A DNA stretch of 64,000 nt from an uncultured Pseudomonadota bacterium (GCA_949297185.1 CASFRM010000006.1:16374-80373); one strand, 5' to 3'; numbered from the stretch's first letter, positions 1 through 64,000 are shown. The notes: generated from the letters alone by a model not told the origin. Numbers and translations are program-made.

Positions 1-282
1 TTGATGGCAACTCTAAACACGGTAAGAGCGGTGTTAAAAGATGCTCATATGCGCGAACAAGCCGGTATTATTCAAAAAGAAGTCGGAGTTTTGATGGAAG
101 ATATCACAAGGCTTGACGAGAGAGTGGAGAATTTGTCAAAGCACTTTAAGCAGGCCGGAGACGATATCGATTCTATCAAAATATCCTCAGGCAAAATCTC
201 TCGCCGCATTCAAAAAATAGAAGATATAGAACTCGGCGAAGGAAATACTCAAGCCTTGGAACATTTATCCGGCAAGGACTAA
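1..282 (+). CDS. rmuC: DNA recombination protein RmuC, C-terminal fragment (5' end lies outside the window)
   Basis: Frame is open from the window edge to a stop at 280-282. The translation (...REQAGIIQKEVGVLMEDITRLDERVENLSKHFKQAGDDIDSI...) resembles the conserved C-terminal part of RmuC-family proteins. Confidence 0.6.
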   Translation: MMATLNTVRAVLKDAHMREQAGIIQKEVGVLMEDITRLDERVENLSKHFKQAGDDIDSIKISSGKISRRIQKIEDIELGEGNTQALEHLSGKD

Positions 283-380
283 AAACTTTGGATAAAAGGG
301 AAAATAGCCCTTGGCTTTTTGTAAATTTGATATATTGATAAAATAAGAAATGTTTAACTAAATTAAAAAGGAATAAAAAA

Positions 381-662
381 GTGACCAGATCAGAATTAAT
401 AGAAAAAATCGCTGCCAAAAATCCGCATTTAACTATGAAAGATGTTGAACGCATTGTTGCGGTGGTTTTCGATTCTATAATTGACGCCTTGTCCCGCGGC
501 GACAGAGTTGAATTTAGAGGTTTCGGTGCATTTTCGGTTCGCACTCGCAGCCCTCGCATGGCCAAAAATCCGCGTACCGGTGAGCAGGTAAAAGTAGACG
601 AACGCAAGATTCCTCACTTCAAAACCGGTAAACAGTTGTTTGAATCATTAAACAAAAAATAG
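381..662 (+). CDS. ihfB: Integration host factor beta subunit
   Basis: 93 aa with a GTG start. Full-length resemblance to IHF-beta/HU fold ([11 protein letters not shown]...[39 protein letters not shown]). Confidence 0.9.
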
Positions 663-703
663 TTCTAAAGTTATTGTCACATATTTAACAAGGAGCAAAC
701 ACC

Positions 704-1114
704 ATGGGATTTATTAAAGTACTTATAGGTCTACCTTTGATATTTATTATTTTGGTGTTTGCCTTTGTTAACAATGATATGGCTGTTTTTAGCTTATGGC
801 CCACGGGAATAGAAATTACCGTTTCGCTCAGTGTGGCAATAGTATTTTTGTTGCTTGTCGGCTATATTTTGGGTTGGTTCTTTACTTGGTTGTCATATTC
901 GCCGGTTCGTTCTGCCTTGCGCCAACAAAAGAAACAAAACAAAAAGCTGTCCAAAGAACAAGAAAAGTTGGTCAAAGAGGTTGAAGGCCTGCAAGATAAT
1001 ATCGAAAACCTAAAAAATATTGTACCGGCTGAAGAAAAAAAGTCTTTTAAAGAAAGAATAAAAAACTTTTTCTCTTTATCAAAAGATAACTCTTTATCGG
1101 AGAAAAGCGAATGA
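704..1114 (+). CDS. LapA-family (DUF1049) inner-membrane protein
   Basis: Two N-terminal TM helices followed by a K/E-rich coiled tail. The position directly after ihfB is the typical alphaproteobacterial arrangement. 4-nt ATGA overlap with accD. Confidence 0.6.
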   Translation: MGFIKVLIGLPLIFIILVFAFVNNDMAVFSLWPTGIEITVSLSVAIVFLLLVGYILGWFFTWLSYSPVRSALRQQKKQNKKLSKEQEKLVKEVEGLQDNIENLKNIVPAEEKKSFKERIKNFFSLSKDNSLSEKSE

Positions 1115-1956
1115 ATTGGATTTCCGATTTTGTTCGCCCCAAAATAAAAAAAGCCTCCCCAAAAGAGCTGTCCGACAATTTGTGGACCAAATGTCCCGAA
1201 TGCGGGCAGATGTTGTTTAATAAAGAACTCGAAAAAGATTTTTATGTTTGCTCATTTTGCGGACACCATTTGCGCTTGCCGGTATTAAAAAGGCTGCAAA
1301 TGCTTTTTGATGATGGCAAATACCGAGCCCTAAGCCTCCCCAAACTTCAAGATGATCCGCTCAATTTTAAGGATTCCAAGAAATACACCGACCGATTGCG
1401 TTCGTATCGTAAACTAAGCGGCAGAGACGACGCGATAGTGGTTGCCTATGGCGAAATTGGCGGTATAAAGGCCGTCGTAGCCATACTTGACTTTAGCTTT
1501 ATGGGCGGTTCAATGGGAACGGCCGTCGGTGAAGGAATAGTCCGCGGCGCCGAGTTTGCTCTCAAGACCAAAAGTCCGTTTATTGCCATCTCAGCCTCCG
1601 GCGGAGCCAGAATGCAAGAAGGCATTTTGTCTCTAATGCAAATGGCGCGTACCACGGCGGCAATCAATCAATTAAAAGAAAAAGGTTTTCCCTACATTTC
1701 GGTAATGACCGATCCCACCACCGGCGGAGTTTCGGCATCATTTGCTATGTTAGGTGATATTAATATCGCCGAAAAGGGAAGTGTAATCGGCTTTGCCGGA
1801 GCCAGAGTCATCGAACAGACGATTCGCGAGCAGTTACCCGAAGGTTTTCAAAAGGCTGAGTATTTGCAAGCTCATGGTATGGTCGATATCGTTGTTAACC
1901 GAACCGAGCTGCGTGACAAACTCATAAAAATACTAAAACTGTTGTTAAATCGCTAA
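1111..1956 (+). CDS. accD: Acetyl-CoA carboxylase carboxyltransferase beta subunit
   Basis: N-terminal Zn ribbon (CPECGQ...CSFCGHH) and a carboxyltransferase core (FSFMGGSMG, ASGGARMQEG). Confidence 0.92.
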   Translation: MNWISDFVRPKIKKASPKELSDNLWTKCPECGQMLFNKELEKDFYVCSFCGHHLRLPVLKRLQMLFDDGKYRALSLPKLQDDPLNFKDSKKYTDRLRSYRKLSGRDDAIVVAYGEIGGIKAVVAILDFSFMGGSMGTAVGEGIVRGAEFALKTKSPFIAISASGGARMQEGILSLMQMARTTAAINQLKEKGFPYISVMTDPTTGGVSASFAMLGDINIAEKGSVIGFAGARVIEQTIREQLPEGFQKAEYLQAHGMVDIVVNRTELRDKLIKILKLLLNR

Positions 1957-2001
1957 AGTCGTGTCATAATCAGTCCGTCAGATTTTCAAAAGGGAAGAAC
2001 C

Positions 2002-3492
2002 ATGCTATCGATTAAGCACATTAATATAAATTCCTTCAACGAAAACATTGTGTATCTGCACAGAGACTGTGACACTTACAAACTTGATGAAATTAAAAGT
2101 TTGACCAAAGTTGAAATACATGGCGGTGCCGTACCGGTTTTTGCCTTTTTGGAAATAGTCGAAGACGACAGTATCGTAAAAACCAACGAAATCGGACTAA
2201 ATAACGAAGCTTTTTCCAAGGTCAATTTACCCGAAGGAGCAAATGTCACCATAAGCATGGCCGGCCCTCCGACATCATCAGGAGCTCTGCAACGCAAAAT
2301 ATCCGGCAATGTACTATCTTCCAATGAATACTCAATGGTTATGAAAGACATTGTTGCCGGTCGCTATTCCAACATGGACATCGCGTCATTTTTGGTTGCT
2401 TCCGGTTCATTTATGACTTCATCAGAGGTTTTGTCCCTAACTGAGTCATTGGTTGGAGATGAGATTATCCGCTGGGATGAAGAGAATATAGTCGTAGATC
2501 ATCACTGTCTTGGGGGTGTTCCCGGCAATAAAACCGATATCATAATCACGGCAATAGTTTCGGCATATGGTCTGCCGATGCCCAAAACCGCTGCTCGCTC
2601 TCTTACATCATGTGCCGGAGTTGCCGACACATTTTCGGTTTTGGCCAATGTCGACATGACCGAAAGCAAGTTAAAAAAGATGATAAAAGAGTGCCGCGGA
2701 GCCATTGTTGATTACAATTCTTTACCCATAGCTTCTGCCAGCAAGATTGTTTCCGCCGTAGAAAAAGCCTTAGGCATTACTCAGCAACAGCATATAGTTT
2801 CTTCCGTTTTGGCAATCAAACTTGCTGCCGGAGTAACACATATGGTTCTTGATATTCCGGTAGGCCCGTCCTCACGAATAAAAACCACCAACGAGGCTAT
2901 GCGCATACGCAAAATGGTCGAATATATCGGAGATATGTTGTCATTGGAAATAGATGCGGTAATTACCGACGGCAGCGAACCGGTAGGAAATGGTGTCGGA
3001 GCAATCCTTGAAGCCAGAGATGTTATGAAAATTTTGCGCCATAAAGAAGATGCACCGCAAGATTTGCTTGAAAAATCGTTATTTTTGGCCGGACGAATAT
3101 TGGAATTTGATCCCAAACTCAGAGGCGGACAAGGCTATCATGTAGCCAAAGAGATATTAACTTCCGGCAGAGCTTTAGAAAGCCTAAACAGAATAATTTA
3201 CGCCCAAGGCAAAGCTCCGCAAGCTCAACTCGGACATTTAACTCGCGATATTGTTTCTTCGCGAGCCGGAATAGTAGAAAGCATAGACAATTATCAAATA
3301 AACAAAATTGGCGTTATGGCCGGAGCTTCACAATACCCCGGAGCCGGTCTTGATTTATTGAAAAAAGTCGGTGATTTGGTAGAACCCGGAGAGACCATCT
3401 ATCGCATACATTCGCTCACTTCAAATGACTTTGCCCATGCCAATTCGTTAGCCGATGCCAATTCCGGTTACGAGATAGTTTCCAAGAGGTAG
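2002..3492 (+). CDS. Thymidine phosphorylase family protein (long ~500-aa form)
   Basis: 496 aa. Glycosyl-transferase family-3 / pyrimidine nucleoside phosphorylase-like core (HHCLGGVPGNKTD, SLTSCAGVADT) with the N-terminal extension typical of the putative-thymidine-phosphorylase subgroup. Confidence 0.72.
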   Translation: MLSIKHININSFNENIVYLHRDCDTYKLDEIKSLTKVEIHGGAVPVFAFLEIVEDDSIVKTNEIGLNNEAFSKVNLPEGANVTISMAGPPTSSGALQRKISGNVLSSNEYSMVMKDIVAGRYSNMDIASFLVASGSFMTSSEVLSLTESLVGDEIIRWDEENIVVDHHCLGGVPGNKTDIIITAIVSAYGLPMPKTAARSLTSCAGVADTFSVLANVDMTESKLKKMIKECRGAIVDYNSLPIASASKIVSAVEKALGITQQQHIVSSVLAIKLAAGVTHMVLDIPVGPSSRIKTTNEAMRIRKMVEYIGDMLSLEIDAVITDGSEPVGNGVGAILEARDVMKILRHKEDAPQDLLEKSLFLAGRILEFDPKLRGGQGYHVAKEILTSGRALESLNRIIYAQGKAPQAQLGHLTRDIVSSRAGIVESIDNYQINKIGVMAGASQYPGAGLDLLKKVGDLVEPGETIYRIHSLTSNDFAHANSLADANSGYEIVSKR

Positions 3493-3530
3493 AAAAAATC
3501 ACATTTTTTATAAAAAAAATTACTTTAGCT

Positions 3531-3560
3531 CTTGCAGCAGCCAAAAGTGATTCCTATATA
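3531..3560 (+). promoter_or_regulatory. Candidate RpoH (sigma-32)-type heat-shock promoter of dnaK
   Basis: CTTG (3531-3534), an 18-nt spacer, then CCTATATA (3553-3560), about 45 nt upstream of the dnaK ATG. Resembles the alphaproteobacterial heat-shock consensus CTTG-N17-CYTATNT. The same architecture recurs at 9279 and 22573. Confidence 0.4.
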
Positions 3561-3605
3561 AGCACTTAGAAGGTTAAAATTACAATATGAAAAGAGGGAT
3601 AAATT

Positions 3606-5519
3606 ATGAGCAATAAAGTAATAGGAATAGACTTGGGAACCACCAATTCCTGTTTTGCGGTAATGGAAGGCGGCGAAGCAAAAGTTTTGGAAAACTCCGA
3701 AGGTGCCCGCACTACTCCGTCTATGGTAGCATTTACCGACACTGAAAGGTTGGTAGGCTTTCCGGCTAAAAGACAAGCGGTTACTAATCCGGAAAACACC
3801 TTGTTTGCCATTAAAAGACTAATCGGTCGTCGCTATAATTCTCCGGAAGTAGCCAAAGACAAATCTTTGGTGCCGTTTAAGATTATTGAGGGTGACAATG
3901 GTGACGCCTGGGTTGAAGTAAAGGGACAAAAGTATGCTCCGTCACAAATTTCGGCGATTGTACTGCAAAAGATAAAAGAATATGCCGAGAGCTATTTGGG
4001 TGAAAAAATTGAAAAAGCAGTAATTACCGTACCGGCATACTTCAATGACTCGCAAAGACAAGCGACTAAAGACGCCGGAAAAATTGCTGGTTTGGAAGTT
4101 TTGCGTATCATCAACGAGCCGACGGCCGCTGCTTTGGCCTATGGTTTGGATAAAAAGACCAATGGTACTATAGCCGTATACGACCTTGGTGGTGGTACTT
4201 TTGATATTTCTATTTTGGAAATAGGTGACGGTGTATTTGAAGTTAAGTCGACCAATGGTGATACTTTCTTGGGTGGTGAGGACTTCGACCAGAGATTGGT
4301 TAACTACCTGTCTGAAGAATTCAAAAAAGAGACCGGTATTGATTTGAAAAATGACCGTTTAGCTTTGCAAAGATTAAAAGAAGCTGCCGAAAAGGCCAAG
4401 ATTGAATTGTCATCGACCACTCAAACCGAAGTAAACTTGCCGTTTATTACCGCTGACGCTACCGGCCCGAAACACTTGAATATCAAGTTGACCAGAGCAA
4501 AGTTGGAATCTTTGGTTGAAGATTTGATTGATAAGACGGTTGAGCCCTGCAAAAAAGCCATGGCCGATGCCGGTGTTTCGCCTTCTGACATCAGCGAAGT
4601 AATCTTGGTCGGTGGTATGACTCGTATGCCTAAAGTCCAAGAAAAGGTAAAAGAGATTTTCGGCAAAGAGCCGCATAAAGGTGTAAACCCCGATGAAGTA
4701 GTTGCCGTCGGTGCCGCAATCCAAGGCGGTGTCTTGATGGGCGATGTAAAAGATGTGTTGTTGTTGGATGTAACTCCGTTGTCTTTGGGTATCGAAACCT
4801 TAGGCGGCGTGTTCACTCGCTTGATTGACCGCAACACCACTATTCCGACCCGCAAGTCTCAAGTATTTTCAACCGCCGAAGATGGTCAAACCGCAGTTAC
4901 CATCAGAGTATTCCAAGGTGAGCGTGAAATGGCTGCCGATAACAAATTGCTTGGTCAGTTTGATTTGGTAGGAATTCCGCCTGCACCGCGTGGTATGCCG
5001 CAAATTGAAGTAACCTTTGATATTGATGCCAACGGTATTGTAAATGTTTCGGCCAAAGATAAAGCCACCAACAAAGAACAAGCAATCAGAATTCAAGCCA
5101 GCGGTGGTTTGTCTGATGCCGATATAGAAAAGATGGTAAAAGACGCCGAAGCCAATGCCGAGGCCGATAAGAAGAAAAAAGAAGTAGTTGAGGCCAAAAA
5201 CCAAGGTGAAGCTTTGGTTCATTCAACCGAAAAAACCTTAAAAGAACACGGCGACAAGATTTCCGCAGCCGAAAAAGAAGCTATCGAAAAAGAAATTAAT
5301 GCTTTGAAGACAGCTTTGGAAGCCGAAGACTTGGCCGTTATCAAAGAAAAGACCGAAAGCCTAATGCAAGCTTCGATGAAATTGGGCGAAGCAATGTACA
5401 AAGCTCAGGCCGCAGCTCAACAAGCACAAGGTGCAACTCAGGGGGCCGATACCGGTGCTGCCGGAGAGCAACCTAAAGACGACAAAGTTGTTGATGCTGA
5501 CTTTGAAGAAGTTAAATAA
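3606..5519 (+). CDS. dnaK: Molecular chaperone DnaK (Hsp70)
   Basis: 637 aa, unmistakable Hsp70 sequence ([22 protein letters not shown]-type C-terminus). AGAGGG RBS upstream. Confidence 0.98.
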
Positions 5520-5536
5520 GGTAAAAAAGCACAAAG

Positions 5537-5567
5537 AAAGCCCCGTCGTAATTGGCGGGGCTTTTTC
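5537..5567. terminator. Bidirectional rho-independent terminator between convergent dnaK and the 1186-aa ORF
   Basis: 7-bp GC stem AGCCCCG (5539-5545) / CGGGGCT (5556-5562), flanked by an A-run on the left and a T-run on the right. Confidence 0.6.
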
Positions 5568-5579
5568 TATCAATTCAAA

Positions 5580-8500
5580 CTATCTGGCGTTTGCGTTTCC
5601 TTTCAAATTATAAGTGCCGCCATGTGGTTTGTTTGACTTTCCGCGAGGTAGAGGCGTTCTCGATGTATCACGAGCCGCTGTCAACTTTGCATGTTCGGCA
5701 TTATTCTTTCCTATTGACGCAATTTCGGTAAAATGACGCAGTGTCATATCCTTAGTTGCCAGCGGCTTTCCGTCATAAGACAAGTTTGTTTTCCAAGCTG
5801 TCTCTCTGGTAGAATTTATATACTCCATCCCTTTTTTAGTTTCTGCAGAGCCTTTAGAATCATTGAGAGGTTCGGTTGCATAACCAACCTCTTTTTCAAA
5901 AGTATTCCATCTTGTTTCAAGGTATATGCCGAAAGATGCCTCTGCATTTTCTTCTTTCCATTCGTTTTGTACTAAAGATTTGTAACGGATACGCTCAGAT
6001 TCGTTTGGCTTAATACCGTGGACTACTTTATATTCACGATCAAGCATTTCATTTATGGATGAATCTGTATACTCCGGCAAAGCTTTAGCCTCCTGATGCT
6101 CCGGCAAAGCTTTAGCTTCCTGATGCTCAGGTAGAGCCTTTAGTTCTTTCACAGGTTTAGGAGGATTTGGCGGAATAACAGGATCTTCGCGCTCATCTTT
6201 GTTTTTGCGTTTTCCGTTAGCTCCCATAATAACATTCAAAAATTTGCTCTTAGCAGAGGTCCAAACCTTATCAAACGTAACGGTAAACGGAATAAAGCTG
6301 TGTTGTTCGGCTTTAGAGAATTGGTCAAACCTTTCATGATGAGCTTCTTCCGGAATATTAATAATTTCTTTTCCGGCCGCACCACCGGCATAGGTCGTAA
6401 ACACGGTTCCTTTACCACTTTCAGCATGTACCATTTCTCCTGCTTCATTTGCAGTTGCATTACGAGGCAAGACCCCATCATGATGAACCGGCGCGTTATC
6501 AACATGTCCTACTTCATTGTTTGCCGAAACCAGATTATCAAGTTTGGCGATAGTTTCCATAACCTCAGGAGTGAGTTTTTTAGGAATTAAATTACCATTT
6601 TCGTCAGTTATTGCTGCTACAGCTTTAATTTCTTCCGAACTAAAGCCGTATTTGCTACACCATCCTTCACCAAACACTTTGTGGTTTCCGTTTACTTCAA
6701 CCGGAGTATTACTGTTGTCAACATGGTTGAGGTTTGTATCGACCTCGGCATTGACCATCTGAGCTCCGCAATCACCTGCAATCAACAAAGCACGGTGTAC
6801 ATCAACGGCTTGTTCAGGGTGTGAAGCATTCCATTGTTCAATAGTACTCTGAGCCGCATTAACATTATTCTCCAGCAAATCAGGAACATCTTTGGTCCAT
6901 CTTTCCAAAATATCTTGAGCTTTTTCGGTAGCATTATCAAGATATCTGACCTCTGTTTTTGCGGGTTCATCAATTATTTTTACGCCATTTGCATCATCCG
7001 CATTAGTTTCTGAGCGAATAATGCCGTCTTCGGCAAGACTTGCATCATCTCTACCTAACAAATTAACGGCATCTTCTTTAGTAATGGGTTCTTTTAGAAC
7101 TCCGTTTTCATTAAGCTCATCAGGAGTCATGTTTTTATAATCATTTAACTCCTCGCCCGTAACCACGGTTTTGGTATAACTTGCATCATTAGGATCGTAC
7201 TCATCGGCTCTGACTTGTCTGGTTCCGTGTTCTCCCCACAAATCAAGCGATACATTATTCAGATGTTCTGATGCCAAGTTAACTCCGTACGATAATCCCA
7301 TGCCGCTTAATACGGCAGTACCGGTAGAAAGGGATGAGTTTGTGACAGATTTCAAAATAGCCTTACCCCATTTATCTCCGGCTTTTCTATTGTTGTGAAC
7401 TCCTTTGATAACCGATGTTGCAAAACCAAAAGCCATCATACCATAGCGAGCTGCTGCCTGCATACCATGTTCGGCAATTTTACCTCCGAACACAATTGCC
7501 GTGGTTGTTGCCGCGGTCATCAAAATCTCAGGAGATTTTTGCAATAGGAATTTACCAAAGAATTTTAATCCCTTCTCCTTAGATGCTTTCCGCTCTTCAA
7601 TATAGGATCTTGTTAATCTGTAAATAGCTTGAGTAGCATAAACACCGGCATAAATTTGTGAGCCAAGTCCCGGTACTCCCAAAGCCAAACCGGCGGTATT
7701 GCAACCGATTCGCAAAGCTTGGTTAAGAGCTTGGGCTCCCATATTTTTAGCCATCATTTTACCGAAAGTTCTGACAACCTCATAAGATTTGCCGAAACGA
7801 GCAATACAAGTCTTATCAATTTTAGCTATTGGAGCATACATTTTGCTCAAAACCGGAGCAGCACGATTTTTAAGGTGAGCCTTTCCGGCCAAGCGATTCA
7901 AAAAGCTGACATGGTTGTTAACTGTTGCAGCTTGAAAAGCTGCCAACCCTTTATCGGAAATTGGCTCATTACTGTTTAGTGCTTTTCCTATAGCCTCTCT
8001 GCGTTGTTCATCGGTAGCATTTTCCGGCAAATTGGCAAGAGCATCAGTTGATTTTAGAGTATTAATATATGTTCCGGTAACCACTTGCAGTTGATTTTTT
8101 AATTCGTCGGCAAGGGCTTGCTTATCCTTACCATATGCGGCTACAGCTGCATTTCTGACTGCTGTTAATTTAATGGTTTCAATAAATGTTTCTTTTTTCT
8201 TATCAGCATCGGGATTTTCAAAATTCAAGCTCTGAAACCAGGTTCCGGTTTCTGCAAACCAAGTTTCATTTTGCTTTTTATCGTTAACATCGATATTTTT
8301 AGCAATTTCCCAAGCGTCATCAAAAGCCTCTTCAAGCTTTTTGTCATCGCCTTCTTTTACATCGACCAAGCCATTTATTCTGTCATAATTATCAATGGTC
8401 TCGTTCATGCGATTTCTGGCAGCATTAAGCTTATTAGCCAAATCCTGTCTTACATTTTCCGGCAAGCGAGAGAGGTTGTTTTCTATATAATCGAACATCT

Positions 8501-9140
8501 CCATAGCGCCGTCATAAACATCGGCGACATTGCTTCCATCGACAATAATATCGCCTAAAACATAGCCGTTAAGCTTGCTATACATAGCCTCCAAGAGGAC
8601 CTTGCCTTGTGTTTCAAGAGAGGCAAGTTCGTCTTCTTTTCCGTTCTTTCCTTCAAGTCTTTTATCAATATCCTGACTCATCACTACCAACTGATGCGGC
8701 GGCATAACCTCGGCCAAATCTTTAGCCTTTTGTATCAGAGAAATATTAAATTTAGACAATTCCGGAGCATTAAGATTGTCTTTTAATTCTTGAATTTTGT
8801 CTTCTTTTTCTTCAGGGGAAAGGTTGGCAAAGTCCTTTGGAAATTTATCTTCCAAAACATCTTTTAAAGCAGTGATTTCCAGACCTTCGGTCATTTTAAG
8901 GCTATCATATGTCGCTTCCAAAAAAATCGGAGCTGTATCTCCATCAACGCTTCCGTCCAATAACTGTTTCCACTCATCCGAAGTATAGCCTGCAGCAGAA
9001 GATTGAGCCGTTTGCGATTTCAAAGGAGTATTGTTTTTGGGTTTATCCTCTGAGTTGATATTCTCTTTATTTTTAGAAGCAACAGATTGCATCTGATTTC
9101 TTTTTTCATCATCGTCTTCTTCGTTTACTTTAATAGCCAT
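5580..9140 (-). CDS. Large hypothetical protein (1186 aa), candidate secreted effector
   Basis: Long uninterrupted ORF with no recognisable family. No signal peptide and an acidic N-terminus. A central Gly/Ala-rich hydrophobic block is encoded around 7290-7740. Contains a KALPEHQEA tandem repeat and a basic C-terminal tail. Confidence 0.8.
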   Translation of the reverse strand: MAIKVNEEDDDEKRNQMQSVASKNKENINSEDKPKNNTPLKSQTAQSSAAGYTSDEWKQLLDGSVDGDTAPIFLEATYDSLKMTEGLEITALKDVLEDKFPKDFANLSPEEKEDKIQELKDNLNAPELSKFNISLIQKAKDLAEVMPPHQLVVMSQDIDKRLEGKNGKEDELASLETQGKVLLEAMYSKLNGYVLGDIIVDGSNVADVYDGAMEMFDYIENNLSRLPENVRQDLANKLNAARNRMNETIDNYDRINGLVDVKEGDDKKLEEAFDDAWEIAKNIDVNDKKQNETWFAETGTWFQSLNFENPDADKKKETFIETIKLTAVRNAAVAAYGKDKQALADELKNQLQVVTGTYINTLKSTDALANLPENATDEQRREAIGKALNSNEPISDKGLAAFQAATVNNHVSFLNRLAGKAHLKNRAAPVLSKMYAPIAKIDKTCIARFGKSYEVVRTFGKMMAKNMGAQALNQALRIGCNTAGLALGVPGLGSQIYAGVYATQAIYRLTRSYIEERKASKEKGLKFFGKFLLQKSPEILMTAATTTAIVFGGKIAEHGMQAAARYGMMAFGFATSVIKGVHNNRKAGDKWGKAILKSVTNSSLSTGTAVLSGMGLSYGVNLASEHLNNVSLDLWGEHGTRQVRADEYDPNDASYTKTVVTGEELNDYKNMTPDELNENGVLKEPITKEDAVNLLGRDDASLAEDGIIRSETNADDANGVKIIDEPAKTEVRYLDNATEKAQDILERWTKDVPDLLENNVNAAQSTIEQWNASHPEQAVDVHRALLIAGDCGAQMVNAEVDTNLNHVDNSNTPVEVNGNHKVFGEGWCSKYGFSSEEIKAVAAITDENGNLIPKKLTPEVMETIAKLDNLVSANNEVGHVDNAPVHHDGVLPRNATANEAGEMVHAESGKGTVFTTYAGGAAGKEIINIPEEAHHERFDQFSKAEQHSFIPFTVTFDKVWTSAKSKFLNVIMGANGKRKNKDEREDPVIPPNPPKPVKELKALPEHQEAKALPEHQEAKALPEYTDSSINEMLDREYKVVHGIKPNESERIRYKSLVQNEWKEENAEASFGIYLETRWNTFEKEVGYATEPLNDSKGSAETKKGMEYINSTRETAWKTNLSYDGKPLATKDMTLRHFTEIASIGKNNAEHAKLTAARDTSRTPLPRGKSNKPHGGTYNLKGNANAR
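6074..6143. repeat. 27-bp tandem repeat (2 full units plus a partial) inside the 1186-aa ORF
   Basis: Unit ccggcaaagctttagcYtcctgatgct at 6074-6100 and 6101-6127, with a degenerate third unit to ~6143. Encodes KALPEHQEA repeats on the minus strand. Confidence 0.9.
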
Positions 9141-9278
9141 GGCTTTTCTCCCGAGGTTATACTGTCTTTATGTCTATATTGACACAAAATGCAAATTTTG
9201 TCAAATTTTTTATTAAAGCATTATAAAGCTTATTTATTAATATTTATTTATAATTAATTCAAAAAGTTGGCTAAAGTT

Positions 9279-9307
9279 CTTGCTTTTTTACATAAATGTA
9301 CCTAAAT
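9279..9307 (+). promoter_or_regulatory. Candidate RpoH-type promoter of dnaJ
   Basis: CTTG (9279-9282), an 18-nt spacer, then CCTAAAT (9301-9307), 32 nt upstream of the dnaJ ATG. Same spacing as the dnaK and cbpA-like motifs. Confidence 0.35.
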
Positions 9308-9338
9308 AAGAAGCAAAAGATAAGAAAAGAGAACTGTT

Positions 9339-10487
9339 ATGACCGAAAAAGACTATTACGAAATACTAGAAGTATCAAAAAGTGCCAGCGGAGAAGAGAT
9401 AAAAAAATCATTTCGCCGCTTGGCTATGCAATACCATCCGGATCGCAACCCCGGCAATAAAGAGGCCGAAGCTAGATTCAAGGAAATTAACGAGGCCTAT
9501 GAAGTACTGAAAGATGAGCAGAAAAGAGCTGCTTACGACCGTTACGGGCATGCTGCATTTGCTAACGGAGGCATGGGCGCTGGCGGAGGTTTTGGCGGGT
9601 TTAATTTTGATTTTGGCGGCGGAGCCGGTGGATTTGCCGATATCTTTTCTGAGGTGTTTTCCGAGTTTATGGGCGGTGGTCGTGGTAGACAAAAAAGTTA
9701 TGCTCAAAGGGGGCAAGATGTTCGCTACAATATGACCATCACATTGGAAGAAGCCTTTTCCGGTCTGGAAAAAGAAATAACCTTGCCCTCAAGCGAAACC
9801 TGCGAAACCTGTCATGGTCACGGCACCAAAGACGGCAAAGAGGCTCCGGTTTGCACACAATGCGGTGGTTCAGGCAAGGTAAGATTGCAACAAGGCTTTT
9901 TTGTGGTTGAACAAACCTGCCCGCAATGCAAAGGCACCGGCAGAGTTGTAAAAGATGCTTGTCCCGATTGCAAAGGAAAAGGATTTATCAGTAAAAATAA
10001 AACAATCAAAGTAAAAATACCTGCCGGTATTGAAGACGGTACCCGCATGCGCATAGAAGGTGGCGGAGAAGCCGGAATCCGAGGTGGCGCAAATGGCGAT
10101 TTGTATATATTTGTTTCGGTAAAAGAACATAAGCTATACGAACGCGAAGGAGCCAATTTATATACCAGAATACCAATTTCGATGTGCTGTGCGGCTCTAG
10201 GCGGCAAGGTAGAGATACCATCAATCGATGGCAGCAAATTGGAGATTGACATTTCGGCAGGCTCCCAATCTGATCAGGTTGTAAAAGTCAAAGGACAGGG
10301 AATGACCATGGTTCGTTCGGAACGCAGAGGTGATTTGTTTGTTAAATTGCGTGTCGAAACACCTGTTAACTTATCTGCTCGCCAAAAGGAGCTTTTGGAA
10401 GAATTCAGAAGCATAAGCAAAGAAGATTCTTGCCAACCTGAGTCAAAAAGCTTTTTTGACAAGATAAAAGACCTGTTTGCTGCTTAA
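9339..10487 (+). CDS. dnaJ: Molecular chaperone DnaJ (type I Hsp40)
   Basis: J domain with HPD, a G/F-rich region, four CxxCxGxG zinc-finger repeats and a DnaJ C-terminal domain. Confidence 0.97.
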
Positions 10488-10567
10488 AAATCAATAAATT
10501 AATTGTTTATTTAATAAATATATGCTACACTACACAATGTAGATGAAATTTTATAAGGAGAAGTTTC

Positions 10568-11476
10568 ATGCCGTTGGAGAGTGTCAGCAATAAAGTTGAC
10601 GGCGTTGCCGGATGGGATAAAACGGTTGCCGATGTAAACAATATTGATGAAAATTTTGCCAATGCCCGTGACTTAGGTTATGCGCGTTTGAACAACTCGC
10701 GTATATCTGTTATTGCCCAACTGGGTAAATACGACAACAAAGACATGTACATGGTTCAGGTACAGTCCAACGGTAAATTATTTGTAAACCTCCGCACCGG
10801 TAACTCCACCGGAGACGAAAAAGTTTTGGATTTATCCAAATACGACACTACCCTTAACGAGATAAAAGCAGATTTGGAAGCAATGGGTGTCAAGACCGAA
10901 GAAGAGGTTATTGATACTACTCCCAAAACTCCATACGATATTGCCAAAGCCGAAGTTGAAAAAATGAAAGCCGAGAGAGAAGCCGAAAAAGCAGGCTTGC
11001 TTGATGATATTGCTCCGGGAATGACAATAAAGGTTTATATGAAAAAGGGCAATCGCACTATATGTTTGGGAGATTCTACAGCAGATAAAAATTCTGATGA
11101 ATATGCAATTATGAAGTCGATTCTTTCCGGTGAATACAAGGCCAAAAAAGGAATGTATTATATTGAGGTGGGCAGTGCGGAAGAAACTCCGAAAGAAAAT
11201 ATACCCTACATTATGCAAATTAAGCAAGGCGACAAGTACATAAACGACTATTTGGTTACCGAAACAGAGTCTGAAGATAGCAAAAACGAAACCATATCCT
11301 TAACATCATCCACTTCATCTTCGGAATATATTTCCTCGGCCTATGCTGCACAAATACAAGCACAGAAATATGATGCTACGGTAACCATGATGACCAACGC
11401 TTATCAAAATCTGGCCTCAATCAAAAATAAGCAAACCGGAGCCGCCAAGATGTTTTCAACTTTGTTAAATGTATAG
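10568..11476 (+). CDS. Hypothetical protein (302 aa)
   Basis: GGAG RBS 8 nt upstream. Clean ORF followed by a terminator. No family recognised; the C-terminus is Ser/Thr-rich. Confidence 0.6.
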   Translation: MPLESVSNKVDGVAGWDKTVADVNNIDENFANARDLGYARLNNSRISVIAQLGKYDNKDMYMVQVQSNGKLFVNLRTGNSTGDEKVLDLSKYDTTLNEIKADLEAMGVKTEEEVIDTTPKTPYDIAKAEVEKMKAEREAEKAGLLDDIAPGMTIKVYMKKGNRTICLGDSTADKNSDEYAIMKSILSGEYKAKKGMYYIEVGSAEETPKENIPYIMQIKQGDKYINDYLVTETESEDSKNETISLTSSTSSSEYISSAYAAQIQAQKYDATVTMMTNAYQNLASIKNKQTGAAKMFSTLLNV

Positions 11477-11497
11477 CAGTTCTAGTTTTAATTAACA

Positions 11498-11527
11498 AAA
11501 GCCGCCGTTTAATGGGCGGTTTTTTTA
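11498..11527 (+). terminator. Rho-independent terminator
   Basis: aaaagCCGCCgtttaatgGGCGGttttttt hairpin plus T-run, directly after the 302-aa ORF. Confidence 0.6.
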
Positions 11528-11528
11528 T

Positions 11529-11693
11529 ATTCTCGGGACACCATACATACCTACCTCCTCGGACACCACACATAAAGTCATCCTCGGATTTATTCCGTGG
11601 GGCTACCATATGTCGTCATCCTCGGATTTATTCCGAGGATCTCATACGCTATAGCACATTGTTTCATTAGATTCTCGGGACAAGCCCGAGAAT
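11529..11693. repeat. Cluster of short palindromic hairpin repeats (GTCATYCTCGGR-loop-YCCGAGRAT family)
   Basis: gtcatcctcggatttattccgaggatctca at 11614-11644, a degenerate copy at 11577-11602, and attctcgggacaagcccgagaat at 11671-11693. The same family occurs at 34178-35244. Confidence 0.75.
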
Positions 11694-11700
11694 AACTGGT

Positions 11701-13431
11701 CTAGAATGTACTCAGTATACTTTGTGCTGATTGAGAGGCAAGAGATAGGGAATTAATTGCTAACTGTTGACGCGTTTGCAAAGTGAGATATTGTGCCGAA
11801 GCCTCGTTCATATCGGCCAAGGTCAAATTATCGGCTCCGGTTTCCAACACATCGGTTAGAGCCTCGGTAAAATTAATACGGGTTTTAATTATTGAATAAT
11901 GATTGCCGAGTTCCTCTTGAAACGAACGGATTGAATTAACCGCTTTGGTTATTTCTTCCAACGACTTTTTAATTGCCGAGGTGTCAAACAAATCCCTAGT
12001 TTCTAACCCCAGCGACATACTATCAGCCAAAACACCGGCAATGCTGTATTTATTAGAACGACTTTCGTTAAAAGTAACTTCTAAATTGCCGCCCTTAAGC
12101 AGATTAATTCCCTGATACGAGCTGTCGTTCAATAAGTTGTCATATTCTTCCAATATTTTTTTGTATTGCTCGGCATAGTTATTTTCTTTAACCTCAAAAG
12201 CTTCTTCCAACTGTTTTTCTAAGGTACTTACAAAATCCGCCGAGTTTTTACTGTCTTCTTTTTTGGTCATAAATTGATCGTAATCGCCATTGGTTATAGT
12301 CGGCACGGTAACAGTTTGCCTAGCTACCCAATGAGACATAGCTACAGCATTTTTATTGGCTAAGTAAAATTCGGTGTTTATACTAACCACACTAGTGGGG
12401 TCTGAAAATTTGATAGCTGCACCAAATTTGGAAATAGCATATATGTATGCTGAAATTGTACAGTCTTTCACAAAATTTATTCCTGCAGCACCACCACCTT
12501 TGGCCTCAAGATTAAAAACTCCAGCAATTGATGATGATGTTATTTGAGCACAATGAGCACCTCCTCCAATAGTTGAAATATTACATTCTCCTACAAAACT
12601 TGAAGCATTTAACCACATTCCACTTCCATTTCCGAAGGTTTTTATATTTGTTGTTCCAGAAAAAACAGAACTAACTACATTTATACCTATTGCAACATAA
12701 CCATTTGTTGTAGCATTTAAATTACCACTAGCATTACTTTTTGACAAGTACACGGCATTTGCTCTGTCACCAGTTGTATTAATATTAATGTTATCAAAAT
12801 TTACCGTTGAATTACTTATGCTAACACAGTTTGAACTGTATACACTTAACGAATTAAGATTAACCGTGATATTTTGCAATGTGCATCCATCTTGCACAGT
12901 AAGCATACTATAAGTTTTGTTGGTATTATCTGTTCTTGTAAAATTCAAGCTGACATCTTGGGTTAGGCCGGCGAGGGTTTTGCCTTTAGTGAGGGTTATG
13001 GTTTCATTATCGGCAAAGGTCAAAGATTGAGTAACCACAATTTTATCAATATTACTGTCAGCAATAGCGGCTTTTAATTCCTCTACTGTTGATACTCTAG
13101 TATAGTCGCTAAAATCATATTTGACATTGCTTGCCGCCTTATTAACTACCGCGGTTGCTTGCTCCAAAAATTCCGCTCCCGAAGTCAAACCTTGGGTTGC
13201 AGCTTCAATAGTTTGGATACCTTGCCCCATCGCATCTAAAAGAGCGGTCAAATCAGCCGCCCGATTGGTCAGAGAGCGCGCTTGGTAATAGCTGGACGCA
13301 TTGTCTATCGCCGAGTTCACTTCCTTTCCCGTCGCTAAAACAAGCTGAGTTTTATCCATTTGTTTGGATATATTTCTCAAACTTAGCAAATTATTGCGCA
13401 TTGAGGCGTTTAAGGTGATGTTGTTATTCAT
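11701..13431 (-). CDS. Flagellin-like protein with a large non-flagellin central domain
   Basis: The N-terminus (ITLNASMRNNLLSLRNISKQMDKTQLVLATGKEVNSAIDNASSYYQARSLTNRAADL) and C-terminus (ADMNEASAQYLTLQTRQQLAINSLSLASQSAQSIL) look like flagellin D0/D1 helices of the alphaproteobacterial flagellin-like (DUF1522-type) group. The middle ~300 aa is rich in N/S/T/G/I/V periodic strands. Confidence 0.72.
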   Translation of the reverse strand: MNNNITLNASMRNNLLSLRNISKQMDKTQLVLATGKEVNSAIDNASSYYQARSLTNRAADLTALLDAMGQGIQTIEAATQGLTSGAEFLEQATAVVNKAASNVKYDFSDYTRVSTVEELKAAIADSNIDKIVVTQSLTFADNETITLTKGKTLAGLTQDVSLNFTRTDNTNKTYSMLTVQDGCTLQNITVNLNSLSVYSSNCVSISNSTVNFDNININTTGDRANAVYLSKSNASGNLNATTNGYVAIGINVVSSVFSGTTNIKTFGNGSGMWLNASSFVGECNISTIGGGAHCAQITSSSIAGVFNLEAKGGGAAGINFVKDCTISAYIYAISKFGAAIKFSDPTSVVSINTEFYLANKNAVAMSHWVARQTVTVPTITNGDYDQFMTKKEDSKNSADFVSTLEKQLEEAFEVKENNYAEQYKKILEEYDNLLNDSSYQGINLLKGGNLEVTFNESRSNKYSIAGVLADSMSLGLETRDLFDTSAIKKSLEEITKAVNSIRSFQEELGNHYSIIKTRINFTEALTDVLETGADNLTLADMNEASAQYLTLQTRQQLAINSLSLASQSAQSILSTF

Positions 13432-13520
13432 CTCTCACCTCCCGCCCATTCGCGATAAATCATATCATTTTGGCTAAGTCGATTCGTATGTATTTTAAAC
13501 ACAACAAAACTTTCCGCCAT

Positions 13521-13529
13521 ATTATAGCA
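13521..13529 (-). promoter_or_regulatory. Candidate extended -10 promoter element for the flagellin-like gene
   Basis: The minus strand reads TGCTATAAT (TGnTATAAT) about 90 nt upstream of the start codon. No convincing -35 element. Confidence 0.3.
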
Positions 13530-13609
13530 GAAAGCCCACAATTCCTCATTAAAGAGGCTATGTCTCAATCCTTGTGACAACAATTCTGTTGCGTCCTTAT
13601 ATCTTATTT

Positions 13610-13651
13610 CCTTAAGAAAATCCCGTATGGTTAATTACTCCATACGGGATT
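13610..13651 (-). terminator. Hairpin plus T-run (minus strand), probable terminator isolating the tRNA-Arg region from the flagellin-like gene
   Basis: Perfect 12-bp stem aatcccgtatgg / ccatacgggatt (13619-13651). On the minus strand it is followed by TTTTCTT. Confidence 0.45.
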
Positions 13652-13710
13652 CATCATACCAAAATTTTTCTTAAAAAGGAATTAATTTATTATATGTAAA
13701 CCAAATTTTG

Positions 13711-13796
13711 TGGTTCGAAAACTGCCGGAAAAAAAGTAACAAAAAAACCTCTGTTCAATTTGGAGGCTTTTACAAAAAAATGGCGCGCCCGGCAGG
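13711..13796. repeat. Direct repeat copy 1: 3'-terminal 16 nt of tRNA-Arg plus its downstream terminator/flank
   Basis: The ~86 bp from tggttcgaaaactgccggaaaaaa to ttttacaaaaaaatggcgcgcccggcagg is near-identical to 13967-14053, which overlaps the real tRNA-Arg 3' end. Confidence 0.9.
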
Positions 13797-13966
13797 CTAC
13801 AAGCTACAAAAACACCGTTGCTCCGGTGTTTTTTAGCGCAGAAGGCGAAGTTTATTTATCTTATAAGCGGCGGAGTAATCAGTCGCTTATAAGATTAAGA
13901 AACGAGAGACCGCAGCGAGTTAGCTTTTGACGCTGTTGCGTCAAAGCTTATGAGCCAGATGAACCT
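13797..13966 (+). other. tRNA-linked conserved noncoding element, copy A (candidate miniature integrative element or structured RNA)
   Basis: 170 bp between the two direct repeats and homologous to 32382-32583. The 57-nt core at 13904-13960 (gaccgcagcgagttagcttttgacgc-loop-gcgtcaaagcttatgagccaga) is nearly identical to copy B except in the hairpin loop. Two further hairpins lie upstream of the core. Confidence 0.55.
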
Positions 13967-14053
13967 TGGTTCGAAAACTGCCGGAAAAAAAGGTAACAAA
14001 AAAACCTCCGTTTTACTTGGAGGCTTTTACAAAAAAATGGCGCGCCCGGCAGG
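13967..14053. repeat. Direct repeat copy 2 (native flank plus 3' end of tRNA-Arg)
   Basis: Counterpart of 13711-13796. Includes the tRNA terminator hairpin (gcctcc...ggaggt plus T-run on the minus strand). Confidence 0.9.
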
Positions 14054-14114
14054 ATTCGAACTTACAACCTTCTGATCCGTAGTCAGATGCTCTATCCAAT
14101 TGAGCTACGGGCGC
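14038..14114 (-). tRNA. tRNA-Arg (anticodon ACG)
   Basis: The reverse complement folds as a 77-nt cloverleaf, GCGCCCG-TA-GCTC...GAGC-A-TCTGA-CTACGGA-TCAGA-AGGTT-GTAAG-TTCGAAT-CCTGC-CGGGCGC-G-CCA. CCA is encoded. The T stem has one A:C mismatch. Confidence 0.93.
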
Positions 14115-14321
14115 ATCTCAGACAACGAGATAGTTATTACAACATCAAAAATAAAAAAGCAAGAAAATTTTTAAAAAATTTATCTCGGTTAGCAATAATT
14201 TAACAAATTACTTTCTATAATGCGAGCAAATGTCATCAAACTTTTTTTGTAAAAATTCCTTTACAAAAATGCTAGATGGTGTAAAAACAAAAGGAAAGTT
14301 AAATTTTTAAGGGCTTTTTCA

Positions 14322-15416
14322 ATGACAAAAATCGCAAAAATATCATCTTTGGTACTGGCTATGGCAGCTCTTAGCGGCTGTACATATTCTTCGGATGCAA
14401 TATTCCCCTCGCTTTTTGGTGAAGATGTTGAGAATGTATCAAGTGAAAATGATGCCAAAACTGCCGGTATAGTTTTAGGAACTACAAATTTTGAACCGGT
14501 CAATATTTCAGAGGTAAATAATACCGGAACTTTTGTTGGGCAAAAAGTTCTCACATTTCGTAATGAATTAAGCCAATTACAGACCTCAATTAAAGAAAAT
14601 AATGCCGAATTGCAAAAATTGAGAAGCTCTGTTGTTAATAATGCTCTGCAATATCATAAAACTATTGGTATGATTGAGGCAAAATTACAAGTTGGTACCA
14701 CCCCCGGTAACCCTTTGATGTATGAGATGTTGGCAAAAGCTCAGAATAATATTCAGGTTATGAGCACCAACTCGGCAAGTCTTAATCAGTTGTCAGCCAA
14801 AGTTGCTGCCGACACTGCCAATACTGACTATTTGGTAGATGCAATTCGTTCGGCTTATAGCATATCAGGTGCCGTCGATGAAGACCATGTCCAATTGCGT
14901 ACACTGGAAAATGAAGCCGGACAGACCTCTATCTTGATGCACTCATTATTAAATGAAATTAATAGTGATATTTCTCGTCAACAACAATATGTTGATACGG
15001 CAAATAACAACATTGTCAAATTGAGTGACGCAATCAGAGTCGGTAGTTATGGAGTTAATAATGTCCCGATGGGCAACATGCCGATGATTGGTAATGCTAA
15101 CACAACTCGTGTAAATTCCAAGGCATCTCCGGCCATGATAAGCGGCAAGCCGTTGTTGGCAATTAAATTTTCTTCACCCGATGTCAAATATCAAGAAGGC
15201 TTAAAACAAGCTGTGGCCAATGCTGTAGCCAAAAAGCCGGATATTATTTTTGATGTCGTAGCCGTTAATCCGGCAAGAGGAGGCAGTGCACAAAAATATG
15301 CTTCTGAGGTTTTTCAAGATATAATAGACCTCGGAGTTAATGCCGACAAGGTAAATATTTCTTCAAAAACCGATGCTAAAGCCAAATCTCCGGCAGTCAT
15401 GGTTTTTGTTCGCTAG
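14322..15416 (+). CDS. Hypothetical lipoprotein (364 aa)
   Basis: Signal peptide with lipobox LSGC (MTKIAKISSLVLAMAALSGC). Coiled-coil-like middle region. Followed by a strong terminator. Confidence 0.7.
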   Translation: MTKIAKISSLVLAMAALSGCTYSSDAIFPSLFGEDVENVSSENDAKTAGIVLGTTNFEPVNISEVNNTGTFVGQKVLTFRNELSQLQTSIKENNAELQKLRSSVVNNALQYHKTIGMIEAKLQVGTTPGNPLMYEMLAKAQNNIQVMSTNSASLNQLSAKVAADTANTDYLVDAIRSAYSISGAVDEDHVQLRTLENEAGQTSILMHSLLNEINSDISRQQQYVDTANNNIVKLSDAIRVGSYGVNNVPMGNMPMIGNANTTRVNSKASPAMISGKPLLAIKFSSPDVKYQEGLKQAVANAVAKKPDIIFDVVAVNPARGGSAQKYASEVFQDIIDLGVNADKVNISSKTDAKAKSPAVMVFVR

Positions 15417-15432
15417 AAAATAATTTATTTTT

Positions 15433-15468
15433 AAGACCGCTTGGTTGCTACCCAAGCGGTCTTTTTTA
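15433..15468 (+). terminator. Rho-independent terminator
   Basis: 12-bp perfect stem aagaccgcttgg / ccaagcggtctt followed by a T-run. Confidence 0.8.
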
Positions 15469-15672
15469 TGACTATAAGACAAATATATACATCGAATGTT
15501 AGACAGAAGCGGTTAAAATCAGGTGCGGAATAAAATAGAATGCGCGCTATATAAATCATAAGATGTTGTTGGAAAATCAGACAATTAAATAGTCGCCTCC
15601 TTTTGCTGACAGAGCAGCTACTAGAGCACCGAATTGTAGAGATATCATTCATCCATACAAACTGTTTTGTGC

Positions 15673-15710
15673 AAAAAAAAGAAGCCCCCAGTTCGAGGAC
15701 TTCTTTTTTA
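15673..15710. terminator. Bidirectional terminator downstream of rpsA
   Basis: An A-run, a hairpin (agaagccc...ggacttct), then a T-run. On the minus strand it lies directly after the rpsA stop. Confidence 0.6.
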
Positions 15711-15726
15711 TTAAGAATTTTAAGCT

Positions 15727-17409
15727 TTAAGCGTTCTTCTTCAAAGCTTCACCGAGAGCATCGCCAAGGGCAGAGTTTCCGGTTGCAGAAGAGTATTCTT
15801 CCAAAGCTTTCTTTTCTTCGTCGATTTCCAAAGCCTTAATTGACAAACCAACTTTAGAGTTTTTCTTATCAACAGAAGTAACTTTGGCTTCAACTTTATC
15901 ACCTTCTTTGAAGTTTTCAGGATTTTGTGCAGCTTTATCTTTGGCTAAATCACCTTTTTTGATATAAGCAGACAAACCATTAACTTCAACGGTAATACCT
16001 TTGTCATCGATAGCTGTAACGGTTGCAGAAACAACATCACCTTTTTTCAATTCACTGATGGCAGCCGAAACACTGTCTTCGGTTAATTGTTTAATACCAA
16101 GGCTGATGCGTTCTTTTTCAACATCAACATCAATGATTTTAGCTTGGATTTCTTGACCTTTGGTGTAATCCTTAACGGCTTCTTCACCTGATTTATCCCA
16201 AGCGATATCAGACAAGTGGATCATACCATCGATTTCGTCAGACAAACCAACAAACAAACCAAATTCGGTAATGTTTTTGATTTTTCCTTCGATTACAGAA
16301 CCGAGCGGGTGCTCTTCAATATAAGCAGCCCAAGGATTCGGGGTGCATTGTTTAATGCCCAAAGAGATGCGTCTTTTATCAACATCAACTTCCAAAACCT
16401 TAACTTCAACTTCTTGAGAAGTAGAAACGATTTTGCCCGGATGAACATTTTTACGAGTCCAGCTCATTTCAGAAACGTGGACCAAACCTTCGATTCCATC
16501 TTCCAATTCAACGAAAGCACCATAATCGGTAATATTGGTAACTTTACCTTTGTAGATTTCACCGACTTTATATTTGCCTTCAACATTAGCCCAAGGATCA
16601 GATTCGAGTTGTTTCATACCCAAGCTGATGCGTTGAGTATCTTCATTGAACTTGATAACCTGAACTTTAACGGTTTGACCAACCGACAAAACTTCTGCCG
16701 GGTGATTAATACGACGCCAAGAAATATCGGTAACATGGAGCAAGCCGTCAACGCCGCCCAAGTCAATGAATGCACCGTAATCGGTAATGTTTTTAACAAC
16801 ACCCTCGAGAACAGAACCTTCTTTGAGGTCGTTAATCAATTCGGCTCTTGCTTCGGCTCTGGTTTCTTCCAATACAACGCGGCGAGAAACAACGATGTTT
16901 CCTCTAACCTTATCCATTTTCAAAATTTGGAACGGTTGAACCACACCCATCAAAGGAGTGATGTCGCGTATCGGGCGGATATCGATTTGAGAACCAGGCA
17001 AGAAAGCGATTGCACCGTTAAGATCAACGGTAAATCCGCCTTTAACTCTTCCGAAGATAACACCGTTAACTCTTTCGCCGGCGTTAAGAGATTTTTCCAA
17101 ATCATGCCAAGCTTCTTCACGGCGAGCTTTTTCACGAGACAAAACGATATTTCCGTCTTTATCTTCATAGCGGTCAACATAAACTTCAACCACATCGCCC
17201 ACTTTCAATTCCGGATTTTGCCCGAATTCACGCAACGGAATGCGGCCTTCAGACTTCAAACCGACATCTACAGTAGCAAAATCGGGAGTTAAGCGAATGA
17301 TAGTACCTTTAACAACCGAACCGGTAATACCGTTGTCACCGAATTGTTCATTCAACAATTCTTCAAAATTTTCGGTCATTTCAGGGATTTTAAATTCAGT
17401 ATTAGTCAT
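15727..17409 (-). CDS. rpsA: 30S ribosomal protein S1
   Basis: 560 aa with six S1 RNA-binding repeats (repeated GxVxxxxxxGxFVxL motifs). Confidence 0.97.
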   Translation of the reverse strand: MTNTEFKIPEMTENFEELLNEQFGDNGITGSVVKGTIIRLTPDFATVDVGLKSEGRIPLREFGQNPELKVGDVVEVYVDRYEDKDGNIVLSREKARREEAWHDLEKSLNAGERVNGVIFGRVKGGFTVDLNGAIAFLPGSQIDIRPIRDITPLMGVVQPFQILKMDKVRGNIVVSRRVVLEETRAEARAELINDLKEGSVLEGVVKNITDYGAFIDLGGVDGLLHVTDISWRRINHPAEVLSVGQTVKVQVIKFNEDTQRISLGMKQLESDPWANVEGKYKVGEIYKGKVTNITDYGAFVELEDGIEGLVHVSEMSWTRKNVHPGKIVSTSQEVEVKVLEVDVDKRRISLGIKQCTPNPWAAYIEEHPLGSVIEGKIKNITEFGLFVGLSDEIDGMIHLSDIAWDKSGEEAVKDYTKGQEIQAKIIDVDVEKERISLGIKQLTEDSVSAAISELKKGDVVSATVTAIDDKGITVEVNGLSAYIKKGDLAKDKAAQNPENFKEGDKVEAKVTSVDKKNSKVGLSIKALEIDEEKKALEEYSSATGNSALGDALGEALKKNA

Positions 17410-17566
17410 TAAATATATATTTCAAAAAATGCCGGCCCAAAAAAATACAGGCGGACTTGTGCGAGTTACAATTCCGATAAAGCAACGCACCTTGCATTAT
17501 CGACAGAGGTATTTATACACGCAAATATTTATTTTTCAAGCAAAAAAGACAGCTCAAAACCAAGTT

Positions 17567-18223
17567 TTAGAGTCTTTCATCTACGATTCTGCATACTTTT
17601 GCAAAAACTTCGTCGATTCCCATATCTGAAGTATCGATAATTATGGCGTCATCAGCCGGTTTTAGAGGAGAAGCGGCTCTGGAAGAATCTCTTAAGTCAC
17701 GTTCTTTGGTTTGCGCCAAAACCTCTTCATACACCGAAGGCAATCCTTTTTGCAGATATTCTTTGTGTCGGCGCATTGCTCTTACTTCCGGAGAGGCGGT
17801 TACAAAAAGCTTTACTTCGGCTTGTGGGCAAACCGTGGTTCCGGTATCTCTGCCGTCATAGACTACACCTGCAATCAAAGAACCGTCCTTTGCGATAGGT
17901 TTTTTTGCAAAATCTTGCTGCATTTTAAGCAATGCCTCTCTGACTTTAGGCATTGCAGCAACTTTTGAAGCAGCTTGTCCTCCAACCGAAGAGCGGAAAT
18001 CCGGATTTTGTGCCAATTCCAACATCTTGGAAAAGGTCATATTTTGTGCCGATTTTTCTGCTTCTGCAACATTGTCTGGAGCAATTCCGTTGGAAACCAA
18101 ATCGATTCCAACTGCACGGTAAACCATTCCGGTATCAAAGTATGCCAAATTATATTTATCTGCTAATTTCTGAGCAAGAGTGCCTTTTCCGGCGGCAGCT
18201 GGGCCATCAATTGTTATAATCAT
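17567..18223 (-). CDS. cmk: Cytidylate kinase
   Basis: P-loop IITIDGPAAAGKGT. The cmk-rpsA adjacency is widely conserved. Confidence 0.95.
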   Translation of the reverse strand: MIITIDGPAAAGKGTLAQKLADKYNLAYFDTGMVYRAVGIDLVSNGIAPDNVAEAEKSAQNMTFSKMLELAQNPDFRSSVGGQAASKVAAMPKVREALLKMQQDFAKKPIAKDGSLIAGVVYDGRDTGTTVCPQAEVKLFVTASPEVRAMRRHKEYLQKGLPSVYEEVLAQTKERDLRDSSRAASPLKPADDAIIIDTSDMGIDEVFAKVCRIVDERL

Positions 18224-18347
18224 GAAAAAAACTCAAAAAAAATTTATTTTGTAACCAAATATTCACTTTATTGAGAGTAAAATAACCGATATAATAAATA
18301 TAAGGAAGCCCAAAAAAGTGAATGTGTATATTTAGCGGAGAAGAGAA

Positions 18348-18815
18348 ATGATAAGGTTTTTGATATTCAGCTTTTGTTTATTTTTTAGTTTAAATGCCGA
18401 AGCTTTGGTCAAACAAAGTGTTTCGCAAGCCTTGTCATACCGCAATGTCGTAAGCGGTGTTTCCGTCAGTGAGCCGGAAGAAAAAGTTTTAGATGTTCCT
18501 TCGACACCAGCCCCCAGACCGGTAGAGGATGAAAAAATAGAAGAAGTAGATTTAAGAACATCTTCTTCAAAGACGGTATCTCTCGGTAATAAAGGCAAGG
18601 TATTGATAAGGCTTCCTGAAGAAAGCGGATCTCGCTGGAAAGTTTCTTATAACAACAGCAATGTTATAATGGTAAGCAATGTTGTTAAAAGCAGCACTAG
18701 GGAAGTGATGTTTATGAAAAAAAGAACGGGCGGTAGCACCATCTTTTTCGATAAGACCAATTCTCAAGGTGATGTAGTTACTAATAAAGCAGTCTATATT
18801 AAGGACAGCTTATGA
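18348..18815 (+). CDS. Hypothetical secreted protein (155 aa)
   Basis: N-terminal signal peptide (MIRFLIFSFCLFFSLNAEA). 4-nt overlap with rsmE. No family recognised. Confidence 0.55.
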   Translation: MIRFLIFSFCLFFSLNAEALVKQSVSQALSYRNVVSGVSVSEPEEKVLDVPSTPAPRPVEDEKIEEVDLRTSSSKTVSLGNKGKVLIRLPEESGSRWKVSYNNSNVIMVSNVVKSSTREVMFMKKRTGGSTIFFDKTNSQGDVVTNKAVYIKDSL

Positions 18816-19558
18816 GACAGCAACGCAACATAAGAATATATCTGGACAATAAATTAAAAACATCGGAACTTATTGAAGTATCCGAAGATTTGTCGCATTA
18901 TTTATGCAATGTAATGCGCTGTAATTATGGTGACATAATAAAATGTTTTAATTCGTCAGATGGTGAATATTCATGTCAAATAGTAAATATTGACAAGAAA
19001 AAAACCATAATCAAGGTCGTGGAAGAGCTTTCAAGACCAAAAGCAGTTCCAGACATATGGTTGCTTTTTGCTCCGTTAAAGAAAGACAAAACAGATTTTG
19101 TTATAGAAAAGGCTGTAGAGCTGGGAGTTAAGAAAATATTTCCGATTATAACATCATATACCAACACGGAAAAAGTTCGTCACGAAAGGTTTGTATCTCA
19201 AGCAAAAGAGGCGGCAGAACAATGCGGAAGATTTGATATCCCTGAGATATCATCAGAGTCTAAGCTGTCTCAAGTTTTGGCCGAATGGGACGATAACAGG
19301 ATATTATTTTTTATGGATGAAACCAGACAAGGTTATCCGATAGCAGAGCAATTTATTAAGCATTTATCAAAACCTGCGGCTATACTCATAGGTCCGGAAG
19401 GGGGATTCAGTGATGAAGAAAGACAGTTTCTTAATCAACAATCCTATGTAGTAAATGTAAATTTAGGTCCAAGGATTTTGCGAGCAGAAACAGCTGCGGC
19501 AGCATCATTGGCAATATGGCAATCTCTTTGCGGAGATTGGGCAAAAAAGAATGGCTAA
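18812..19558 (+). CDS. rsmE: 16S rRNA (uracil1498-N3)-methyltransferase
   Basis: RsmE-like length and motifs (HYLCNVMR, LFAPLKKDKTDFVIEKAVELGV, LIGPEGGFS, LGPRILRAETA). Confidence 0.9.
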   Translation: MRQQRNIRIYLDNKLKTSELIEVSEDLSHYLCNVMRCNYGDIIKCFNSSDGEYSCQIVNIDKKKTIIKVVEELSRPKAVPDIWLLFAPLKKDKTDFVIEKAVELGVKKIFPIITSYTNTEKVRHERFVSQAKEAAEQCGRFDIPEISSESKLSQVLAEWDDNRILFFMDETRQGYPIAEQFIKHLSKPAAILIGPEGGFSDEERQFLNQQSYVVNVNLGPRILRAETAAAASLAIWQSLCGDWAKKNG

Positions 19559-19589
19559 CACTAAGGACTAGAAGGAATATGGTAGAATA

Positions 19590-19937
19590 ATGACTAAAAT
19601 AAATCATAAACAATTGGGTGAATATCTTGATATTTTCGGTAAGAACACAATTCAAGGCTTGTTCAAAGATTATATGGCCTTATCGGCAAAGTCGTGGGAA
19701 ACCTTAGACAAAGTATCAGATGCTGAAAGATGTCGAGTTTTTCATTGTTGGAGGTCAAGTAGCTTGGTCTTTGGTATGGACGATTTTTCAAAGCTATGCA
19801 CCAAAATAGAAGATGATATGCTTAATAACCGTATGGCAAAAGTTCAAAAGCTCATTCCGGAAAGTCAAGATTGCTACCAAAAAAGCATCTTGAAAGTCAT
19901 AGAAATTTTGCAAGAGAGGGAAAATGACAACAAATAG
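19590..19937 (+). CDS. Hpt (histidine phosphotransfer) domain-like protein
   Basis: 115 aa, helical. FHCWRSSSLVFGMDDFSKLCTKIE fits the Hpt signature H-x2-(K/R)-(G/S)-S-x4-G...L...C..(I/L)E. Confidence 0.45.
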   Translation: MTKINHKQLGEYLDIFGKNTIQGLFKDYMALSAKSWETLDKVSDAERCRVFHCWRSSSLVFGMDDFSKLCTKIEDDMLNNRMAKVQKLIPESQDCYQKSILKVIEILQERENDNK

Positions 19938-20682
19938 CGCGGTAGTAAAACTTCCGGCATATATGGATATCACCTATGGCGATATTAAAAATGATATGTC
20001 CGGCCTGATGGCAATGGATAATGTTTTTTACTGCAAATTAAGGACACTTATGCAGTACAACAAGTTGGTTGATGCGGCGACAAAAGAAATCAAAATGAAC
20101 CAAAGCGTTTTGCAACTGGGGGTCGTTTTTGGAAATGAGCTTGATGAAGTTGCTCTATCAGCTGGATCATATGGACAGGTTGATATCGTTGACATCAATC
20201 CAATGCAGGTAAATCGTACCCTTGAAAAATATTGGAATATATATCCTTGTATGAAGGTTTTCAGACAAGATGCAGCAAAACTAAAATTAAAAAATTTCTA
20301 TGACAATGTACTGGTCTTTATGCTGCTTTCGGAAGTTCCTGCCGCAACCAAGAAAAAGATAGTTGATAATGCTCTTAAAATGGTTAAGCCGGGCGGAAAG
20401 GCGATATTTATAGATTGGCACAATCCGCTGTATTATCATCCGTTACGATATGTGGTTAGGATGTATAATCGTCTGTATAATCCGTTTGTTGAACCGCTAT
20501 GGGATCATGATATTGAAACCTATTCCGATACAAATTTGCGAAGACAATTTGTATGGCGTAAGAGTACTTACTTTGGCAGAATGTTTCAAAAAGTTGTTGC
20601 CGTACGCAAAACCGACGCCATCAATTCTGGAAAGACTTCGTCATCCATAAGTAAAGAAGAAAGCGAGCTATTTAATTTCTAG
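19924..20682 (+). CDS. Class I SAM-dependent methyltransferase, RquA-like (rhodoquinone biosynthesis candidate)
   Basis: The atypical motif I VLQLGVVFGNE and the C-terminal FIDWHNPLYYHPLRYVVRMYNRLYNPFVEPLW closely resemble my recollection of Rhodospirillum RquA (VLQxACVYG..., FVDYHRP..HPL...LEPF..LW). Confidence 0.55.
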   Translation: MTTNSAVVKLPAYMDITYGDIKNDMSGLMAMDNVFYCKLRTLMQYNKLVDAATKEIKMNQSVLQLGVVFGNELDEVALSAGSYGQVDIVDINPMQVNRTLEKYWNIYPCMKVFRQDAAKLKLKNFYDNVLVFMLLSEVPAATKKKIVDNALKMVKPGGKAIFIDWHNPLYYHPLRYVVRMYNRLYNPFVEPLWDHDIETYSDTNLRRQFVWRKSTYFGRMFQKVVAVRKTDAINSGKTSSSISKEESELFNF

Positions 20683-21648
20683 AATTTTTTCTGCGATTTC
20701 ATAAGCGGGATTAAGAATAGCTTTAGGTGTAAAGGGCTCGAAGTTTTCCTCTTCCAAGAGCCTTGCGTATCCGTCTTTCACCAAAGTCTCGGCAAAATTC
20801 AAGTGTTTAGGCAACAGCCAGTCGTTTCCCTTAAACAGAAAAACAGGTTTTCCGGTTTCGCAAGCTTCCGAACACATTGAAACTGAATCGGCTGTTGCGA
20901 TAACAAAATCGGAACACGCATAAAATCCCATAATTGGATTTTCTTTTTGCTCACCCCACAAGTAGGTATACATAGGGATATCTTTAAGCTGACCGAGTAA
21001 TAATTTCTCCGCATCTTCGCCGGTTCTTCTGGATGTCGTTAAGAGAAAGGAACCTCCGAACTTTTCATGAAATTTTTTTAATAAATCAGCTAATTTGGAT
21101 ATGTTTTCAGTCGGATAAGGTTTCCCTTTAATTCGTCCTCCGATAATAACCGTAGTCCAAGGTTTAGGTAAATTCGCAAAAACAGGCTCCCACCTATCTT
21201 TTTCTGCTTGCAAAAGTTTGTTCGTAATTTGCGTAGGAGCGCCAAGAATAACCATTGCATTTGGTTTTTGCTGTTTTTTCGAACGGTCATGAGATGGAAT
21301 TACCACTAATTCCATATCCTTAATGCCGATTCCCCCGCTGGGATACATTAGCTGTACAATTTTTACCGAGTTATTAGATTTTTTTCTGATATATCTAGCT
21401 ACCGGCACTGTTCTTCTGGAAGAAGACAAAACAATATCCGGATAAGGAGGGTTAAGATCAGAAGATTTTTCTTTATCTACTCCGAGCAGAGATCTGCCTC
21501 TTATCCAATTAGGAAACCAACCATGCTCAGTATACACAATATTCTTTTCGACTATATTCATTCGCTCGCCTATAGCCGTAACAATGCCCATTGTTTGGTT
21601 GACACTACCCTTTCTGTCATCAAGCAATAGCCAGATAGTCTTTTTCAT
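20668..21648 (-). CDS. ELM1/DUF1022-family putative glycosyltransferase
   Basis: 326 aa. N-terminal IWLLLDDRKGSVNQTMGI and overall layout match the mitochondrial-fission ELM1 family. Convergent 15-nt overlap with the upstream methyltransferase gene. Confidence 0.65.
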   Translation of the reverse strand: MKKTIWLLLDDRKGSVNQTMGIVTAIGERMNIVEKNIVYTEHGWFPNWIRGRSLLGVDKEKSSDLNPPYPDIVLSSSRRTVPVARYIRKKSNNSVKIVQLMYPSGGIGIKDMELVVIPSHDRSKKQQKPNAMVILGAPTQITNKLLQAEKDRWEPVFANLPKPWTTVIIGGRIKGKPYPTENISKLADLLKKFHEKFGGSFLLTTSRRTGEDAEKLLLGQLKDIPMYTYLWGEQKENPIMGFYACSDFVIATADSVSMCSEACETGKPVFLFKGNDWLLPKHLNFAETLVKDGYARLLEEENFEPFTPKAILNPAYEIAEKILEIK

Positions 21649-21748
21649 ATATGATAACTCTCAAAAAATCATAGTAAATCGATTCTAATGACTGTAGTAT
21701 AAAGCTAATCGAAATTAAAACAATATCAAATAAAAGAGAGGTTTATAA

Positions 21749-22051
21749 GTGAAGTTTATCGGTATTCTTTTATGCAGCATGGTGCTTTTTTGCAGCGTAG
21801 CAAAAGCGCAACTTTCCGCCCAAAAAGAGGCAGCCTATATGGCAACCTTGAAAGCGGTGGTCGACTATAAAATTAATGATGAAGAAAACTATAGAGATAT
21901 AGAAGAGCTGCGCGAAAACAAAAGATTTAACGAAGATTTGCTGAGAATGCTCAGTAAGCTGTCTAACCGTCGCACTAAAAACTCGACTAATTCCAGAGTA
22001 TATAAAATATTGCTCAAAGCCGGTAAAGACATCTACAACGAGCTTAATTAA
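21749..22051 (+). CDS. Hypothetical small secreted protein (100 aa)
   Basis: GTG start preceded by an AGAGAGG RBS. Signal peptide MKFIGILLCSMVLFCSVAKA. Confidence 0.5.
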   Translation: MKFIGILLCSMVLFCSVAKAQLSAQKEAAYMATLKAVVDYKINDEENYRDIEELRENKRFNEDLLRMLSKLSNRRTKNSTNSRVYKILLKAGKDIYNELN

Positions 22052-22111
22052 TAGTTATTTAACTTGGCATCGGTACAATACTAATATGCTAATTGCAAGA
22101 GGGTGATGGCA

Positions 22112-22270
22112 ATGGATAAGGAACAAATAAACAAGTTTAAGATGAGTATCGACAATATGCGCGCCAAGGTCATACAAGCTAAAGGTGAAAGCGTCGAAGG
22201 ATTAAGCAAGTTGCCGGTGATGGACAAATCAAAAATAGTAAAAAAATCAAAAGAATTGGAGAATAACTGA
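22112..22270 (+). CDS. Small hypothetical protein (52 aa; not in the ORF track)
   Basis: ATG at 22112 sits 8 nt after AGAGGG. The stop overlaps the next start (TGATG at 22268-22272), suggesting translational coupling. Confidence 0.35.
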   Translation: MDKEQINKFKMSIDNMRAKVIQAKGESVEGLSKLPVMDKSKIVKKSKELENN

Positions 22271-22560
22271 TGTTAAAAGCTGCTTTATCCTTTGCCGCGT
22301 TATTAGTGTTGGCTGCTTGCTCAACAGAACCCAAAGAAGAGATAATTATGGAGCCTCAATACAATTATTTGGTAGATAATATGGTCGTTATTGAACAAAG
22401 CTCCCGCCATGTGATATACGAATATCGCGATGTCAGAATAGACGAGGTTGCGCCTGTCGCCGCTGTGTATTGTCTTAACCAAGGCAACAAACAGGCTACA
22501 CTGTACAATATAACTTTGCGTCCGGATAATCGTCGCCGCGCTACTTTTGTTTGCGAATAA
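22270..22560 (+). CDS. Hypothetical lipoprotein (96 aa)
   Basis: Lipobox LAAC (MLKAALSFAALLVLAAC). Confidence 0.55.
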   Translation: MLKAALSFAALLVLAACSTEPKEEIIMEPQYNYLVDNMVVIEQSSRHVIYEYRDVRIDEVAPVAAVYCLNQGNKQATLYNITLRPDNRRRATFVCE

Positions 22561-22572
22561 TGGTCGGCCTCT

Positions 22573-22601
22573 CTTGCAAAGCCTTTTTTGTTACCCTATA
22601 T
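22573..22601 (+). promoter_or_regulatory. Candidate RpoH-type promoter of the cbpA-like gene
   Basis: CTTG (22573-22576), an 18-nt spacer, then CCTATAT (22595-22601), 38 nt upstream of the ATG. Confidence 0.4.
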
Positions 22602-22638
22602 AAAATATAAGGGATATAAGGAGGGGTTAGATTAAACG

Positions 22639-23562
22639 ATGGTCAAAAATCTTTATCAGGTATTAGGCGTCAACAAAGATGCCTCAGAAAATGAAATAAA
22701 ATCAGCATACAGAAAGCTCGCTCGCAAATATCATCCGGACTTAAACAAAGATGATAAAACTGCAGCTGAAAAGTTTAAGGAGATTTCTTGTGCTTATGAT
22801 ATCTTAGGCGATAAAGAGAAGCGCAAGAAATACGATAATAACGAAATAGATGCCGACGGCAAACCTACAGGATTTGGAGCAGGCGGTTTCGGAGGCGGAT
22901 TCGGCGGTGGCAATTACCGTACCTATACTCAAGAAGGATTCGGCCCGCAAGGTGCAGAGTTTGATTTTTCATCTATTTTCGGAGATGACATATTCTCGGC
23001 TTTTGGCGGACGTGGCGGAGCCAGAGGTTTTGGTGGCGGCTTCGGTGGACAACCCAGAGCCAGAAAAGGCGCGGATATTAATTACACCATGAAAATAGAT
23101 TTTCTTTCCGCAGTTCTGGGCAGTGAGCAAAATGTTAATATCGGTGGCAAAAAGATAAATGTCAAAATACCTGCCGGCACGGTTGACGGTCAAACACTGC
23201 GACTAAAAGGACTGGGAGAGGCTGGTATAAACGGCGGAGCTGCCGGCGATGTTATGATAACCCTAAATGTTATGCCGCACCCGTATTTCAAGCTCGACGG
23301 TAAAAACATATTGCTGGAATTGCCCATAAGTTTAAAAGAGGCTGTGCTGGGGGCAAAGATAACGGTTCCTACCATAAGTGGCAAAGTAATGCTTACTATT
23401 CCTTCATACGCCTCAAACGGCGAAAAAATGCGTCTTAAAGGAAAGGGAATTAAAGGCGGCGACCAAATTATTACCCTAAAAGTAATCACCCCGCAAAACA
23501 AGAGTGCAGAATTAGAAAAAGCGCTCTCTGCTATGCCCGATGAAAAGGTGCGCAATTTTTAA
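22639..23562 (+). CDS. cbpA: DnaJ-family co-chaperone lacking the zinc finger (CbpA-like)
   Basis: J domain (YHPDLNKDD), a G/F-rich linker and DnaJ C-terminal domains. No CxxCxGxG repeats. Confidence 0.82.
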
Positions 23563-24137
23563 TGATTTTAGACAATGTAAAAGATTTTAGCTGGTATAAT
23601 GACCCTCTCAATGTCAGATTTGTTGAGGAGGGTATGCTTATTGAAGCCGCAGCGCGAACCGATTTTTGGCAAAACAGCGATATCAACTTCCACAAAGATA
23701 ACGGTCATATTTTTGCTCGCGCAACCGAGGGCGATTTTATGTCTTCTTGCGGGTGGTGCTTTCCGACTGTAAAAGAAGGAGGTCAATGCGGAATTATAGT
23801 TCGCGGCGATAGCCAGAATTGGATAAAAGCCGGCCTTATGCCCACGGCAGATAATTTAGTGCAAATAGGCGTGGTCGTATCTAATCAAGGCTCCTGCGAC
23901 TGGTCTATTGTGAATTTGCCGTCAGATTGTCGCAGGTTATGGTTTAAGCTGCGTAGAAGAGGGCAGGATTTTGTCGTCTTGTACTCATTGGACGGCAATG
24001 TTTATGTTCAAGCCCGTATGGTACATCATTCCCGCATACCCAGTTTGAGCGATGTAGGAGGGTTCGTCTGCTCTTCAAAGTCCGAAAGTTTCGAAAGTAT
24101 TTTAACCGATATTGCAATAGATGAAATTAAGGCTTAA
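23562..24137 (+). CDS. DUF1349 (concanavalin-A-like lectin/glucanase fold) protein
   Basis: 191 aa. FSWYNDP...FVEEGMLIEAAARTDFWQ and later motifs match the DUF1349 family. The start overlaps the cbpA-like stop (TAATG). Confidence 0.65.
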   Translation: MILDNVKDFSWYNDPLNVRFVEEGMLIEAAARTDFWQNSDINFHKDNGHIFARATEGDFMSSCGWCFPTVKEGGQCGIIVRGDSQNWIKAGLMPTADNLVQIGVVVSNQGSCDWSIVNLPSDCRRLWFKLRRRGQDFVVLYSLDGNVYVQARMVHHSRIPSLSDVGGFVCSSKSESFESILTDIAIDEIKA

Positions 24138-24769
24138 TTTTCGACAAACGAAGCTATTTCCGCCCTTAAAAAATCGATTCCATAGTTTTTTTCCGAGCTT
24201 GTAGTTAAGACGCGGACATAGGCCGCCGGATGTTTTTTTATTTTTTCTTGAGTTTCGTGCAGCACTTTTTCCAAATTACCTTTACCGACCTTATCTTGTT
24301 TTGTCAGAACAATTTGATAGGTAACCGCAGCTTTATCAAGCATATCCATGATTTCTTCGTCAACTTTTTTTATGCCGTGACGAGAGTCAATCAACAAGAA
24401 CACTCTTTTAAGATTTACTCTGCCTTTAAGGTAAGCAAAAATAACCTGCTGCCACTGTTTAACCTGAGCCTCCGGTGCCTGCGCAAAACCATACCCTGGA
24501 AGGTCAACAATGTGGATTTTATCATCCAAATTAAAAAAATTAAGTTGTTGCGTGCGTCCCGGAGTATTAGATGTTTTAGCCAGATTTTTCTTTCCGCTTA
24601 AGGCATTTATTATGCTTGATTTTCCAACATTCGAGCGGCCGGCCAAAGCCACCTCCGGCAGCTCCGATAACGGCAACTGATTCAAATTTGCCACACCCAG
24701 CACAAAAGAAATGTCCTTCTTAAACAAGGCATTGGCTTGTTTTAATTGCTCGTCTGAAAAATCATCCAT
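24134..24769 (-). CDS. engB: Ribosome biogenesis GTP-binding protein YihA/EngB
   Basis: G1 GRSNVGKSS, G3 DLPGYG, G4 TKQDK. Confidence 0.93.
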   Translation of the reverse strand: MDDFSDEQLKQANALFKKDISFVLGVANLNQLPLSELPEVALAGRSNVGKSSIINALSGKKNLAKTSNTPGRTQQLNFFNLDDKIHIVDLPGYGFAQAPEAQVKQWQQVIFAYLKGRVNLKRVFLLIDSRHGIKKVDEEIMDMLDKAAVTYQIVLTKQDKVGKGNLEKVLHETQEKIKKHPAAYVRVLTTSSEKNYGIDFLRAEIASFVEN

Positions 24770-26454
24770 TAATCAACTCCGACCTTTTTCATAATGACCC
24801 GTTGTTGAATAATTGACAGCACATTACTCAAAGTCCAGTAGATAACCAAACCGGCGGCAAAGTGTCCCAACATAAATGTAAATATCACCGGCATCAGTGC
24901 AAACATTCTAGCCTGATCCTTATTAGCAGGTTTGGGTGATAATTTTTGTTGAATGTACATGGTAACACCCATCAATATCGGCCATACGCCAAGGTCTAAA
25001 AGCGACGGGATAGGAATACCTGTCATTGCCGACAAAGTCATCGGATCCGGAGCCGACAAGTCCTTAATCCAAGCAATAAATGGAGCATGACGAATTTCAA
25101 TAGCGATATTAAGCACCTTGTACAAAGAGAAGAATACCGGAATTTGAATAAGCATCGGCAAACAACCCGAAGCCGGATTAATTTTTTCTTTTTTGTAGAG
25201 GTTCATCATCTCTTGTTGCAAGCGCATTTTGTCATCTTTGTAGGTTTCTTGCAAAGCCATTATTTTAGGCTGAACCTTTTTCATCTTAGACATACTCTCA
25301 TAAGATTTGTTTGCAATCGGGAACATAACCAATCTGAGCAATACGGCAAACAAGATAATTGCCCAGCCCATATTACCTATGAAATGATACAAGAAATCCA
25401 GAATATAGAAGAACGGTTTGGTTAAGAAATAATACCACCCAAAATCAACCGCTAAATCAAACTTTTCGATATTTAAGTTTTTGGTGTATTTATCCAATAA
25501 GGCAATTTCCTTAGCACCGGCAAAGAATTTTACGCTGTTTGTGCCGACCGAGCCGTTTGCAACCACCACCGGAGCACCTACATAATCAGCCTGATAGGTG
25601 TTGTCGTCGGTTTTGCTGAATTTTACCTTGTTTTGCGAATTAGCATCACCAAGAATGATTGCCGAAAACCAATACCTCTCGCCAAATCCGAGCCAGCCGG
25701 AAGCGGTCTCAAACTTTTCGGATTCACCTTTATCAAGGTCTTTGGGCTTAATTTCTTTAAGGTTAGAATCAACGACCCCGAGCAAACCTTCGTGTACTAC
25801 TGCAGAAGTGCTGTTTTGCGGAGTGTAGACTTTGTTTACTAGACCATAAGGATACAAAGTAACTGATTTCCCGGAGTTGTTCTCAACAATTTGCTCAACA
25901 TTAAACATATAATTTTTATCAAGCGAAATACGGCGTACAAACTTCAAGCCTTGGCCGTTATTCCATTCCAGAGTAATCGAAGTTTCCGGAGTTAATTTTG
26001 AGCCGACAAGTTTCCAATTGGTTTGTGCATTTGGCAACTTGATATTAGGATTATTGCTGAGCCAGCCAAATTCGGCATAATAAGGATTTTCGGTTTTTGC
26101 CGGAGTTAAAAGGCGTACATCTGCACTGTCGGGATTGATGGTTTCTTTATATTTGCTCAAAAGCAAATCATCAAATCTGGCACCTTTAAGTCTGATAGAG
26201 CCCACGATATTTGCATTGGCAATATCAACGCGCTTATCTTCATCCAATGCCTCATTTGCAGATAAAACCGCAGCTTTTTCAGATTCCGTGGCTTTTAGTT
26301 CTTTGGCCTCAGGTTGTACTTCGGCAACCACTTCCGAAGAGTCGGTTGCAGGCTGAGAGCCACTGGGCCACAACCAATTAACGGCCAAGATGGCAATGGT
26401 AGAAAGAATAATAGCAGTATAAAGTCCTTTAATTTCGTCTTTCATTTTATTCAC
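24769..26454 (-). CDS. yidC: Membrane protein insertase YidC
   Basis: 561 aa. Large periplasmic domain plus a conserved C-terminal 60-kDa IMP core (GCLPMLIQIPVFFSLY). Confidence 0.95.
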   Translation of the reverse strand: MNKMKDEIKGLYTAIILSTIAILAVNWLWPSGSQPATDSSEVVAEVQPEAKELKATESEKAAVLSANEALDEDKRVDIANANIVGSIRLKGARFDDLLLSKYKETINPDSADVRLLTPAKTENPYYAEFGWLSNNPNIKLPNAQTNWKLVGSKLTPETSITLEWNNGQGLKFVRRISLDKNYMFNVEQIVENNSGKSVTLYPYGLVNKVYTPQNSTSAVVHEGLLGVVDSNLKEIKPKDLDKGESEKFETASGWLGFGERYWFSAIILGDANSQNKVKFSKTDDNTYQADYVGAPVVVANGSVGTNSVKFFAGAKEIALLDKYTKNLNIEKFDLAVDFGWYYFLTKPFFYILDFLYHFIGNMGWAIILFAVLLRLVMFPIANKSYESMSKMKKVQPKIMALQETYKDDKMRLQQEMMNLYKKEKINPASGCLPMLIQIPVFFSLYKVLNIAIEIRHAPFIAWIKDLSAPDPMTLSAMTGIPIPSLLDLGVWPILMGVTMYIQQKLSPKPANKDQARMFALMPVIFTFMLGHFAAGLVIYWTLSNVLSIIQQRVIMKKVGVD

Positions 26455-26529
26455 AAAACCCTAATAGAAATTAACAAATTGAGTAAAAGTTATTACAAAA
26501 ACGGCTTTTAAGCAAGGATATATAAGCAA

Positions 26530-26760
26530 TTATCCGTTTTTATTTTTCGGCGGCACGGGGTCATAACCGCTTCCGCCCCAAGGGTGGCAACGCAAAATGC
26601 GCTTTATGCCCAAAACAGACCCTTTTATCACTCCGTGCACCTGCAGAGCTTCGATAAAATATTCCGAGCAAGAAGGCTTGTAGCGGCATACATTCGGCAA
26701 TAACGGGGAGATTATTTTTTGATAAAATTTTATTGCGGCAATCATAAGTTTTTTAATCAT
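26530..26760 (-). CDS. yidD: Membrane protein insertion efficiency factor YidD
   Basis: 76 aa with [10 protein letters not shown] and [14 protein letters not shown] motifs. Confidence 0.9.
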
Positions 26761-27125
26761 TTTGCCTCATTTTTCATATTGATTTGGCTGTTTATGTCTT
26801 TGATAGCCTCGGTTAATTTTTTAACCAGATAAGCAAAATTCAAATCTGCGGTATTATGCCTTCCGATAAGCACATATTTAGCACCGGCCACGGCATTAAG
26901 CGGTAATACGTTTTGAGCAGCGGCTCGCAATCTGCGTTTTACGCGATTCCTGATATGTGCCTTTCCGAGTTTTTTGGTTGCGGTATATCCGACAAAACAA
27001 ATATCCTCATTGTTGTTATCGGGCAAAGTAAAAGCCGCCTGAACGACCACACCGTTAACAACGGCTTTGAGTTCACTGGCGGCTTTAAGAAAATCTCTGC
27101 GTTTTTTTAATGTAAAAACTTTCAT
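26757..27125 (-). CDS. rnpA: Ribonuclease P protein component
   Basis: The internal ATG at 27125 ([13 protein letters not shown]...) was chosen because the longer tracked ORF (to 27224) would overlap rpmH. Position between rpmH and yidD is conserved. Confidence 0.85.
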
Positions 27126-27135
27126 ATCGCGGTTA

Positions 27136-27270
27136 TTAAGCAGAAAGTTTTTTACGATTATGAGCGCGACGAGCAGCCAACACTTTACGACCGCCGGCAG
27201 TAGCCATGCGAGCGCGGAAACCATGACGGCGAGCTCTAACCAATTTAGAAGGTTGATATGTGCGTTTCAT
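27136..27270 (-). CDS. rpmH: 50S ribosomal protein L34 (not in the ORF track, 44 aa)
   Basis: The minus-strand translation [44 protein letters not shown] is canonical L34. Confidence 0.95.
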
Positions 27271-27371
27271 ATTTTTTCTCCGGTTAATTATTGTTATTTA
27301 AAGCTCCGGTAAAACGAGCCGGAGTCCTCGGACAAGAGCTTTATAAAGCCAAAAGCCTATTCTGTCAACAC

Positions 27372-28112
27372 CTAAATTGCCTCGCCGGCACGCAAGATTT
27401 TTTCGGCATAATCGGAGTAAGAGCCATCGTCGTTATGAACCAAAATTGCCGGATGGATTACGAGCGGTGCCTTAGAATCTTTTTGTGCTCTGACAATAAC
27501 TCTTTTAGCATTTTGCTCTGTTTTTGAATAAAGCGGAAAAATTTCGATTCCGCCGAGCTTGCCGCTGATGGTGGTTATGATGTTTTCCAAAGCCTCAGCG
27601 CGATTTATCATATAAAAATACCCTTTGGGCTTAATCATTTTTATGCAAAATTCAATCCACTTTTTTAGCGAAGCATTGCTAAAGTTGTGAGCGGTTGCTT
27701 TGCTCTTGTTAGGCGAGGGCATATCATCTTCGGCGTATGGAGGATTGGTAATTACATGGGCAAAGGAGCAGGGTTCAATTTTGCACTCAAAAATATTGTT
27801 GTTTATGATGTTAACAAAGCCAAAATCATTTTCTTTGGCGCTCATTTGTGCTGCTTCTGCCAACAGCGGCTGGATTTCAATTCCGGTAATACTAATATCT
27901 TGAGATTTTAACCTATGAGCCAAACACAAAGATATCGCACCGGTACCGCAGCCCACATCAAGAATATTATCTCCTTTTTTTACTTTAGTTACGGCTGATG
28001 CTAACCATACTGCATCAGAAGAGGCTCTGTACCCGTCTTCCGGCTGAAATATAGCCACCTTTTGGTCGAGCAGATAGTTCCGGCTGAATTTTTCCATCAC
28101 ATTTATTTCCAT
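27372..28112 (-). CDS. N6-adenine methyltransferase, TrmN6/YfiC-like (methyltransferase small domain)
   Basis: SAM motif VGCGTGAIS and catalytic NPPY (VITNPPYAED). Confidence 0.72.
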   Translation of the reverse strand: MEINVMEKFSRNYLLDQKVAIFQPEDGYRASSDAVWLASAVTKVKKGDNILDVGCGTGAISLCLAHRLKSQDISITGIEIQPLLAEAAQMSAKENDFGFVNIINNNIFECKIEPCSFAHVITNPPYAEDDMPSPNKSKATAHNFSNASLKKWIEFCIKMIKPKGYFYMINRAEALENIITTISGKLGGIEIFPLYSKTEQNAKRVIVRAQKDSKAPLVIHPAILVHNDDGSYSDYAEKILRAGEAI

Positions 28113-28840
28113 TCGATTATGGCTCTAGCCAATTCACGCTCATTTTCCGAATCATAAGTGCGAATGCTGTGGTAAGACTTAAGCCCGTCCATCTTTGTCG
28201 TTACCATAATTTTTTCGCCCATATAACCTTCTTTACGGAAATTAATTTCTATTTTGGCGGGGTCGTGAGCCAAACGAAATTCCGGCTCAACGGCTTCGCA
28301 GGCCCATAAGATGTATACGGCATTATTGATATGTTTGTTTAAGTCAATATCATCAAATCTGACTCTGAATTTAAATTGAGAATCACCTTCCGTAATCTCG
28401 GCAATCTTAGGAAAATCGGTTTCAATTGCTCTCTCTGTAATTGGTGTATGGTAAGGCATATTTTCTTCAACCGAAATCGGTCGCCATCTTTTGAGGTCGA
28501 TTAACACCCATTGGCTCGAGGCTTTTACAATGGATTCACCGTCTTCGCCAAAAATTTCAAAGTCACGATATGCCGAAAGTTTATTGATTGCCGATGGCCA
28601 CGACTTGATAGTTATGTTTTCGTGTATTTTAGGAAGTCTGGTAATTTCCAGAGCATAATTAGAGCCAACCCAAGTCATGCCGTTATCAATGCAGAACTGC
28701 AAACCGAAACCTCTTTGTGCGGCATCCACATCGGCCATATCTTGCAATATATTCATCAAGGTCAAAATACGCAGATTATTGTTGCGGTCACATTCATAAG
28801 AACGAACACTATATTGCTTAGAAAATTTACCTTCTTGCAT
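28103..28840 (-). CDS. Acyl-ACP thioesterase family protein
   Basis: 245 aa. Double hot-dog layout with N-terminal YSVRSYECDRNNNLRILTLMNILQD, typical of FatA/B-type acyl-ACP thioesterases. Confidence 0.7.
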   Translation of the reverse strand: MQEGKFSKQYSVRSYECDRNNNLRILTLMNILQDMADVDAAQRGFGLQFCIDNGMTWVGSNYALEITRLPKIHENITIKSWPSAINKLSAYRDFEIFGEDGESIVKASSQWVLIDLKRWRPISVEENMPYHTPITERAIETDFPKIAEITEGDSQFKFRVRFDDIDLNKHINNAVYILWACEAVEPEFRLAHDPAKIEINFRKEGYMGEKIMVTTKMDGLKSYHSIRTYDSENERELARAIIEWK

Positions 28841-30307
28841 TTATTTTCTCCGTTTGCAGAGCATCATTTCAAATTTTTGTACGGTTCGCCGACGGCTGAA
28901 AGTTCTTTTAAGAAAGCCGATTCCCGAAGTCGCTTTTTGCCAAACTTCGGCCAAAGCCAAATCGTCTTTTGCCACCAACCATACGGCAGGTTGTTTTGAC
29001 AACAGAGTATATTGATTCTTTTCCAGTTTGTACAAGTAATTATTTTTAGGTATGGGATTAATCAGTTTAATTCCCAAAAAGTCCGCCAGCGGTCTAAAAC
29101 TTTCTGCCACAAAACACGGGCAGTGTGTCGGAATAAAAGTTGCATTAGGTAAAATAGCGGCAATTTTGTTCCAGTCTTCAACAAAACCATGTCCAGCACC
29201 TTGCAAAATAGGATACTCTTTAACGGTAACAAACTTTATGTTGCGGGCATTCATTTGTCCTTTTAGCGGATTAAAAAAAGTTTTTGCCGTAATCAAGGCA
29301 AAAGAATCTTTTGAGTTTGCATTAAAAATATTACCGACATCATTAAATACACCGATAACCATATAGTCATCACCAAGTTCGTCCATTTCCGGAGACGGAG
29401 CATAAAGCAGTTTTATTTTCCCTTTAGCCATTTTAGCAAAATCGATACCGTATCTGTTCATCTGCTTAAGGTAATCATAAAAATCTTCATTGCCGAAAAA
29501 TATAACATTTTTCCTGAGTTTTAGAGCGGCTAAAAAGGACAAAATATACATGTCCGCATGGGTTGGATATACCGGAAAGAATATTTTTTTCTTTTGTGAT
29601 TTTTTTATTATTTTTACCAAACATTTTAATACATCGGCCTCTCTAAAGGCAAATCCGTCATTATCGATTCCGCAAAAATCGGCAACGGCGTAGTTTATAC
29701 TATCGGCCAATTCGGCGATTCTTTTTAAGTTAGTAGGCTTGCGAAAATAAGTTGTTTGGTCAACCTTCATATCGCCGGTATGATATACGGTAGTTTCTCC
29801 ATCCGATATAATAAATCCAAAACAGTCAAAACTGGTGTGCGATGCGGATATTGCTTCAATTTTCATTTTACCGAATTTGAAACAATCGCCGTCGTTTATT
29901 ACAACGAAAGTAGGACGCAAAATTTTTCCGATTTGATAATACTCATAAAGATTATCCAAAATCATTTTGGTATACTTTCCGCCATAAATGGTGGGGAGTT
30001 TATATCCGGCTCTTATATAGTGAACAATACCGTTTAAGTGGTCAGGGTGAGAGTGGGTAATAAATATTGCTTTTAGATTTAATGATTCGTCGGTCAAAAG
30101 ATTTTTGATATCAGGCACTGCGGCCACGGAATTTTTAATACCCAAAGCCTGATGATTATCAAATTTCCCCAAATCAATGATTATGGAAGTTTTTTTAAGA
30201 GCCTGATGAACGCAAGTATACTGATAACAATGCCCGCTAATCTGGTCTATATTATTACCGCCCAAAGGACGCCAATATAGACCGGGATTAAACAAAGACA
30301 CATTCAT
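28841..30307 (-). CDS. MBL-fold metallo-hydrolase (possibly beta-CASP/RNase J-like)
   Basis: HxHxDH motif (THSHPDH) and a later HTGD motif. 488 aa. Confidence 0.68.
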   Translation of the reverse strand: MNVSLFNPGLYWRPLGGNNIDQISGHCYQYTCVHQALKKTSIIIDLGKFDNHQALGIKNSVAAVPDIKNLLTDESLNLKAIFITHSHPDHLNGIVHYIRAGYKLPTIYGGKYTKMILDNLYEYYQIGKILRPTFVVINDGDCFKFGKMKIEAISASHTSFDCFGFIISDGETTVYHTGDMKVDQTTYFRKPTNLKRIAELADSINYAVADFCGIDNDGFAFREADVLKCLVKIIKKSQKKKIFFPVYPTHADMYILSFLAALKLRKNVIFFGNEDFYDYLKQMNRYGIDFAKMAKGKIKLLYAPSPEMDELGDDYMVIGVFNDVGNIFNANSKDSFALITAKTFFNPLKGQMNARNIKFVTVKEYPILQGAGHGFVEDWNKIAAILPNATFIPTHCPCFVAESFRPLADFLGIKLINPIPKNNYLYKLEKNQYTLLSKQPAVWLVAKDDLALAEVWQKATSGIGFLKRTFSRRRTVQKFEMMLCKRRK

Positions 30308-30323
30308 AAATCAACCTGTAAAG

Positions 30324-31058
30324 TTATAGTTGACGGGCCTTTTTCAAACGATACTCAGCCAATTTAGCTTCCCGCCACGCATTAGCTCGGGCAGCGGTGT
30401 CAGCCTCAATTTTATTTTTTCCGAGATTAAGAGTTTTTACTTTATCAAGTTCTCTCGGGTTGGGTAATCTGGTATTATTTTTTTCAAGCGAAGCCTGAAC
30501 GATACCCTTATATGCTTTTGATAATTTCTGAGCATATTTTTTAGCTTTTTTCGGTAAGCTGGAGTGATATGCGGTTGCAGCTTTATTCCAGTCGTTACCT
30601 TTTTTCTTATAAAGTTTTTTTAAGAACTTTGCGCCGTACTCAACGTTTCTGTACGGATTGAAAGCCTGATCCAAATTTTCGAAAGCATCCGGATGGTAAG
30701 CCAAATTAATTTGCATACATCCGACATCAATACTTTTTACACCTCTTGCCTGCAGTTTTTTAACTGCGGCAATAGCCTCTTGTTTAGTCTCGTAATAGCG
30801 TCCTTTACCTTGAGCATTAACGGTCCACGGCCAAGCAGTGTTACGTTGCTTTTGCTGATTCCATCTACCGGATTCAACATTGGTAATAGTAGAAAGCAGG
30901 TGTTTTTTAATTTGGTATTTTTCTTCAAACTGCTGAGCCGCTACTGTGCAAACTTCTGTGTCATCAACAAATTTAGGGTATTCAGAAGCTTCCACCGGCT
31001 GAATAAACATCAGCAAGAATAACAAAAACATCAAAAATTTTGATACGAAAAGTCGCAT
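30324..31058 (-). CDS. Lytic transglycosylase (SLT domain)
   Basis: Catalytic ES motif (ITNVESGRW), plus WPWTVNAQGKG and DVGCMQINLAYH. An alternative start at 31097 is created by a 39-bp tandem duplication. Confidence 0.8.
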   Translation of the reverse strand: MRLFVSKFLMFLLFLLMFIQPVEASEYPKFVDDTEVCTVAAQQFEEKYQIKKHLLSTITNVESGRWNQQKQRNTAWPWTVNAQGKGRYYETKQEAIAAVKKLQARGVKSIDVGCMQINLAYHPDAFENLDQAFNPYRNVEYGAKFLKKLYKKKGNDWNKAATAYHSSLPKKAKKYAQKLSKAYKGIVQASLEKNNTRLPNPRELDKVKTLNLGKNKIEADTAARANAWREAKLAEYRLKKARQL

Positions 31059-31108
31059 CCCTCTGTTCCTCAAAAATTTTGATACGAAAAGTCGCATCCC
31101 TCTGTTCC
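31031..31108. repeat. Perfect 39-bp tandem duplication covering the RBS, start codon and first 9 codons of the SLT gene
   Basis: tcaaaaattttgatacgaaaagtcgcatccctctgttcc occurs at 31031-31069 and again at 31070-31108. Confidence 0.95.
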
Positions 31109-31322
31109 CTTAAGTTTGCCACAAATATCCCTTATGCAACAATTGTGCCAATTTCAATTTGCTTAACTGCGATAGATGTTAACTTAAAAAACATCAAAAC
31201 TTAAGGTTAAGTTAGCCAAAACTTTTAAGGAAGGACAAGCCTTAACAAAAACCTCAAAAGCCCATAACTCGCACCCCAAAGGTTAACGAATTATTAACAC
31301 ACGAAAACGGTTTATAGCATAA

Positions 31323-32207
31323 TTAAATTTTAAAATCCAGCAAAAAATTAGCTAACTCTATAATAGAATTGCTTATATGAGTGCTAACTGATTGAAAATT
31401 AGCCTTTTTTTGATATGATAATTCGTCCATATACAAGCTTCGGTTTATCTCGAGCTGCATGGTGTATATTTTCTTGCGTGGCTGGCAATAATTAAAGGTA
31501 ATAAAGGCGCCGGCATACGGGCGGTTAAACTCGGCACGAAAGTCATCTTTTGCCAAAGATTGAAATATATTCTGCGATATTTCATCAGGGCAACTTTCGC
31601 CAAACAGATTGCATACACAAAAATCCAAAGCATTGGATTCGTTCATGATGTTGCAAATCATTGAGGGCATTGAGTGGCAGTCAATAAGCAAGCAAAATCC
31701 AAATTTTCTGACACATTTATCCACCAACTGTTTAAGTTTTTTGTGATACGGTTCATAAACATTTTGGATTCGTTCACGAGCTTCGTTGTAATCGAGTTTG
31801 CCGTCATAAATATTTTTGTTAGGGTAAACAATACGGTGCAATACCCCAAGTCCGACGCGGCATCTGCGAGAGTTAATATCAGAGCTCTGTGGCGGATTAA
31901 AAAACATAGTGTCATCAATCTCGATTTTGTCGCGATTGACATCAACAAAAGTTCTTGGAATATTAAGACTCAACAGCGGAATTCCGGCATTTGAGGCGGG
32001 CATTACAAGTTCTGTAACAAAAGCATCTTCCGATGCGCGTAATTCATGTTCGCTCAAAGCAGAGTTATCCAAAAACTCTTTTGGAAACAATCTTCCGGCA
32101 TGAGGAGAAGATAAGACTATAGGAAACTTAGGCTCTTTGGTGTTAAATTCATCAAAGACCTTAAGTTTGCTATAATCAACGGTAAAGCTCAAATTTTTTT
32201 CACTCAT
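31323..32207 (-). CDS. N-formylglutamate amidohydrolase family protein
   Basis: FGase-family motifs (VLSSPHAGR, IDCHSMP). ATG at 32207 is preferred over the upstream GTG at 32222. Confidence 0.72.
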   Translation of the reverse strand: MSEKNLSFTVDYSKLKVFDEFNTKEPKFPIVLSSPHAGRLFPKEFLDNSALSEHELRASEDAFVTELVMPASNAGIPLLSLNIPRTFVDVNRDKIEIDDTMFFNPPQSSDINSRRCRVGLGVLHRIVYPNKNIYDGKLDYNEARERIQNVYEPYHKKLKQLVDKCVRKFGFCLLIDCHSMPSMICNIMNESNALDFCVCNLFGESCPDEISQNIFQSLAKDDFRAEFNRPYAGAFITFNYCQPRKKIYTMQLEINRSLYMDELSYQKKANFQSVSTHISNSIIELANFLLDFKI

Positions 32208-32333
32208 GTTATCTCTTCTCACAAACAGCTTTCAGATATGACAAGCTATCACCAAAACCTTAAATATTCGCTAATGAAGTCAAAAAAGTTCTTGCAATTA
32301 AATTTGATATATATTATCTAGTTTAGGCATCAA

Positions 32334-32381
32334 GGGTGTGTAGCTCAGGTGGTCAGTCGCGTTACGTTGACATCGTAGAGG
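32334..32381 (+). pseudogene. Partial, slightly diverged copy of the 5' 46-48 nt of tRNA-Val
   Basis: GGGTGTGTAGCTCAGGTGGTCAGTCGCGTTACGTTGACATCGTAGAGG versus the intact gene at 32584. The D-loop region differs (GGTCAGTCGCG vs GGTTAGAGCG). Homology stops in the variable loop. Confidence 0.8.
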
Positions 32382-32583
32382 CTTGAGGCAGAAAACGGCT
32401 CCGGTGGAGCGGTTTTCAACGAAAGGCGAGAGTTTGTTGGTTTATGAGCCAGCTTTAGCGCCGCGAAATAAACGCTACAAACCGAGTGACCGCAGCGAGT
32501 TAGCTTTTGACGCCCAAGCGTCAGAGCTTACGAGCCAGAACAAGCTCGCTTGCGACCGAATTATTAAGGAATTTTATCTATAT
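32382..32583 (+). other. tRNA-linked conserved noncoding element, copy B
   Basis: Homologous to 13797-13966, with the core at 32484-32540. Same order of hairpins. The tracked ORF 32383-32619 runs into the tRNA and is not conserved in copy A. Confidence 0.55.
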
Positions 32584-32660
32584 GGGTGTGTAGCTCAGGT
32601 GGTTAGAGCGTTACGTTGACATCGTAGAGGTCGCAAGTTCGAGTCTTGCCACTCCCACCA
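32584..32660 (+). tRNA. tRNA-Val (anticodon GAC)
   Basis: 77-nt cloverleaf GGGTGTG-TA-GCTC...GAGC-G-TTACG-TTGACAT-CGTAG-AGGTC-GCAAG-TTCGAGT-CTTGC-CACTCCC-A-CCA. One U:U mismatch at acceptor pair 4:69. Confidence 0.9.
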
Positions 32661-32669
32661 ATTAAATAA

Positions 32670-32698
32670 AGGCCGGAACTAAGTTTCCGGCTTTTTTG
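32670..32698 (+). terminator. Rho-independent terminator after tRNA-Val
   Basis: Stem gccggaa / ttccggc followed by TTTTTT. Confidence 0.7.
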
Positions 32699-32792
32699 CA
32701 TTCTGTTATATCAAAAAAACAAATATCTGCTTGCCAACCCAAACAAAAGTTTTTAATATACCCGACGGTTTAAAACAAATGAGGCACAAAGG

Positions 32793-33584
32793 ATGAAAAT
32801 AGGGGTTTTTGATTCCGGTTTAGGCGGTTTGGTTATTACCAAGGCGTTTGTAGAGGCCATGCCCGAATACGACTATGTATACTATGGCGACACGGCTCAT
32901 TTACCCTATGGCGAAAAAACATCCGGACAAATCTTATCCTATAGCATAGAGGCAATAAAATATCTGATTTCACAAAAATGCGGTATAATAATAATTGCCT
33001 GCAATACTGCAACATCCATAGCCTTAAGATATCTTCAGCAAAGATTTATTCCCGAATACGCACCGGATGTTAAAGTTTTGGGAGTAGTGATTCCCACGGT
33101 TGAAGAGGCTCTAAGTGACAATGCTGCCAAAGTAGGAGTTTTGGCAACTCAAGCCACGGTTCGTTCACATATTTATCAAACCGAACTAAAAAAGATAAAG
33201 CCGGATTTAGAGGTCTTTGAAACGGCGGCGCCCGAGCTGGTACCGGCAATTGAGAGCAATGATTTTAGTGTAGCAGAAAGCAAGGCACAAGAATATGCCA
33301 AAAGTTTTTCGGATATAGATTCTTTGATATTGGGTTGTACACATTACCCATTGCTCAAACAAGCAATTCGTCAAGCTTTGCCCGAGCGGGTCAAGGTTGT
33401 ATCGCAAGATGAGTTGATGGGAGCAAAACTCAAAGATTATTTATTCAGACATATGGAAATTGACATATGTTTGAGCAGAGGAGGCAGTCTGCAGATTTTG
33501 GTAAGCAAGCTAAATGAGCATTACCGCCAAACCGCATTAAGATTATTTCCCGAAGTAGAGGTAGAAGAGAGAGAAAATGCGTAA
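32793..33584 (+). CDS. murI: Glutamate racemase
   Basis: GVFDSGLGGL, IIACNTA and LGCTHYP motifs with the two catalytic Cys. Confidence 0.93.
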   Translation: MKIGVFDSGLGGLVITKAFVEAMPEYDYVYYGDTAHLPYGEKTSGQILSYSIEAIKYLISQKCGIIIIACNTATSIALRYLQQRFIPEYAPDVKVLGVVIPTVEEALSDNAAKVGVLATQATVRSHIYQTELKKIKPDLEVFETAAPELVPAIESNDFSVAESKAQEYAKSFSDIDSLILGCTHYPLLKQAIRQALPERVKVVSQDELMGAKLKDYLFRHMEIDICLSRGGSLQILVSKLNEHYRQTALRLFPEVEVEERENA

Positions 33585-34152
33585 AGATTTTTATATGTTT
33601 CGTCATGGCGAAACCGACTACAACAAAGAAGGCAGATGGCAAGGATGCGGAGTAGATTTACCGCTAAATGCCAACGGTGTCAGCCAAGCCGGAGTTTTAG
33701 CCGAGAAGTTAAAACCGTTGGGTTTAGAGGTAATATACTCTTCTCCTTTACAAAGAGCTCTTGAAACAGCACAAATAGCGGCAGCACCGCAGCACCTAAA
33801 AGTAATACCTCTGCCCGAACTACGCGAAGGATGTTTAGGTGTTTGCGAAGGTATGCTAAAAGAAGATATTGCCGCCCAATACCCAAAGTTGTGGCAAGAA
33901 TGGTACGGCGATGAAATAAAAATGGATACCAGATGGCCGGGCGGCGAAAGCAAACTCGAGATGCAACAGAGGATGTTCAAGGGATTTGAAAAGATGCTTT
34001 CGGCCAAAGAAAATGTAATCGGGGTTGCCTCACATAGTGGTTCAATGCGTTATTTCTTATTAGCCTTTGGCTATGGTCCGCACAAAATGCCTAACACATC
34101 ATTGTTTCATATCGTGTGGGAAGACGGCAAATGGAGCCTTAATCAAGGCTAG
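33577..34152 (+). CDS. Histidine phosphatase family protein (phosphoglycerate mutase-like)
   Basis: RHGETDYN catalytic motif and SPLQRALETA. 8-nt overlap with murI. Confidence 0.8.
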   Translation: MRKDFYMFRHGETDYNKEGRWQGCGVDLPLNANGVSQAGVLAEKLKPLGLEVIYSSPLQRALETAQIAAAPQHLKVIPLPELREGCLGVCEGMLKEDIAAQYPKLWQEWYGDEIKMDTRWPGGESKLEMQQRMFKGFEKMLSAKENVIGVASHSGSMRYFLLAFGYGPHKMPNTSLFHIVWEDGKWSLNQG

Positions 34153-34177
34153 TGCAAATATTTAAGTGATACATACA

Positions 34178-34500
34178 GTCATTCTCAATGATGTCTTATT
34201 TTCATGTCATTCTCGGGCGGTGTTTTTTTATTGTCATTCTCGGGCTTGTCCCGAGAATCTCATTAAGGAGTCAAGTTTTGCGAGACCCTCGGAACGAGTC
34301 CGAGGGTGACGATAAAAAAGAAATGTCATTCTCGGGCGGTGTTTTTTTTATGTCATTCTCGGGTGGTGTTTTTTTATTGTCATTCTCGGGCTTGACCCGA
34401 GAATCTAATAAGTTTTAGGCACGGTCATTTTCAGCCTTGTCCCGAGAATCTCATAAGTTTTAAGCCCAATCATTCAAAGACCTTGACCCGAGAACCTAAT
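34178..34500. repeat. Array of short palindromic hairpin repeats upstream of the GIY-YIG gene
   Basis: Unit A is GTCATTCTCGGGCTTGTCCCGAGAATCT, unit B is GACCCTCGGAACGAGTCCGAGGGTGACGA, and half-units are GTCATTCTCGGGCGGTGTTTTTTTAT. At least 8 units are present. Confidence 0.9.
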
Positions 34501-34517
34501 AGATATAAAACAGCAAT

Positions 34518-34805
34518 ATGAAGAACATGTATGTTTACATAATGAGTAATAAGCCGAATGGTACATTATATATTGGTGTAACTAATGATTTATGTCGTCG
34601 AGTTTATGAGCATAAAAATAAACTGATAGAAGGATTTACAAAGCGATACAATCTTAATATTCTGGTCTATTATGAAGTATTTGACAGTGAAATACAGGCC
34701 ATACAACGCGAAAAGAACTTAAAACACTATACACGACAATGGAAACTTAATCTGATAAATAGTATAAATCCCGAGTGGAAAGATTTATATGATTCCATAC
34801 AATAG
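34518..34805 (+). CDS. GIY-YIG nuclease family protein (small UPF0213-type)
   Basis: 95 aa. MYVYIMSNKPNGTLYIGVTNDLCRRVYEHKN...REKNLKHYTRQWKLNLI is the classic GIY-YIG / URI-domain signature. Confidence 0.9.
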   Translation: MKNMYVYIMSNKPNGTLYIGVTNDLCRRVYEHKNKLIEGFTKRYNLNILVYYEVFDSEIQAIQREKNLKHYTRQWKLNLINSINPEWKDLYDSIQ

Positions 34806-34839
34806 GCCAAGCATTTATTGTTACTTTGGTTGTGTTTTT

Positions 34840-35244
34840 TTTATTGTTATTCTCGGGCGGTGTTTTTTTATTGTCATTCTCGGGCTTGACCCGAGAATCT
34901 AATAAGTTTTAGGCACTGTCATTCTCGGGCTTGTCCCGAGAATCCATAATGAATAGACCCTCGGAACAAGTCCGAGGGTGACGATTATGTGGTGTCCGAG
35001 TGTGATGATAAAAAACAAATGTCATTTTCAGCCTTGTCCCGAGAACCTCATAATGAATAGACCCTCGGAACAAGTCCGAGGGTGACGAGAAAAAAGAAAT
35101 GTCATTCTCGGGCTTGTCCCGAGAATCTCATTAAGGAGTCAAGTTTTGCGAGACCCTCGGAACGAGTCCGAGGGTGACGATTATGTGGTGTCCGAGGGTG
35201 ACGATAAAAAAGAAATGTCATTCTCGGGCTTGTCCCGAGAATCT
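34840..35244. repeat. Array of the same hairpin repeats downstream of the GIY-YIG gene
   Basis: At least 10 A/B-type units. The 80-bp block 35101-35180 is identical to 34233-34312. The last hairpin abuts the patatin stop codon. Confidence 0.9.
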
Positions 35245-36112
35245 AATTTTGCTCTAAAAACTTCTTGATTTTCTCAAGGTTGCTTAATGCGTCAAAACGC
35301 CCCAGCTCATACATCTGCTTGACAATATCAAGGTTACGCTCCATCTTGCCGATTTTTATTTTTTTTGACGGTCGCAAAACTAAAGTGTTACCACTCTTTT
35401 CCTCTTTGGCAATATAATCGAGCTCTTGATTATACATAATATGCCTTTGGGCAATAGCTTTGGCAAACAAAGGATATTTACGATATACCAAGTTAGCCAA
35501 CCAACCGTTGTGCGCCGGAGGTTTGCGATAACCGTCCGGTCGGGTCAAAATCACGATATTACGGTTATATCCCATATTTTGAGCGGCCTCAAGCGGGATA
35601 CTGTCGCAAATGCCGCCGTCCAATAATTTTAGCCCGCCCACTTCAACGATTTGCGAAAAAAACGGTAGAGAAGCAGAAGCTCTGAGATAATTGATATTGT
35701 CACCTCTTAATGAAGGACAATGGATATATTCGGCTTTTCCGGTTTCGATATTAGAGCAGACGGCAAAAAATTTACATTTACTGTTTTCAAAAGCATCATG
35801 GTCAAACGGGTCGAGGATATCCGGCAACTCATGATAGCAGAATTCGGTATCAACCACATTTCCGGTTTTGAGCCAATTTTTAAGGCTCATAAATCTGGGG
35901 TCGTTGCCGTATTTAAGGTTATAACGGATTGAACGACCATTTTGTTCGGCCACATAAGTACAGCCATGTATAGCTCCCGCCGACACCCCGAATACGGCAT
36001 CAGCCATGATATTATTTTCAAGCAACACATCCAATACACCGGCGGTATAGATACCGCGTTTAGCCCCGCCTTCCAAAACCAATGCCGTCGTCATAATCAA
36101 TTCATCCTTCAT
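35243..36112 (-). CDS. Patatin-like phospholipase
   Basis: Oxyanion GGAKRG, nucleophile elbow GVSAG and catalytic DGG (LLDGGICD). Confidence 0.85.
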   Translation of the reverse strand: MKDELIMTTALVLEGGAKRGIYTAGVLDVLLENNIMADAVFGVSAGAIHGCTYVAEQNGRSIRYNLKYGNDPRFMSLKNWLKTGNVVDTEFCYHELPDILDPFDHDAFENSKCKFFAVCSNIETGKAEYIHCPSLRGDNINYLRASASLPFFSQIVEVGGLKLLDGGICDSIPLEAAQNMGYNRNIVILTRPDGYRKPPAHNGWLANLVYRKYPLFAKAIAQRHIMYNQELDYIAKEEKSGNTLVLRPSKKIKIGKMERNLDIVKQMYELGRFDALSNLEKIKKFLEQN

Positions 36113-36167
36113 ACTAAAAGAGCCCCGTCAGGTGCAACGAGGCTCAAGTAATTAATAAAACACGAGA

Positions 36168-36773
36168 CTAGTAATATACCCATGTAATATCCGGAGTGGC
36201 TTTATTTTCACCCTCAGGATAGCATAAACCGTCTGCGGCATCCATAGATAACGGCAATTCTGAGGATTTCTTGCCTTCGTCGCCAATTATCATTCCCATC
36301 ATGCCGTCAGAACCCCAATCAGCGGTAAGCATAGACATACATGCATCAGCAGTCAAACCTTCCATTTTAATATAAAAATACCCGTCTCCTTCAGCACCAA
36401 CATCAGTACAATCACTCTCACCACAAGCACTTACCGTGACTGCTCCGCCAAAAGCCCCATTCAACTCACCGCCATCAGCATCGGCAATCATATCTGCGGA
36501 AACCAAGTTAAATTTTGCAGCGGTGGCATTATCCAGACCATTATAAGTCGGACTGGAAGCATAGGCCGTACGCACATTCATAAGGGTCATTGTTATTTGA
36601 TCTTGAGCTTTTGTAAGTTTAAATTTTGCCATAGCCTTAGAATAACCGGCAATACCACCGACCGACAAGACGCCGACAATAGCCAACACACCAAGCATTT
36701 CGACCATCGAACGACCGGATTCATTTATTTTAGCACCTGATAACATTTTTTTATACTCCATAAAATTAAGCAT
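36168..36773 (-). CDS. Type IV (IVb-like) prepilin, analog of R64 PilS
   Basis: Class III signal: leader ending in G, then RSMVEMLGVLAIVGVLSVGGIAGY with Glu at +5. Four Cys in the C-terminal globular part. The true start may be the internal ATG at 36746. Confidence 0.7.
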   Translation of the reverse strand: MLNFMEYKKMLSGAKINESGRSMVEMLGVLAIVGVLSVGGIAGYSKAMAKFKLTKAQDQITMTLMNVRTAYASSPTYNGLDNATAAKFNLVSADMIADADGGELNGAFGGAVTVSACGESDCTDVGAEGDGYFYIKMEGLTADACMSMLTADWGSDGMMGMIIGDEGKKSSELPLSMDAADGLCYPEGENKATPDITWVYY

Positions 36774-36873
36774 TTCTAATTATCTATTATACACTCATGT
36801 TTGTTTTTATACAATTAAAAACTCCATTTAGGGACATTCTATACTCAAATAACTTAAAATAAAGTAAACAATC

Positions 36874-37464
36874 CTATTGTTCAAACCTAAAAATTACTTT
36901 ATTTACGTCGTCACAGACATCAGCAACATTATTTCGTTTTGCCGGCAAAGCAAACTCCTCGTTACTCCAGCTAAAAATCTGCTCAGATTTATTATTCTTG
37001 ATTACTAATTCGCTGACCGATAACCAAAAATCGTGTTCAAATTGATGTGAAGCCAAGGCTATACATTGTTTTTTATTTAAGTCGTTATAAGCAATTACAA
37101 AACTCCTCATTGACGGCATAACTGCCATACCGCTTTCATCAGCTCCAATCTCCACATCATTAGCAAAATATCCTTTTAACTTGCCGTTTTCTACCCGCAT
37201 ATCGGTCGGATAAAGCTTCTGATTTATCACTTCTTTTGTGCTTAAACCCCAAAAGTCCGGTCGCATCTTATAAGCCCCGCAGATGTTTTTTGCCAAAATT
37301 GTAACTTGATTACCGGCCTCAAAAGCGCCCACATTTTGCTGTCCGCGAACTATTGCTAATAAAGACAAGGCCAAGGCAAACACAATCACTGCCGAAATTA
37401 TGGCAACCTTCCATTGGCAAAACATTACCCACAAAATTGTAAAAAAGGCTTTTATCTTTCCCAT
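36874..37464 (-). CDS. Hypothetical bitopic membrane protein in the pilus operon (minor-pilin-like or PilM-like?)
   Basis: A single N-terminal TM (VAIISAVIVFALALSLLAIV) and a ~150-aa periplasmic domain with 3 Cys. Lacks a G/xxxxE prepilin site. Confidence 0.5.
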   Translation of the reverse strand: MGKIKAFFTILWVMFCQWKVAIISAVIVFALALSLLAIVRGQQNVGAFEAGNQVTILAKNICGAYKMRPDFWGLSTKEVINQKLYPTDMRVENGKLKGYFANDVEIGADESGMAVMPSMRSFVIAYNDLNKKQCIALASHQFEHDFWLSVSELVIKNNKSEQIFSWSNEEFALPAKRNNVADVCDDVNKVIFRFEQ

Positions 37465-37473
37465 AGTTTCACC

Positions 37474-38610
37474 CTAAGTTCCCATATTGCTTGTAATTTG
37501 GTCTTGCATGTCAAAGGTTCCCATAACCGCCCAAGCAATAACACCACCGATAGCCAACAATGCCACCATGTTAAGAATTCCGGCTTTTTCTTCAATGGTA
37601 TAAACCGATTCTTCCAGCCACTCGTTAGCCAGATTGTCCAAAGCTTCTTCAAAGTTATCTAATTCGGAGTATATTTTCAAATCGTCAATAATTTCCTTAT
37701 CCGGAAACACCAAGCCTGTTTTTGCCAAAGCTTGCCCCAAGTTATCACCGTTATTGACATAAACCAAAGTCTTATCAATTCGTTCTTTTAGATATTTGGT
37801 TGCATCACGCCGTAACGCACGCAATGCCGTAGAAACCGGAGTTCCCCCCTTAACCAAAGCGGCCATAGCCAACAACCAACTAATTCCGACGAAGGTTTTA
37901 TATAATGACCATGGCGGAATGTTGTCAAATACGGCTCTTATTTTTCCGGTCCATATACTGATGGTAAAATATATGACAGCCATTAATATAGGCAAAGAAG
38001 AAAAAGCGATTAACCAATTGTCTTTAATCCATGCCGACAAGTCAACCAAGTCTCTGGCAAGACCTGTCCATTTAACATTCGGAGCAGCATCAATCATTGG
38101 CGGCACCATGTACACACCAATAGCATAAATGATCAAAATTGCCATCATCATCAAAAAGCTCGGATAAGAAATTGCTCCGATGATAGGTCTAATCATTTTG
38201 GTCGAGCCCTCGGTAACTTTAATCAGGTTTAACAAAGCACCTTCCAAGTCTGATACATCACCTACCGAAAGCATCAATCTTTCTCTGTCCGGAGCCCAAC
38301 CTTTTAAAGCATCGGAAAAAGTATTACCGTTATTTAAGCTTCTTCCCCAAGCAGCAATGGCAATGGCCAATGGTTCCCCGGGGTTTTTTCCTCCGTTTGA
38401 TGCTCCATCGTGTAACATATCCAGAGCATCCATCAATGAAAAGCGGTTACGCATCAAAGAGGCAATTTTACGATAGAGCTTCAATCTGGTCTTACTTGCA
38501 AACATAATCATTAAGCGGGCGTACATTTCCTCGGCTTTGTTAAGATTACGCATCGCTTTTTGTAAAGATTTTGAGTTTTTTTTCTTACTTACCAGTTCTT
38601 CATCAACCAT
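37474..38610 (-). CDS. Type II/IV secretion platform protein (GspF/PilC family; analog of R64 PilR)
   Basis: 378 aa. Two T2SSF-like repeats and three TM segments. Operon position is directly after the ATPase. Confidence 0.85.
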   Translation of the reverse strand: MVDEELVSKKKNSKSLQKAMRNLNKAEEMYARLMIMFASKTRLKLYRKIASLMRNRFSLMDALDMLHDGASNGGKNPGEPLAIAIAAWGRSLNNGNTFSDALKGWAPDRERLMLSVGDVSDLEGALLNLIKVTEGSTKMIRPIIGAISYPSFLMMMAILIIYAIGVYMVPPMIDAAPNVKWTGLARDLVDLSAWIKDNWLIAFSSLPILMAVIYFTISIWTGKIRAVFDNIPPWSLYKTFVGISWLLAMAALVKGGTPVSTALRALRRDATKYLKERIDKTLVYVNNGDNLGQALAKTGLVFPDKEIIDDLKIYSELDNFEEALDNLANEWLEESVYTIEEKAGILNMVALLAIGGVIAWAVMGTFDMQDQITSNMGT

Positions 38611-38625
38611 TTTATCGCCCTCAAA

Positions 38626-40299
38626 CTAGTATACCGGACGCTGATCAAGCAATCCGCACCATCTTTCAACTTCGTCCAAATCAATAAGTCCTTTGAGCAT
38701 TCGCTCCATGGCAGCTTCTTTTAATGTTCTGCCGTTCAAATCCGATGTCCAATAATCGATTGCACGTCGTGTTTCACCCTTAATCATCAATTCCAAGAAT
38801 GTTGCATCCGGCAAAATAATCTCGGGCACGCACATACGCCCCTTAATACCAGTGCCGTTACAGAACTTACATCCCGGACCACGGACATAAGTATTTTCCA
38901 CACCAAAGTCACCCAAGGCCGTACGCAAACGACTAAATGACGGATCATTTTGTCTTTCTTTAACCGACATCCTGCAATGCGGGCAAAGCTTTCTGAATAA
39001 GCGTTGAGAAATCAACCCCTTAATCAATTCTGGGTCAAGCAGCTTAAAAGTTTCAACCCCCATATCTCTAAAACGGTTAATAATTGCCGGAGCAGAGTTT
39101 GCGTGTAGGGTAGACCACATTCCGTGACCTGACAAGGCACCTTGGAAAGTAAGCTGTGCTGCCGCTAAGGCTCTGATCTCGCCCACCATAATAACATCAG
39201 GGTCCGAACGCAAAGCTGCCGACAAAGCTTTGGTAAATTGTTCGGCCTTTTCTTCCTCGGTATTGGCGTTTGTAACCGGCATTTGTCTTGCGCCCGGAAT
39301 TGGGTACTCAGGAGGATCTTCCACCGTCAACAAATTAAGCTCATAATTTTTTTCTTGCAAAAGCTTAATCATATTTCTTTGCAAAGTGGTGGATTTGCCC
39401 GAACCGGTGGGGCCGGCAACGATGCTCATTCCGACCGGAACGGCGCGTAAACGATAAAATAAATCTTCTTCAAATTGACCAAAGCCCAGAGCCGCCAAAT
39501 CACCTGAACCATCAGGATTATCATCGGCATAAAGTAAACGCATAACCAAATATTGCGAGCCGAAAGCAATTGGGTTAAATTGCAAACGGATAGCCAATAC
39601 ATTATGTGGCAGCATCAATTTGCCCTTAGAACCTCTCAGCGGAGTAGAACCTAATTTCTGTGCTCCTTGGAATTCGTTTTGCGCATAGTTTGAGTCAGAA
39701 ATATCTGCCGAAGCAAAAGCTGCGCGGACAAATGATTCGCCCCATTCTTTATTATATTCCATCTCAACTTGCATCATACCGTTAACTCTAAACATAATTA
39801 CGGTATTATCAGCGACCACGACATGAATATCCGACACCTTTTTGCTTGCAGCTCTTGCCACCACATTAACAAAGTCTTTTTGCATTTGTAGTTGGTCAAG
39901 CTCTGCATCAGCCGAAACTTCTTCGGCAGCTTGAGCACGCTCGCCTATTGCGTAAATCGCATTTAATTCATTTTGCGAAACATATGTTGGTTTCGCAATA
40001 GCAACTTTCTTCTTACGAGCCAAAACCTCAAAGCTTAAAACTCGTCCGTCAAATTTATGGGCTTCTACAACCAAAAAACGGCCATCAGAGAATAAAGCCA
40101 AAAGTCTTCTGGTATCATCATTTACGGCCAGCGGTGAACCGGGTAGGGTAAGGAGCTTGTTATTATTAGAAAAATAAACCTCGGTTATTGAGCCTTTCTC
40201 AGCCTCCGATGCTTTATCAGCGTCTTCAGACACAGGAGCAGCCGAGGCTGGAGCCTCGGCTTGAGTTAAGTTTTTTTCCTGCTCTTCAGAATTTTCCAT
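38626..40299 (-). CDS. Type II/IV secretion ATPase (GspE/PilB family; analog of R64 PilQ)
   Basis: Walker A GPTGSGKST, Asp/His boxes, Walker B DPDVIMVGEIR, and a tetracysteine motif CPHC...CKFC. Confidence 0.92.
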   Translation of the reverse strand: MENSEEQEKNLTQAEAPASAAPVSEDADKASEAEKGSITEVYFSNNNKLLTLPGSPLAVNDDTRRLLALFSDGRFLVVEAHKFDGRVLSFEVLARKKKVAIAKPTYVSQNELNAIYAIGERAQAAEEVSADAELDQLQMQKDFVNVVARAASKKVSDIHVVVADNTVIMFRVNGMMQVEMEYNKEWGESFVRAAFASADISDSNYAQNEFQGAQKLGSTPLRGSKGKLMLPHNVLAIRLQFNPIAFGSQYLVMRLLYADDNPDGSGDLAALGFGQFEEDLFYRLRAVPVGMSIVAGPTGSGKSTTLQRNMIKLLQEKNYELNLLTVEDPPEYPIPGARQMPVTNANTEEEKAEQFTKALSAALRSDPDVIMVGEIRALAAAQLTFQGALSGHGMWSTLHANSAPAIINRFRDMGVETFKLLDPELIKGLISQRLFRKLCPHCRMSVKERQNDPSFSRLRTALGDFGVENTYVRGPGCKFCNGTGIKGRMCVPEIILPDATFLELMIKGETRRAIDYWTSDLNGRTLKEAAMERMLKGLIDLDEVERWCGLLDQRPVY

Positions 40300-40326
40300 T
40301 TTTCACCTTAATTAATCAAATCAAAG

Positions 40327-41664
40327 TTATAAAGGAGTAGATATTAAACCAGATCTGGAATTATTGTTGTTCACACTGGAAGCATTACTGCCCTGTGCTT
40401 GAGCAGCTTGCATTCTGGCAGCAACTTCAGGATCAAGCTGGAAGCCGGATGTTTCCATTGGAACTATGCCGCCGGCAGAAAAATAGAGGTAACTTTTACT
40501 GCTTCCTTTACTTGCTGCAACATAAGTTGTGGTAATTTCATCTACAATATGTCCTGATTGCAGAGCCGTTCCTTTTTTAACATAGAAAGAGACACCGCCT
40601 GTATTCAGTAATTTTGCAACCAATTCTCCACCTTGTCCTCTAATTTCGGTAACGGCATATAGTTGCGATAAATCAGTTTCCACCGGCTCATTGGCGGATT
40701 TTTCTGCGGAACTATCTTCGTCACTGTTGGGGGTGGCACTACCATTTGCAAAAGGATTATTTCTCATTTGCTCATTCTCTCTTTCCAGAGTTTCTGTTCT
40801 CTGGCGCAGAATGTCAATTTGGGCTCTCAGGTTCTCAGCATCTTTTTCATATTGATCAACCTTAGCCATAAAAGATTTTTTAGCATCGGTAGCTGCGGTA
40901 TTCAATGCCGTAACCTTTGTTTTCATGTCTTCCAAAAGTGCTTTTTTAGAATTTCTCAAGTCCTCAATTTGCTTATAAAATTTGGCATTATTTTCAATCC
41001 AGAGTTGGTTTTCTTCAAGCATTTTGTTTTTGTATGCTCCCAATACTCTTTCCTGACGCAAGGTCTCAAATTTTATATCCAAATCGCGTAACTTTTGTTG
41101 TTCAACCAAAACCTTCTGCTCTTGTTCTTTTTCAAAAGCCAAATTTTTAAGCTTTAGTTGCTCGATTCTCTCTTTTTCTTGCTGCAAAGCTTGGCGTCGC
41201 TGATTTTTTACGGCTTCAATCTCATTTTTAAGCTTTTCTCTCTTTAATTCCAAGTTCAAAAGAGCTGTTCTTTTTTCAATATCAGACATCTGTGAAAACA
41301 AATCAGTGCCCTCGGCAGTGGCGTTTTCCTGCTCTGCAAGCAGAGTTAACTCCTCAGCTCCGCCGTTGTTATTATCTTCCTCCACAATGTCAATTTCGCT
41401 GACCAAAACATCATTTGCCAGCGGTAAAGGAGCATTTGCAGACTGTTTTGGAGCATTGATAATAGGCAACTCTGGAGAAGTCTGCCCTTCTTCGGTTATA
41501 TTTGGAACTTCTTGTGCCGGCAATTCCATTTCTGTATCCAAGCCATCGTCAAACATAGCTTCTTCTGACAAAGAAACTAAACCCTGAGCCTTTACTTGTC
41601 CAGCCGCAAGCGCCAAAGAACAAAAGATTGTCGTCAATAATAAATTTAAATTCTTACAAGACAT
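40327..41664 (-). CDS. PilP-like pilus biogenesis protein with a long coiled-coil insertion
   Basis: Start reset to the ATG at 41664 (AAGGAG RBS 7 nt upstream). Signal peptide and a ~250-aa E/K/Q-rich coiled coil. The C-terminal beta domain (LYAVTEIRGQGGELVAKLLNTGGVSFYVKKGTALQSGHIVDEI) resembles PilP/GspC HR domains. Confidence 0.5.
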   Translation of the reverse strand: MSCKNLNLLLTTIFCSLALAAGQVKAQGLVSLSEEAMFDDGLDTEMELPAQEVPNITEEGQTSPELPIINAPKQSANAPLPLANDVLVSEIDIVEEDNNNGGAEELTLLAEQENATAEGTDLFSQMSDIEKRTALLNLELKREKLKNEIEAVKNQRRQALQQEKERIEQLKLKNLAFEKEQEQKVLVEQQKLRDLDIKFETLRQERVLGAYKNKMLEENQLWIENNAKFYKQIEDLRNSKKALLEDMKTKVTALNTAATDAKKSFMAKVDQYEKDAENLRAQIDILRQRTETLERENEQMRNNPFANGSATPNSDEDSSAEKSANEPVETDLSQLYAVTEIRGQGGELVAKLLNTGGVSFYVKKGTALQSGHIVDEITTTYVAASKGSSKSYLYFSAGGIVPMETSGFQLDPEVAARMQAAQAQGSNASSVNNNNSRSGLISTPL

Positions 41665-42988
41665 ATATAGCTCCTTCATAATGCCAAACATTATTGTCTG
41701 GTGAATAGGTTATCAGTCTAAACTCAAGACCTGAATATTTTGTTAACAATTTTGCCCACACAGTCGGATCATGTGGCGAACTAAAAGAAAACTTTAGCGC
41801 TCTAAACACTGTAGGCTGCTGAGTTGGAACTCTCGCCGCTGGCCCTTTACCCTTGGGGGCAGCTTGCGCGGGTGCACTAGTCTTAATTGTTTCTTCCGAC
41901 AAAGAAATCTGCAACCCCAATGACTGAAATTGATTGTTTATTTTATTACGCAAGTCGACCATATTATATTCCGGAGGGGATAATAATTGCGGTGCCGGTT
42001 CCAAGTTTATAGAGGCAGTAATATTGTTTCCGGTATTATCAAACTGGTATCCCGCAAACTTGATTCCCGATTTTTCTAAAGCGTCACTCATCCAATCCAT
42101 AATGCCGAACTCTCGTCTCCACGATGTCGCTACAAAGTTTTTTGAGCAGCTTATCAAACCAATATCCCATCCGGGAGGCATAATCTGCGCCAGCTGATTA
42201 ATTCCCTCAAAGCACCTATCCATAACCTCTGCTGGATTATTAATTTTTTCCCATGGTTTAGGAACTTCTTTAACCTCAACCGGTTGAATAACTTTCGGTC
42301 TAACCGGGACGGATACTGGTCTTTTAACCGGTGTAAAAAATATTTTATCAACCAAAGTTGAAACCAACCATAATCCAACGACGGCCGAAACCACAACAAC
42401 GGCAATCAGTTTAGAACCTCGTAGGCCTTTTATCTTCTGTAACTTGGCTTTGGCACCACGGGAAAGTAAATCGCCCAAGTCTGCATCTTCGGTGTCGTCA
42501 AGTCCCCACTCTGCCGGAGCAATTTTCTTACCCCAATCAGGCACTGCCAACATTGATAAGAACTGATTTTTTGCTTCTTCTTCATTCAAAAACAGCATAT
42601 CGCCGTCAGATAAGATGATATCATTACGAACGCATGTATACCACCAACCTTCTTGAGTTTTAAAAACCGCAACGAACGAAGATACATCGGATAAAGCTGT
42701 AACCAAAGCCACAATTGCTGATGATTGCCCTTTTTTAAAGCCTTCATGCGATACACAAATACCAAACTGAGGAGCTTTACCTCCTTTTATACAGAACAGA
42801 TCAGCACCTTCTAAGATACTATTTGAAGCATCTTCAACTTCCTGCAAATAATCCTTGGCATTTTGTAATGGCTGCCAGAACAAACTTGTAGCGTAACTAA
42901 TGCCATCGACATTAATTGATGTGCCCCAAGTCTTACGGGAGTTTCCTCCCTCTAAATCGTCATCTAACAGCTTTGCTTCATCAAGCAC
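41654..42988 (-). CDS. PilO-like (R64-type pilin accessory) protein
   Basis: 444 aa with a cytoplasmic N-domain, one TM (LIAVVVVSAVVGLWLV) and a periplasmic C-domain. Size and position (between secretin and PilP-like) match R64 PilO. The call rests on synteny only. Confidence 0.4.
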   Translation of the reverse strand: MLDEAKLLDDDLEGGNSRKTWGTSINVDGISYATSLFWQPLQNAKDYLQEVEDASNSILEGADLFCIKGGKAPQFGICVSHEGFKKGQSSAIVALVTALSDVSSFVAVFKTQEGWWYTCVRNDIILSDGDMLFLNEEEAKNQFLSMLAVPDWGKKIAPAEWGLDDTEDADLGDLLSRGAKAKLQKIKGLRGSKLIAVVVVSAVVGLWLVSTLVDKIFFTPVKRPVSVPVRPKVIQPVEVKEVPKPWEKINNPAEVMDRCFEGINQLAQIMPPGWDIGLISCSKNFVATSWRREFGIMDWMSDALEKSGIKFAGYQFDNTGNNITASINLEPAPQLLSPPEYNMVDLRNKINNQFQSLGLQISLSEETIKTSAPAQAAPKGKGPAARVPTQQPTVFRALKFSFSSPHDPTVWAKLLTKYSGLEFRLITYSPDNNVWHYEGAIYVL

Positions 42989-43010
42989 TTTTTTATCTCC
43001 TGCAAAGAAG

Positions 43011-44621
43011 CTAGTTCATAGTCATTCTGGTTTCCGGTGACAACGGAGTTTCCAAAACCACCGGTGTCAAAACAATAACCAAGATATTACGCTCTCTTGC
43101 TGCATTGGCATTTCCACCTAACAGAGAAGATTCTGCCGAGCCGGTGCCGGTTTTTGTAGTTTCGTCGGAAGTTTTTTCATATCCGGTCAAAATCAACGAT
43201 TCACCTGAACTCAGGGCAACTTCTTGAGTAAAGGCACGAGATTCAACTTTCGGGTTTTGAATATATTGGTTCTCATCTTCATTTCCGAAGCTTACCTTTT
43301 CAAGAGAAATCAAATCTGATAATGTCATATTAAACATAACCAACATTCTTCCGTGCTCCAAAATTCTAGGTAACACGTCCAAAGTGAAACCGGTTTCGAT
43401 TTCCTCTGTTGTAACAGAGATATCATAATTATCTCCATCGGTGCCGTTATTTGTCTTTGTCATCTCAGAAATGTAATTTTGTTTCTGCGTTACTTGAATC
43501 GGCGCTGGTTTATTATTCAAAGTAGTTACCGTACCGCTGGTGATCAGAGTGGTTCTGTTTTTCTTAGATATTGCCTGCATAATAGCATCGGCAGACCAAT
43601 TATCTTTTAATATACCCCAAGATATCGCATTAGACAAATCATCGGATGCCGCGATTCCTTGTGTTCCGGTAATTCCAACCGAAGTAACACCATCATCGAA
43701 TGTTGCCTTCAAATCAAGACCGTAAGAATCAGAATCACTTATTGTAACCTGCATAATTTTAACCGAAATTGCAACTTGTCTTGCCAAACGTGCATTTTGT
43801 TCATTAACATATTTAGCAACCAGCTTTATATCATTTGGTGTAGCAGTTAATGTAATTGTGCCGTCTGACGGTGAAACAGTCAATTTTGCATCAGAACCGA
43901 TCATTGAAGAGATGGTTTTTTCAAACTGTGTCCACATTTCAACATCAATTGAAGATGTTAAACTGATAGACGAAGAACCTCCGCTTCCCGAAGCAGAACC
44001 ACCGATATTAACATTCATATTCGGCTTGGTCGGCAAAGAGTACATAACAAAAGTTTTGGTAATAAAACGATAGAAATAAATATCTTTATTGTCATATTTC
44101 CACCAAACACCAAAGCGCGAAGATACTTCATCCAAGAAACCGCTCAAAGGTCCTTGATACGAAACCATCATGGTATCAGGAGAAGCCCATTCACCTCCGG
44201 TCGGCAATAAAGACGAAGGCTTGTTGCTTTCACCTTTTGCTCTAACATCTGCTTCCAAATCATAAGAATATCTTATTCCAAGTCCGGTAGTACGATTGAG
44301 CATATCACCGATTTCATACAAGCTTATAGGTCTGTTAGAAACCAAAGTTATACCGTCATTTTTCTCCAAATAAGAAGGCAACGGCTCACCCTCATACTCA
44401 ATTTTACTGGTATTGCCCAACCAAATATCGTCATTAACTTTAACCAAATCTTGATTGGCAATTTTAGTTGGAGCTTTAGCTTCTTCGCGTAGTGTCGAAG
44501 CAGCTTCAATATTTTTCTCAACCACATCGTCCATCGTAGTAGAAACAGAGCATGAAGCAACAACGGTGATGGCGCAGATACTGGCACCTATCTTTTTCAA
44601 ATTAGTTATAAGCATTTTCAT
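43011..44621 (-). CDS. Secretin lipoprotein (analog of R64 PilN / BfpB-type)
   Basis: Lipobox VVASC. C-terminal secretin domain (TLITSGTVTTLNNKPAPIQV..., GFTLDVLPRI..., ERNILVIVLTPVV). The start is uncertain: TTG 44636, ATG 44621 or ATG 44615. Confidence 0.85.
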   Translation of the reverse strand: MKMLITNLKKIGASICAITVVASCSVSTTMDDVVEKNIEAASTLREEAKAPTKIANQDLVKVNDDIWLGNTSKIEYEGEPLPSYLEKNDGITLVSNRPISLYEIGDMLNRTTGLGIRYSYDLEADVRAKGESNKPSSLLPTGGEWASPDTMMVSYQGPLSGFLDEVSSRFGVWWKYDNKDIYFYRFITKTFVMYSLPTKPNMNVNIGGSASGSGGSSSISLTSSIDVEMWTQFEKTISSMIGSDAKLTVSPSDGTITLTATPNDIKLVAKYVNEQNARLARQVAISVKIMQVTISDSDSYGLDLKATFDDGVTSVGITGTQGIAASDDLSNAISWGILKDNWSADAIMQAISKKNRTTLITSGTVTTLNNKPAPIQVTQKQNYISEMTKTNNGTDGDNYDISVTTEEIETGFTLDVLPRILEHGRMLVMFNMTLSDLISLEKVSFGNEDENQYIQNPKVESRAFTQEVALSSGESLILTGYEKTSDETTKTGTGSAESSLLGGNANAARERNILVIVLTPVVLETPLSPETRMTMN

Positions 44622-45324
44622 CCTCCCTTGTTTCAACTACTAAGACACGGTTTCCTTTATAAAAAGTAGCCATGGGCGCAGGTTTTGCTCTGGCAAAATT
44701 TCTGATTAATGCCGAAGACACATCAGCAAATCTTCCTCTAAACATAGCTCCTGCAGCTAAAGTATAATTTCTGTTAGAATTCCATACCAATCTCCAACCG
44801 GATCTTTCGCACCAGTCAGAAAGTAGACCTTTCAAAGTGCTGCCTTCTTCCGCAAGCCAATCCTCGACTGCGTCGTCCCCGCTGTTATACTCAGCGTCGC
44901 TGGCATTTGCGGTTTCAGCTTCGGAAATAGCCTCGTTAACAGCTTCTTCGTAATCTGTAACTTCTTCATCTATTGTCGGAGGAATTGCAGCAGCCATATT
45001 GCTCCCGACACCGTTAGACAAGATGTACTGATCTGTAACACTTCTTTCGCCGAATTCACGATAATCAGCATCAGTCATTCTATAATCAACAAAACGGTCG
45101 TTAGCATTGTTCTGCGCGGTGGGCGTGATGGTGGGTGCCGGTTGATTTCCTTCTTGGGTGTAAATTACCACTTCCTCTACCGGCGCTTCCTCATCATTCC
45201 ATGGTAAGCTCCAAAGAGTATATGTATTGCTACATCCGCTAAGAGCAATAACAGACAATACCGCCAGAAGGCAATTCTTTTTTAAGTACATCTTTGCAAT
45301 CCTTTGAATAGATTTTCCCATCAT
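44602..45324 (-). CDS. TcpQ/PilL-like pilus lipoprotein
   Basis: Lipobox LSGC. The C-terminal STLKGLLSDWCERSGWRLVWNSNRNYTLAAGAMFRGRFADVSSALIRNF matches the TcpQ (toxin-coregulated pilus protein Q) / R64 PilL domain pattern. Confidence 0.7.
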   Translation of the reverse strand: MMGKSIQRIAKMYLKKNCLLAVLSVIALSGCSNTYTLWSLPWNDEEAPVEEVVIYTQEGNQPAPTITPTAQNNANDRFVDYRMTDADYREFGERSVTDQYILSNGVGSNMAAAIPPTIDEEVTDYEEAVNEAISEAETANASDAEYNSGDDAVEDWLAEEGSTLKGLLSDWCERSGWRLVWNSNRNYTLAAGAMFRGRFADVSSALIRNFARAKPAPMATFYKGNRVLVVETREDENAYN

Positions 45325-45378
45325 ATTTTCCTTATCATACTATTGAAAAATAAATAATCAAGCACCGTCAAACAGTTA

Positions 45379-47046
45379 TTACCATTGTATATGCTGTGGC
45401 GAGTTTATTGTATTTATTTTTCCGTTTGTTCCTCCTTTGTTTTTGCTTTTTATTGTTCGCAAAACAAAACTATTTGGCTCTCGCGAGGTAAACACTGTGT
45501 TTATTTTCGCGTAATCAAGCCCCTTATTGGTTAAAATGTTATACAGCAGGTTAAGCCTCTTCTGTTGTAGGTTTGTTGAGCTGGTGCCGTCAATGCGTAT
45601 CTCCAATGCTGCATCCGGTGTCTCCGCAATTTTTCCGGCAAACGCCTGTACCCAACGCAAGGTTTGTCCTGAAATTTCGGCTCGATTTGGCTGAAACGAA
45701 AGTCTAATTTCTGTCGGCATTATCGATAGCCTTTTTGTGACTTTGCCTTTTTGAGAAATAGATCTTTTGATTTTTGCTTTAGCCAAGGCGCGTTCTTTTG
45801 CTTGGTTTATCTCCTCTTCGGAGCTTTGCTTGCCAAATACGGAGTTTAGAGCCCGTAAAATTGTAGGCTTTTCTTCTTTCGCCGGTTCTGCCTTTTTTTG
45901 TTTATCCTCGACCAAGGGCTGTTCTTTTGTCTTTTCAGCATCCGAAGGGGGTGTTGTGAGTTCCTCTATGTCTTCATCTTCAATAGCGGACAATAGGGCG
46001 GTATTTCTTTTTTCTGAATGTTCTTTGGCTTCTTTGATTTTTTCTTGGTTTTTTATTTTTGCTTCAATAATTTTCTCTTTCTTGGCATCTTCCGAAGTCG
46101 CAGGATATGCAAGCGTGGGGGTCAGATTTTCATCTTTTATTATTTCTTCTGGTATTGGTATAATAAGATTTTTTACTGTCTCGGCTGCAACTTTTACTCC
46201 GCCTTCTTTTATTTCTGGAGACAGGTGTTTTTTGATTTCGTCATTCGTTGCCTTTGAGGATAACCTGTTTTTTGATTTTCCTCCTATTTGAGCAACTTCC
46301 CAAGGTGAATCTTTTAACGACTTCCATTCTTGTTGCTCAACAGCTTCGTCTTTTTCAGTAGATGATTTTTTTAATTCTTTTTCCATGCTTTCTATAGGAA
46401 TGTTTTTTTCATTCAAAGCCACATGGTTAAGCTTCTGGGGGTCACCGATTTTAATCTGTTTGTCGGCCAAAAGTATTTTCTGCTGTTTATCATCCTGCAA
46501 AGGTATTGAAATGTCATCATATTTTACAACATTTTTCTTAGGTAAAAGTTGTTCTTCTTGTTCGCTCCCGTTATAAACCTTTGCTGCAACTATTTTTACA
46601 TCTGCTTTCTTTTGAGGCGCGGTTTGTGGTGTGTATACAGCCTCGGTCTCAATCTTAGGACTTTCCAAAGGTTTATCTGGCGAGTACAGCACATCAGCTA
46701 ATATAACCTTGTTATTATCCTCAATTTTTTCTTCTATCGGATCAATGCTTCGTTCGATTTCCAGCGGAAAATCAAAATTGTCTAATGTATCTGCCAATAT
46801 CACCTCATGGGATTTGTCGTCTAGAGGTTGTTTGGTGACTTCGGGCAGCACATTAAGAGCAATTTTTTTTACGGGATAAGGCGAAGCGGAAGTGTCTTTT
46901 AAGAATAGCACAATGCTTTTATCTTTAATGTCAAGGGGTTGAATTTCAGTGGGTTTTTCATACCAAAAAGCCCTGTTTGCAGCCATTATAGCAAACAGAG
47001 ATACCGAAAAACTGTAAGCAAAAGCTTTAAGAACTGTTTTTGGCAT
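45379..47046 (-). CDS. Hypothetical first gene of the pilus operon (555 aa; K/E-rich, possible degenerate OmpA/MotB-like C-terminus)
   Basis: Start set at ATG 47046 (AGAGGGG RBS). N-terminal TM or signal sequence, a long K/E/P-rich region with VILAD-x-L repeats, and a C-terminal ~110 aa (EIRIDGTSSTNLQQKRLNLLYNILTNKGLDYAKI) weakly OmpA_C-like. Confidence 0.6.
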   Translation of the reverse strand: MPKTVLKAFAYSFSVSLFAIMAANRAFWYEKPTEIQPLDIKDKSIVLFLKDTSASPYPVKKIALNVLPEVTKQPLDDKSHEVILADTLDNFDFPLEIERSIDPIEEKIEDNNKVILADVLYSPDKPLESPKIETEAVYTPQTAPQKKADVKIVAAKVYNGSEQEEQLLPKKNVVKYDDISIPLQDDKQQKILLADKQIKIGDPQKLNHVALNEKNIPIESMEKELKKSSTEKDEAVEQQEWKSLKDSPWEVAQIGGKSKNRLSSKATNDEIKKHLSPEIKEGGVKVAAETVKNLIIPIPEEIIKDENLTPTLAYPATSEDAKKEKIIEAKIKNQEKIKEAKEHSEKRNTALLSAIEDEDIEELTTPPSDAEKTKEQPLVEDKQKKAEPAKEEKPTILRALNSVFGKQSSEEEINQAKERALAKAKIKRSISQKGKVTKRLSIMPTEIRLSFQPNRAEISGQTLRWVQAFAGKIAETPDAALEIRIDGTSSTNLQQKRLNLLYNILTNKGLDYAKINTVFTSREPNSFVLRTIKSKNKGGTNGKINTINSPQHIQW

Positions 47047-47247
47047 AAGACAAACCCCTCTAAAGTCTAGATAAATCAAAATGCGACTCTTGGCAATAGC
47101 GGCATAAAAAAATCCACAAATTTTTAGAAAAAAATAAAAAATTTTGTTGAAATAAAAAAATCAAAAAATTGTAACACTTTTTAAGTAATTTATATGTTAT
47201 AATTTCTTCAATAGGATAAATTTGTCCCATAAGCTTGGCGAAAAACG

Positions 47248-49329
47248 ATGAAAAAAAGCAGACAAAACATACTAAAAATAGCCTTTGCAGTATTGCTATT
47301 TAGCATTACGATACCGACATTTGCGTCTGCTCAAACTTTTGAAGCTCAATCCGCCGCCGAGTTTGCCAAAGGCCACGGAGGAATGGAATATCTTGAGATT
47401 CTTGATAAAAGCTCTGGCTCGCGCAAAATAATTTGCGGAGACAACGATACAGTTTGTGATGGCAATACGCAAGTTTGCTTGAGGTGCAGACACATCGCTT
47501 CAAAAAAAGAATTTGGAAAAGCTTGGGAAACATACAGAAAAGAAGAAGATTGGTCCAGATGTGTTTCTAAACAAGACGTTGCTGTTGATGATTTATATAC
47601 TGTTTGGCCGGAATGTACACCTTTCAATACCTCTGTGGAGAGTTTTTTTGGGACGGTAATAGATACGGATCAGCAATTTCTTGTGATAGAACCGAATGGT
47701 TTTTTGTCAGAAAACATGCACAAGGAATTAGGGATAACATGGAGTAAAGAAAAACACCCCTTTACTGACAGTCAAGGCAGAAGTTATAACTTGATAATGT
47801 CAGGAGATACTTCTATTGCCTATGGTGGCGGTTCTTTCTCTGGCTGTGAAGTTTTGCCTGTTAAGCTCTATAATATGCAAAAATGTTTTTTCTGCCCGCT
47901 GACTGCGGTTGTTTTCGGAACTTCCAATAATGTGACTATCCATTCTTTTGACACATTTGCAGCCCCGTTTGCTACCATAGTAGGTCTTCTTTTTGCTCTA
48001 TGGCTTGCCTTGCATGCGCTAAAACAAGTTTTCCCGATGACCAAACAAGATGCTCCAAAATTCCTGTCAGCTATCGTCAAGCAAGGTTTTAAGGTCGCGC
48101 TGGCAATTCTACTTCTCACGCATTCTTCCGATTTGTTTCGCTATTTCATAATTCCTGTTTTGGATGGCGGATTACAAATGGGACAGCAAATAATATCAGC
48201 AAAATTGCCTGATGACACCAAGGCAGCAGAGCCTATTACCACCACCACAATGCAATATTTTAATCTCAGAACCGGAGGAAGTGATGAGGCTCCGCGAACA
48301 TTGTATAGCGATATAGAATATTATCTGAGATCTGTTCAATATCAGCTCTCCTATATGCAAGCAATCGGAACCTCGTTATTTTGCGTCGGCAGCAAGGAAG
48401 CTATTGCAATAGATGCAGAAAAGATCGTTTCAGGGCTGAGAATGGTAGTTCTGGGGGCAATATTTGTTATTTTCGGATTTTTGCTGACAATAACCTTTGC
48501 TTTTTACTTTATGGACGCGTTGTTGCAGCTTGCTATCATCGGAGCGATGATGCCGCTGATGATTGCCGGATGGCCTTTTCGAGCAACCGGACAGTATGCT
48601 TCAACGGGATTTAAAATGCTCTTAAACACATTTTTTGTAATGTTCTTTACCGGATTTGTAGTTAGTGTATGTTTTGAAATCCTTAACCAGTCGATGGTAT
48701 TTGCTCAACGATCAAAAGAAGATTCAACGGCATTGCAAGATGCAATGGGGTATGGCTTTGACAAAATAGCCGCCGCTATTAATGAGCAAAATATTGAGGC
48801 GTTATACCAGGCTACGGAAATTGGCGGCATAGGATTTTTATTGATAATATTCTCTTGTCTTATGGGATATAAATTTGTTTCACAAGTAAATCCGTTAGCC
48901 AACAAACTGGCTTCAGGCGGAGCCTTTGCCGGCATGACCGGAAAAATAGGAACAATGGCCGCTTCCACAGTCAAAGGAATGGCAAATAAAGTCTCCCAGC
49001 CATTGGGTAATGCTGTTGCCAATAAATACCACGATGCCGGTGGTTTGGTTGGAATTGTCGGCGGTGCGGCATCAGAAGTTAGTGGCGGAGTAAAGGCTAT
49101 TGGCAGTGGCGTTCAAAAGGTCGGAAGCGGTATAAGTAAAGCCGGAAAAACTTTGGTCGCCGGAGGCGGCGTCATAGGCAAGGCCGCCGGTGCAGCCATG
49201 ATGGGGGTAGGTGCAGCTACCCAAGCTGCCGGAGCTGCAACCAAAGCCGCAGGAACAGCTACTCAAAAGGTGAGCGATGTAGCCAAAGAAGGAGCCAAAA
49301 AAGTCCATAGTGCATACGAAAGAAAGTAG
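47248..49329 (+). CDS. virB6: TrbL/VirB6-like polytopic T4SS membrane protein
   Basis: Signal peptide, a Cys-rich periplasmic N-domain, at least 6 TM helices and a G/A/K-rich C-terminal tail, as in TrbL/VirB6 and the enlarged rickettsial VirB6 paralogs. No sequence search was done. Confidence 0.5.
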   Translation: MKKSRQNILKIAFAVLLFSITIPTFASAQTFEAQSAAEFAKGHGGMEYLEILDKSSGSRKIICGDNDTVCDGNTQVCLRCRHIASKKEFGKAWETYRKEEDWSRCVSKQDVAVDDLYTVWPECTPFNTSVESFFGTVIDTDQQFLVIEPNGFLSENMHKELGITWSKEKHPFTDSQGRSYNLIMSGDTSIAYGGGSFSGCEVLPVKLYNMQKCFFCPLTAVVFGTSNNVTIHSFDTFAAPFATIVGLLFALWLALHALKQVFPMTKQDAPKFLSAIVKQGFKVALAILLLTHSSDLFRYFIIPVLDGGLQMGQQIISAKLPDDTKAAEPITTTTMQYFNLRTGGSDEAPRTLYSDIEYYLRSVQYQLSYMQAIGTSLFCVGSKEAIAIDAEKIVSGLRMVVLGAIFVIFGFLLTITFAFYFMDALLQLAIIGAMMPLMIAGWPFRATGQYASTGFKMLLNTFFVMFFTGFVVSVCFEILNQSMVFAQRSKEDSTALQDAMGYGFDKIAAAINEQNIEALYQATEIGGIGFLLIIFSCLMGYKFVSQVNPLANKLASGGAFAGMTGKIGTMAASTVKGMANKVSQPLGNAVANKYHDAGGLVGIVGGAASEVSGGVKAIGSGVQKVGSGISKAGKTLVAGGGVIGKAAGAAMMGVGAATQAAGAATKAAGTATQKVSDVAKEGAKKVHSAYERK

Positions 49330-50226
49330 TCAAAGTTTAAGTTTGGCTAAGGGATGCTTGCTTTTTACTTCATCAATCAATTTTTCGGTTATTATATGAG
49401 TATAAATTTCGGTTGTGGTGATATCTTTATGTCCCAGCATCATCTGCACCGAACGTAAATCCACATCATTATTTAATAAATGTGTAGCAAAAGAATGTCT
49501 CAGCACATGGGGGGATACTTTTTCCGGTGAAATTCCTGCTAAGACAGCCAGATTCTTAATTGCCTTAAAGAAGGCATCACGGGTCAGGTGCCCCTCCTTA
49601 GAGTTAGAAGGAAACAAGAAAGGTTTTTCTGCTCCTTTTAGCAGTTTTTTTCTAATCTCTAAATATTGCAATATTTCTTTCAGTGCGACATCCGCGACCG
49701 GAATAAGCCTTTCTTTGGCACCTTTGCCTTTGACCAAAATTTGCTTTTTATCAAAGTTAATACAATTAAGCGGCAGAGATACCAGTTCAGACACCCTTAG
49801 TCCGCAGGCATACATTAACTTAAGCATGGTAGCGGTTCGTTTGTGAGTGTTATCAGGATTATGTTCGGCCGCCTCAATTAATAGATTTATTTCATCCCTT
49901 GTTAAAAATTTAGGCAGGCTACGGCTTTTTTTAGGTGCCGAAATATTTAGCATCGGGTTTTTTGCAATTTCATTTTCGGACATCAAAAATTTGCAAAAAT
50001 CATTTAATGCCGATATTTTTCTGGCAATAGAACGAGCGGCATAACCTTGTGACTTAAGAAAGGCGATAAATTCTTTAATATCTTTCTCGTTGATATCGTG
50101 ATAATCCTTACTGCAGGATTCAAAGAACTGTTCCAAATCACGCTCATAGGAGCGTAAAGTATTTTCGGCCAAACCATGTTCGGCAGCCATCATATCCAAA
50201 AAATCGGCAAGAATATCGCGATTCAT
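49330..50226 (-). CDS. xerD: Site-specific tyrosine recombinase XerD
   Basis: 298 aa. SAM-like N-domain and catalytic R...HxxR...Y (LRHSFATHLL, MLGHKDITTTEIYTHI). Divergent from aroK, as in many alphaproteobacteria. Confidence 0.85.
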   Translation of the reverse strand: MNRDILADFLDMMAAEHGLAENTLRSYERDLEQFFESCSKDYHDINEKDIKEFIAFLKSQGYAARSIARKISALNDFCKFLMSENEIAKNPMLNISAPKKSRSLPKFLTRDEINLLIEAAEHNPDNTHKRTATMLKLMYACGLRVSELVSLPLNCINFDKKQILVKGKGAKERLIPVADVALKEILQYLEIRKKLLKGAEKPFLFPSNSKEGHLTRDAFFKAIKNLAVLAGISPEKVSPHVLRHSFATHLLNNDVDLRSVQMMLGHKDITTTEIYTHIITEKLIDEVKSKHPLAKLKL

Positions 50227-50232
50227 TTCCTT

Positions 50233-50358
50233 TTATTTCAACACTTCTTCAACATGTTCCTGTGTTAACGGCACCTCATGAACCAAAGCCACGCCGGCGG
50301 CAATTAGTACTACGGCAGCTATTACATAATACAAAGTATATGATTTTTCTCTACGCAT
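50233..50358 (-). CDS. Small hypothetical membrane protein (41 aa; not in the ORF track)
   Basis: AAGGAG RBS 8 nt before the ATG. MRREKSYTLYYVIAAVVLIAAGVALVHEVPLTQEHVEEVLK has one TM helix. It ends 6 nt before the xerD start. Confidence 0.4.
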   Translation of the reverse strand: MRREKSYTLYYVIAAVVLIAAGVALVHEVPLTQEHVEEVLK

Positions 50359-50444
50359 AAAAAAACTCCTTATCAAAAAAGATGTTGCGAAAAAAATATG
50401 TTATTTATATATTTAGCAAAATAATTTTGAAAGATAAACGAAAA

Positions 50445-50987
50445 ATGAATATACAAACAGATAAAATAATATTGTTGGTAGGTTTGATGGGCAGTGGTAA
50501 GACCTCGGTCGGCAAAAGATTGGCCCAAAGACTTGCCTTACCGTTTATCGACGGGGATATGGAAATAGAAAAAGCAGCAGGGCTTAGCTTAGTAGATGTG
50601 TTAAAATGTTTTGGTGCCGAGGAATATAGAGCCGGAGAAGCCAGAGTGATGAAGAGACTTTTGTCCGGTAATAGCTGCGTTTTAGCCTCCGGAGGAGGTT
50701 CTTTTGTCTGCGAACAAACTCGCAAGTTAGCCAAAGAAAGAGCTATAACCGTTTGGCTTAAAGCCGATGTTGATGTTTTGTGCAATCGCACGGCCGGACG
50801 CCAGCACCGTCCTTTCCTAAATGGCGACGATGAAAAGTTGCGCGACAAGATAAGTAACTATATCAACGAAGAATATCCATACTACTCACAAGCTGACATA
50901 GTCGTTGAGAGCAAAGACGAAAAAATAAACGATACGGTATCAAGAGTATTAGCGGCCATAGATAGCTATTTACAGCAAATCCAATAG
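50445..50987 (+). CDS. aroK: Shikimate kinase
   Basis: The internal ATG at 50445 gives MNIQTDKIILLVGLMGSGKTSVGKRLA (P-loop). The tracked ORF start at 50382 is likely too far upstream. Confidence 0.85.
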   Translation: MNIQTDKIILLVGLMGSGKTSVGKRLAQRLALPFIDGDMEIEKAAGLSLVDVLKCFGAEEYRAGEARVMKRLLSGNSCVLASGGGSFVCEQTRKLAKERAITVWLKADVDVLCNRTAGRQHRPFLNGDDEKLRDKISNYINEEYPYYSQADIVVESKDEKINDTVSRVLAAIDSYLQQIQ

Positions 50988-51653
50988 CTTTTCCACCATA
51001 TCAACCGATTTTTTGGGCGCATCATTCCAGAAATCAAGATATTGCTGGTTATGATTTTCGATTCCCGGTGTATCGCTGATAATTCGCATTGATAAAAACG
51101 GTTTGTTATAAATAAAGCAAGTTTGTGCTATTGCGGCCGATTCCATATCCACGGCAACGGCTTCGGGGAAATTTGCTTTTATTTTTCTAAGTTCATCAAT
51201 ATCAGAAATAAATTGATCACCCGACACAATATCGGCACAAACAATTTTTACATCAGACTTTATGGATTCAAACAGCTTAACCAATTTTTCGTCGGAGGCA
51301 AATTTAGCCGGCAGACCTTGTACCTGTCCTTTTTCATTACCTGTTCCGCACCAAACATCGTGGTAAGCAATATTTTTGGCTGCGACAATATCCATAACTC
51401 CGATTACTTTATCGATTCCTCCGGCAACACCAAGGTTGATAATACAATCGGGATTAAAGTTTTTTATCATTTCTATGCAGGCTATTGCCGCACATACTTT
51501 CCCTATACCGCTTTGTACCAAATAAATTTGGTGACTGCCGAGATTACCGCAGTAAAACTCCAGGTGATTAACATTTGTTTTTTTGCAATTCACCAATTTA
51601 TCGGCAAAAAGCTTTAGTTCTTTTTGCATGGCAACAATAAGGCCTATTTTCAT
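50970..51653 (-). CDS. mtnN: 5'-methylthioadenosine/S-adenosylhomocysteine nucleosidase
   Basis: MKIGLIVAMQKE, GIGKV and VDMESAAIAQ motifs. Confidence 0.85.
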   Translation of the reverse strand: MKIGLIVAMQKELKLFADKLVNCKKTNVNHLEFYCGNLGSHQIYLVQSGIGKVCAAIACIEMIKNFNPDCIINLGVAGGIDKVIGVMDIVAAKNIAYHDVWCGTGNEKGQVQGLPAKFASDEKLVKLFESIKSDVKIVCADIVSGDQFISDIDELRKIKANFPEAVAVDMESAAIAQTCFIYNKPFLSMRIISDTPGIENHNQQYLDFWNDAPKKSVDMVEKLLDLL

Positions 51654-51668
51654 CAGATTTTCCTTTAT

Positions 51669-52190
51669 TTAATATTTAAGTACAGAAATGACGGGAGCAT
51701 ATTTTTCAACTTTTTTAGAGCCGTTCAAGTCAGTAAGCTCAATCAAGAATGCCGTTGCAACAATATTTCCCTCAAGTCGATTTACCAATTTACAAGCAGC
51801 CTCGACCGTACCGCCGGTGGCTAAAAGATCGTCAATAATCAGGATACTTTCTCCTTTTTCAATGGAGTCAGTATGAATTTCAAGTTGTGCCTGACCATAT
51901 TCCAAATCATAACTTTCGCTTATGGTTTGAGCGGGTAGTTTCCCCGGTTTTCTCATCAAGATCAATCCGCAGCCAAGTTTATAGGCCAAAGGAGCGCCAA
52001 AGATATATCCTCGAGATTCAATAGCGGCAATTTTATCGATTTTTTTATCTTTGAACAGGCTGTAAAACTCATCAATAATAGCCTTGAAACAATCCGGATC
52101 TTTGATCGCTGTGGTAATATCCTTAAACAGAATACCTTTTTTAGGAAAATCAGGTACATCGCGAATAAATTGTTTAATAAAATCAGACAT
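51669..52190 (-). CDS. apt: Adenine phosphoribosyltransferase
   Basis: PRPP-binding motif ILIIDDLLATGGT. DFPKKGILFKDIT at the N-terminus. Confidence 0.93.
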   Translation of the reverse strand: MSDFIKQFIRDVPDFPKKGILFKDITTAIKDPDCFKAIIDEFYSLFKDKKIDKIAAIESRGYIFGAPLAYKLGCGLILMRKPGKLPAQTISESYDLEYGQAQLEIHTDSIEKGESILIIDDLLATGGTVEAACKLVNRLEGNIVATAFLIELTDLNGSKKVEKYAPVISVLKY

Positions 52191-52205
52191 AATCGGTTCT
52201 TTCTG

Positions 52206-52685
52206 TTATTTAGGGTAAATAAGGTTTTCATCGGTTGCAACAAGAAGTGTTTCATTTAGGTAGCGGTTAGCCAGGAACTTGGCCATTGGCAAGTTCATAT
52301 CCAAATAATTTCCGCAATCTTTGGCGGCAGCTCCCGGTACTTCGCCCTCAAAATCGCGGATAAAAGCAAACATTTCAATAACCAAGGGCAATATTTGCCT
52401 AGAAGAGTATTCCCCGCTTATGAGCATATAAAATCCGGTGCGGCATCCCATAGGGCCGAAATATACGGTCTTTTTTGCAAATTCGGGATGATTTCGTAAA
52501 AAAGTAGCTCCAAGGTGCTCAATAGTATGAATTTCTGCGGTGTTCATTACCGGTTCAAAATTAGGTTTGGTCATTCTTAAATCAAAAGATGTGATTGTTT
52601 GTCCCTCAAAATTATCGATTCTTGAAACATAGACCCCGCGGTTTAGACGCAGATGATCAACGGTAAAGCTGGCAATTTTTTCCAT
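52206..52685 (-). CDS. luxS: S-ribosylhomocysteine lyase LuxS
   Basis: SFTVDH, metal site HTIEH and catalytic GPMGCRTGFY. Confidence 0.9.
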   Translation of the reverse strand: MEKIASFTVDHLRLNRGVYVSRIDNFEGQTITSFDLRMTKPNFEPVMNTAEIHTIEHLGATFLRNHPEFAKKTVYFGPMGCRTGFYMLISGEYSSRQILPLVIEMFAFIRDFEGEVPGAAAKDCGNYLDMNLPMAKFLANRYLNETLLVATDENLIYPK

Positions 52686-52827
52686 AGAAACCTCTTTTCA
52701 TAACAATTAATCTGAGGCGATTATATATAAAGTGCAAAAATAGACAACAACGGATTTAAAAAAACACCAAAAATTAACAATTAGCGATTATAACAAGCAA
52801 TATATATGTGTATAAGGAGGAGTATTT

Positions 52828-53724
52828 ATGAGTAAAGTACTATCTTTTGATATCGGAGGCACCAAGATAGCTTATTCGATAATTAATGAACACGGTGAGT
52901 TTTTAAACGAAATCATAAAAGTCTCAACCCCAAAAACCCCACAAGGTATTTATGAGCTGTTAAAAACAACGGTTAAAGGTTTGGAGGAAGAAATTGACGG
53001 TGTTGCCATTGCCACAGCCGGAGCCATAAATCGCGATGGAACGGCCATCACCTCAAATGTCGGCAATTTGCCGGAAGGCTATAACAAGACAGACTTTATG
53101 AGCTTGACCGACAAACCGGTATTGCTTGAAAACGATGCCAACTCAGCCGGTTGGGCCGAATATTCAATCGGAGCGGCGCAAGGTTGTAGAGATGTTGTTG
53201 TCCTGACGCTGGGAACCGGTGTCGGAGCCGGCATAATTGTAGACGGTAAATTGTTAAAAGGCAAATCAGGTGCCGCCGGAGAGATGCATTTTCCGGTAGA
53301 TTCAGGTCATAAGAGAATATGCGGTGGTTGTGGAATGTACGATTGTTTTGAATCTTTTGCATCCGGTACCGGATTAAATGTCAATGCCCGAGAGAGTATG
53401 GGACCTGAGGCCACCAGTTATGATGTAATAAGAGGCCTAAAAGAGGGTAATCATCAAGCTAAGGTAGCATTTGACCGCTGGCAAGATTACCTAAAACGAG
53501 GTCTGACCATGCTTGCCAATATATTTGATCCTGAGATGATAGTATTATCCGGTTCTATGGCCAAATTTGTTGAGTATGAGAAGCTTAATCAAGATGTAAA
53601 TTCGCAAATTTTGACCCAGCCGTTTGAACTAAAAGAGGCCAAATTTGAGAATAATGCAGGTATGATAGGAGCAGCACTTTTGCTGATTAGTAAATTAAAT
53701 TCTTCAGCTGAAAGAGGTCAATAA
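52828..53724 (+). CDS. ROK family sugar kinase
   Basis: N-terminal FDIGGTKIA ATP-binding motif and a ROK zinc motif (GHKRICGGCGMYDCFE). Confidence 0.8.
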   Translation: MSKVLSFDIGGTKIAYSIINEHGEFLNEIIKVSTPKTPQGIYELLKTTVKGLEEEIDGVAIATAGAINRDGTAITSNVGNLPEGYNKTDFMSLTDKPVLLENDANSAGWAEYSIGAAQGCRDVVVLTLGTGVGAGIIVDGKLLKGKSGAAGEMHFPVDSGHKRICGGCGMYDCFESFASGTGLNVNARESMGPEATSYDVIRGLKEGNHQAKVAFDRWQDYLKRGLTMLANIFDPEMIVLSGSMAKFVEYEKLNQDVNSQILTQPFELKEAKFENNAGMIGAALLLISKLNSSAERGQ

Positions 53725-53867
53725 AAAACGATTCTTTTTATATTCACGAGGCAAAGACTGCTAAAAATGCCGTTTAGAAATTTTTAAGGTCTGTGAATTT
53801 TTTGTTACAGCAAAAATAATTAAGTGTAAACAATATGTTAACCATTTTTTGTTAAGAGTGTTTTTGC

Positions 53868-53882
53868 TGGCAAAATTTGCCA
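53868..53882. promoter_or_regulatory. Perfect palindrome TGGCAAAATTTGCCA upstream of the first virB2-like gene (candidate operator)
   Basis: A 7-1-7 inverted repeat 59 nt upstream of the ATG. A second palindrome, TTTTGCAAAA, lies at 53913-53922. Confidence 0.25.
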
Positions 53883-53940
53883 AAATTATGTATTCTAAAA
53901 GAGTAAATTAAGTTTTGCAAAATTTAAAAGGAGAAAGACT

Positions 53941-54282
53941 ATGCAATTTATAAAGAACAATATTTGGACCTTGTGTCTTGTAGTTTTGGCAGGTTTGTTT
54001 GCCTTTACTGGTGATGCAGCCGCTCAGGGTTCAGTAATGGAACTTGGTAAACAAAAAGCATTGAATGTGTTTACCTCAGTTAAAACAATTATTTTCATCG
54101 TTGGTGGTTTTGGTCTTGTAGGTATTGCCTTTGCCGCTATTTTCGGAAAAGTAAACTGGAAATGGTTTGCAGCTTTGGCTGTAGGTTTGGCAATTTTGGC
54201 TGCTGCCGGATCAATTGTTAACTACGCAACCGGTGATAGCATTAGTGGCTTTAACGATACCTTCTCGTCAGCTACTAACTAA
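53941..54282 (+). CDS. virB2: VirB2/TrbC-like T4SS pilin (paralog 1, canonical size)
   Basis: 113 aa. Signal peptide (…GDAAA/QG) and two hydrophobic helices separated by GKVNWKW. AAAGGAG RBS. Lies upstream of virB3-virB4. Confidence 0.7.
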   Translation: MQFIKNNIWTLCLVVLAGLFAFTGDAAAQGSVMELGKQKALNVFTSVKTIIFIVGGFGLVGIAFAAIFGKVNWKWFAALAVGLAILAAAGSIVNYATGDSISGFNDTFSSATN

Positions 54283-54295
54283 GGTTTTAGGTCAA

Positions 54296-54334
54296 GGCTT
54301 CGAGGCTTATGCAAAAGCCTCGGGGCCTAAGGCC
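54296..54334 (+). other. Stem-loop directly after the pilin gene (no T-run; possible mRNA-stabilising or attenuating hairpin)
   Basis: cgaggctt-atgcaa-aagcctcg core (54301-54322) with an extended imperfect stem, plus a ggcctaaggcc palindrome. Confidence 0.35.
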
Positions 54335-54430
54335 TAAATAAAAGAAGGCTGGATTTATTTTTATACAAGTAACGGTGTGCAAAAACAAACTCAGTCAATA
54401 AAAGCGAACTAAGGCAAATAGGAGGATAAG

Positions 54431-55108
54431 ATGTATAAGTTAAAAGACATATTAAAAGTGCTTCTTATAGCCTTGTTTGTTTGTGTTTACAGCGCCGGAG
54501 ATGTTTACGCACAGACTGATATGTGCGGAGGCCCGTGTCCAGAAGGAAGTGTATGTACTAAAACAATGTCAAATGTAAATGGTGCAGACGAATGGAGATG
54601 CGTGACCAAAGCAAAACCGACAGGAGATGTTAATACGGAAGGCCAAGGAGGTGCGACACAAAATGCCAACTTCTGCGGTACTGACGGCGGAGCGTTTTCT
54701 CAACTTGTAACTACCGGAGTTCTGATTTTCAAAAGATTACGCGATTTGATATATGTTGTAGCCGGTTTTGGTATTATAGCGGTAGCTGTCGGAGGATTCT
54801 TTGGTAACCTCAACTGGAAGTGGCTGGGCGCGATAATCATTTCGCTGGTGGTTATAGCTTCTGCCGGAGAAATTGTTGCCATGATAACAGGATGTAGCAG
54901 TTTTGATGGAGGTCTCATTACCAACACACTAACACATCCCACCGGCATGAGTACACAAGAATTTAATGATACCTATACCGAAAGAGTAAAGTTAAACAAG
55001 ACCATAGACTGGAACGACAGTATGGATGTTTATACTCCACCTAACAGTTCTAGTGCTGCCGAAGCAGCCATTGAAGAGACTGGTTTAGAAGAAAACACTG
55101 CAGAATAA
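54431..55108 (+). CDS. VirB2-like pilin paralog 2 with a Cys-rich N-domain and C-terminal extension
   Basis: 225 aa. Signal peptide and CGGPCPEGSVCTK...WRCV. The core LIYVVAGFGIIAVAVGGFFGNLNWKWLGAIIISLVVIASAGEIV aligns with paralog 1. Confidence 0.6.
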   Translation: MYKLKDILKVLLIALFVCVYSAGDVYAQTDMCGGPCPEGSVCTKTMSNVNGADEWRCVTKAKPTGDVNTEGQGGATQNANFCGTDGGAFSQLVTTGVLIFKRLRDLIYVVAGFGIIAVAVGGFFGNLNWKWLGAIIISLVVIASAGEIVAMITGCSSFDGGLITNTLTHPTGMSTQEFNDTYTERVKLNKTIDWNDSMDVYTPPNSSSAAEAAIEETGLEENTAE

Positions 55109-55143
55109 GATTATAAGGACGGATAAGGATACAGGAGGGAGCC

Positions 55144-58100
55144 ATGATGAAATTATCTAAAATAAGCAAGGTAATAATGCTGATTGGCATAATTATGGCC
55201 TTCTCAACTAGTAATGTTTTTGCAGCCAGTGACTGCGAAAAGCAATGTAGCGAAACATACAAAGGTAATCGCTCGCAAATATCTGCTTGTAAAGCTCAGT
55301 GTAAAGCCGACGAGGCTAACCAAAAAGCAACAAATACACAGGCGGCACAAGATACTGCGATAAATGATAGATGGAAGCAAGCGCAGTCAACAAAAGAAAT
55401 GACGCAGAACACCTATACAGATGCTTCGGTAAAATATAATACCTGTGTCGCAACTAAAGGTGCAAATGCTTGTCAGGCTGAAAAGAAAGCAATGGAAGAT
55501 GCCAAGTTTGACCTTGACGCTGCCAATGAATCTTATAACGATGCTCAAAAAGATGCTTCAAAGGCCTACTGGGAAAATAAAAAAATGCAAGAGAAGGCTG
55601 ATGCGGCAGCCGCCAAGGCTGAGCAGAAGCAGTTAAAAGCCGATCAAAAAGCATTAAAAGATGCCGAAAAAGCTCTCAAAAAATGTGAAAAAGAAAACGG
55701 AGAAGGTAATTGCGCTGCAGAAGAATCCGCTGTTGCCGAGGCTCAGCAAAAGGTTGATTCTCATAATCAAGCCGTTGAAGGTACATCAGGAGAAGATGCG
55801 CAACTAAACGCATTACAAAATGAATTTACCAGCGCTGGTTCAGATTATGGTAAACAATCTGATGCTCTCAACTCGATGAAAAATTATAGCAATGAACTTA
55901 CGGTCGCAGCCGCAGCCGCCTCTGCGGAATGTACAAGATACAGTGCAATGACATCTCAAGATGCCAGAGCAAAGGCAAAAGATGCCTGTGCTCAGGCAGA
56001 GGCATTAAAAGCTCAAGCAGAAGCCGCTCAATCAGCATATGAAGAAGCAAAAAATGCTATGGCCGACAGACCGTTATCAGAAAGTGTATTGGCTGCTCAG
56101 GGTCGTGTAAAACAAGGAACAAAAAACGACAATAGCTACGGAATAGTAGACATAGATGAAGCTCGCCAAATATCAATGAGTGGCAGCGATGCAAACAGTT
56201 TTGCCGGCTATAGGTCTGAAAAATTTAATTATGACTCCGGAGGAGATGTTCTAGAAAAGATAACTCGTCGTGCAGCCAGAGTTGTCGTTGGTCTCAAACC
56301 CTTAGTGTATATATTTGCCGGTTTTGGCTTAATCGGCTTTGCGTGGGCTGCAATTTTCAATAAATTAAGCTGGAAGTGGTTTGCTAATATTGCAATGGGT
56401 TTGTTCTTGGTCGCTAATATGGGACGACTGATTGAATATATGGTTGCCGGAGATGGTGGTACCCACTATTATATAGGGGTGTGGGACGATGGCGCGACAC
56501 CAACCGGAACTAAAACCGATGGCGCTAACCAACTAGCCAATGCCTTCAAAGATAGCTATTATGTATATGGTGATAATGTAGATAGACAAACAGGTTTAAG
56601 AATGTTTGAGCTTAGCGCGCAGGGTACAGATACGGAAAAAGTCGCAGAAGAATTCACGGCATCTGCAGCAGGGTTCTGCCAAGGTACCAGCGGTTCTGGT
56701 TGGGCTAACTTCACCAGCTGTGTCAAAGATGTTATTTCAACGGCTAAAAAAGCTGCCGATACTGTAAAGACAACGGTTGCCGTTGCTCAAGATATGAAGG
56801 CTCGTGTCGATACCGTAAAAGATACTGTTTCCAATATCACGCAGGCTGCTAAAAATATGAAAGGGGCAAGCTTAACTGAAATTGTAACCAATACAGGTAT
56901 AATTTTAAGCAATGTTAACACAGCTGTCTCTACCACCACTGGAGCTATTGGTTCGGTTACCAATGCTATGTCTACAATATCTAACAACGTCCAAGATATG
57001 GGCAAGAGTGTAGAACAACAAAAAGAATTGCAAGACCGCCGCAACAGCGGAGAAGCCACCAATGCCTTTGACGCTATGTTGAAAGGTCAGGAGTGGGATG
57101 CTTCAACCGGAGGTGTAGAAAATGTTGATGGCGAATGGGCCGGCCAGAGTAATTTCATAACAACGACCAATGACTTAGCTTCAGATATCAGCGACAAGTC
57201 ATCACAACTTAACGGTTTAGCTCAAGACGGTTTGATGCAGGTCGGTGTGGTTACCAACGCTATAGAAAGTGCACCAATCCTTCCGGGAGGTAAGAGCCTG
57301 TATGATAAATATGCAGATAATAAAGAGCAAAAGGTACAACAAAATCGTGCTCAAGCACAGGCTGCCGCCGATCAAGCTTATCGCGAAAGCAATGCCGGCA
57401 AAAATGAGGATTATCGAGCCAAGAGCGAACAAGTAAGCAATATGTATAACGATATGCAGAAGCAAGAACAAGAAGTTAAGCAGTTGCAAAATCAAAAAGC
57501 CAGTGCCGAAAAGGCAGTTGAGCAGAATTGTAACGGCGATAACGATACCTCTCCTTTGTGTCAAGCTTCGCGCAATAGCTTGAAGGCAGTTGAGGATTCT
57601 CTACAGGCCAAAGAAGAGCAATTAAATAAGACCAAAGATGAGTATGATGAGGCCAAGAGGTCAATGGAACACGCCTATAACGAGGCTCTAGATAGTAACA
57701 TATCTAAGGCTGAGGAAGATTACGAAAAGGCAGCTAAGGATGCAGATGATATTTGTAGCAAAAATCCTGGAAGTTCTGAATGCGCAAATGCTCGTCAAAA
57801 AGCTCTTGATGCCGCCAATACTCTGACTTCTTATGTAAATGAGAAAGAAAATGCAACCGGCGATAGTCGCTATGAGACCTCAGAGGATACGGCCAATAAG
57901 CTGGTAAGCAATGAAGATGAACAAAAACTCAAAGAAATGGAAAAACAACTTGCCTATGAGCAAGAGCAAGAAGCCAATAGATTGAAACACGAGGCCGAGA
58001 TTGCTAACAGCCAGTATGAGCAAGCAATGTCTGAAGCAGACGCACTCTACTCTGCAGTTAATAGCCAAGAAGAACAAGTAAAACAACTTGAACAAGAAGC

Positions 58101-59418
58101 TAAGAATAAACAACAAAATGCAGATAAGGCTTGTGCAACAGATCCAAATAGCTCGCTTTGTGCAACAGCCAGAGAGGCTTCGTCTGCCGCCAATGCTGCT
58201 CTTAATAATAAAAAAGACCAGCTCGAGCAGACCAAAAATGATTATGATGCAGCCAAAAACAAAGCCGAAGACGCATATCAAAATGCTCTGACTGCCAACC
58301 AAAATCAGGCTCAAAGAGATTTGGAAAACGCTAAAGAAAAATCTGAAAATGCCAAAGCAACTCTTGATGAGGTTAATAGCAAGATTGATGGTGCCAAAGA
58401 TGATATGAATACGGCCAAAGATGAGTACAATCAAGCCATGAAAGACGCTCAGGCTGCGCAAGATGCATACAATCAAGCTGTTTCAAGCGGTGCAAATCAG
58501 TCCGAAATCAATAGATTGAAGCGCGAATACGAAAATAAGCTTGCTGAGATGAGTGACAAAAAGGACAATTACGAAGAAAAGAATAAAGAATACAATGATT
58601 TGTCCAAACAAAAAGAACAAGCTCAACGCGATTATAACAGCGCGTACTCAGAGGCTAACGATGCTGCCGGCAGACTGGATTCTTATACCAATGAGGATAT
58701 CAACCAGACCGGTGATAGTCGTTTAACCTCAAGTGAAGATGTTGCAAATCAAATATTGGTTAACCAATATGAGAGCGAAACTAATCCCAATGCAGTAGCT
58801 CAGGCTTCTAAAAACAGCTATGTCGAGCAAAAGAACAAAACCGATGTCGCCGAATATACCAAAAATGAGAAAGAAGCTGCAGCTAAGAATGCCTATAACG
58901 AGTATCAAAAGGCGCTACAACGTTGTCAACAAAGCGGAAATCCGAGTGATTGTCAGCTGGCAGACCGCCTGTCAAGCCAGTACAATCTTGCAGCCAGCGA
59001 AGCCGAGGCCGCTAAGCAAGAGTATGAAAGCTTAAACAATGAACTTCAAGGTTATGAAAGCGACTACAAACGCAAAGCTCTGGAGTCAGAAAAATATAAA
59101 CAGCGCGAATATCAGGCAGATATGCAAGAAGCATCCTCGGATATCAATAAATATGAGCGGTTGGTATCTCAACAACGCCGAGTAGTAGATGATGCTGCGC
59201 TTAGATACACTCAAGCCAAGAATAGCTTGCAAGAAGGCGATGAAGCCGGCTTAAAACTAGCAGCTCAGCTCTACGACGAATACAAAGAAGCCAAAGCTTT
59301 GTATGATGACTATCAGAGCAAGTTAAATCAAGCCAGAAATAGGCTGAGTACAGCTCAAAGCAATTATGATAAATCAGTAGCGGAAGCCAGAAGACTTGAA
59401 AAAGAACTAAACGGCTAA
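55144..59418 (+). CDS. Giant (1424 aa) coiled-coil protein with an embedded VirB2-like two-helix core
   Basis: Signal peptide. The core at 56281-56450 (LVYIFAGFGLIGFAWAAIFNKLSWKWFANIAMGLFLVANMGRLIEY) aligns with both upstream pilin paralogs. It is flanked by a ~380-aa N-terminal and a ~970-aa C-terminal A/E/K/Q-rich coiled coil with recurrent C-x8-9-C loops. Confidence 0.85.
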   Translation: MMKLSKISKVIMLIGIIMAFSTSNVFAASDCEKQCSETYKGNRSQISACKAQCKADEANQKATNTQAAQDTAINDRWKQAQSTKEMTQNTYTDASVKYNTCVATKGANACQAEKKAMEDAKFDLDAANESYNDAQKDASKAYWENKKMQEKADAAAAKAEQKQLKADQKALKDAEKALKKCEKENGEGNCAAEESAVAEAQQKVDSHNQAVEGTSGEDAQLNALQNEFTSAGSDYGKQSDALNSMKNYSNELTVAAAAASAECTRYSAMTSQDARAKAKDACAQAEALKAQAEAAQSAYEEAKNAMADRPLSESVLAAQGRVKQGTKNDNSYGIVDIDEARQISMSGSDANSFAGYRSEKFNYDSGGDVLEKITRRAARVVVGLKPLVYIFAGFGLIGFAWAAIFNKLSWKWFANIAMGLFLVANMGRLIEYMVAGDGGTHYYIGVWDDGATPTGTKTDGANQLANAFKDSYYVYGDNVDRQTGLRMFELSAQGTDTEKVAEEFTASAAGFCQGTSGSGWANFTSCVKDVISTAKKAADTVKTTVAVAQDMKARVDTVKDTVSNITQAAKNMKGASLTEIVTNTGIILSNVNTAVSTTTGAIGSVTNAMSTISNNVQDMGKSVEQQKELQDRRNSGEATNAFDAMLKGQEWDASTGGVENVDGEWAGQSNFITTTNDLASDISDKSSQLNGLAQDGLMQVGVVTNAIESAPILPGGKSLYDKYADNKEQKVQQNRAQAQAAADQAYRESNAGKNEDYRAKSEQVSNMYNDMQKQEQEVKQLQNQKASAEKAVEQNCNGDNDTSPLCQASRNSLKAVEDSLQAKEEQLNKTKDEYDEAKRSMEHAYNEALDSNISKAEEDYEKAAKDADDICSKNPGSSECANARQKALDAANTLTSYVNEKENATGDSRYETSEDTANKLVSNEDEQKLKEMEKQLAYEQEQEANRLKHEAEIANSQYEQAMSEADALYSAVNSQEEQVKQLEQEAKNKQQNADKACATDPNSSLCATAREASSAANAALNNKKDQLEQTKNDYDAAKNKAEDAYQNALTANQNQAQRDLENAKEKSENAKATLDEVNSKIDGAKDDMNTAKDEYNQAMKDAQAAQDAYNQAVSSGANQSEINRLKREYENKLAEMSDKKDNYEEKNKEYNDLSKQKEQAQRDYNSAYSEANDAAGRLDSYTNEDINQTGDSRLTSSEDVANQILVNQYESETNPNAVAQASKNSYVEQKNKTDVAEYTKNEKEAAAKNAYNEYQKALQRCQQSGNPSDCQLADRLSSQYNLAASEAEAAKQEYESLNNELQGYESDYKRKALESEKYKQREYQADMQEASSDINKYERLVSQQRRVVDDAALRYTQAKNSLQEGDEAGLKLAAQLYDEYKEAKALYDDYQSKLNQARNRLSTAQSNYDKSVAEARRLEKELNG

Positions 59419-59440
59419 AGTAAGTTAACTCATTATTCAT

Positions 59441-59491
59441 AAAACGGAAGTATGCTCTAACATAAAGTTGTGTAATACTTCCGTTTTTTTT
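59441..59491 (+). terminator. Rho-independent terminator between the giant gene and virB3
   Basis: 12-bp stem aaaacggaagta / tacttccgtttt with a 23-nt loop, followed by a T-run. Confidence 0.6.
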
Positions 59492-59589
59492 GAGCTTCAA
59501 ATAGGTGTAGGATAAAATTATTTGTATTGTTGCGAAAAAATAACGGATGTTTTATCATAACCTTGGCTGTAGTCTGAGAGATAATTGAT

Positions 59590-59880
59590 ATGCGAGAAGT
59601 AATATTAAAGGCAGTTGCTAATCCTCCCAAGATTCTGTGGGGTCCGTTTTTGCCGGTTCTGCTCAATCTCGGTGTGCAATTTCCGATAATGTTTATGTTT
59701 ATGGGGACATTTAATGTCAACCCGATATGGTTTATGGCATCCTTGGTTTTAGGGCATGTCATCAGTGTTTTTATGGGAATAAAAGAACCTCACATATCAG
59801 CCATGATACAGGCTTATGGTCAAAGCGCTAAAAAAACAACCAACCTCTATAAAGTAAAGGGGAATAAATTTGCACCCTGA
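59590..59880 (+). CDS. virB3: T4SS protein VirB3-like
   Basis: 96 aa with two TM helices. N-terminal LKAVANPPKILWGPFLPVLLNLGV resembles the VirB3 motif. Overlaps virB4 by 11 nt. Confidence 0.7.
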   Translation: MREVILKAVANPPKILWGPFLPVLLNLGVQFPIMFMFMGTFNVNPIWFMASLVLGHVISVFMGIKEPHISAMIQAYGQSAKKTTNLYKVKGNKFAP

Positions 59881-62299
59881 TTATGATTTTTTCTCGATCT
59901 TCGTCGAAGGTCTGTCAAGTTTTGAAATATTGGTGGCCGTTATAGGTTTTATTTCGGCAGCGGCATTTGCCGGCTTTTGGGCAACCAAATTCGGTCATTT
60001 GGTCTTGCCTCATCCGAGAGAGTCCCGCGTTTCGGACTTTATGCCGTTTGAAAAGCTCCTTTCTGACGGAATGACGATTCGTTGCTATAATGGTTCTTTG
60101 GCGCGTGTATTTAGGGTCACCGGAGCCGATTTGGCCTTTGCTACGGAAGAAAAGGTAGCCTCTATGCTGGAGGCCAGAAAGTCGTGGATAGACGGAATGT
60201 CTGACCTGCAAGTTACCTGTCGAGTAATTACCATAAGAGAAAAAGTACCTCTGGAAGAAAATGTTAGCAATTTTAACAACCCGTTGCTCGAACAGATATC
60301 TGAGGTTTGGCAAGAGAATATAAACAGAGTATTCTTCAATACCCACTACATAGTACTTTCGGTAGCAGACCGCGATGAAAATCTAAAAGACCTAAACTAT
60401 GCCTCGCAGTCTTTGGTTGCCACCTTAAACGACTATGGCGTAAAGCCCTTGATTGAGGAAGAGGGAAGTTCTGCTGATGACAGTCCGTTTATAGTCTACT
60501 CAAAACTATGTTCTCCGGTATCAAGACCTAAGCCCAAAGTTAGAGGTGCAGTTGGAGCGCAGCTCAATCAGCTGCTAACTGCTGACCATATCCACTTCAC
60601 GGGCGAAGATGGTATCATCAAATTTTTCTCCGGAGAAAAAGAGTTGTATGAAGTTGTTATGGGAATACGTTCTTCCGGAGACTATATGGACGAGGCGATG
60701 GTTTCTTCGCTTCTTGCAATAGATTGCGAACTGGTTTTGTTGCACAATATTCGCCCGATATTTAAGCCGCAAGCTCGCGCGTTATTGTTACAACAACAAA
60801 GAATGGCCGCCATGACCAGCTTTTCCGGCGATGTTATAGACCAATACAGTGAAGTCCTTTCCGCTATTGAAGAAAGCGATAGCGACCACCAAGCTCTTAC
60901 CGAATATGCTATGGCAATAATGCTAAGAGGTGAAAGCAAAGAAGAAATAGATAATGCCGAGAGCGAAGTTCAAAGAATATGTCGTTTGTTCAGTGTAACT
61001 CCGGTTAGGGAAGGCTGGGTCGCTCAAGCAACATTCTTCAATCAGTTTCCAACATATGAAACTCTACCCAGAACATATCGCTATTTATCAAGGGTTGTCG
61101 CGACGGCCGTTTCGTTTGACAAGCCTTCGGAAGGTTTCTCTAAGTCTGACTGGGGACCGGGAGCAATTACCATATTTCGCACCACCTCGGGTTCTGCGTA
61201 TCGTTTTCAGTTCCATGTTTCATCGGAAGATTCTGCAGTCGCTCACTGTTGCATTATCGGACCGACCGGTCAAGGTAAAACCACATTACTTACCTTTTTG
61301 GCCGGACAAGCTATGCGGCACGCCGATTTGAAAGTGTTCTTTTTTGACCGCCACCGAGGTGCCGAAATATTTACTCGTGCAGTTAAAGGCGCTTATGTAG
61401 GCTTTGAAGGTGATGAAAAAAATGTTTCTTTGAACCCGTTTGCATGTGCCAATACTCCCAATAACCGAGCTTTTCTGCGTCGCTGGATGCGTGCGATTAC
61501 GCTTGTTGATGATGCTGTTTCAGAAAAAGAAATTGCTCGTGCAGTAACTACAGCTTTTGATTACTTGCGTCCTGAAGAAAGAATTATGAGTAATCTGTAT
61601 AAAAGCTGCTTTTCTCCGACCGGCAATATGCGCCGAGAACTGTTTAAGTGGGTAAACCCTGATCAGTACGGTAATATTTTCAACTCTCAGGATGATAGTT
61701 TGGATCTAAAAAGCAAGCGCTTTATGGCATTTGACTTTACTCATATATTTGAGGACGAAACTTTAGCTCCTGCCGTAATTAGTTACATCATGCACCGAAT
61801 ACAGTCCGAAACCGGAGACACAGGTGTTCCTTCGCTAATTATGATTGATGAAACAGCGCCGATGTTAAAACACCCGATGTTTAGAGACTATTTTGCCATT
61901 GGTTTGCAAGAAGGTCGTAAAAAACGCCAAGCCTATTTGTGCGCATTCCAGCAGCCCAATATTATCGATAAGCTTGGTGTTGGCGAGGTTATTCGTGGTC
62001 AATGCCAAACCGTAATCTTTTTCCGCAACCCTCAAGCCATGCCGGAAGACTATGTAAACTGGAACTTAACCGAGGCGGAAACAGACTTTATTTTTGGTAA
62101 AAGTTATCGTGATTTTCCATATGCAATCCTTTTGTCCAGACCGGCAACAGGTGAGTCAGTTATATTAGATGTCGATTTAAGCGGATTAGGTCCCTATCTC
62201 AAAATATACAATTCCGGAAGAAAGAATGTTTTGTTGGTAGAAGAACTGATAAAAGAATATGGTGAAGACAACTTTGTTACAAAATATTTAAATCTTTAG
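59870..62299 (+). CDS. virB4: T4SS ATPase VirB4 (CagE/TrbE family)
   Basis: 809 aa with a TTG start. Walker A GPTGQGKTT, Walker B LIMIDETAP and typical VirB4 length. Confidence 0.92.
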   Translation: MHPDYDFFSIFVEGLSSFEILVAVIGFISAAAFAGFWATKFGHLVLPHPRESRVSDFMPFEKLLSDGMTIRCYNGSLARVFRVTGADLAFATEEKVASMLEARKSWIDGMSDLQVTCRVITIREKVPLEENVSNFNNPLLEQISEVWQENINRVFFNTHYIVLSVADRDENLKDLNYASQSLVATLNDYGVKPLIEEEGSSADDSPFIVYSKLCSPVSRPKPKVRGAVGAQLNQLLTADHIHFTGEDGIIKFFSGEKELYEVVMGIRSSGDYMDEAMVSSLLAIDCELVLLHNIRPIFKPQARALLLQQQRMAAMTSFSGDVIDQYSEVLSAIEESDSDHQALTEYAMAIMLRGESKEEIDNAESEVQRICRLFSVTPVREGWVAQATFFNQFPTYETLPRTYRYLSRVVATAVSFDKPSEGFSKSDWGPGAITIFRTTSGSAYRFQFHVSSEDSAVAHCCIIGPTGQGKTTLLTFLAGQAMRHADLKVFFFDRHRGAEIFTRAVKGAYVGFEGDEKNVSLNPFACANTPNNRAFLRRWMRAITLVDDAVSEKEIARAVTTAFDYLRPEERIMSNLYKSCFSPTGNMRRELFKWVNPDQYGNIFNSQDDSLDLKSKRFMAFDFTHIFEDETLAPAVISYIMHRIQSETGDTGVPSLIMIDETAPMLKHPMFRDYFAIGLQEGRKKRQAYLCAFQQPNIIDKLGVGEVIRGQCQTVIFFRNPQAMPEDYVNWNLTEAETDFIFGKSYRDFPYAILLSRPATGESVILDVDLSGLGPYLKIYNSGRKNVLLVEELIKEYGEDNFVTKYLNL

Positions 62300-62362
62300 C
62301 AAAAGGCAGTTAACCTATTTAATCTACGCCGGAATTATGATAAAATATAGGAAAGTTGACCG

Positions 62363-63691
62363 ATGGGGAGAACAGAGATGAACAGGCACATAAAGACATT
62401 TGCAATATTGGCTTGCATATTTTTTTCGCACTCATCCTATGCCATTATCCCTACGGCAGATATTCCCGGTACCATTCAGGCTGCGAATGAGGTTAGCAAT
62501 ACAATTAACAATGTGAAGGAAAGTGTTGCACAGGTTACACAATATCAAAAGACTATGGCGGCCATCGGTACAGCCAAGAAGAGCGTTTCGGAATTTATAA
62601 GTAATCAAAAAGAAAAATTGCAAGAAAAGCTTGATAAGATTGAGGAATATAAGAAAAAAGCTGAAGAATATAAAGCTATGGCCTTGTCATATAAGCAAGA
62701 AGCAGAAGAGAGGGTAGCATATTACAAAGATTTAGCCGAAGACACGGTAGACACGGCACAAAGCTATAAACAACAAGCACAAGATGTTATTGGCGCAGTT
62801 TCTGATAAAACAAGCGGAGTTGCCGTAGCAAAAACAGAAGAAGCAAATGATACAGCCGAAACTGAACAAGATAAAGCGGTTGCAGAAGAAAACAACAATG
62901 CTGGAGAAATTGAGATGGTTGAGACTTCTCCCAGCACAAACAGGACCGCGTTTTCTTCAGCTGAAACAAGCTTCCCATCAAATGTAGAGGCAATAAAATC
63001 ACCAGCTGCAGCAGCATCTAACATATCTAAAACGACGCCTAAAGTGCAGCCGATTGAAGTAAAAGCTATTCAGAATGACACTGTATCTCCAGAAAATAAA
63101 GTAGAAATAAAAGCTCCGCAGCAAATCACTCCCACTCGCGCAACCTTTAAGAGCTCATTTTTAACACCCCATGTCATCAGAAATAGTTATCCGCTTGCTT
63201 TTGCCAGCATATTGGAGATAGACGCATTAAAAGGAGGAAGTACTCCCGATAAAGTGCTTATCGTTCCCGATGCCATATCCGTACATTGCGACCTAAATTA
63301 TGAGGACGCAACAGAAGAAGGCAAATTTGACGAGTGTCTGACTTCCATCAACCAAAAACTTAATTCCGAAGTGTCAGATGCCGCCGATATGCAAGAAAAG
63401 TCAACCGTACAAACGGATTTTATAAATGGTTATGTTGAATATGTTACAGCTTCTTTTCTGGAGGCTTTTGCCATATACAACGAAAGCTTAACTTTTAAAA
63501 ATAACATGGTGGATCCTGTAACTACCTCCAATATGGAGACCGTAGATTCTGCTTGGGCGTATGCAAAGGAGATGAACCGCATTATCGGTACTCGCTATAA
63601 TACATTGCGCCGTTTGTGGGCTCGGCAACTTGGTATAAAATCTTATAACTCGTATATTTACGCTGATTTGTCCCAAGAAGATGAAAAATAG
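62363..63691 (+). CDS. Hypothetical secreted T4SS-associated protein (possible VirB5/TrbJ analog)
   Basis: Signal peptide. The N-terminal helical segment IIPTADIPGTIQAANEVSNTINNVKESVAQVTQYQK is reminiscent of VirB5/TrbJ N-termini, followed by a low-complexity acidic linker and a C-terminal helical domain. Confidence 0.55.
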   Translation: MGRTEMNRHIKTFAILACIFFSHSSYAIIPTADIPGTIQAANEVSNTINNVKESVAQVTQYQKTMAAIGTAKKSVSEFISNQKEKLQEKLDKIEEYKKKAEEYKAMALSYKQEAEERVAYYKDLAEDTVDTAQSYKQQAQDVIGAVSDKTSGVAVAKTEEANDTAETEQDKAVAEENNNAGEIEMVETSPSTNRTAFSSAETSFPSNVEAIKSPAAAASNISKTTPKVQPIEVKAIQNDTVSPENKVEIKAPQQITPTRATFKSSFLTPHVIRNSYPLAFASILEIDALKGGSTPDKVLIVPDAISVHCDLNYEDATEEGKFDECLTSINQKLNSEVSDAADMQEKSTVQTDFINGYVEYVTASFLEAFAIYNESLTFKNNMVDPVTTSNMETVDSAWAYAKEMNRIIGTRYNTLRRLWARQLGIKSYNSYIYADLSQEDEK

Positions 63692-63700
63692 GAGGTGCAG

Positions 63701-64000
63701 ATGCTAAAATATCTCAAATATCTGTTTTTTTTAAGTTTTAGCTTCGGCTCATTAGCTGCCGTTGCTGCAGTTGTGGACAATGGCCGTGACGCCAACGGTA
63801 ACTTAATCGTATCAGAGGTTTTAGCAAAAAGATGTGGGTTAAGCTCCGGCAACCCCATAGTTACTAACGATTGCATAAACAGGCTTGCTTACGACTACAA
63901 GACGGGAATTATCACCGGCTATGCATCATATGCCGAGGAGCGTTCGGCAATAATGCACGACTATGTCGGAGAATATATATATAAAGCTGTTAAATCTTTG
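63701..64000 (+). CDS. Hypothetical secreted protein, 5' part (continues beyond the window; not in the ORF track)
   Basis: AGGAGG RBS 6 nt upstream of the ATG. Signal peptide MLKYLKYLFFLSFSFGSLAA. The frame stays open to the window end. Confidence 0.55.
   Translation, partial: MLKYLKYLFFLSFSFGSLAAVAAVVDNGRDANGNLIVSEVLAKRCGLSSGNPIVTNDCINRLAYDYKTGIITGYASYAEERSAIMHDYVGEYIYKAVKSL

Follow-up and report, generated by a model that had tools for sequence, protein, structure and literature searches.

The window, that is, the whole 64,000-nt stretch of DNA analysed here, came from an uncultured Pseudomonadota bacterium. It carried three tandem VirB2-family genes (virB2a, virB2b, and virB2c), followed by a virB3-like gene, virB4, and a gene in the usual virB5 slot (Table 1). 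The third gene of the tandem, virB2c, encoded a giant protein in which a pilin module was embedded between large flanking domains. Its ORF was found as the preliminary description had given it, and it was uninterrupted and had a ribosome-binding site and a terminator.

Table 1. Features of the virB2–virB4 region, with positions counted from the first nucleotide of the window.
Feature	Position	Strand	Details
virB2a, canonical 113-aa VirB2/TrbC pilin	53941..54282	+	Pfam TrbC 4.2e-9, 36.9 bits (cut-off 27.9)
Very stable GC-rich RNA hairpin right after virB2a	54286..54338	+	No U tract; dG -34.4 kcal/mol, z -6.5
virB2b, 225-aa VirB2 paralog	54431..55108	+	Pfam TrbC 4.3e-6, 27.3 bits, just under cut-off
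virB2c, 1424-aa giant pilin gene	55144..59418	+	ATG start; stop codon 59416-59418
Sec signal peptide, residues 1-27	55144..55224	+	MMKLSKISKVIMLIGIIMAFSTSNVFA|AS; predicted cleavage VFA|AS; from sequence and hydropathy
N-terminal insert, residues 28-366	55225..56241	+	Helical, A/K/E/Q-rich, 5 Cys pairs; variable between species
Embedded mature-pilin module, residues 367-437	56242..56454	+	Two hydrophobic helices with loop N-K-L-S-W-K-W between
Post-core conserved domain, residues 438-720	56455..57303	+	T/S/G/V/N-rich; invariant Cys512/Cys526 pair
Long antiparallel alpha-helical hairpin array, residues ~721-1424	57304..59415	+	Disulfide-bracketed turns (predicted)
Intrinsic-terminator-like hairpin and T8 after virB2c	59441..59491	+	Stem AAAACGGAAGTAT/ATACTTCCGTTTT; dG -19.4 kcal/mol, z -5.7
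virB3-like, 96-aa membrane protein	59590..59880	+	Assigned from position and size only
virB4 ATPase	59870..62299	+	TIGR00929 3.3e-115; Pfam CagE_TrbE_VirB 1e-15
442-aa secreted coiled-coil protein, usual virB5 slot	62363..63691	+	Signal peptide; first of several such genes

Organization of the virB locus

The product of virB2a was presumed to be the major pilin. Most of 61 loci had a hairpin of about this stability at the corresponding site (median -28.9 kcal/mol), though its sequence differed between them; the shuffle control applied to the window locus. The hairpin is possibly an attenuator or mRNA stabiliser that would keep the major pilin in large excess over the minor ones. VirB2b had a Cys-rich insert of ~70 aa before its hairpin and a tail of ~70 aa after it, and both its leader and its hairpin aligned with the giant protein. 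The virB2b gene ended 35 nt upstream of virB2c, and this gap and the hairpin after virB2a would fit a lower, minor-pilin expression of virB2c. The giant gene had also been credited with a terminator of its own, and a stem followed by T8 was indeed present; it was missed by the consensus scanner because its loop was too long.

The virB3-like protein showed no Pfam match, and in the loci compared its gene always lay between the third pilin gene and virB4. The virB4 gene started with TTG and overlapped virB3 by 11 nt. The 442-aa protein in the virB5 slot had no family match and was 21–71% identical across loci; neither this protein nor the giant one matched VirB5/TrbJ in Pfam, NCBIfam, or PDB sequences. 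Over the stretches of the loci that were examined, nearly all downstream T4SS genes encoded secreted coiled-coil proteins.

The window was ~100% identical to the GTDB representative contig L005 only from ~51000 to 58000 and 70–92% identical elsewhere. One of the identity breakpoints fell inside virB2c, which could reflect metagenome mis-assembly and is the point in favour of reading the gene as an assembly chimera or a frame-fused pseudogene. However, the identical 1424-aa protein (P0001) was present on contigs from NCBI, ENA, and Logan, one of which was an independent single-run assembly spanning xerD to virB3. The same architecture recurred in at least 314 homologues and in 470 clusters at 50% identity, and it was found in uncultured gut Alphaproteobacteria of at least 57 species. 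With the intact ORF and its signals, this effectively refuted an artefact.

The embedded pilin module

Residues 367–437 of the giant protein aligned with VirB2a at 44% identity and 68% positives over 71 aa (E 4e-19), and the core aligned with VirB2b at 31% identity (E 5e-11). The likeness to both upstream paralogs that had been reported for 56281-56450 (residues 380–436) was thus borne out. The alignment began at residue 30 of VirB2a, beside its likely signal-peptide cleavage site, and the homology stopped near the VirB2a C-terminus. Invariant motifs bordered the module, T-R-R-A-A on the upstream side and I-E-Y on the downstream side.

Recognition by the VirB2/TrbC profile was obtained for the family but not for the giant protein itself. 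The whole protein (15.9 bits, E 0.016) and a fragment of residues 330–760 (18.3 bits, E 0.0027) both stayed below the Pfam TrbC/VirB2 (PF04956) cut-off of 27.9, in a model that covers leader and hairpin, two parts separated here by 340 aa. The model was matched at the same site by 28 of 29 family members (best E 1.7e-5), and relatives of 665–812 aa, in which the signal peptide abuts the hairpin, exceeded the cut-off (30.0–37.6 bits). Together with the VirB2a match, this identified the core as a true VirB2-family pilin module. As in PF04956 proteins, a signal peptide (residues 1–27) preceded two hydrophobic helices (~377–435) joined by the loop NKLSWKW, and these were the only strongly hydrophobic segments besides the signal peptide. 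However, members of PF04956 are small (precursor ~70–130 aa, mature form ~7–10 kDa), far below 1424 aa and below the ~800–2155 aa spanned by the family of the giant protein. The core was modelled by AF2 as helix-loop-helix (pLDDT 70–79), and the models of this module and of the post-core domain (pLDDT <50) are of low confidence.

Flanking domains and cysteine pairs

The giant protein was laid out as a Sec signal peptide, a 340-aa insert, the pilin module, a conserved domain of 280 aa, and ~700 aa of helical hairpins. The N-terminal signal peptide agreed with the preliminary description, and its leader (MLKLSKISKVIL..G.LLAFS) was kept throughout the family. The N-terminal insert had a median identity of 25% between species, and its length in relatives ranged from 0 to ~860 aa. 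A helix-turn-helix was modelled around Cys263/282 (pLDDT 67–86).

The ~970 aa behind the core had been described as coiled coil throughout. Long helices were predicted for residues ~721–1424, whereas residues 438–720 formed a separate T/S/G/V/N-rich domain. This domain was the best conserved part of the protein after the core (alignments A1 and A2). It was contiguous with the hairpin, and the two co-occurred in distant relatives, for example P0166 and P0184. From about residue 734 to 1424, AF2 pLDDT was 85–94, and the helices, mostly of 46–111 residues, continued up to the last residue. The pairs Cys796/806, 871/880, 997/1006, and 1261/1270 lay at helix turns, and five of the ten Cys pairs of the protein bracketed predicted turns. 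An internal duplication was detected in the array (about 766–960 versus 967–1165, z 9.6), and the last ~230 residues were conserved in several distant relatives.

All 20 cysteines of the giant protein fell into ten pairs with a spacing of 4–19 residues, including the six motifs quoted beforehand (CVATKGANAC, CEKENGEGNC, CNGDNDTSPLC, CSKNPGSSEC, CATDPNSSLC, and CQQSGNPSDC); 9 of 20 would be paired by random expectation, and 20 was reached in 0 of 2000 simulations. Among 35 representatives, 556 of 566 cysteines were closely paired, on both flanks, and the hairpin contained none. Both flanks must lie in the same compartment, and the signal peptide and the near-perfect pairing point to one outside the cytoplasm, as had been suggested, in which disulfides would form.

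Distribution and conservation of the family

Three or four VirB2 hairpins in tandem, followed by virB3-virB4, were found in all 54 loci that extended far enough, so that the position of the giant gene in the pilin slot held in the window and in each of these loci. The same operon layout was observed in the distant relatives P0184 and P0136 (loci L062 and L063). No homologue lacking virB3-virB4 was found.

Across species, the hairpin had a median identity of 82–85%, which was similar to those of the mature part of VirB2a (79%, 33 species loci), VirB3 (79%, range 57–99%), and VirB4 (86%, range 67–99%). In contrast, the flanks were 23–37% identical. The total length of the third pilin varied from a few hundred aa to 2155 aa and that of its C-terminal extension from a few hundred aa to >1300 aa, with sequence types that were wholly different between clades; the ectodomain was swapped wholesale. 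In locus L047 the third pilin had a 520-aa Cys-rich acidic repeat tail and no N-terminal insert, and in sister clades its signal peptide sat directly before the hairpin. Within one species-level variant group, the copy number of a 16-aa tandem repeat gave rise to 11 length classes, differences that could partly be short-read assembly artefacts. The nearest plasmid T4SS, from Microvirga (VirB4 39.5% identical), had a single ordinary VirB2 of 117 aa, which makes the giant extension an innovation of this lineage.

Possible role of the giant pilin

Because the module of the giant protein equalled the canonical pilin and the secretion machinery in conservation, we propose that the cell deals with it as with a pilin. 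In the reading that we favour, VirB2c is the third of three VirB2-family pilins and the one that bears an ectodomain, and it would act as a minor pilin of a lineage-specific chromosomal VirB-type T4SS in uncultured gut Alphaproteobacteria, displaying variable ectodomains on the pilus or the cell surface. We lean towards this reading with a confidence a little short of even. The Sec signal peptide would export the N-terminal insert, and residues 367–437 would enter the inner membrane as a helical hairpin, with the K-x-x-W-K-W loop towards the cytoplasm and both large flanks in the periplasm. About ten disulfides would form there and staple the turns of the long helical hairpins. At the VirB3/VirB4/VirB6 platform the module would then be pulled out of the membrane, and the giant protein would join a pilus, or a surface structure like one, as one of its minor subunits; the tip or its vicinity is the most plausible place. 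F and T pilins have their termini on the outside of the pilus, and F pilin displays short epitopes that are fused to it. Since both pilin termini face outward in known conjugative pili, the flanks of the giant protein would project; they may form a variable fibre of tens of nanometres for target-cell contact or adhesion, or a coat of the pilus. The giant pilin would most likely be a surface contact or adhesion device. Display on the pilus, a role as cap or base, and a surface layer, as put forward in the preliminary description, are conjectural, and the protein could instead remain in the inner membrane or undergo processing.

Several points weigh against pilus display. Folded flanks of ~340 and ~990 aa would not easily get through the outer-membrane core complex, and they would pack in a pilus lattice with difficulty, except sparsely or at the tip. 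Tip functions could already be supplied by the several secreted VirB5-slot proteins, and no adhesin-type domain was detected in the giant protein by profile and structure searches. Coiled coil evolves fast whether exposed or not, and the low identity of the flanks is therefore weak evidence of surface exposure. The bolder proposal, that the embedded module is a genuine polymerising pilin and that the conjugative-type T4SS pilus bears disulfide-stapled coiled-coil fibres of >100 kDa at its tip or as a decoration, is possible but somewhat doubtful. If it is true, the fibre ectodomains are exchanged between species and strains, the type IV secretion pilus has here its first natural adhesin with a pilin domain, and the choice of host or partner cell by this uncultured lineage probably depends on that protein.

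It is rather unlikely that the protein is instead an envelope scaffold of the inner membrane, in which the hairpin would serve as an anchor or T4SS dock and the flanks as periplasmic structural or spacer domains that never polymerise. Such a scaffold is equally compatible with the signal peptide, the two-helix anchor, and the periplasmic disulfides; the big flanks are sterically awkward in a pilus, and the secreted coiled-coil proteins encoded downstream suggest an unusual periplasmic architecture. Distant relatives have kept the post-core domain and the last ~230 residues, as would be expected if these contact the machine. However, flank architecture as variable as this is unusual for the structural partner of a machine that is 80–99% conserved, and ~700 residues of helices 7–16 nm long would be oversized for the periplasm unless tightly bundled. 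Nor does a simple anchor need a whole mature-pilin module at ~85% identity with the shared WKW loop.

Two further readings were considered. Cleavage on both sides of the module would release an ordinary-sized pilin and soluble periplasmic or secreted helical fragments. Processing at both ends is known for RP4 TrbC and for VirB2 of Agrobacterium, and the limits of the VirB2a homology and the invariant motifs on either side of the module are in line with such a polyprotein. It is nevertheless improbable: neither a recognisable peptidase motif nor a gene for a dedicated peptidase turned up in the locus, and the post-core domain adjoins the hairpin and is co-conserved with it. With two ordinary pilin genes upstream, there seems to be little need for another way to make a plain pilin, and the sister clades in which the signal peptide adjoins the hairpin indicate that N-terminal excision is not a general requirement. 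A released effector-like or surface-layer protein, with the hairpin as a transient element for export or recognition by the T4SS, would suit a gene within a T4SS operon and the conserved C-terminal ~230 residues. The helical hairpins also loosely resembled colicin receptor-binding hairpins and trypanosome surface coat proteins, but these structural matches were not significant (E >= 0.3). Moreover, a protein with a Sec signal peptide and a pair of strongly hydrophobic helices is expected to be stably inserted in the membrane, and a passenger signal would not be expected to be the most conserved part; we regard this reading as very improbable.

Comparison with known systems

The design proposed for VirB2c as an ectodomain-bearing minor pilin has counterparts in other pili. 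FimH of type 1 pili and the minor pilins CofB/TcpB of type IVb pili combine a pilin module with a functional ectodomain at the tip; the design logic is the same, but the folds and assembly machines are unrelated. To our knowledge, no pilin-ectodomain fusion has been described for T4SS (VirB2) pili, and no equivalent of the giant VirB2 was found in the literature searched, in agreement with the preliminary description. CagY of Helicobacter pylori is a core T4SS subunit with a very large, surface-exposed alpha-helical repeat region, which has regularly spaced cysteines and varies in length through recombination. However, CagY is a VirB10 homologue and not a pilin. The giant protein had no VirB10/TrbI match and no detectable sequence relationship to CagY in Pfam and NCBIfam, so that the resemblance is by analogy only. 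The C-terminal beta-barrel anchor of trimeric autotransporters was absent, AF2 helices reaching the last residue, and the only related match, to a fragment of such a protein, was at chance level (E 0.52).

VirB2/TrbC pilins (PF04956; Agrobacterium VirB2, RP4 TrbC, and R388 TrwL) share with the giant pilin the homologous two-helix hairpin with its short basic loop, the signal peptide, the gene position directly upstream of virB3-virB4, and the predicted periplasmic or exterior location of both termini. They differ in being precursors of ~70–130 aa, whereas the giant pilin carries a 340-aa insert and a 990-aa C-terminal extension, and its polymerisation is putative. The extended VirB6 of Rickettsiales is a membrane-embedded T4SS subunit enlarged by big hydrophilic domains (PMC12857230). 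It is a similar case from host-associated Alphaproteobacteria, but it belongs to a different family, the polytopic VirB6; an extended VirB2 was not mentioned in that T4SS review. The Trw T4SS of Bartonella, with its tandem variant copies of trwL (VirB2) and trwJ (VirB5), is likewise chromosomal and alphaproteobacterial, and as in the present loci, amplified and variable genes of the surface pilus lie beside conserved machinery (in part from PMC12857230). The variable components of Trw have been proposed to serve variable adhesion to host cells. In Bartonella, however, the pilin copies are all small, whereas here large swappable ectodomains are carried by one pilin paralog.

Anatomy of the giant ORF and its pilin core

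The ORF of 1424 aa (virB2c), which the preliminary description had presented as a VirB2 core embedded between very large domains, was confirmed as genuine. Its residues 367–437, the pilin module or hairpin, aligned with the 113-aa product of virB2a, two genes upstream, at 44% identity (E 4e-19), and this small protein scored above the Pfam TrbC/VirB2 cut-off (36.9 bits vs. 27.9). The alignment began at residue 30 of the small pilin, beside its likely signal-peptide cleavage site, which indicated that the giant protein contains the mature-pilin module in its entirety. For the giant protein alone, the Pfam TrbC match was sub-threshold (E 0.016 for the whole sequence and 0.0027 for a fragment). 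The same site was matched by 28 of 29 family fragments (best E 1.7e-5), and relatives of 665–812 aa in which the leader abuts the hairpin exceeded the curated cut-off (30.0–37.6 bits). The low score was attributed to the 340-aa insert that parts the leader from the hairpin, as the model spans both. On this sequence evidence, the core is accepted as homologous to the VirB2 family; of the defining features of classical pilins, two failed: the sequence did not reach the profile cut-off, and the protein is not small.

The 225-aa product of virB2b was also a VirB2 paralog, and both its hairpin and its leader peptide aligned with the giant protein, the two leaders being similar. Its signal peptide and hairpin were separated by a ~70-aa Cys-rich insert (six Cys in total), and a ~70-aa tail followed the hairpin. 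Since virB2b is itself extended, the three pilins form a graded series of 113, 225, and 1424 aa.

The giant protein began with a typical Sec signal peptide (cleavage between VFA and AS), and apart from this peptide the only strongly hydrophobic segments were the two helices of the pilin module. All 20 Cys were arranged in 10 pairs with a spacing of 4–19 residues; random placement would pair ~9 of the 20, and complete pairing occurred in none of 2000 simulations. The sequence after the core had been described as coiled coil. This applied to the long helices of residues 721–1424 but not to residues 438–720, a distinct T/S/G/V/N-rich domain and the second most conserved part of the protein.

Coordinates of the features in the window and of the corresponding genes in related loci
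Feature	Locus	Position	Strand	Remark
Type IVb pilus cluster	window	36874–47079	−	
Block shared with L005	window	~51000–58000		~7 kb
luxS	window	52206–52685	−	
virB2a	window	53941–54282	+	113 aa
Hairpin after virB2a	window	54286–54338		
virB2b	window	54431–55108	+	225 aa
virB2c (giant gene)	window	55144–59418	+	1424 aa
Terminator of virB2c	window	59441–59491		
virB3-like ORF	window	59590–59880	+	
virB4	window	59870–62299	+	TTG start; 11-nt overlap with virB3
Genes past virB4	window	62363–63691	+	442-aa secreted protein
Genes past virB4	L005	16248–21108		
Genes past virB4	L004	16585–23639		
Genes past virB4	L062	13105–18157		
Genes past virB4	L063	15299–20359		

Distribution of the family

At E ≤ 1e-3, 314 homologues were retrieved from the database, and the 120 matches listed all had the same hairpin embedded in proteins of ~800–2155 aa. 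When residues 340–740 were compared with 1.84 billion cluster representatives, 470 clusters were matched at E ≤ 1e-3. In these relatives the hairpin was located either directly after the signal peptide, followed by a long C-terminal extension, or deep inside the protein, and many of them were very Cys-rich. A few relatives (P0191, P0172, P0176, P0180, and P0182) contained 2 to ~5 tandem VirB2-type hairpins in one polypeptide, which is another unusual pilin architecture.

Scanning one genome per GTDB species yielded 57 loci, all from MAGs of uncultured gut Alphaproteobacteria, whose hosts were human (including Hadza and Brazilian cohorts), roe deer, sheep, and rabbit, together with rumen. This lineage may be the one often referred to as the order RF32. 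The identical 1424-aa protein was recorded in NCBI, ENA, and Logan assemblies; one of the contigs was an independent single-run assembly that matched the window from xerD to virB3. An assembly chimera was rejected on the basis of these independent assemblies and the family-wide architecture, and an artefact can practically be dismissed.

Conservation and variation

Across 33 species loci, the hairpin was 82–85% identical, similar to VirB2a (79%), VirB3 (79%), and VirB4 (86%). The flanks of the giant protein in the same loci showed 25% identity in the N-insert (residues 28–366), 37% in the post-core domain (438–720), and 23–26% in the C-terminal part. Between clades the ectodomain was replaced, beyond mere divergence: in the third pilin of the related locus L047, the signal peptide and hairpin were followed by an acidic, Cys-rich repeat tail of 520 aa, and both coiled coil and N-insert were absent. 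The N-insert elsewhere in the family ranged from 0 to ~860 aa. Among 35 non-redundant members, 556 of 566 Cys beyond the leader were closely paired on both flanks, and none lay in the hairpin. The paired Cys, the signal peptide, and the even number of membrane helices point to an oxidising, extracytoplasmic compartment for both flanks; a cytoplasmic location was rejected on the signal peptide and the paired Cys.

One species-level group contained 63 near-identical variants (among homologues P0056–P0120) in 11 length classes of 1084–1260 aa, nearly all 16 aa apart. These classes arose from different copy numbers of a perfect 16-aa tandem repeat, QPLTGGDKPT(N/D)NGGTN, in the C-extension (e.g., residues 747–875 of P0081). 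The differences could be a true strain polymorphism or assembly repeat collapse, as short-read assembly can distort such counts.

A ~7-kb block, running from the nucleosidase gene to a point two thirds of the way into the giant gene, was ~100% identical at the DNA level to the related locus L005 (CASEYY010000015.1). The window seems to match this contig or one closely related to it. Outside the block the flanks were only 70–92% identical, and virB4 was 79–87% identical. The 3′ breakpoint lay inside the coiled-coil region, near position 58000. Such a block means either that strains have recombined recently or that one of the metagenome assemblies is chimeric.

Predicted structure

Residues 225–1424 were modeled with AF2 using a 37-sequence alignment. 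From about residue 734 to the C-terminus, the stretch was predicted to be all-helical (pLDDT 85–94), and most of its helices comprised 46–111 residues (~7–16 nm) with short turns between them. The Cys pairs 796/806, 871/880, 997/1006, and 1261/1270 each bracketed a predicted helix turn, and Cys263/282 bracketed a predicted helix-turn-helix in the N-insert. Based on this model, the flanks are best described as putative arrays in which antiparallel helical hairpins have their turns stapled by disulfides. Their overall arrangement was uncertain (pTM 0.33), and confidence was low for the post-core domain and, in this run, for the pilin module. A model of residues 330–760 had a mean pLDDT of 48, too low to be used in a fold search; values of 70–79 were confined to the hairpin helices.

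An internal duplication (~766–960 vs. 967–1165) was indicated by uncorrected local alignment against shuffles (z 9.6), and BLAST self-comparison with composition correction detected no repeats. Similarity between the N- and C-domains was not significant (z 2.6). Foldseek with the 1200-residue model found no PDB match at E ≤ 0.001; the best-ranked structures were helical proteins of a generic kind (designed bundles, TolC, colicin E3/E9 hairpins, ISG75, and PrgA), which were not treated as evidence. Sequence searches of PDB with the family profile, the 113-aa pilin, and the 442-aa protein gave no significant match to VirB2, VirB5, or any other protein, the best being an MCP (E 0.024).

T4SS neighborhood

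Three (occasionally four) tandem VirB2-type hairpins followed by virB3 and virB4 were found in 54 of the 54 loci extending far enough, and in two distant relatives looked up separately (L062 and L063). By position, the giant protein is thus the third pilin of a T4SS that is chromosomal and found throughout the lineage. In the window, the virB3-like ORF and a clear virB4 (TIGR00929, 3e-115) came downstream of the giant gene. VirB4 showed 67–99% protein identity across species (most loci 77% or more), and its neighbors XerD and ROK-kinase only 55–92% and 64–95%, respectively, which suggested an unusually strong constraint on the T4SS.

An origin on a conjugative plasmid or ICE was rejected because housekeeping genes flank the locus and its layout is conserved across species. 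It was also disfavored by the closest plasmid VirB4 (Microvirga pMVF16-3), which was only 39.5% identical; its operon was of the ordinary conjugative type and encoded just one VirB2, of 117 aa. That normal pilin indicated that the extension is an innovation of the gut lineage.

The genes examined past virB4, four to six in number, encoded coiled-coil-rich proteins with signal peptides and no family assignment. In many of them the mature N-terminus resembled (I/F)-P-x-(I/V)-D and led into coiled coil or low-complexity stretches; at 21–71% identity these proteins were far more variable than VirB4. They lacked a profile match and may be divergent VirB5-like paralogs. In the downstream T4SS genes of L002 and L004, and in the extended relatives themselves, Pfam and NCBIfam scans revealed no adhesin, enzyme, VirB5, VirB6, VirB8, VirB9, or VirB10 domains; matches to Borrelia_P83, DUF948, and SMC-like models were compositional and sub-threshold. 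Exact look-up of the 442-aa protein returned no record.

The window also carried a type IVb pilus cluster (PilS/bundlin-like pilin, T2SSF, T2SSE ATPase, two unassigned genes, secretin, TcpQ, and a 566-aa unknown). In L004, L062, and L063, this cluster lay immediately upstream of the T4SS pilin genes in divergent transcription, so that the two surface machines may be functionally linked. A LuxS (autoinducer-2 synthase) gene adjoined the T4SS in the window and in only some related loci.

The terminator ascribed to the giant gene was found (ΔG −19.4 kcal/mol, z −5.7, then T8); its 21-nt loop caused a consensus scanner to miss it. Right after virB2a there was a GC-rich hairpin with no U tract (ΔG −34.4 kcal/mol, z −6.5), and a similarly stable one, differing in sequence, occurred there in most of 61 related loci (median −28.9 kcal/mol). 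The gap between virB2b and the giant gene was only 35 nt. The hairpin may set pilin stoichiometry, and together with the short gap it is consistent with a major pilin made in abundance and two minor pilins expressed at lower levels.

Possible role of the giant pilin

The leading, still tentative, proposal is that the giant protein is a minor T4SS pilin displaying its flanks on the pilus or an equivalent surface structure. Sec would export the protein, the pilin module would anchor it with both flanks in the periplasm, and the flanks would be oxidised there. The T4SS would then handle it as a minor pilin, and the flanks would end up outside, on the pilus or equivalent structure; sparse or tip incorporation would be favored on steric grounds. 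In F and T pilins both termini point outward from the pilus, and small sequences fused to F pilin become displayed.

The steric problem of pilus incorporation also speaks for a rather unlikely but serious rival, an inner-membrane-anchored periplasmic scaffold, with which the odd, coiled-coil-rich downstream genes would agree. Display rather than a purely structural role is suggested by the conservation of the module to pilin grade and by ectodomains that are swapped wholesale, polymorphic in length, and large compared with the periplasm. A match that coincides exactly with the boundaries of the mature pilin, and the invariant motifs flanking the module, point to a polyprotein processed around it, which we consider improbable; release of the giant protein as an effector or coat protein is very improbable.

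The earlier interpretation as a pilin-anchored surface fibre thus held in part. Judged by comparison, the proteins appear to be a lineage-wide giant VirB2 pilin family with extracytoplasmic, disulfide-stapled helical-hairpin ectodomains. For the T4SS field such an architecture comes as a surprise; comparative evidence supports it well, and its function we infer. Throughout a lineage of gut Alphaproteobacteria, a pilin paralog with hundreds to ~2000 extra residues has been retained next to machinery that is 67–99% conserved (77% or more in most loci). If the module polymerises, the family would show how T4SS pili can gain target specificity by modular fusion, and it would be a natural template for presenting large proteins on conjugative pili. 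The giant pilin would also offer a handle, in the form of a surface antigen or a variable marker, to study or isolate these never-cultured bacteria. Even if membrane-retained, it would belong to a strongly derived T4SS architecture, most partners of which are unannotated secreted coiled-coil proteins.

Comparison with known systems

VirB2 pilins are treated as uniformly small subunits. Targeted literature searches found no relevant description of an extended, giant, or fused VirB2, or of the T4SS of these gut Alphaproteobacteria, and a recent (2025) comprehensive field-wide T4SS review covered extended VirB6 with extended VirB2 absent (PMC12857230).

Several known proteins are similar in design; searches for the domains that define their families found none in the giant protein, which therefore falls outside them. 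One of these proteins is CagY, a T4SS core subunit in which a large helical repeat region contains Cys, and the pilin-domain adhesins of chaperone-usher and type IVb pili share the design logic. Similar by design are also the Trw system of Bartonella, in which variable pilus genes are amplified, and the extended VirB6 proteins of Rickettsiales (PMC12857230). By homology, the giant protein is a derivative of VirB2/TrbC.
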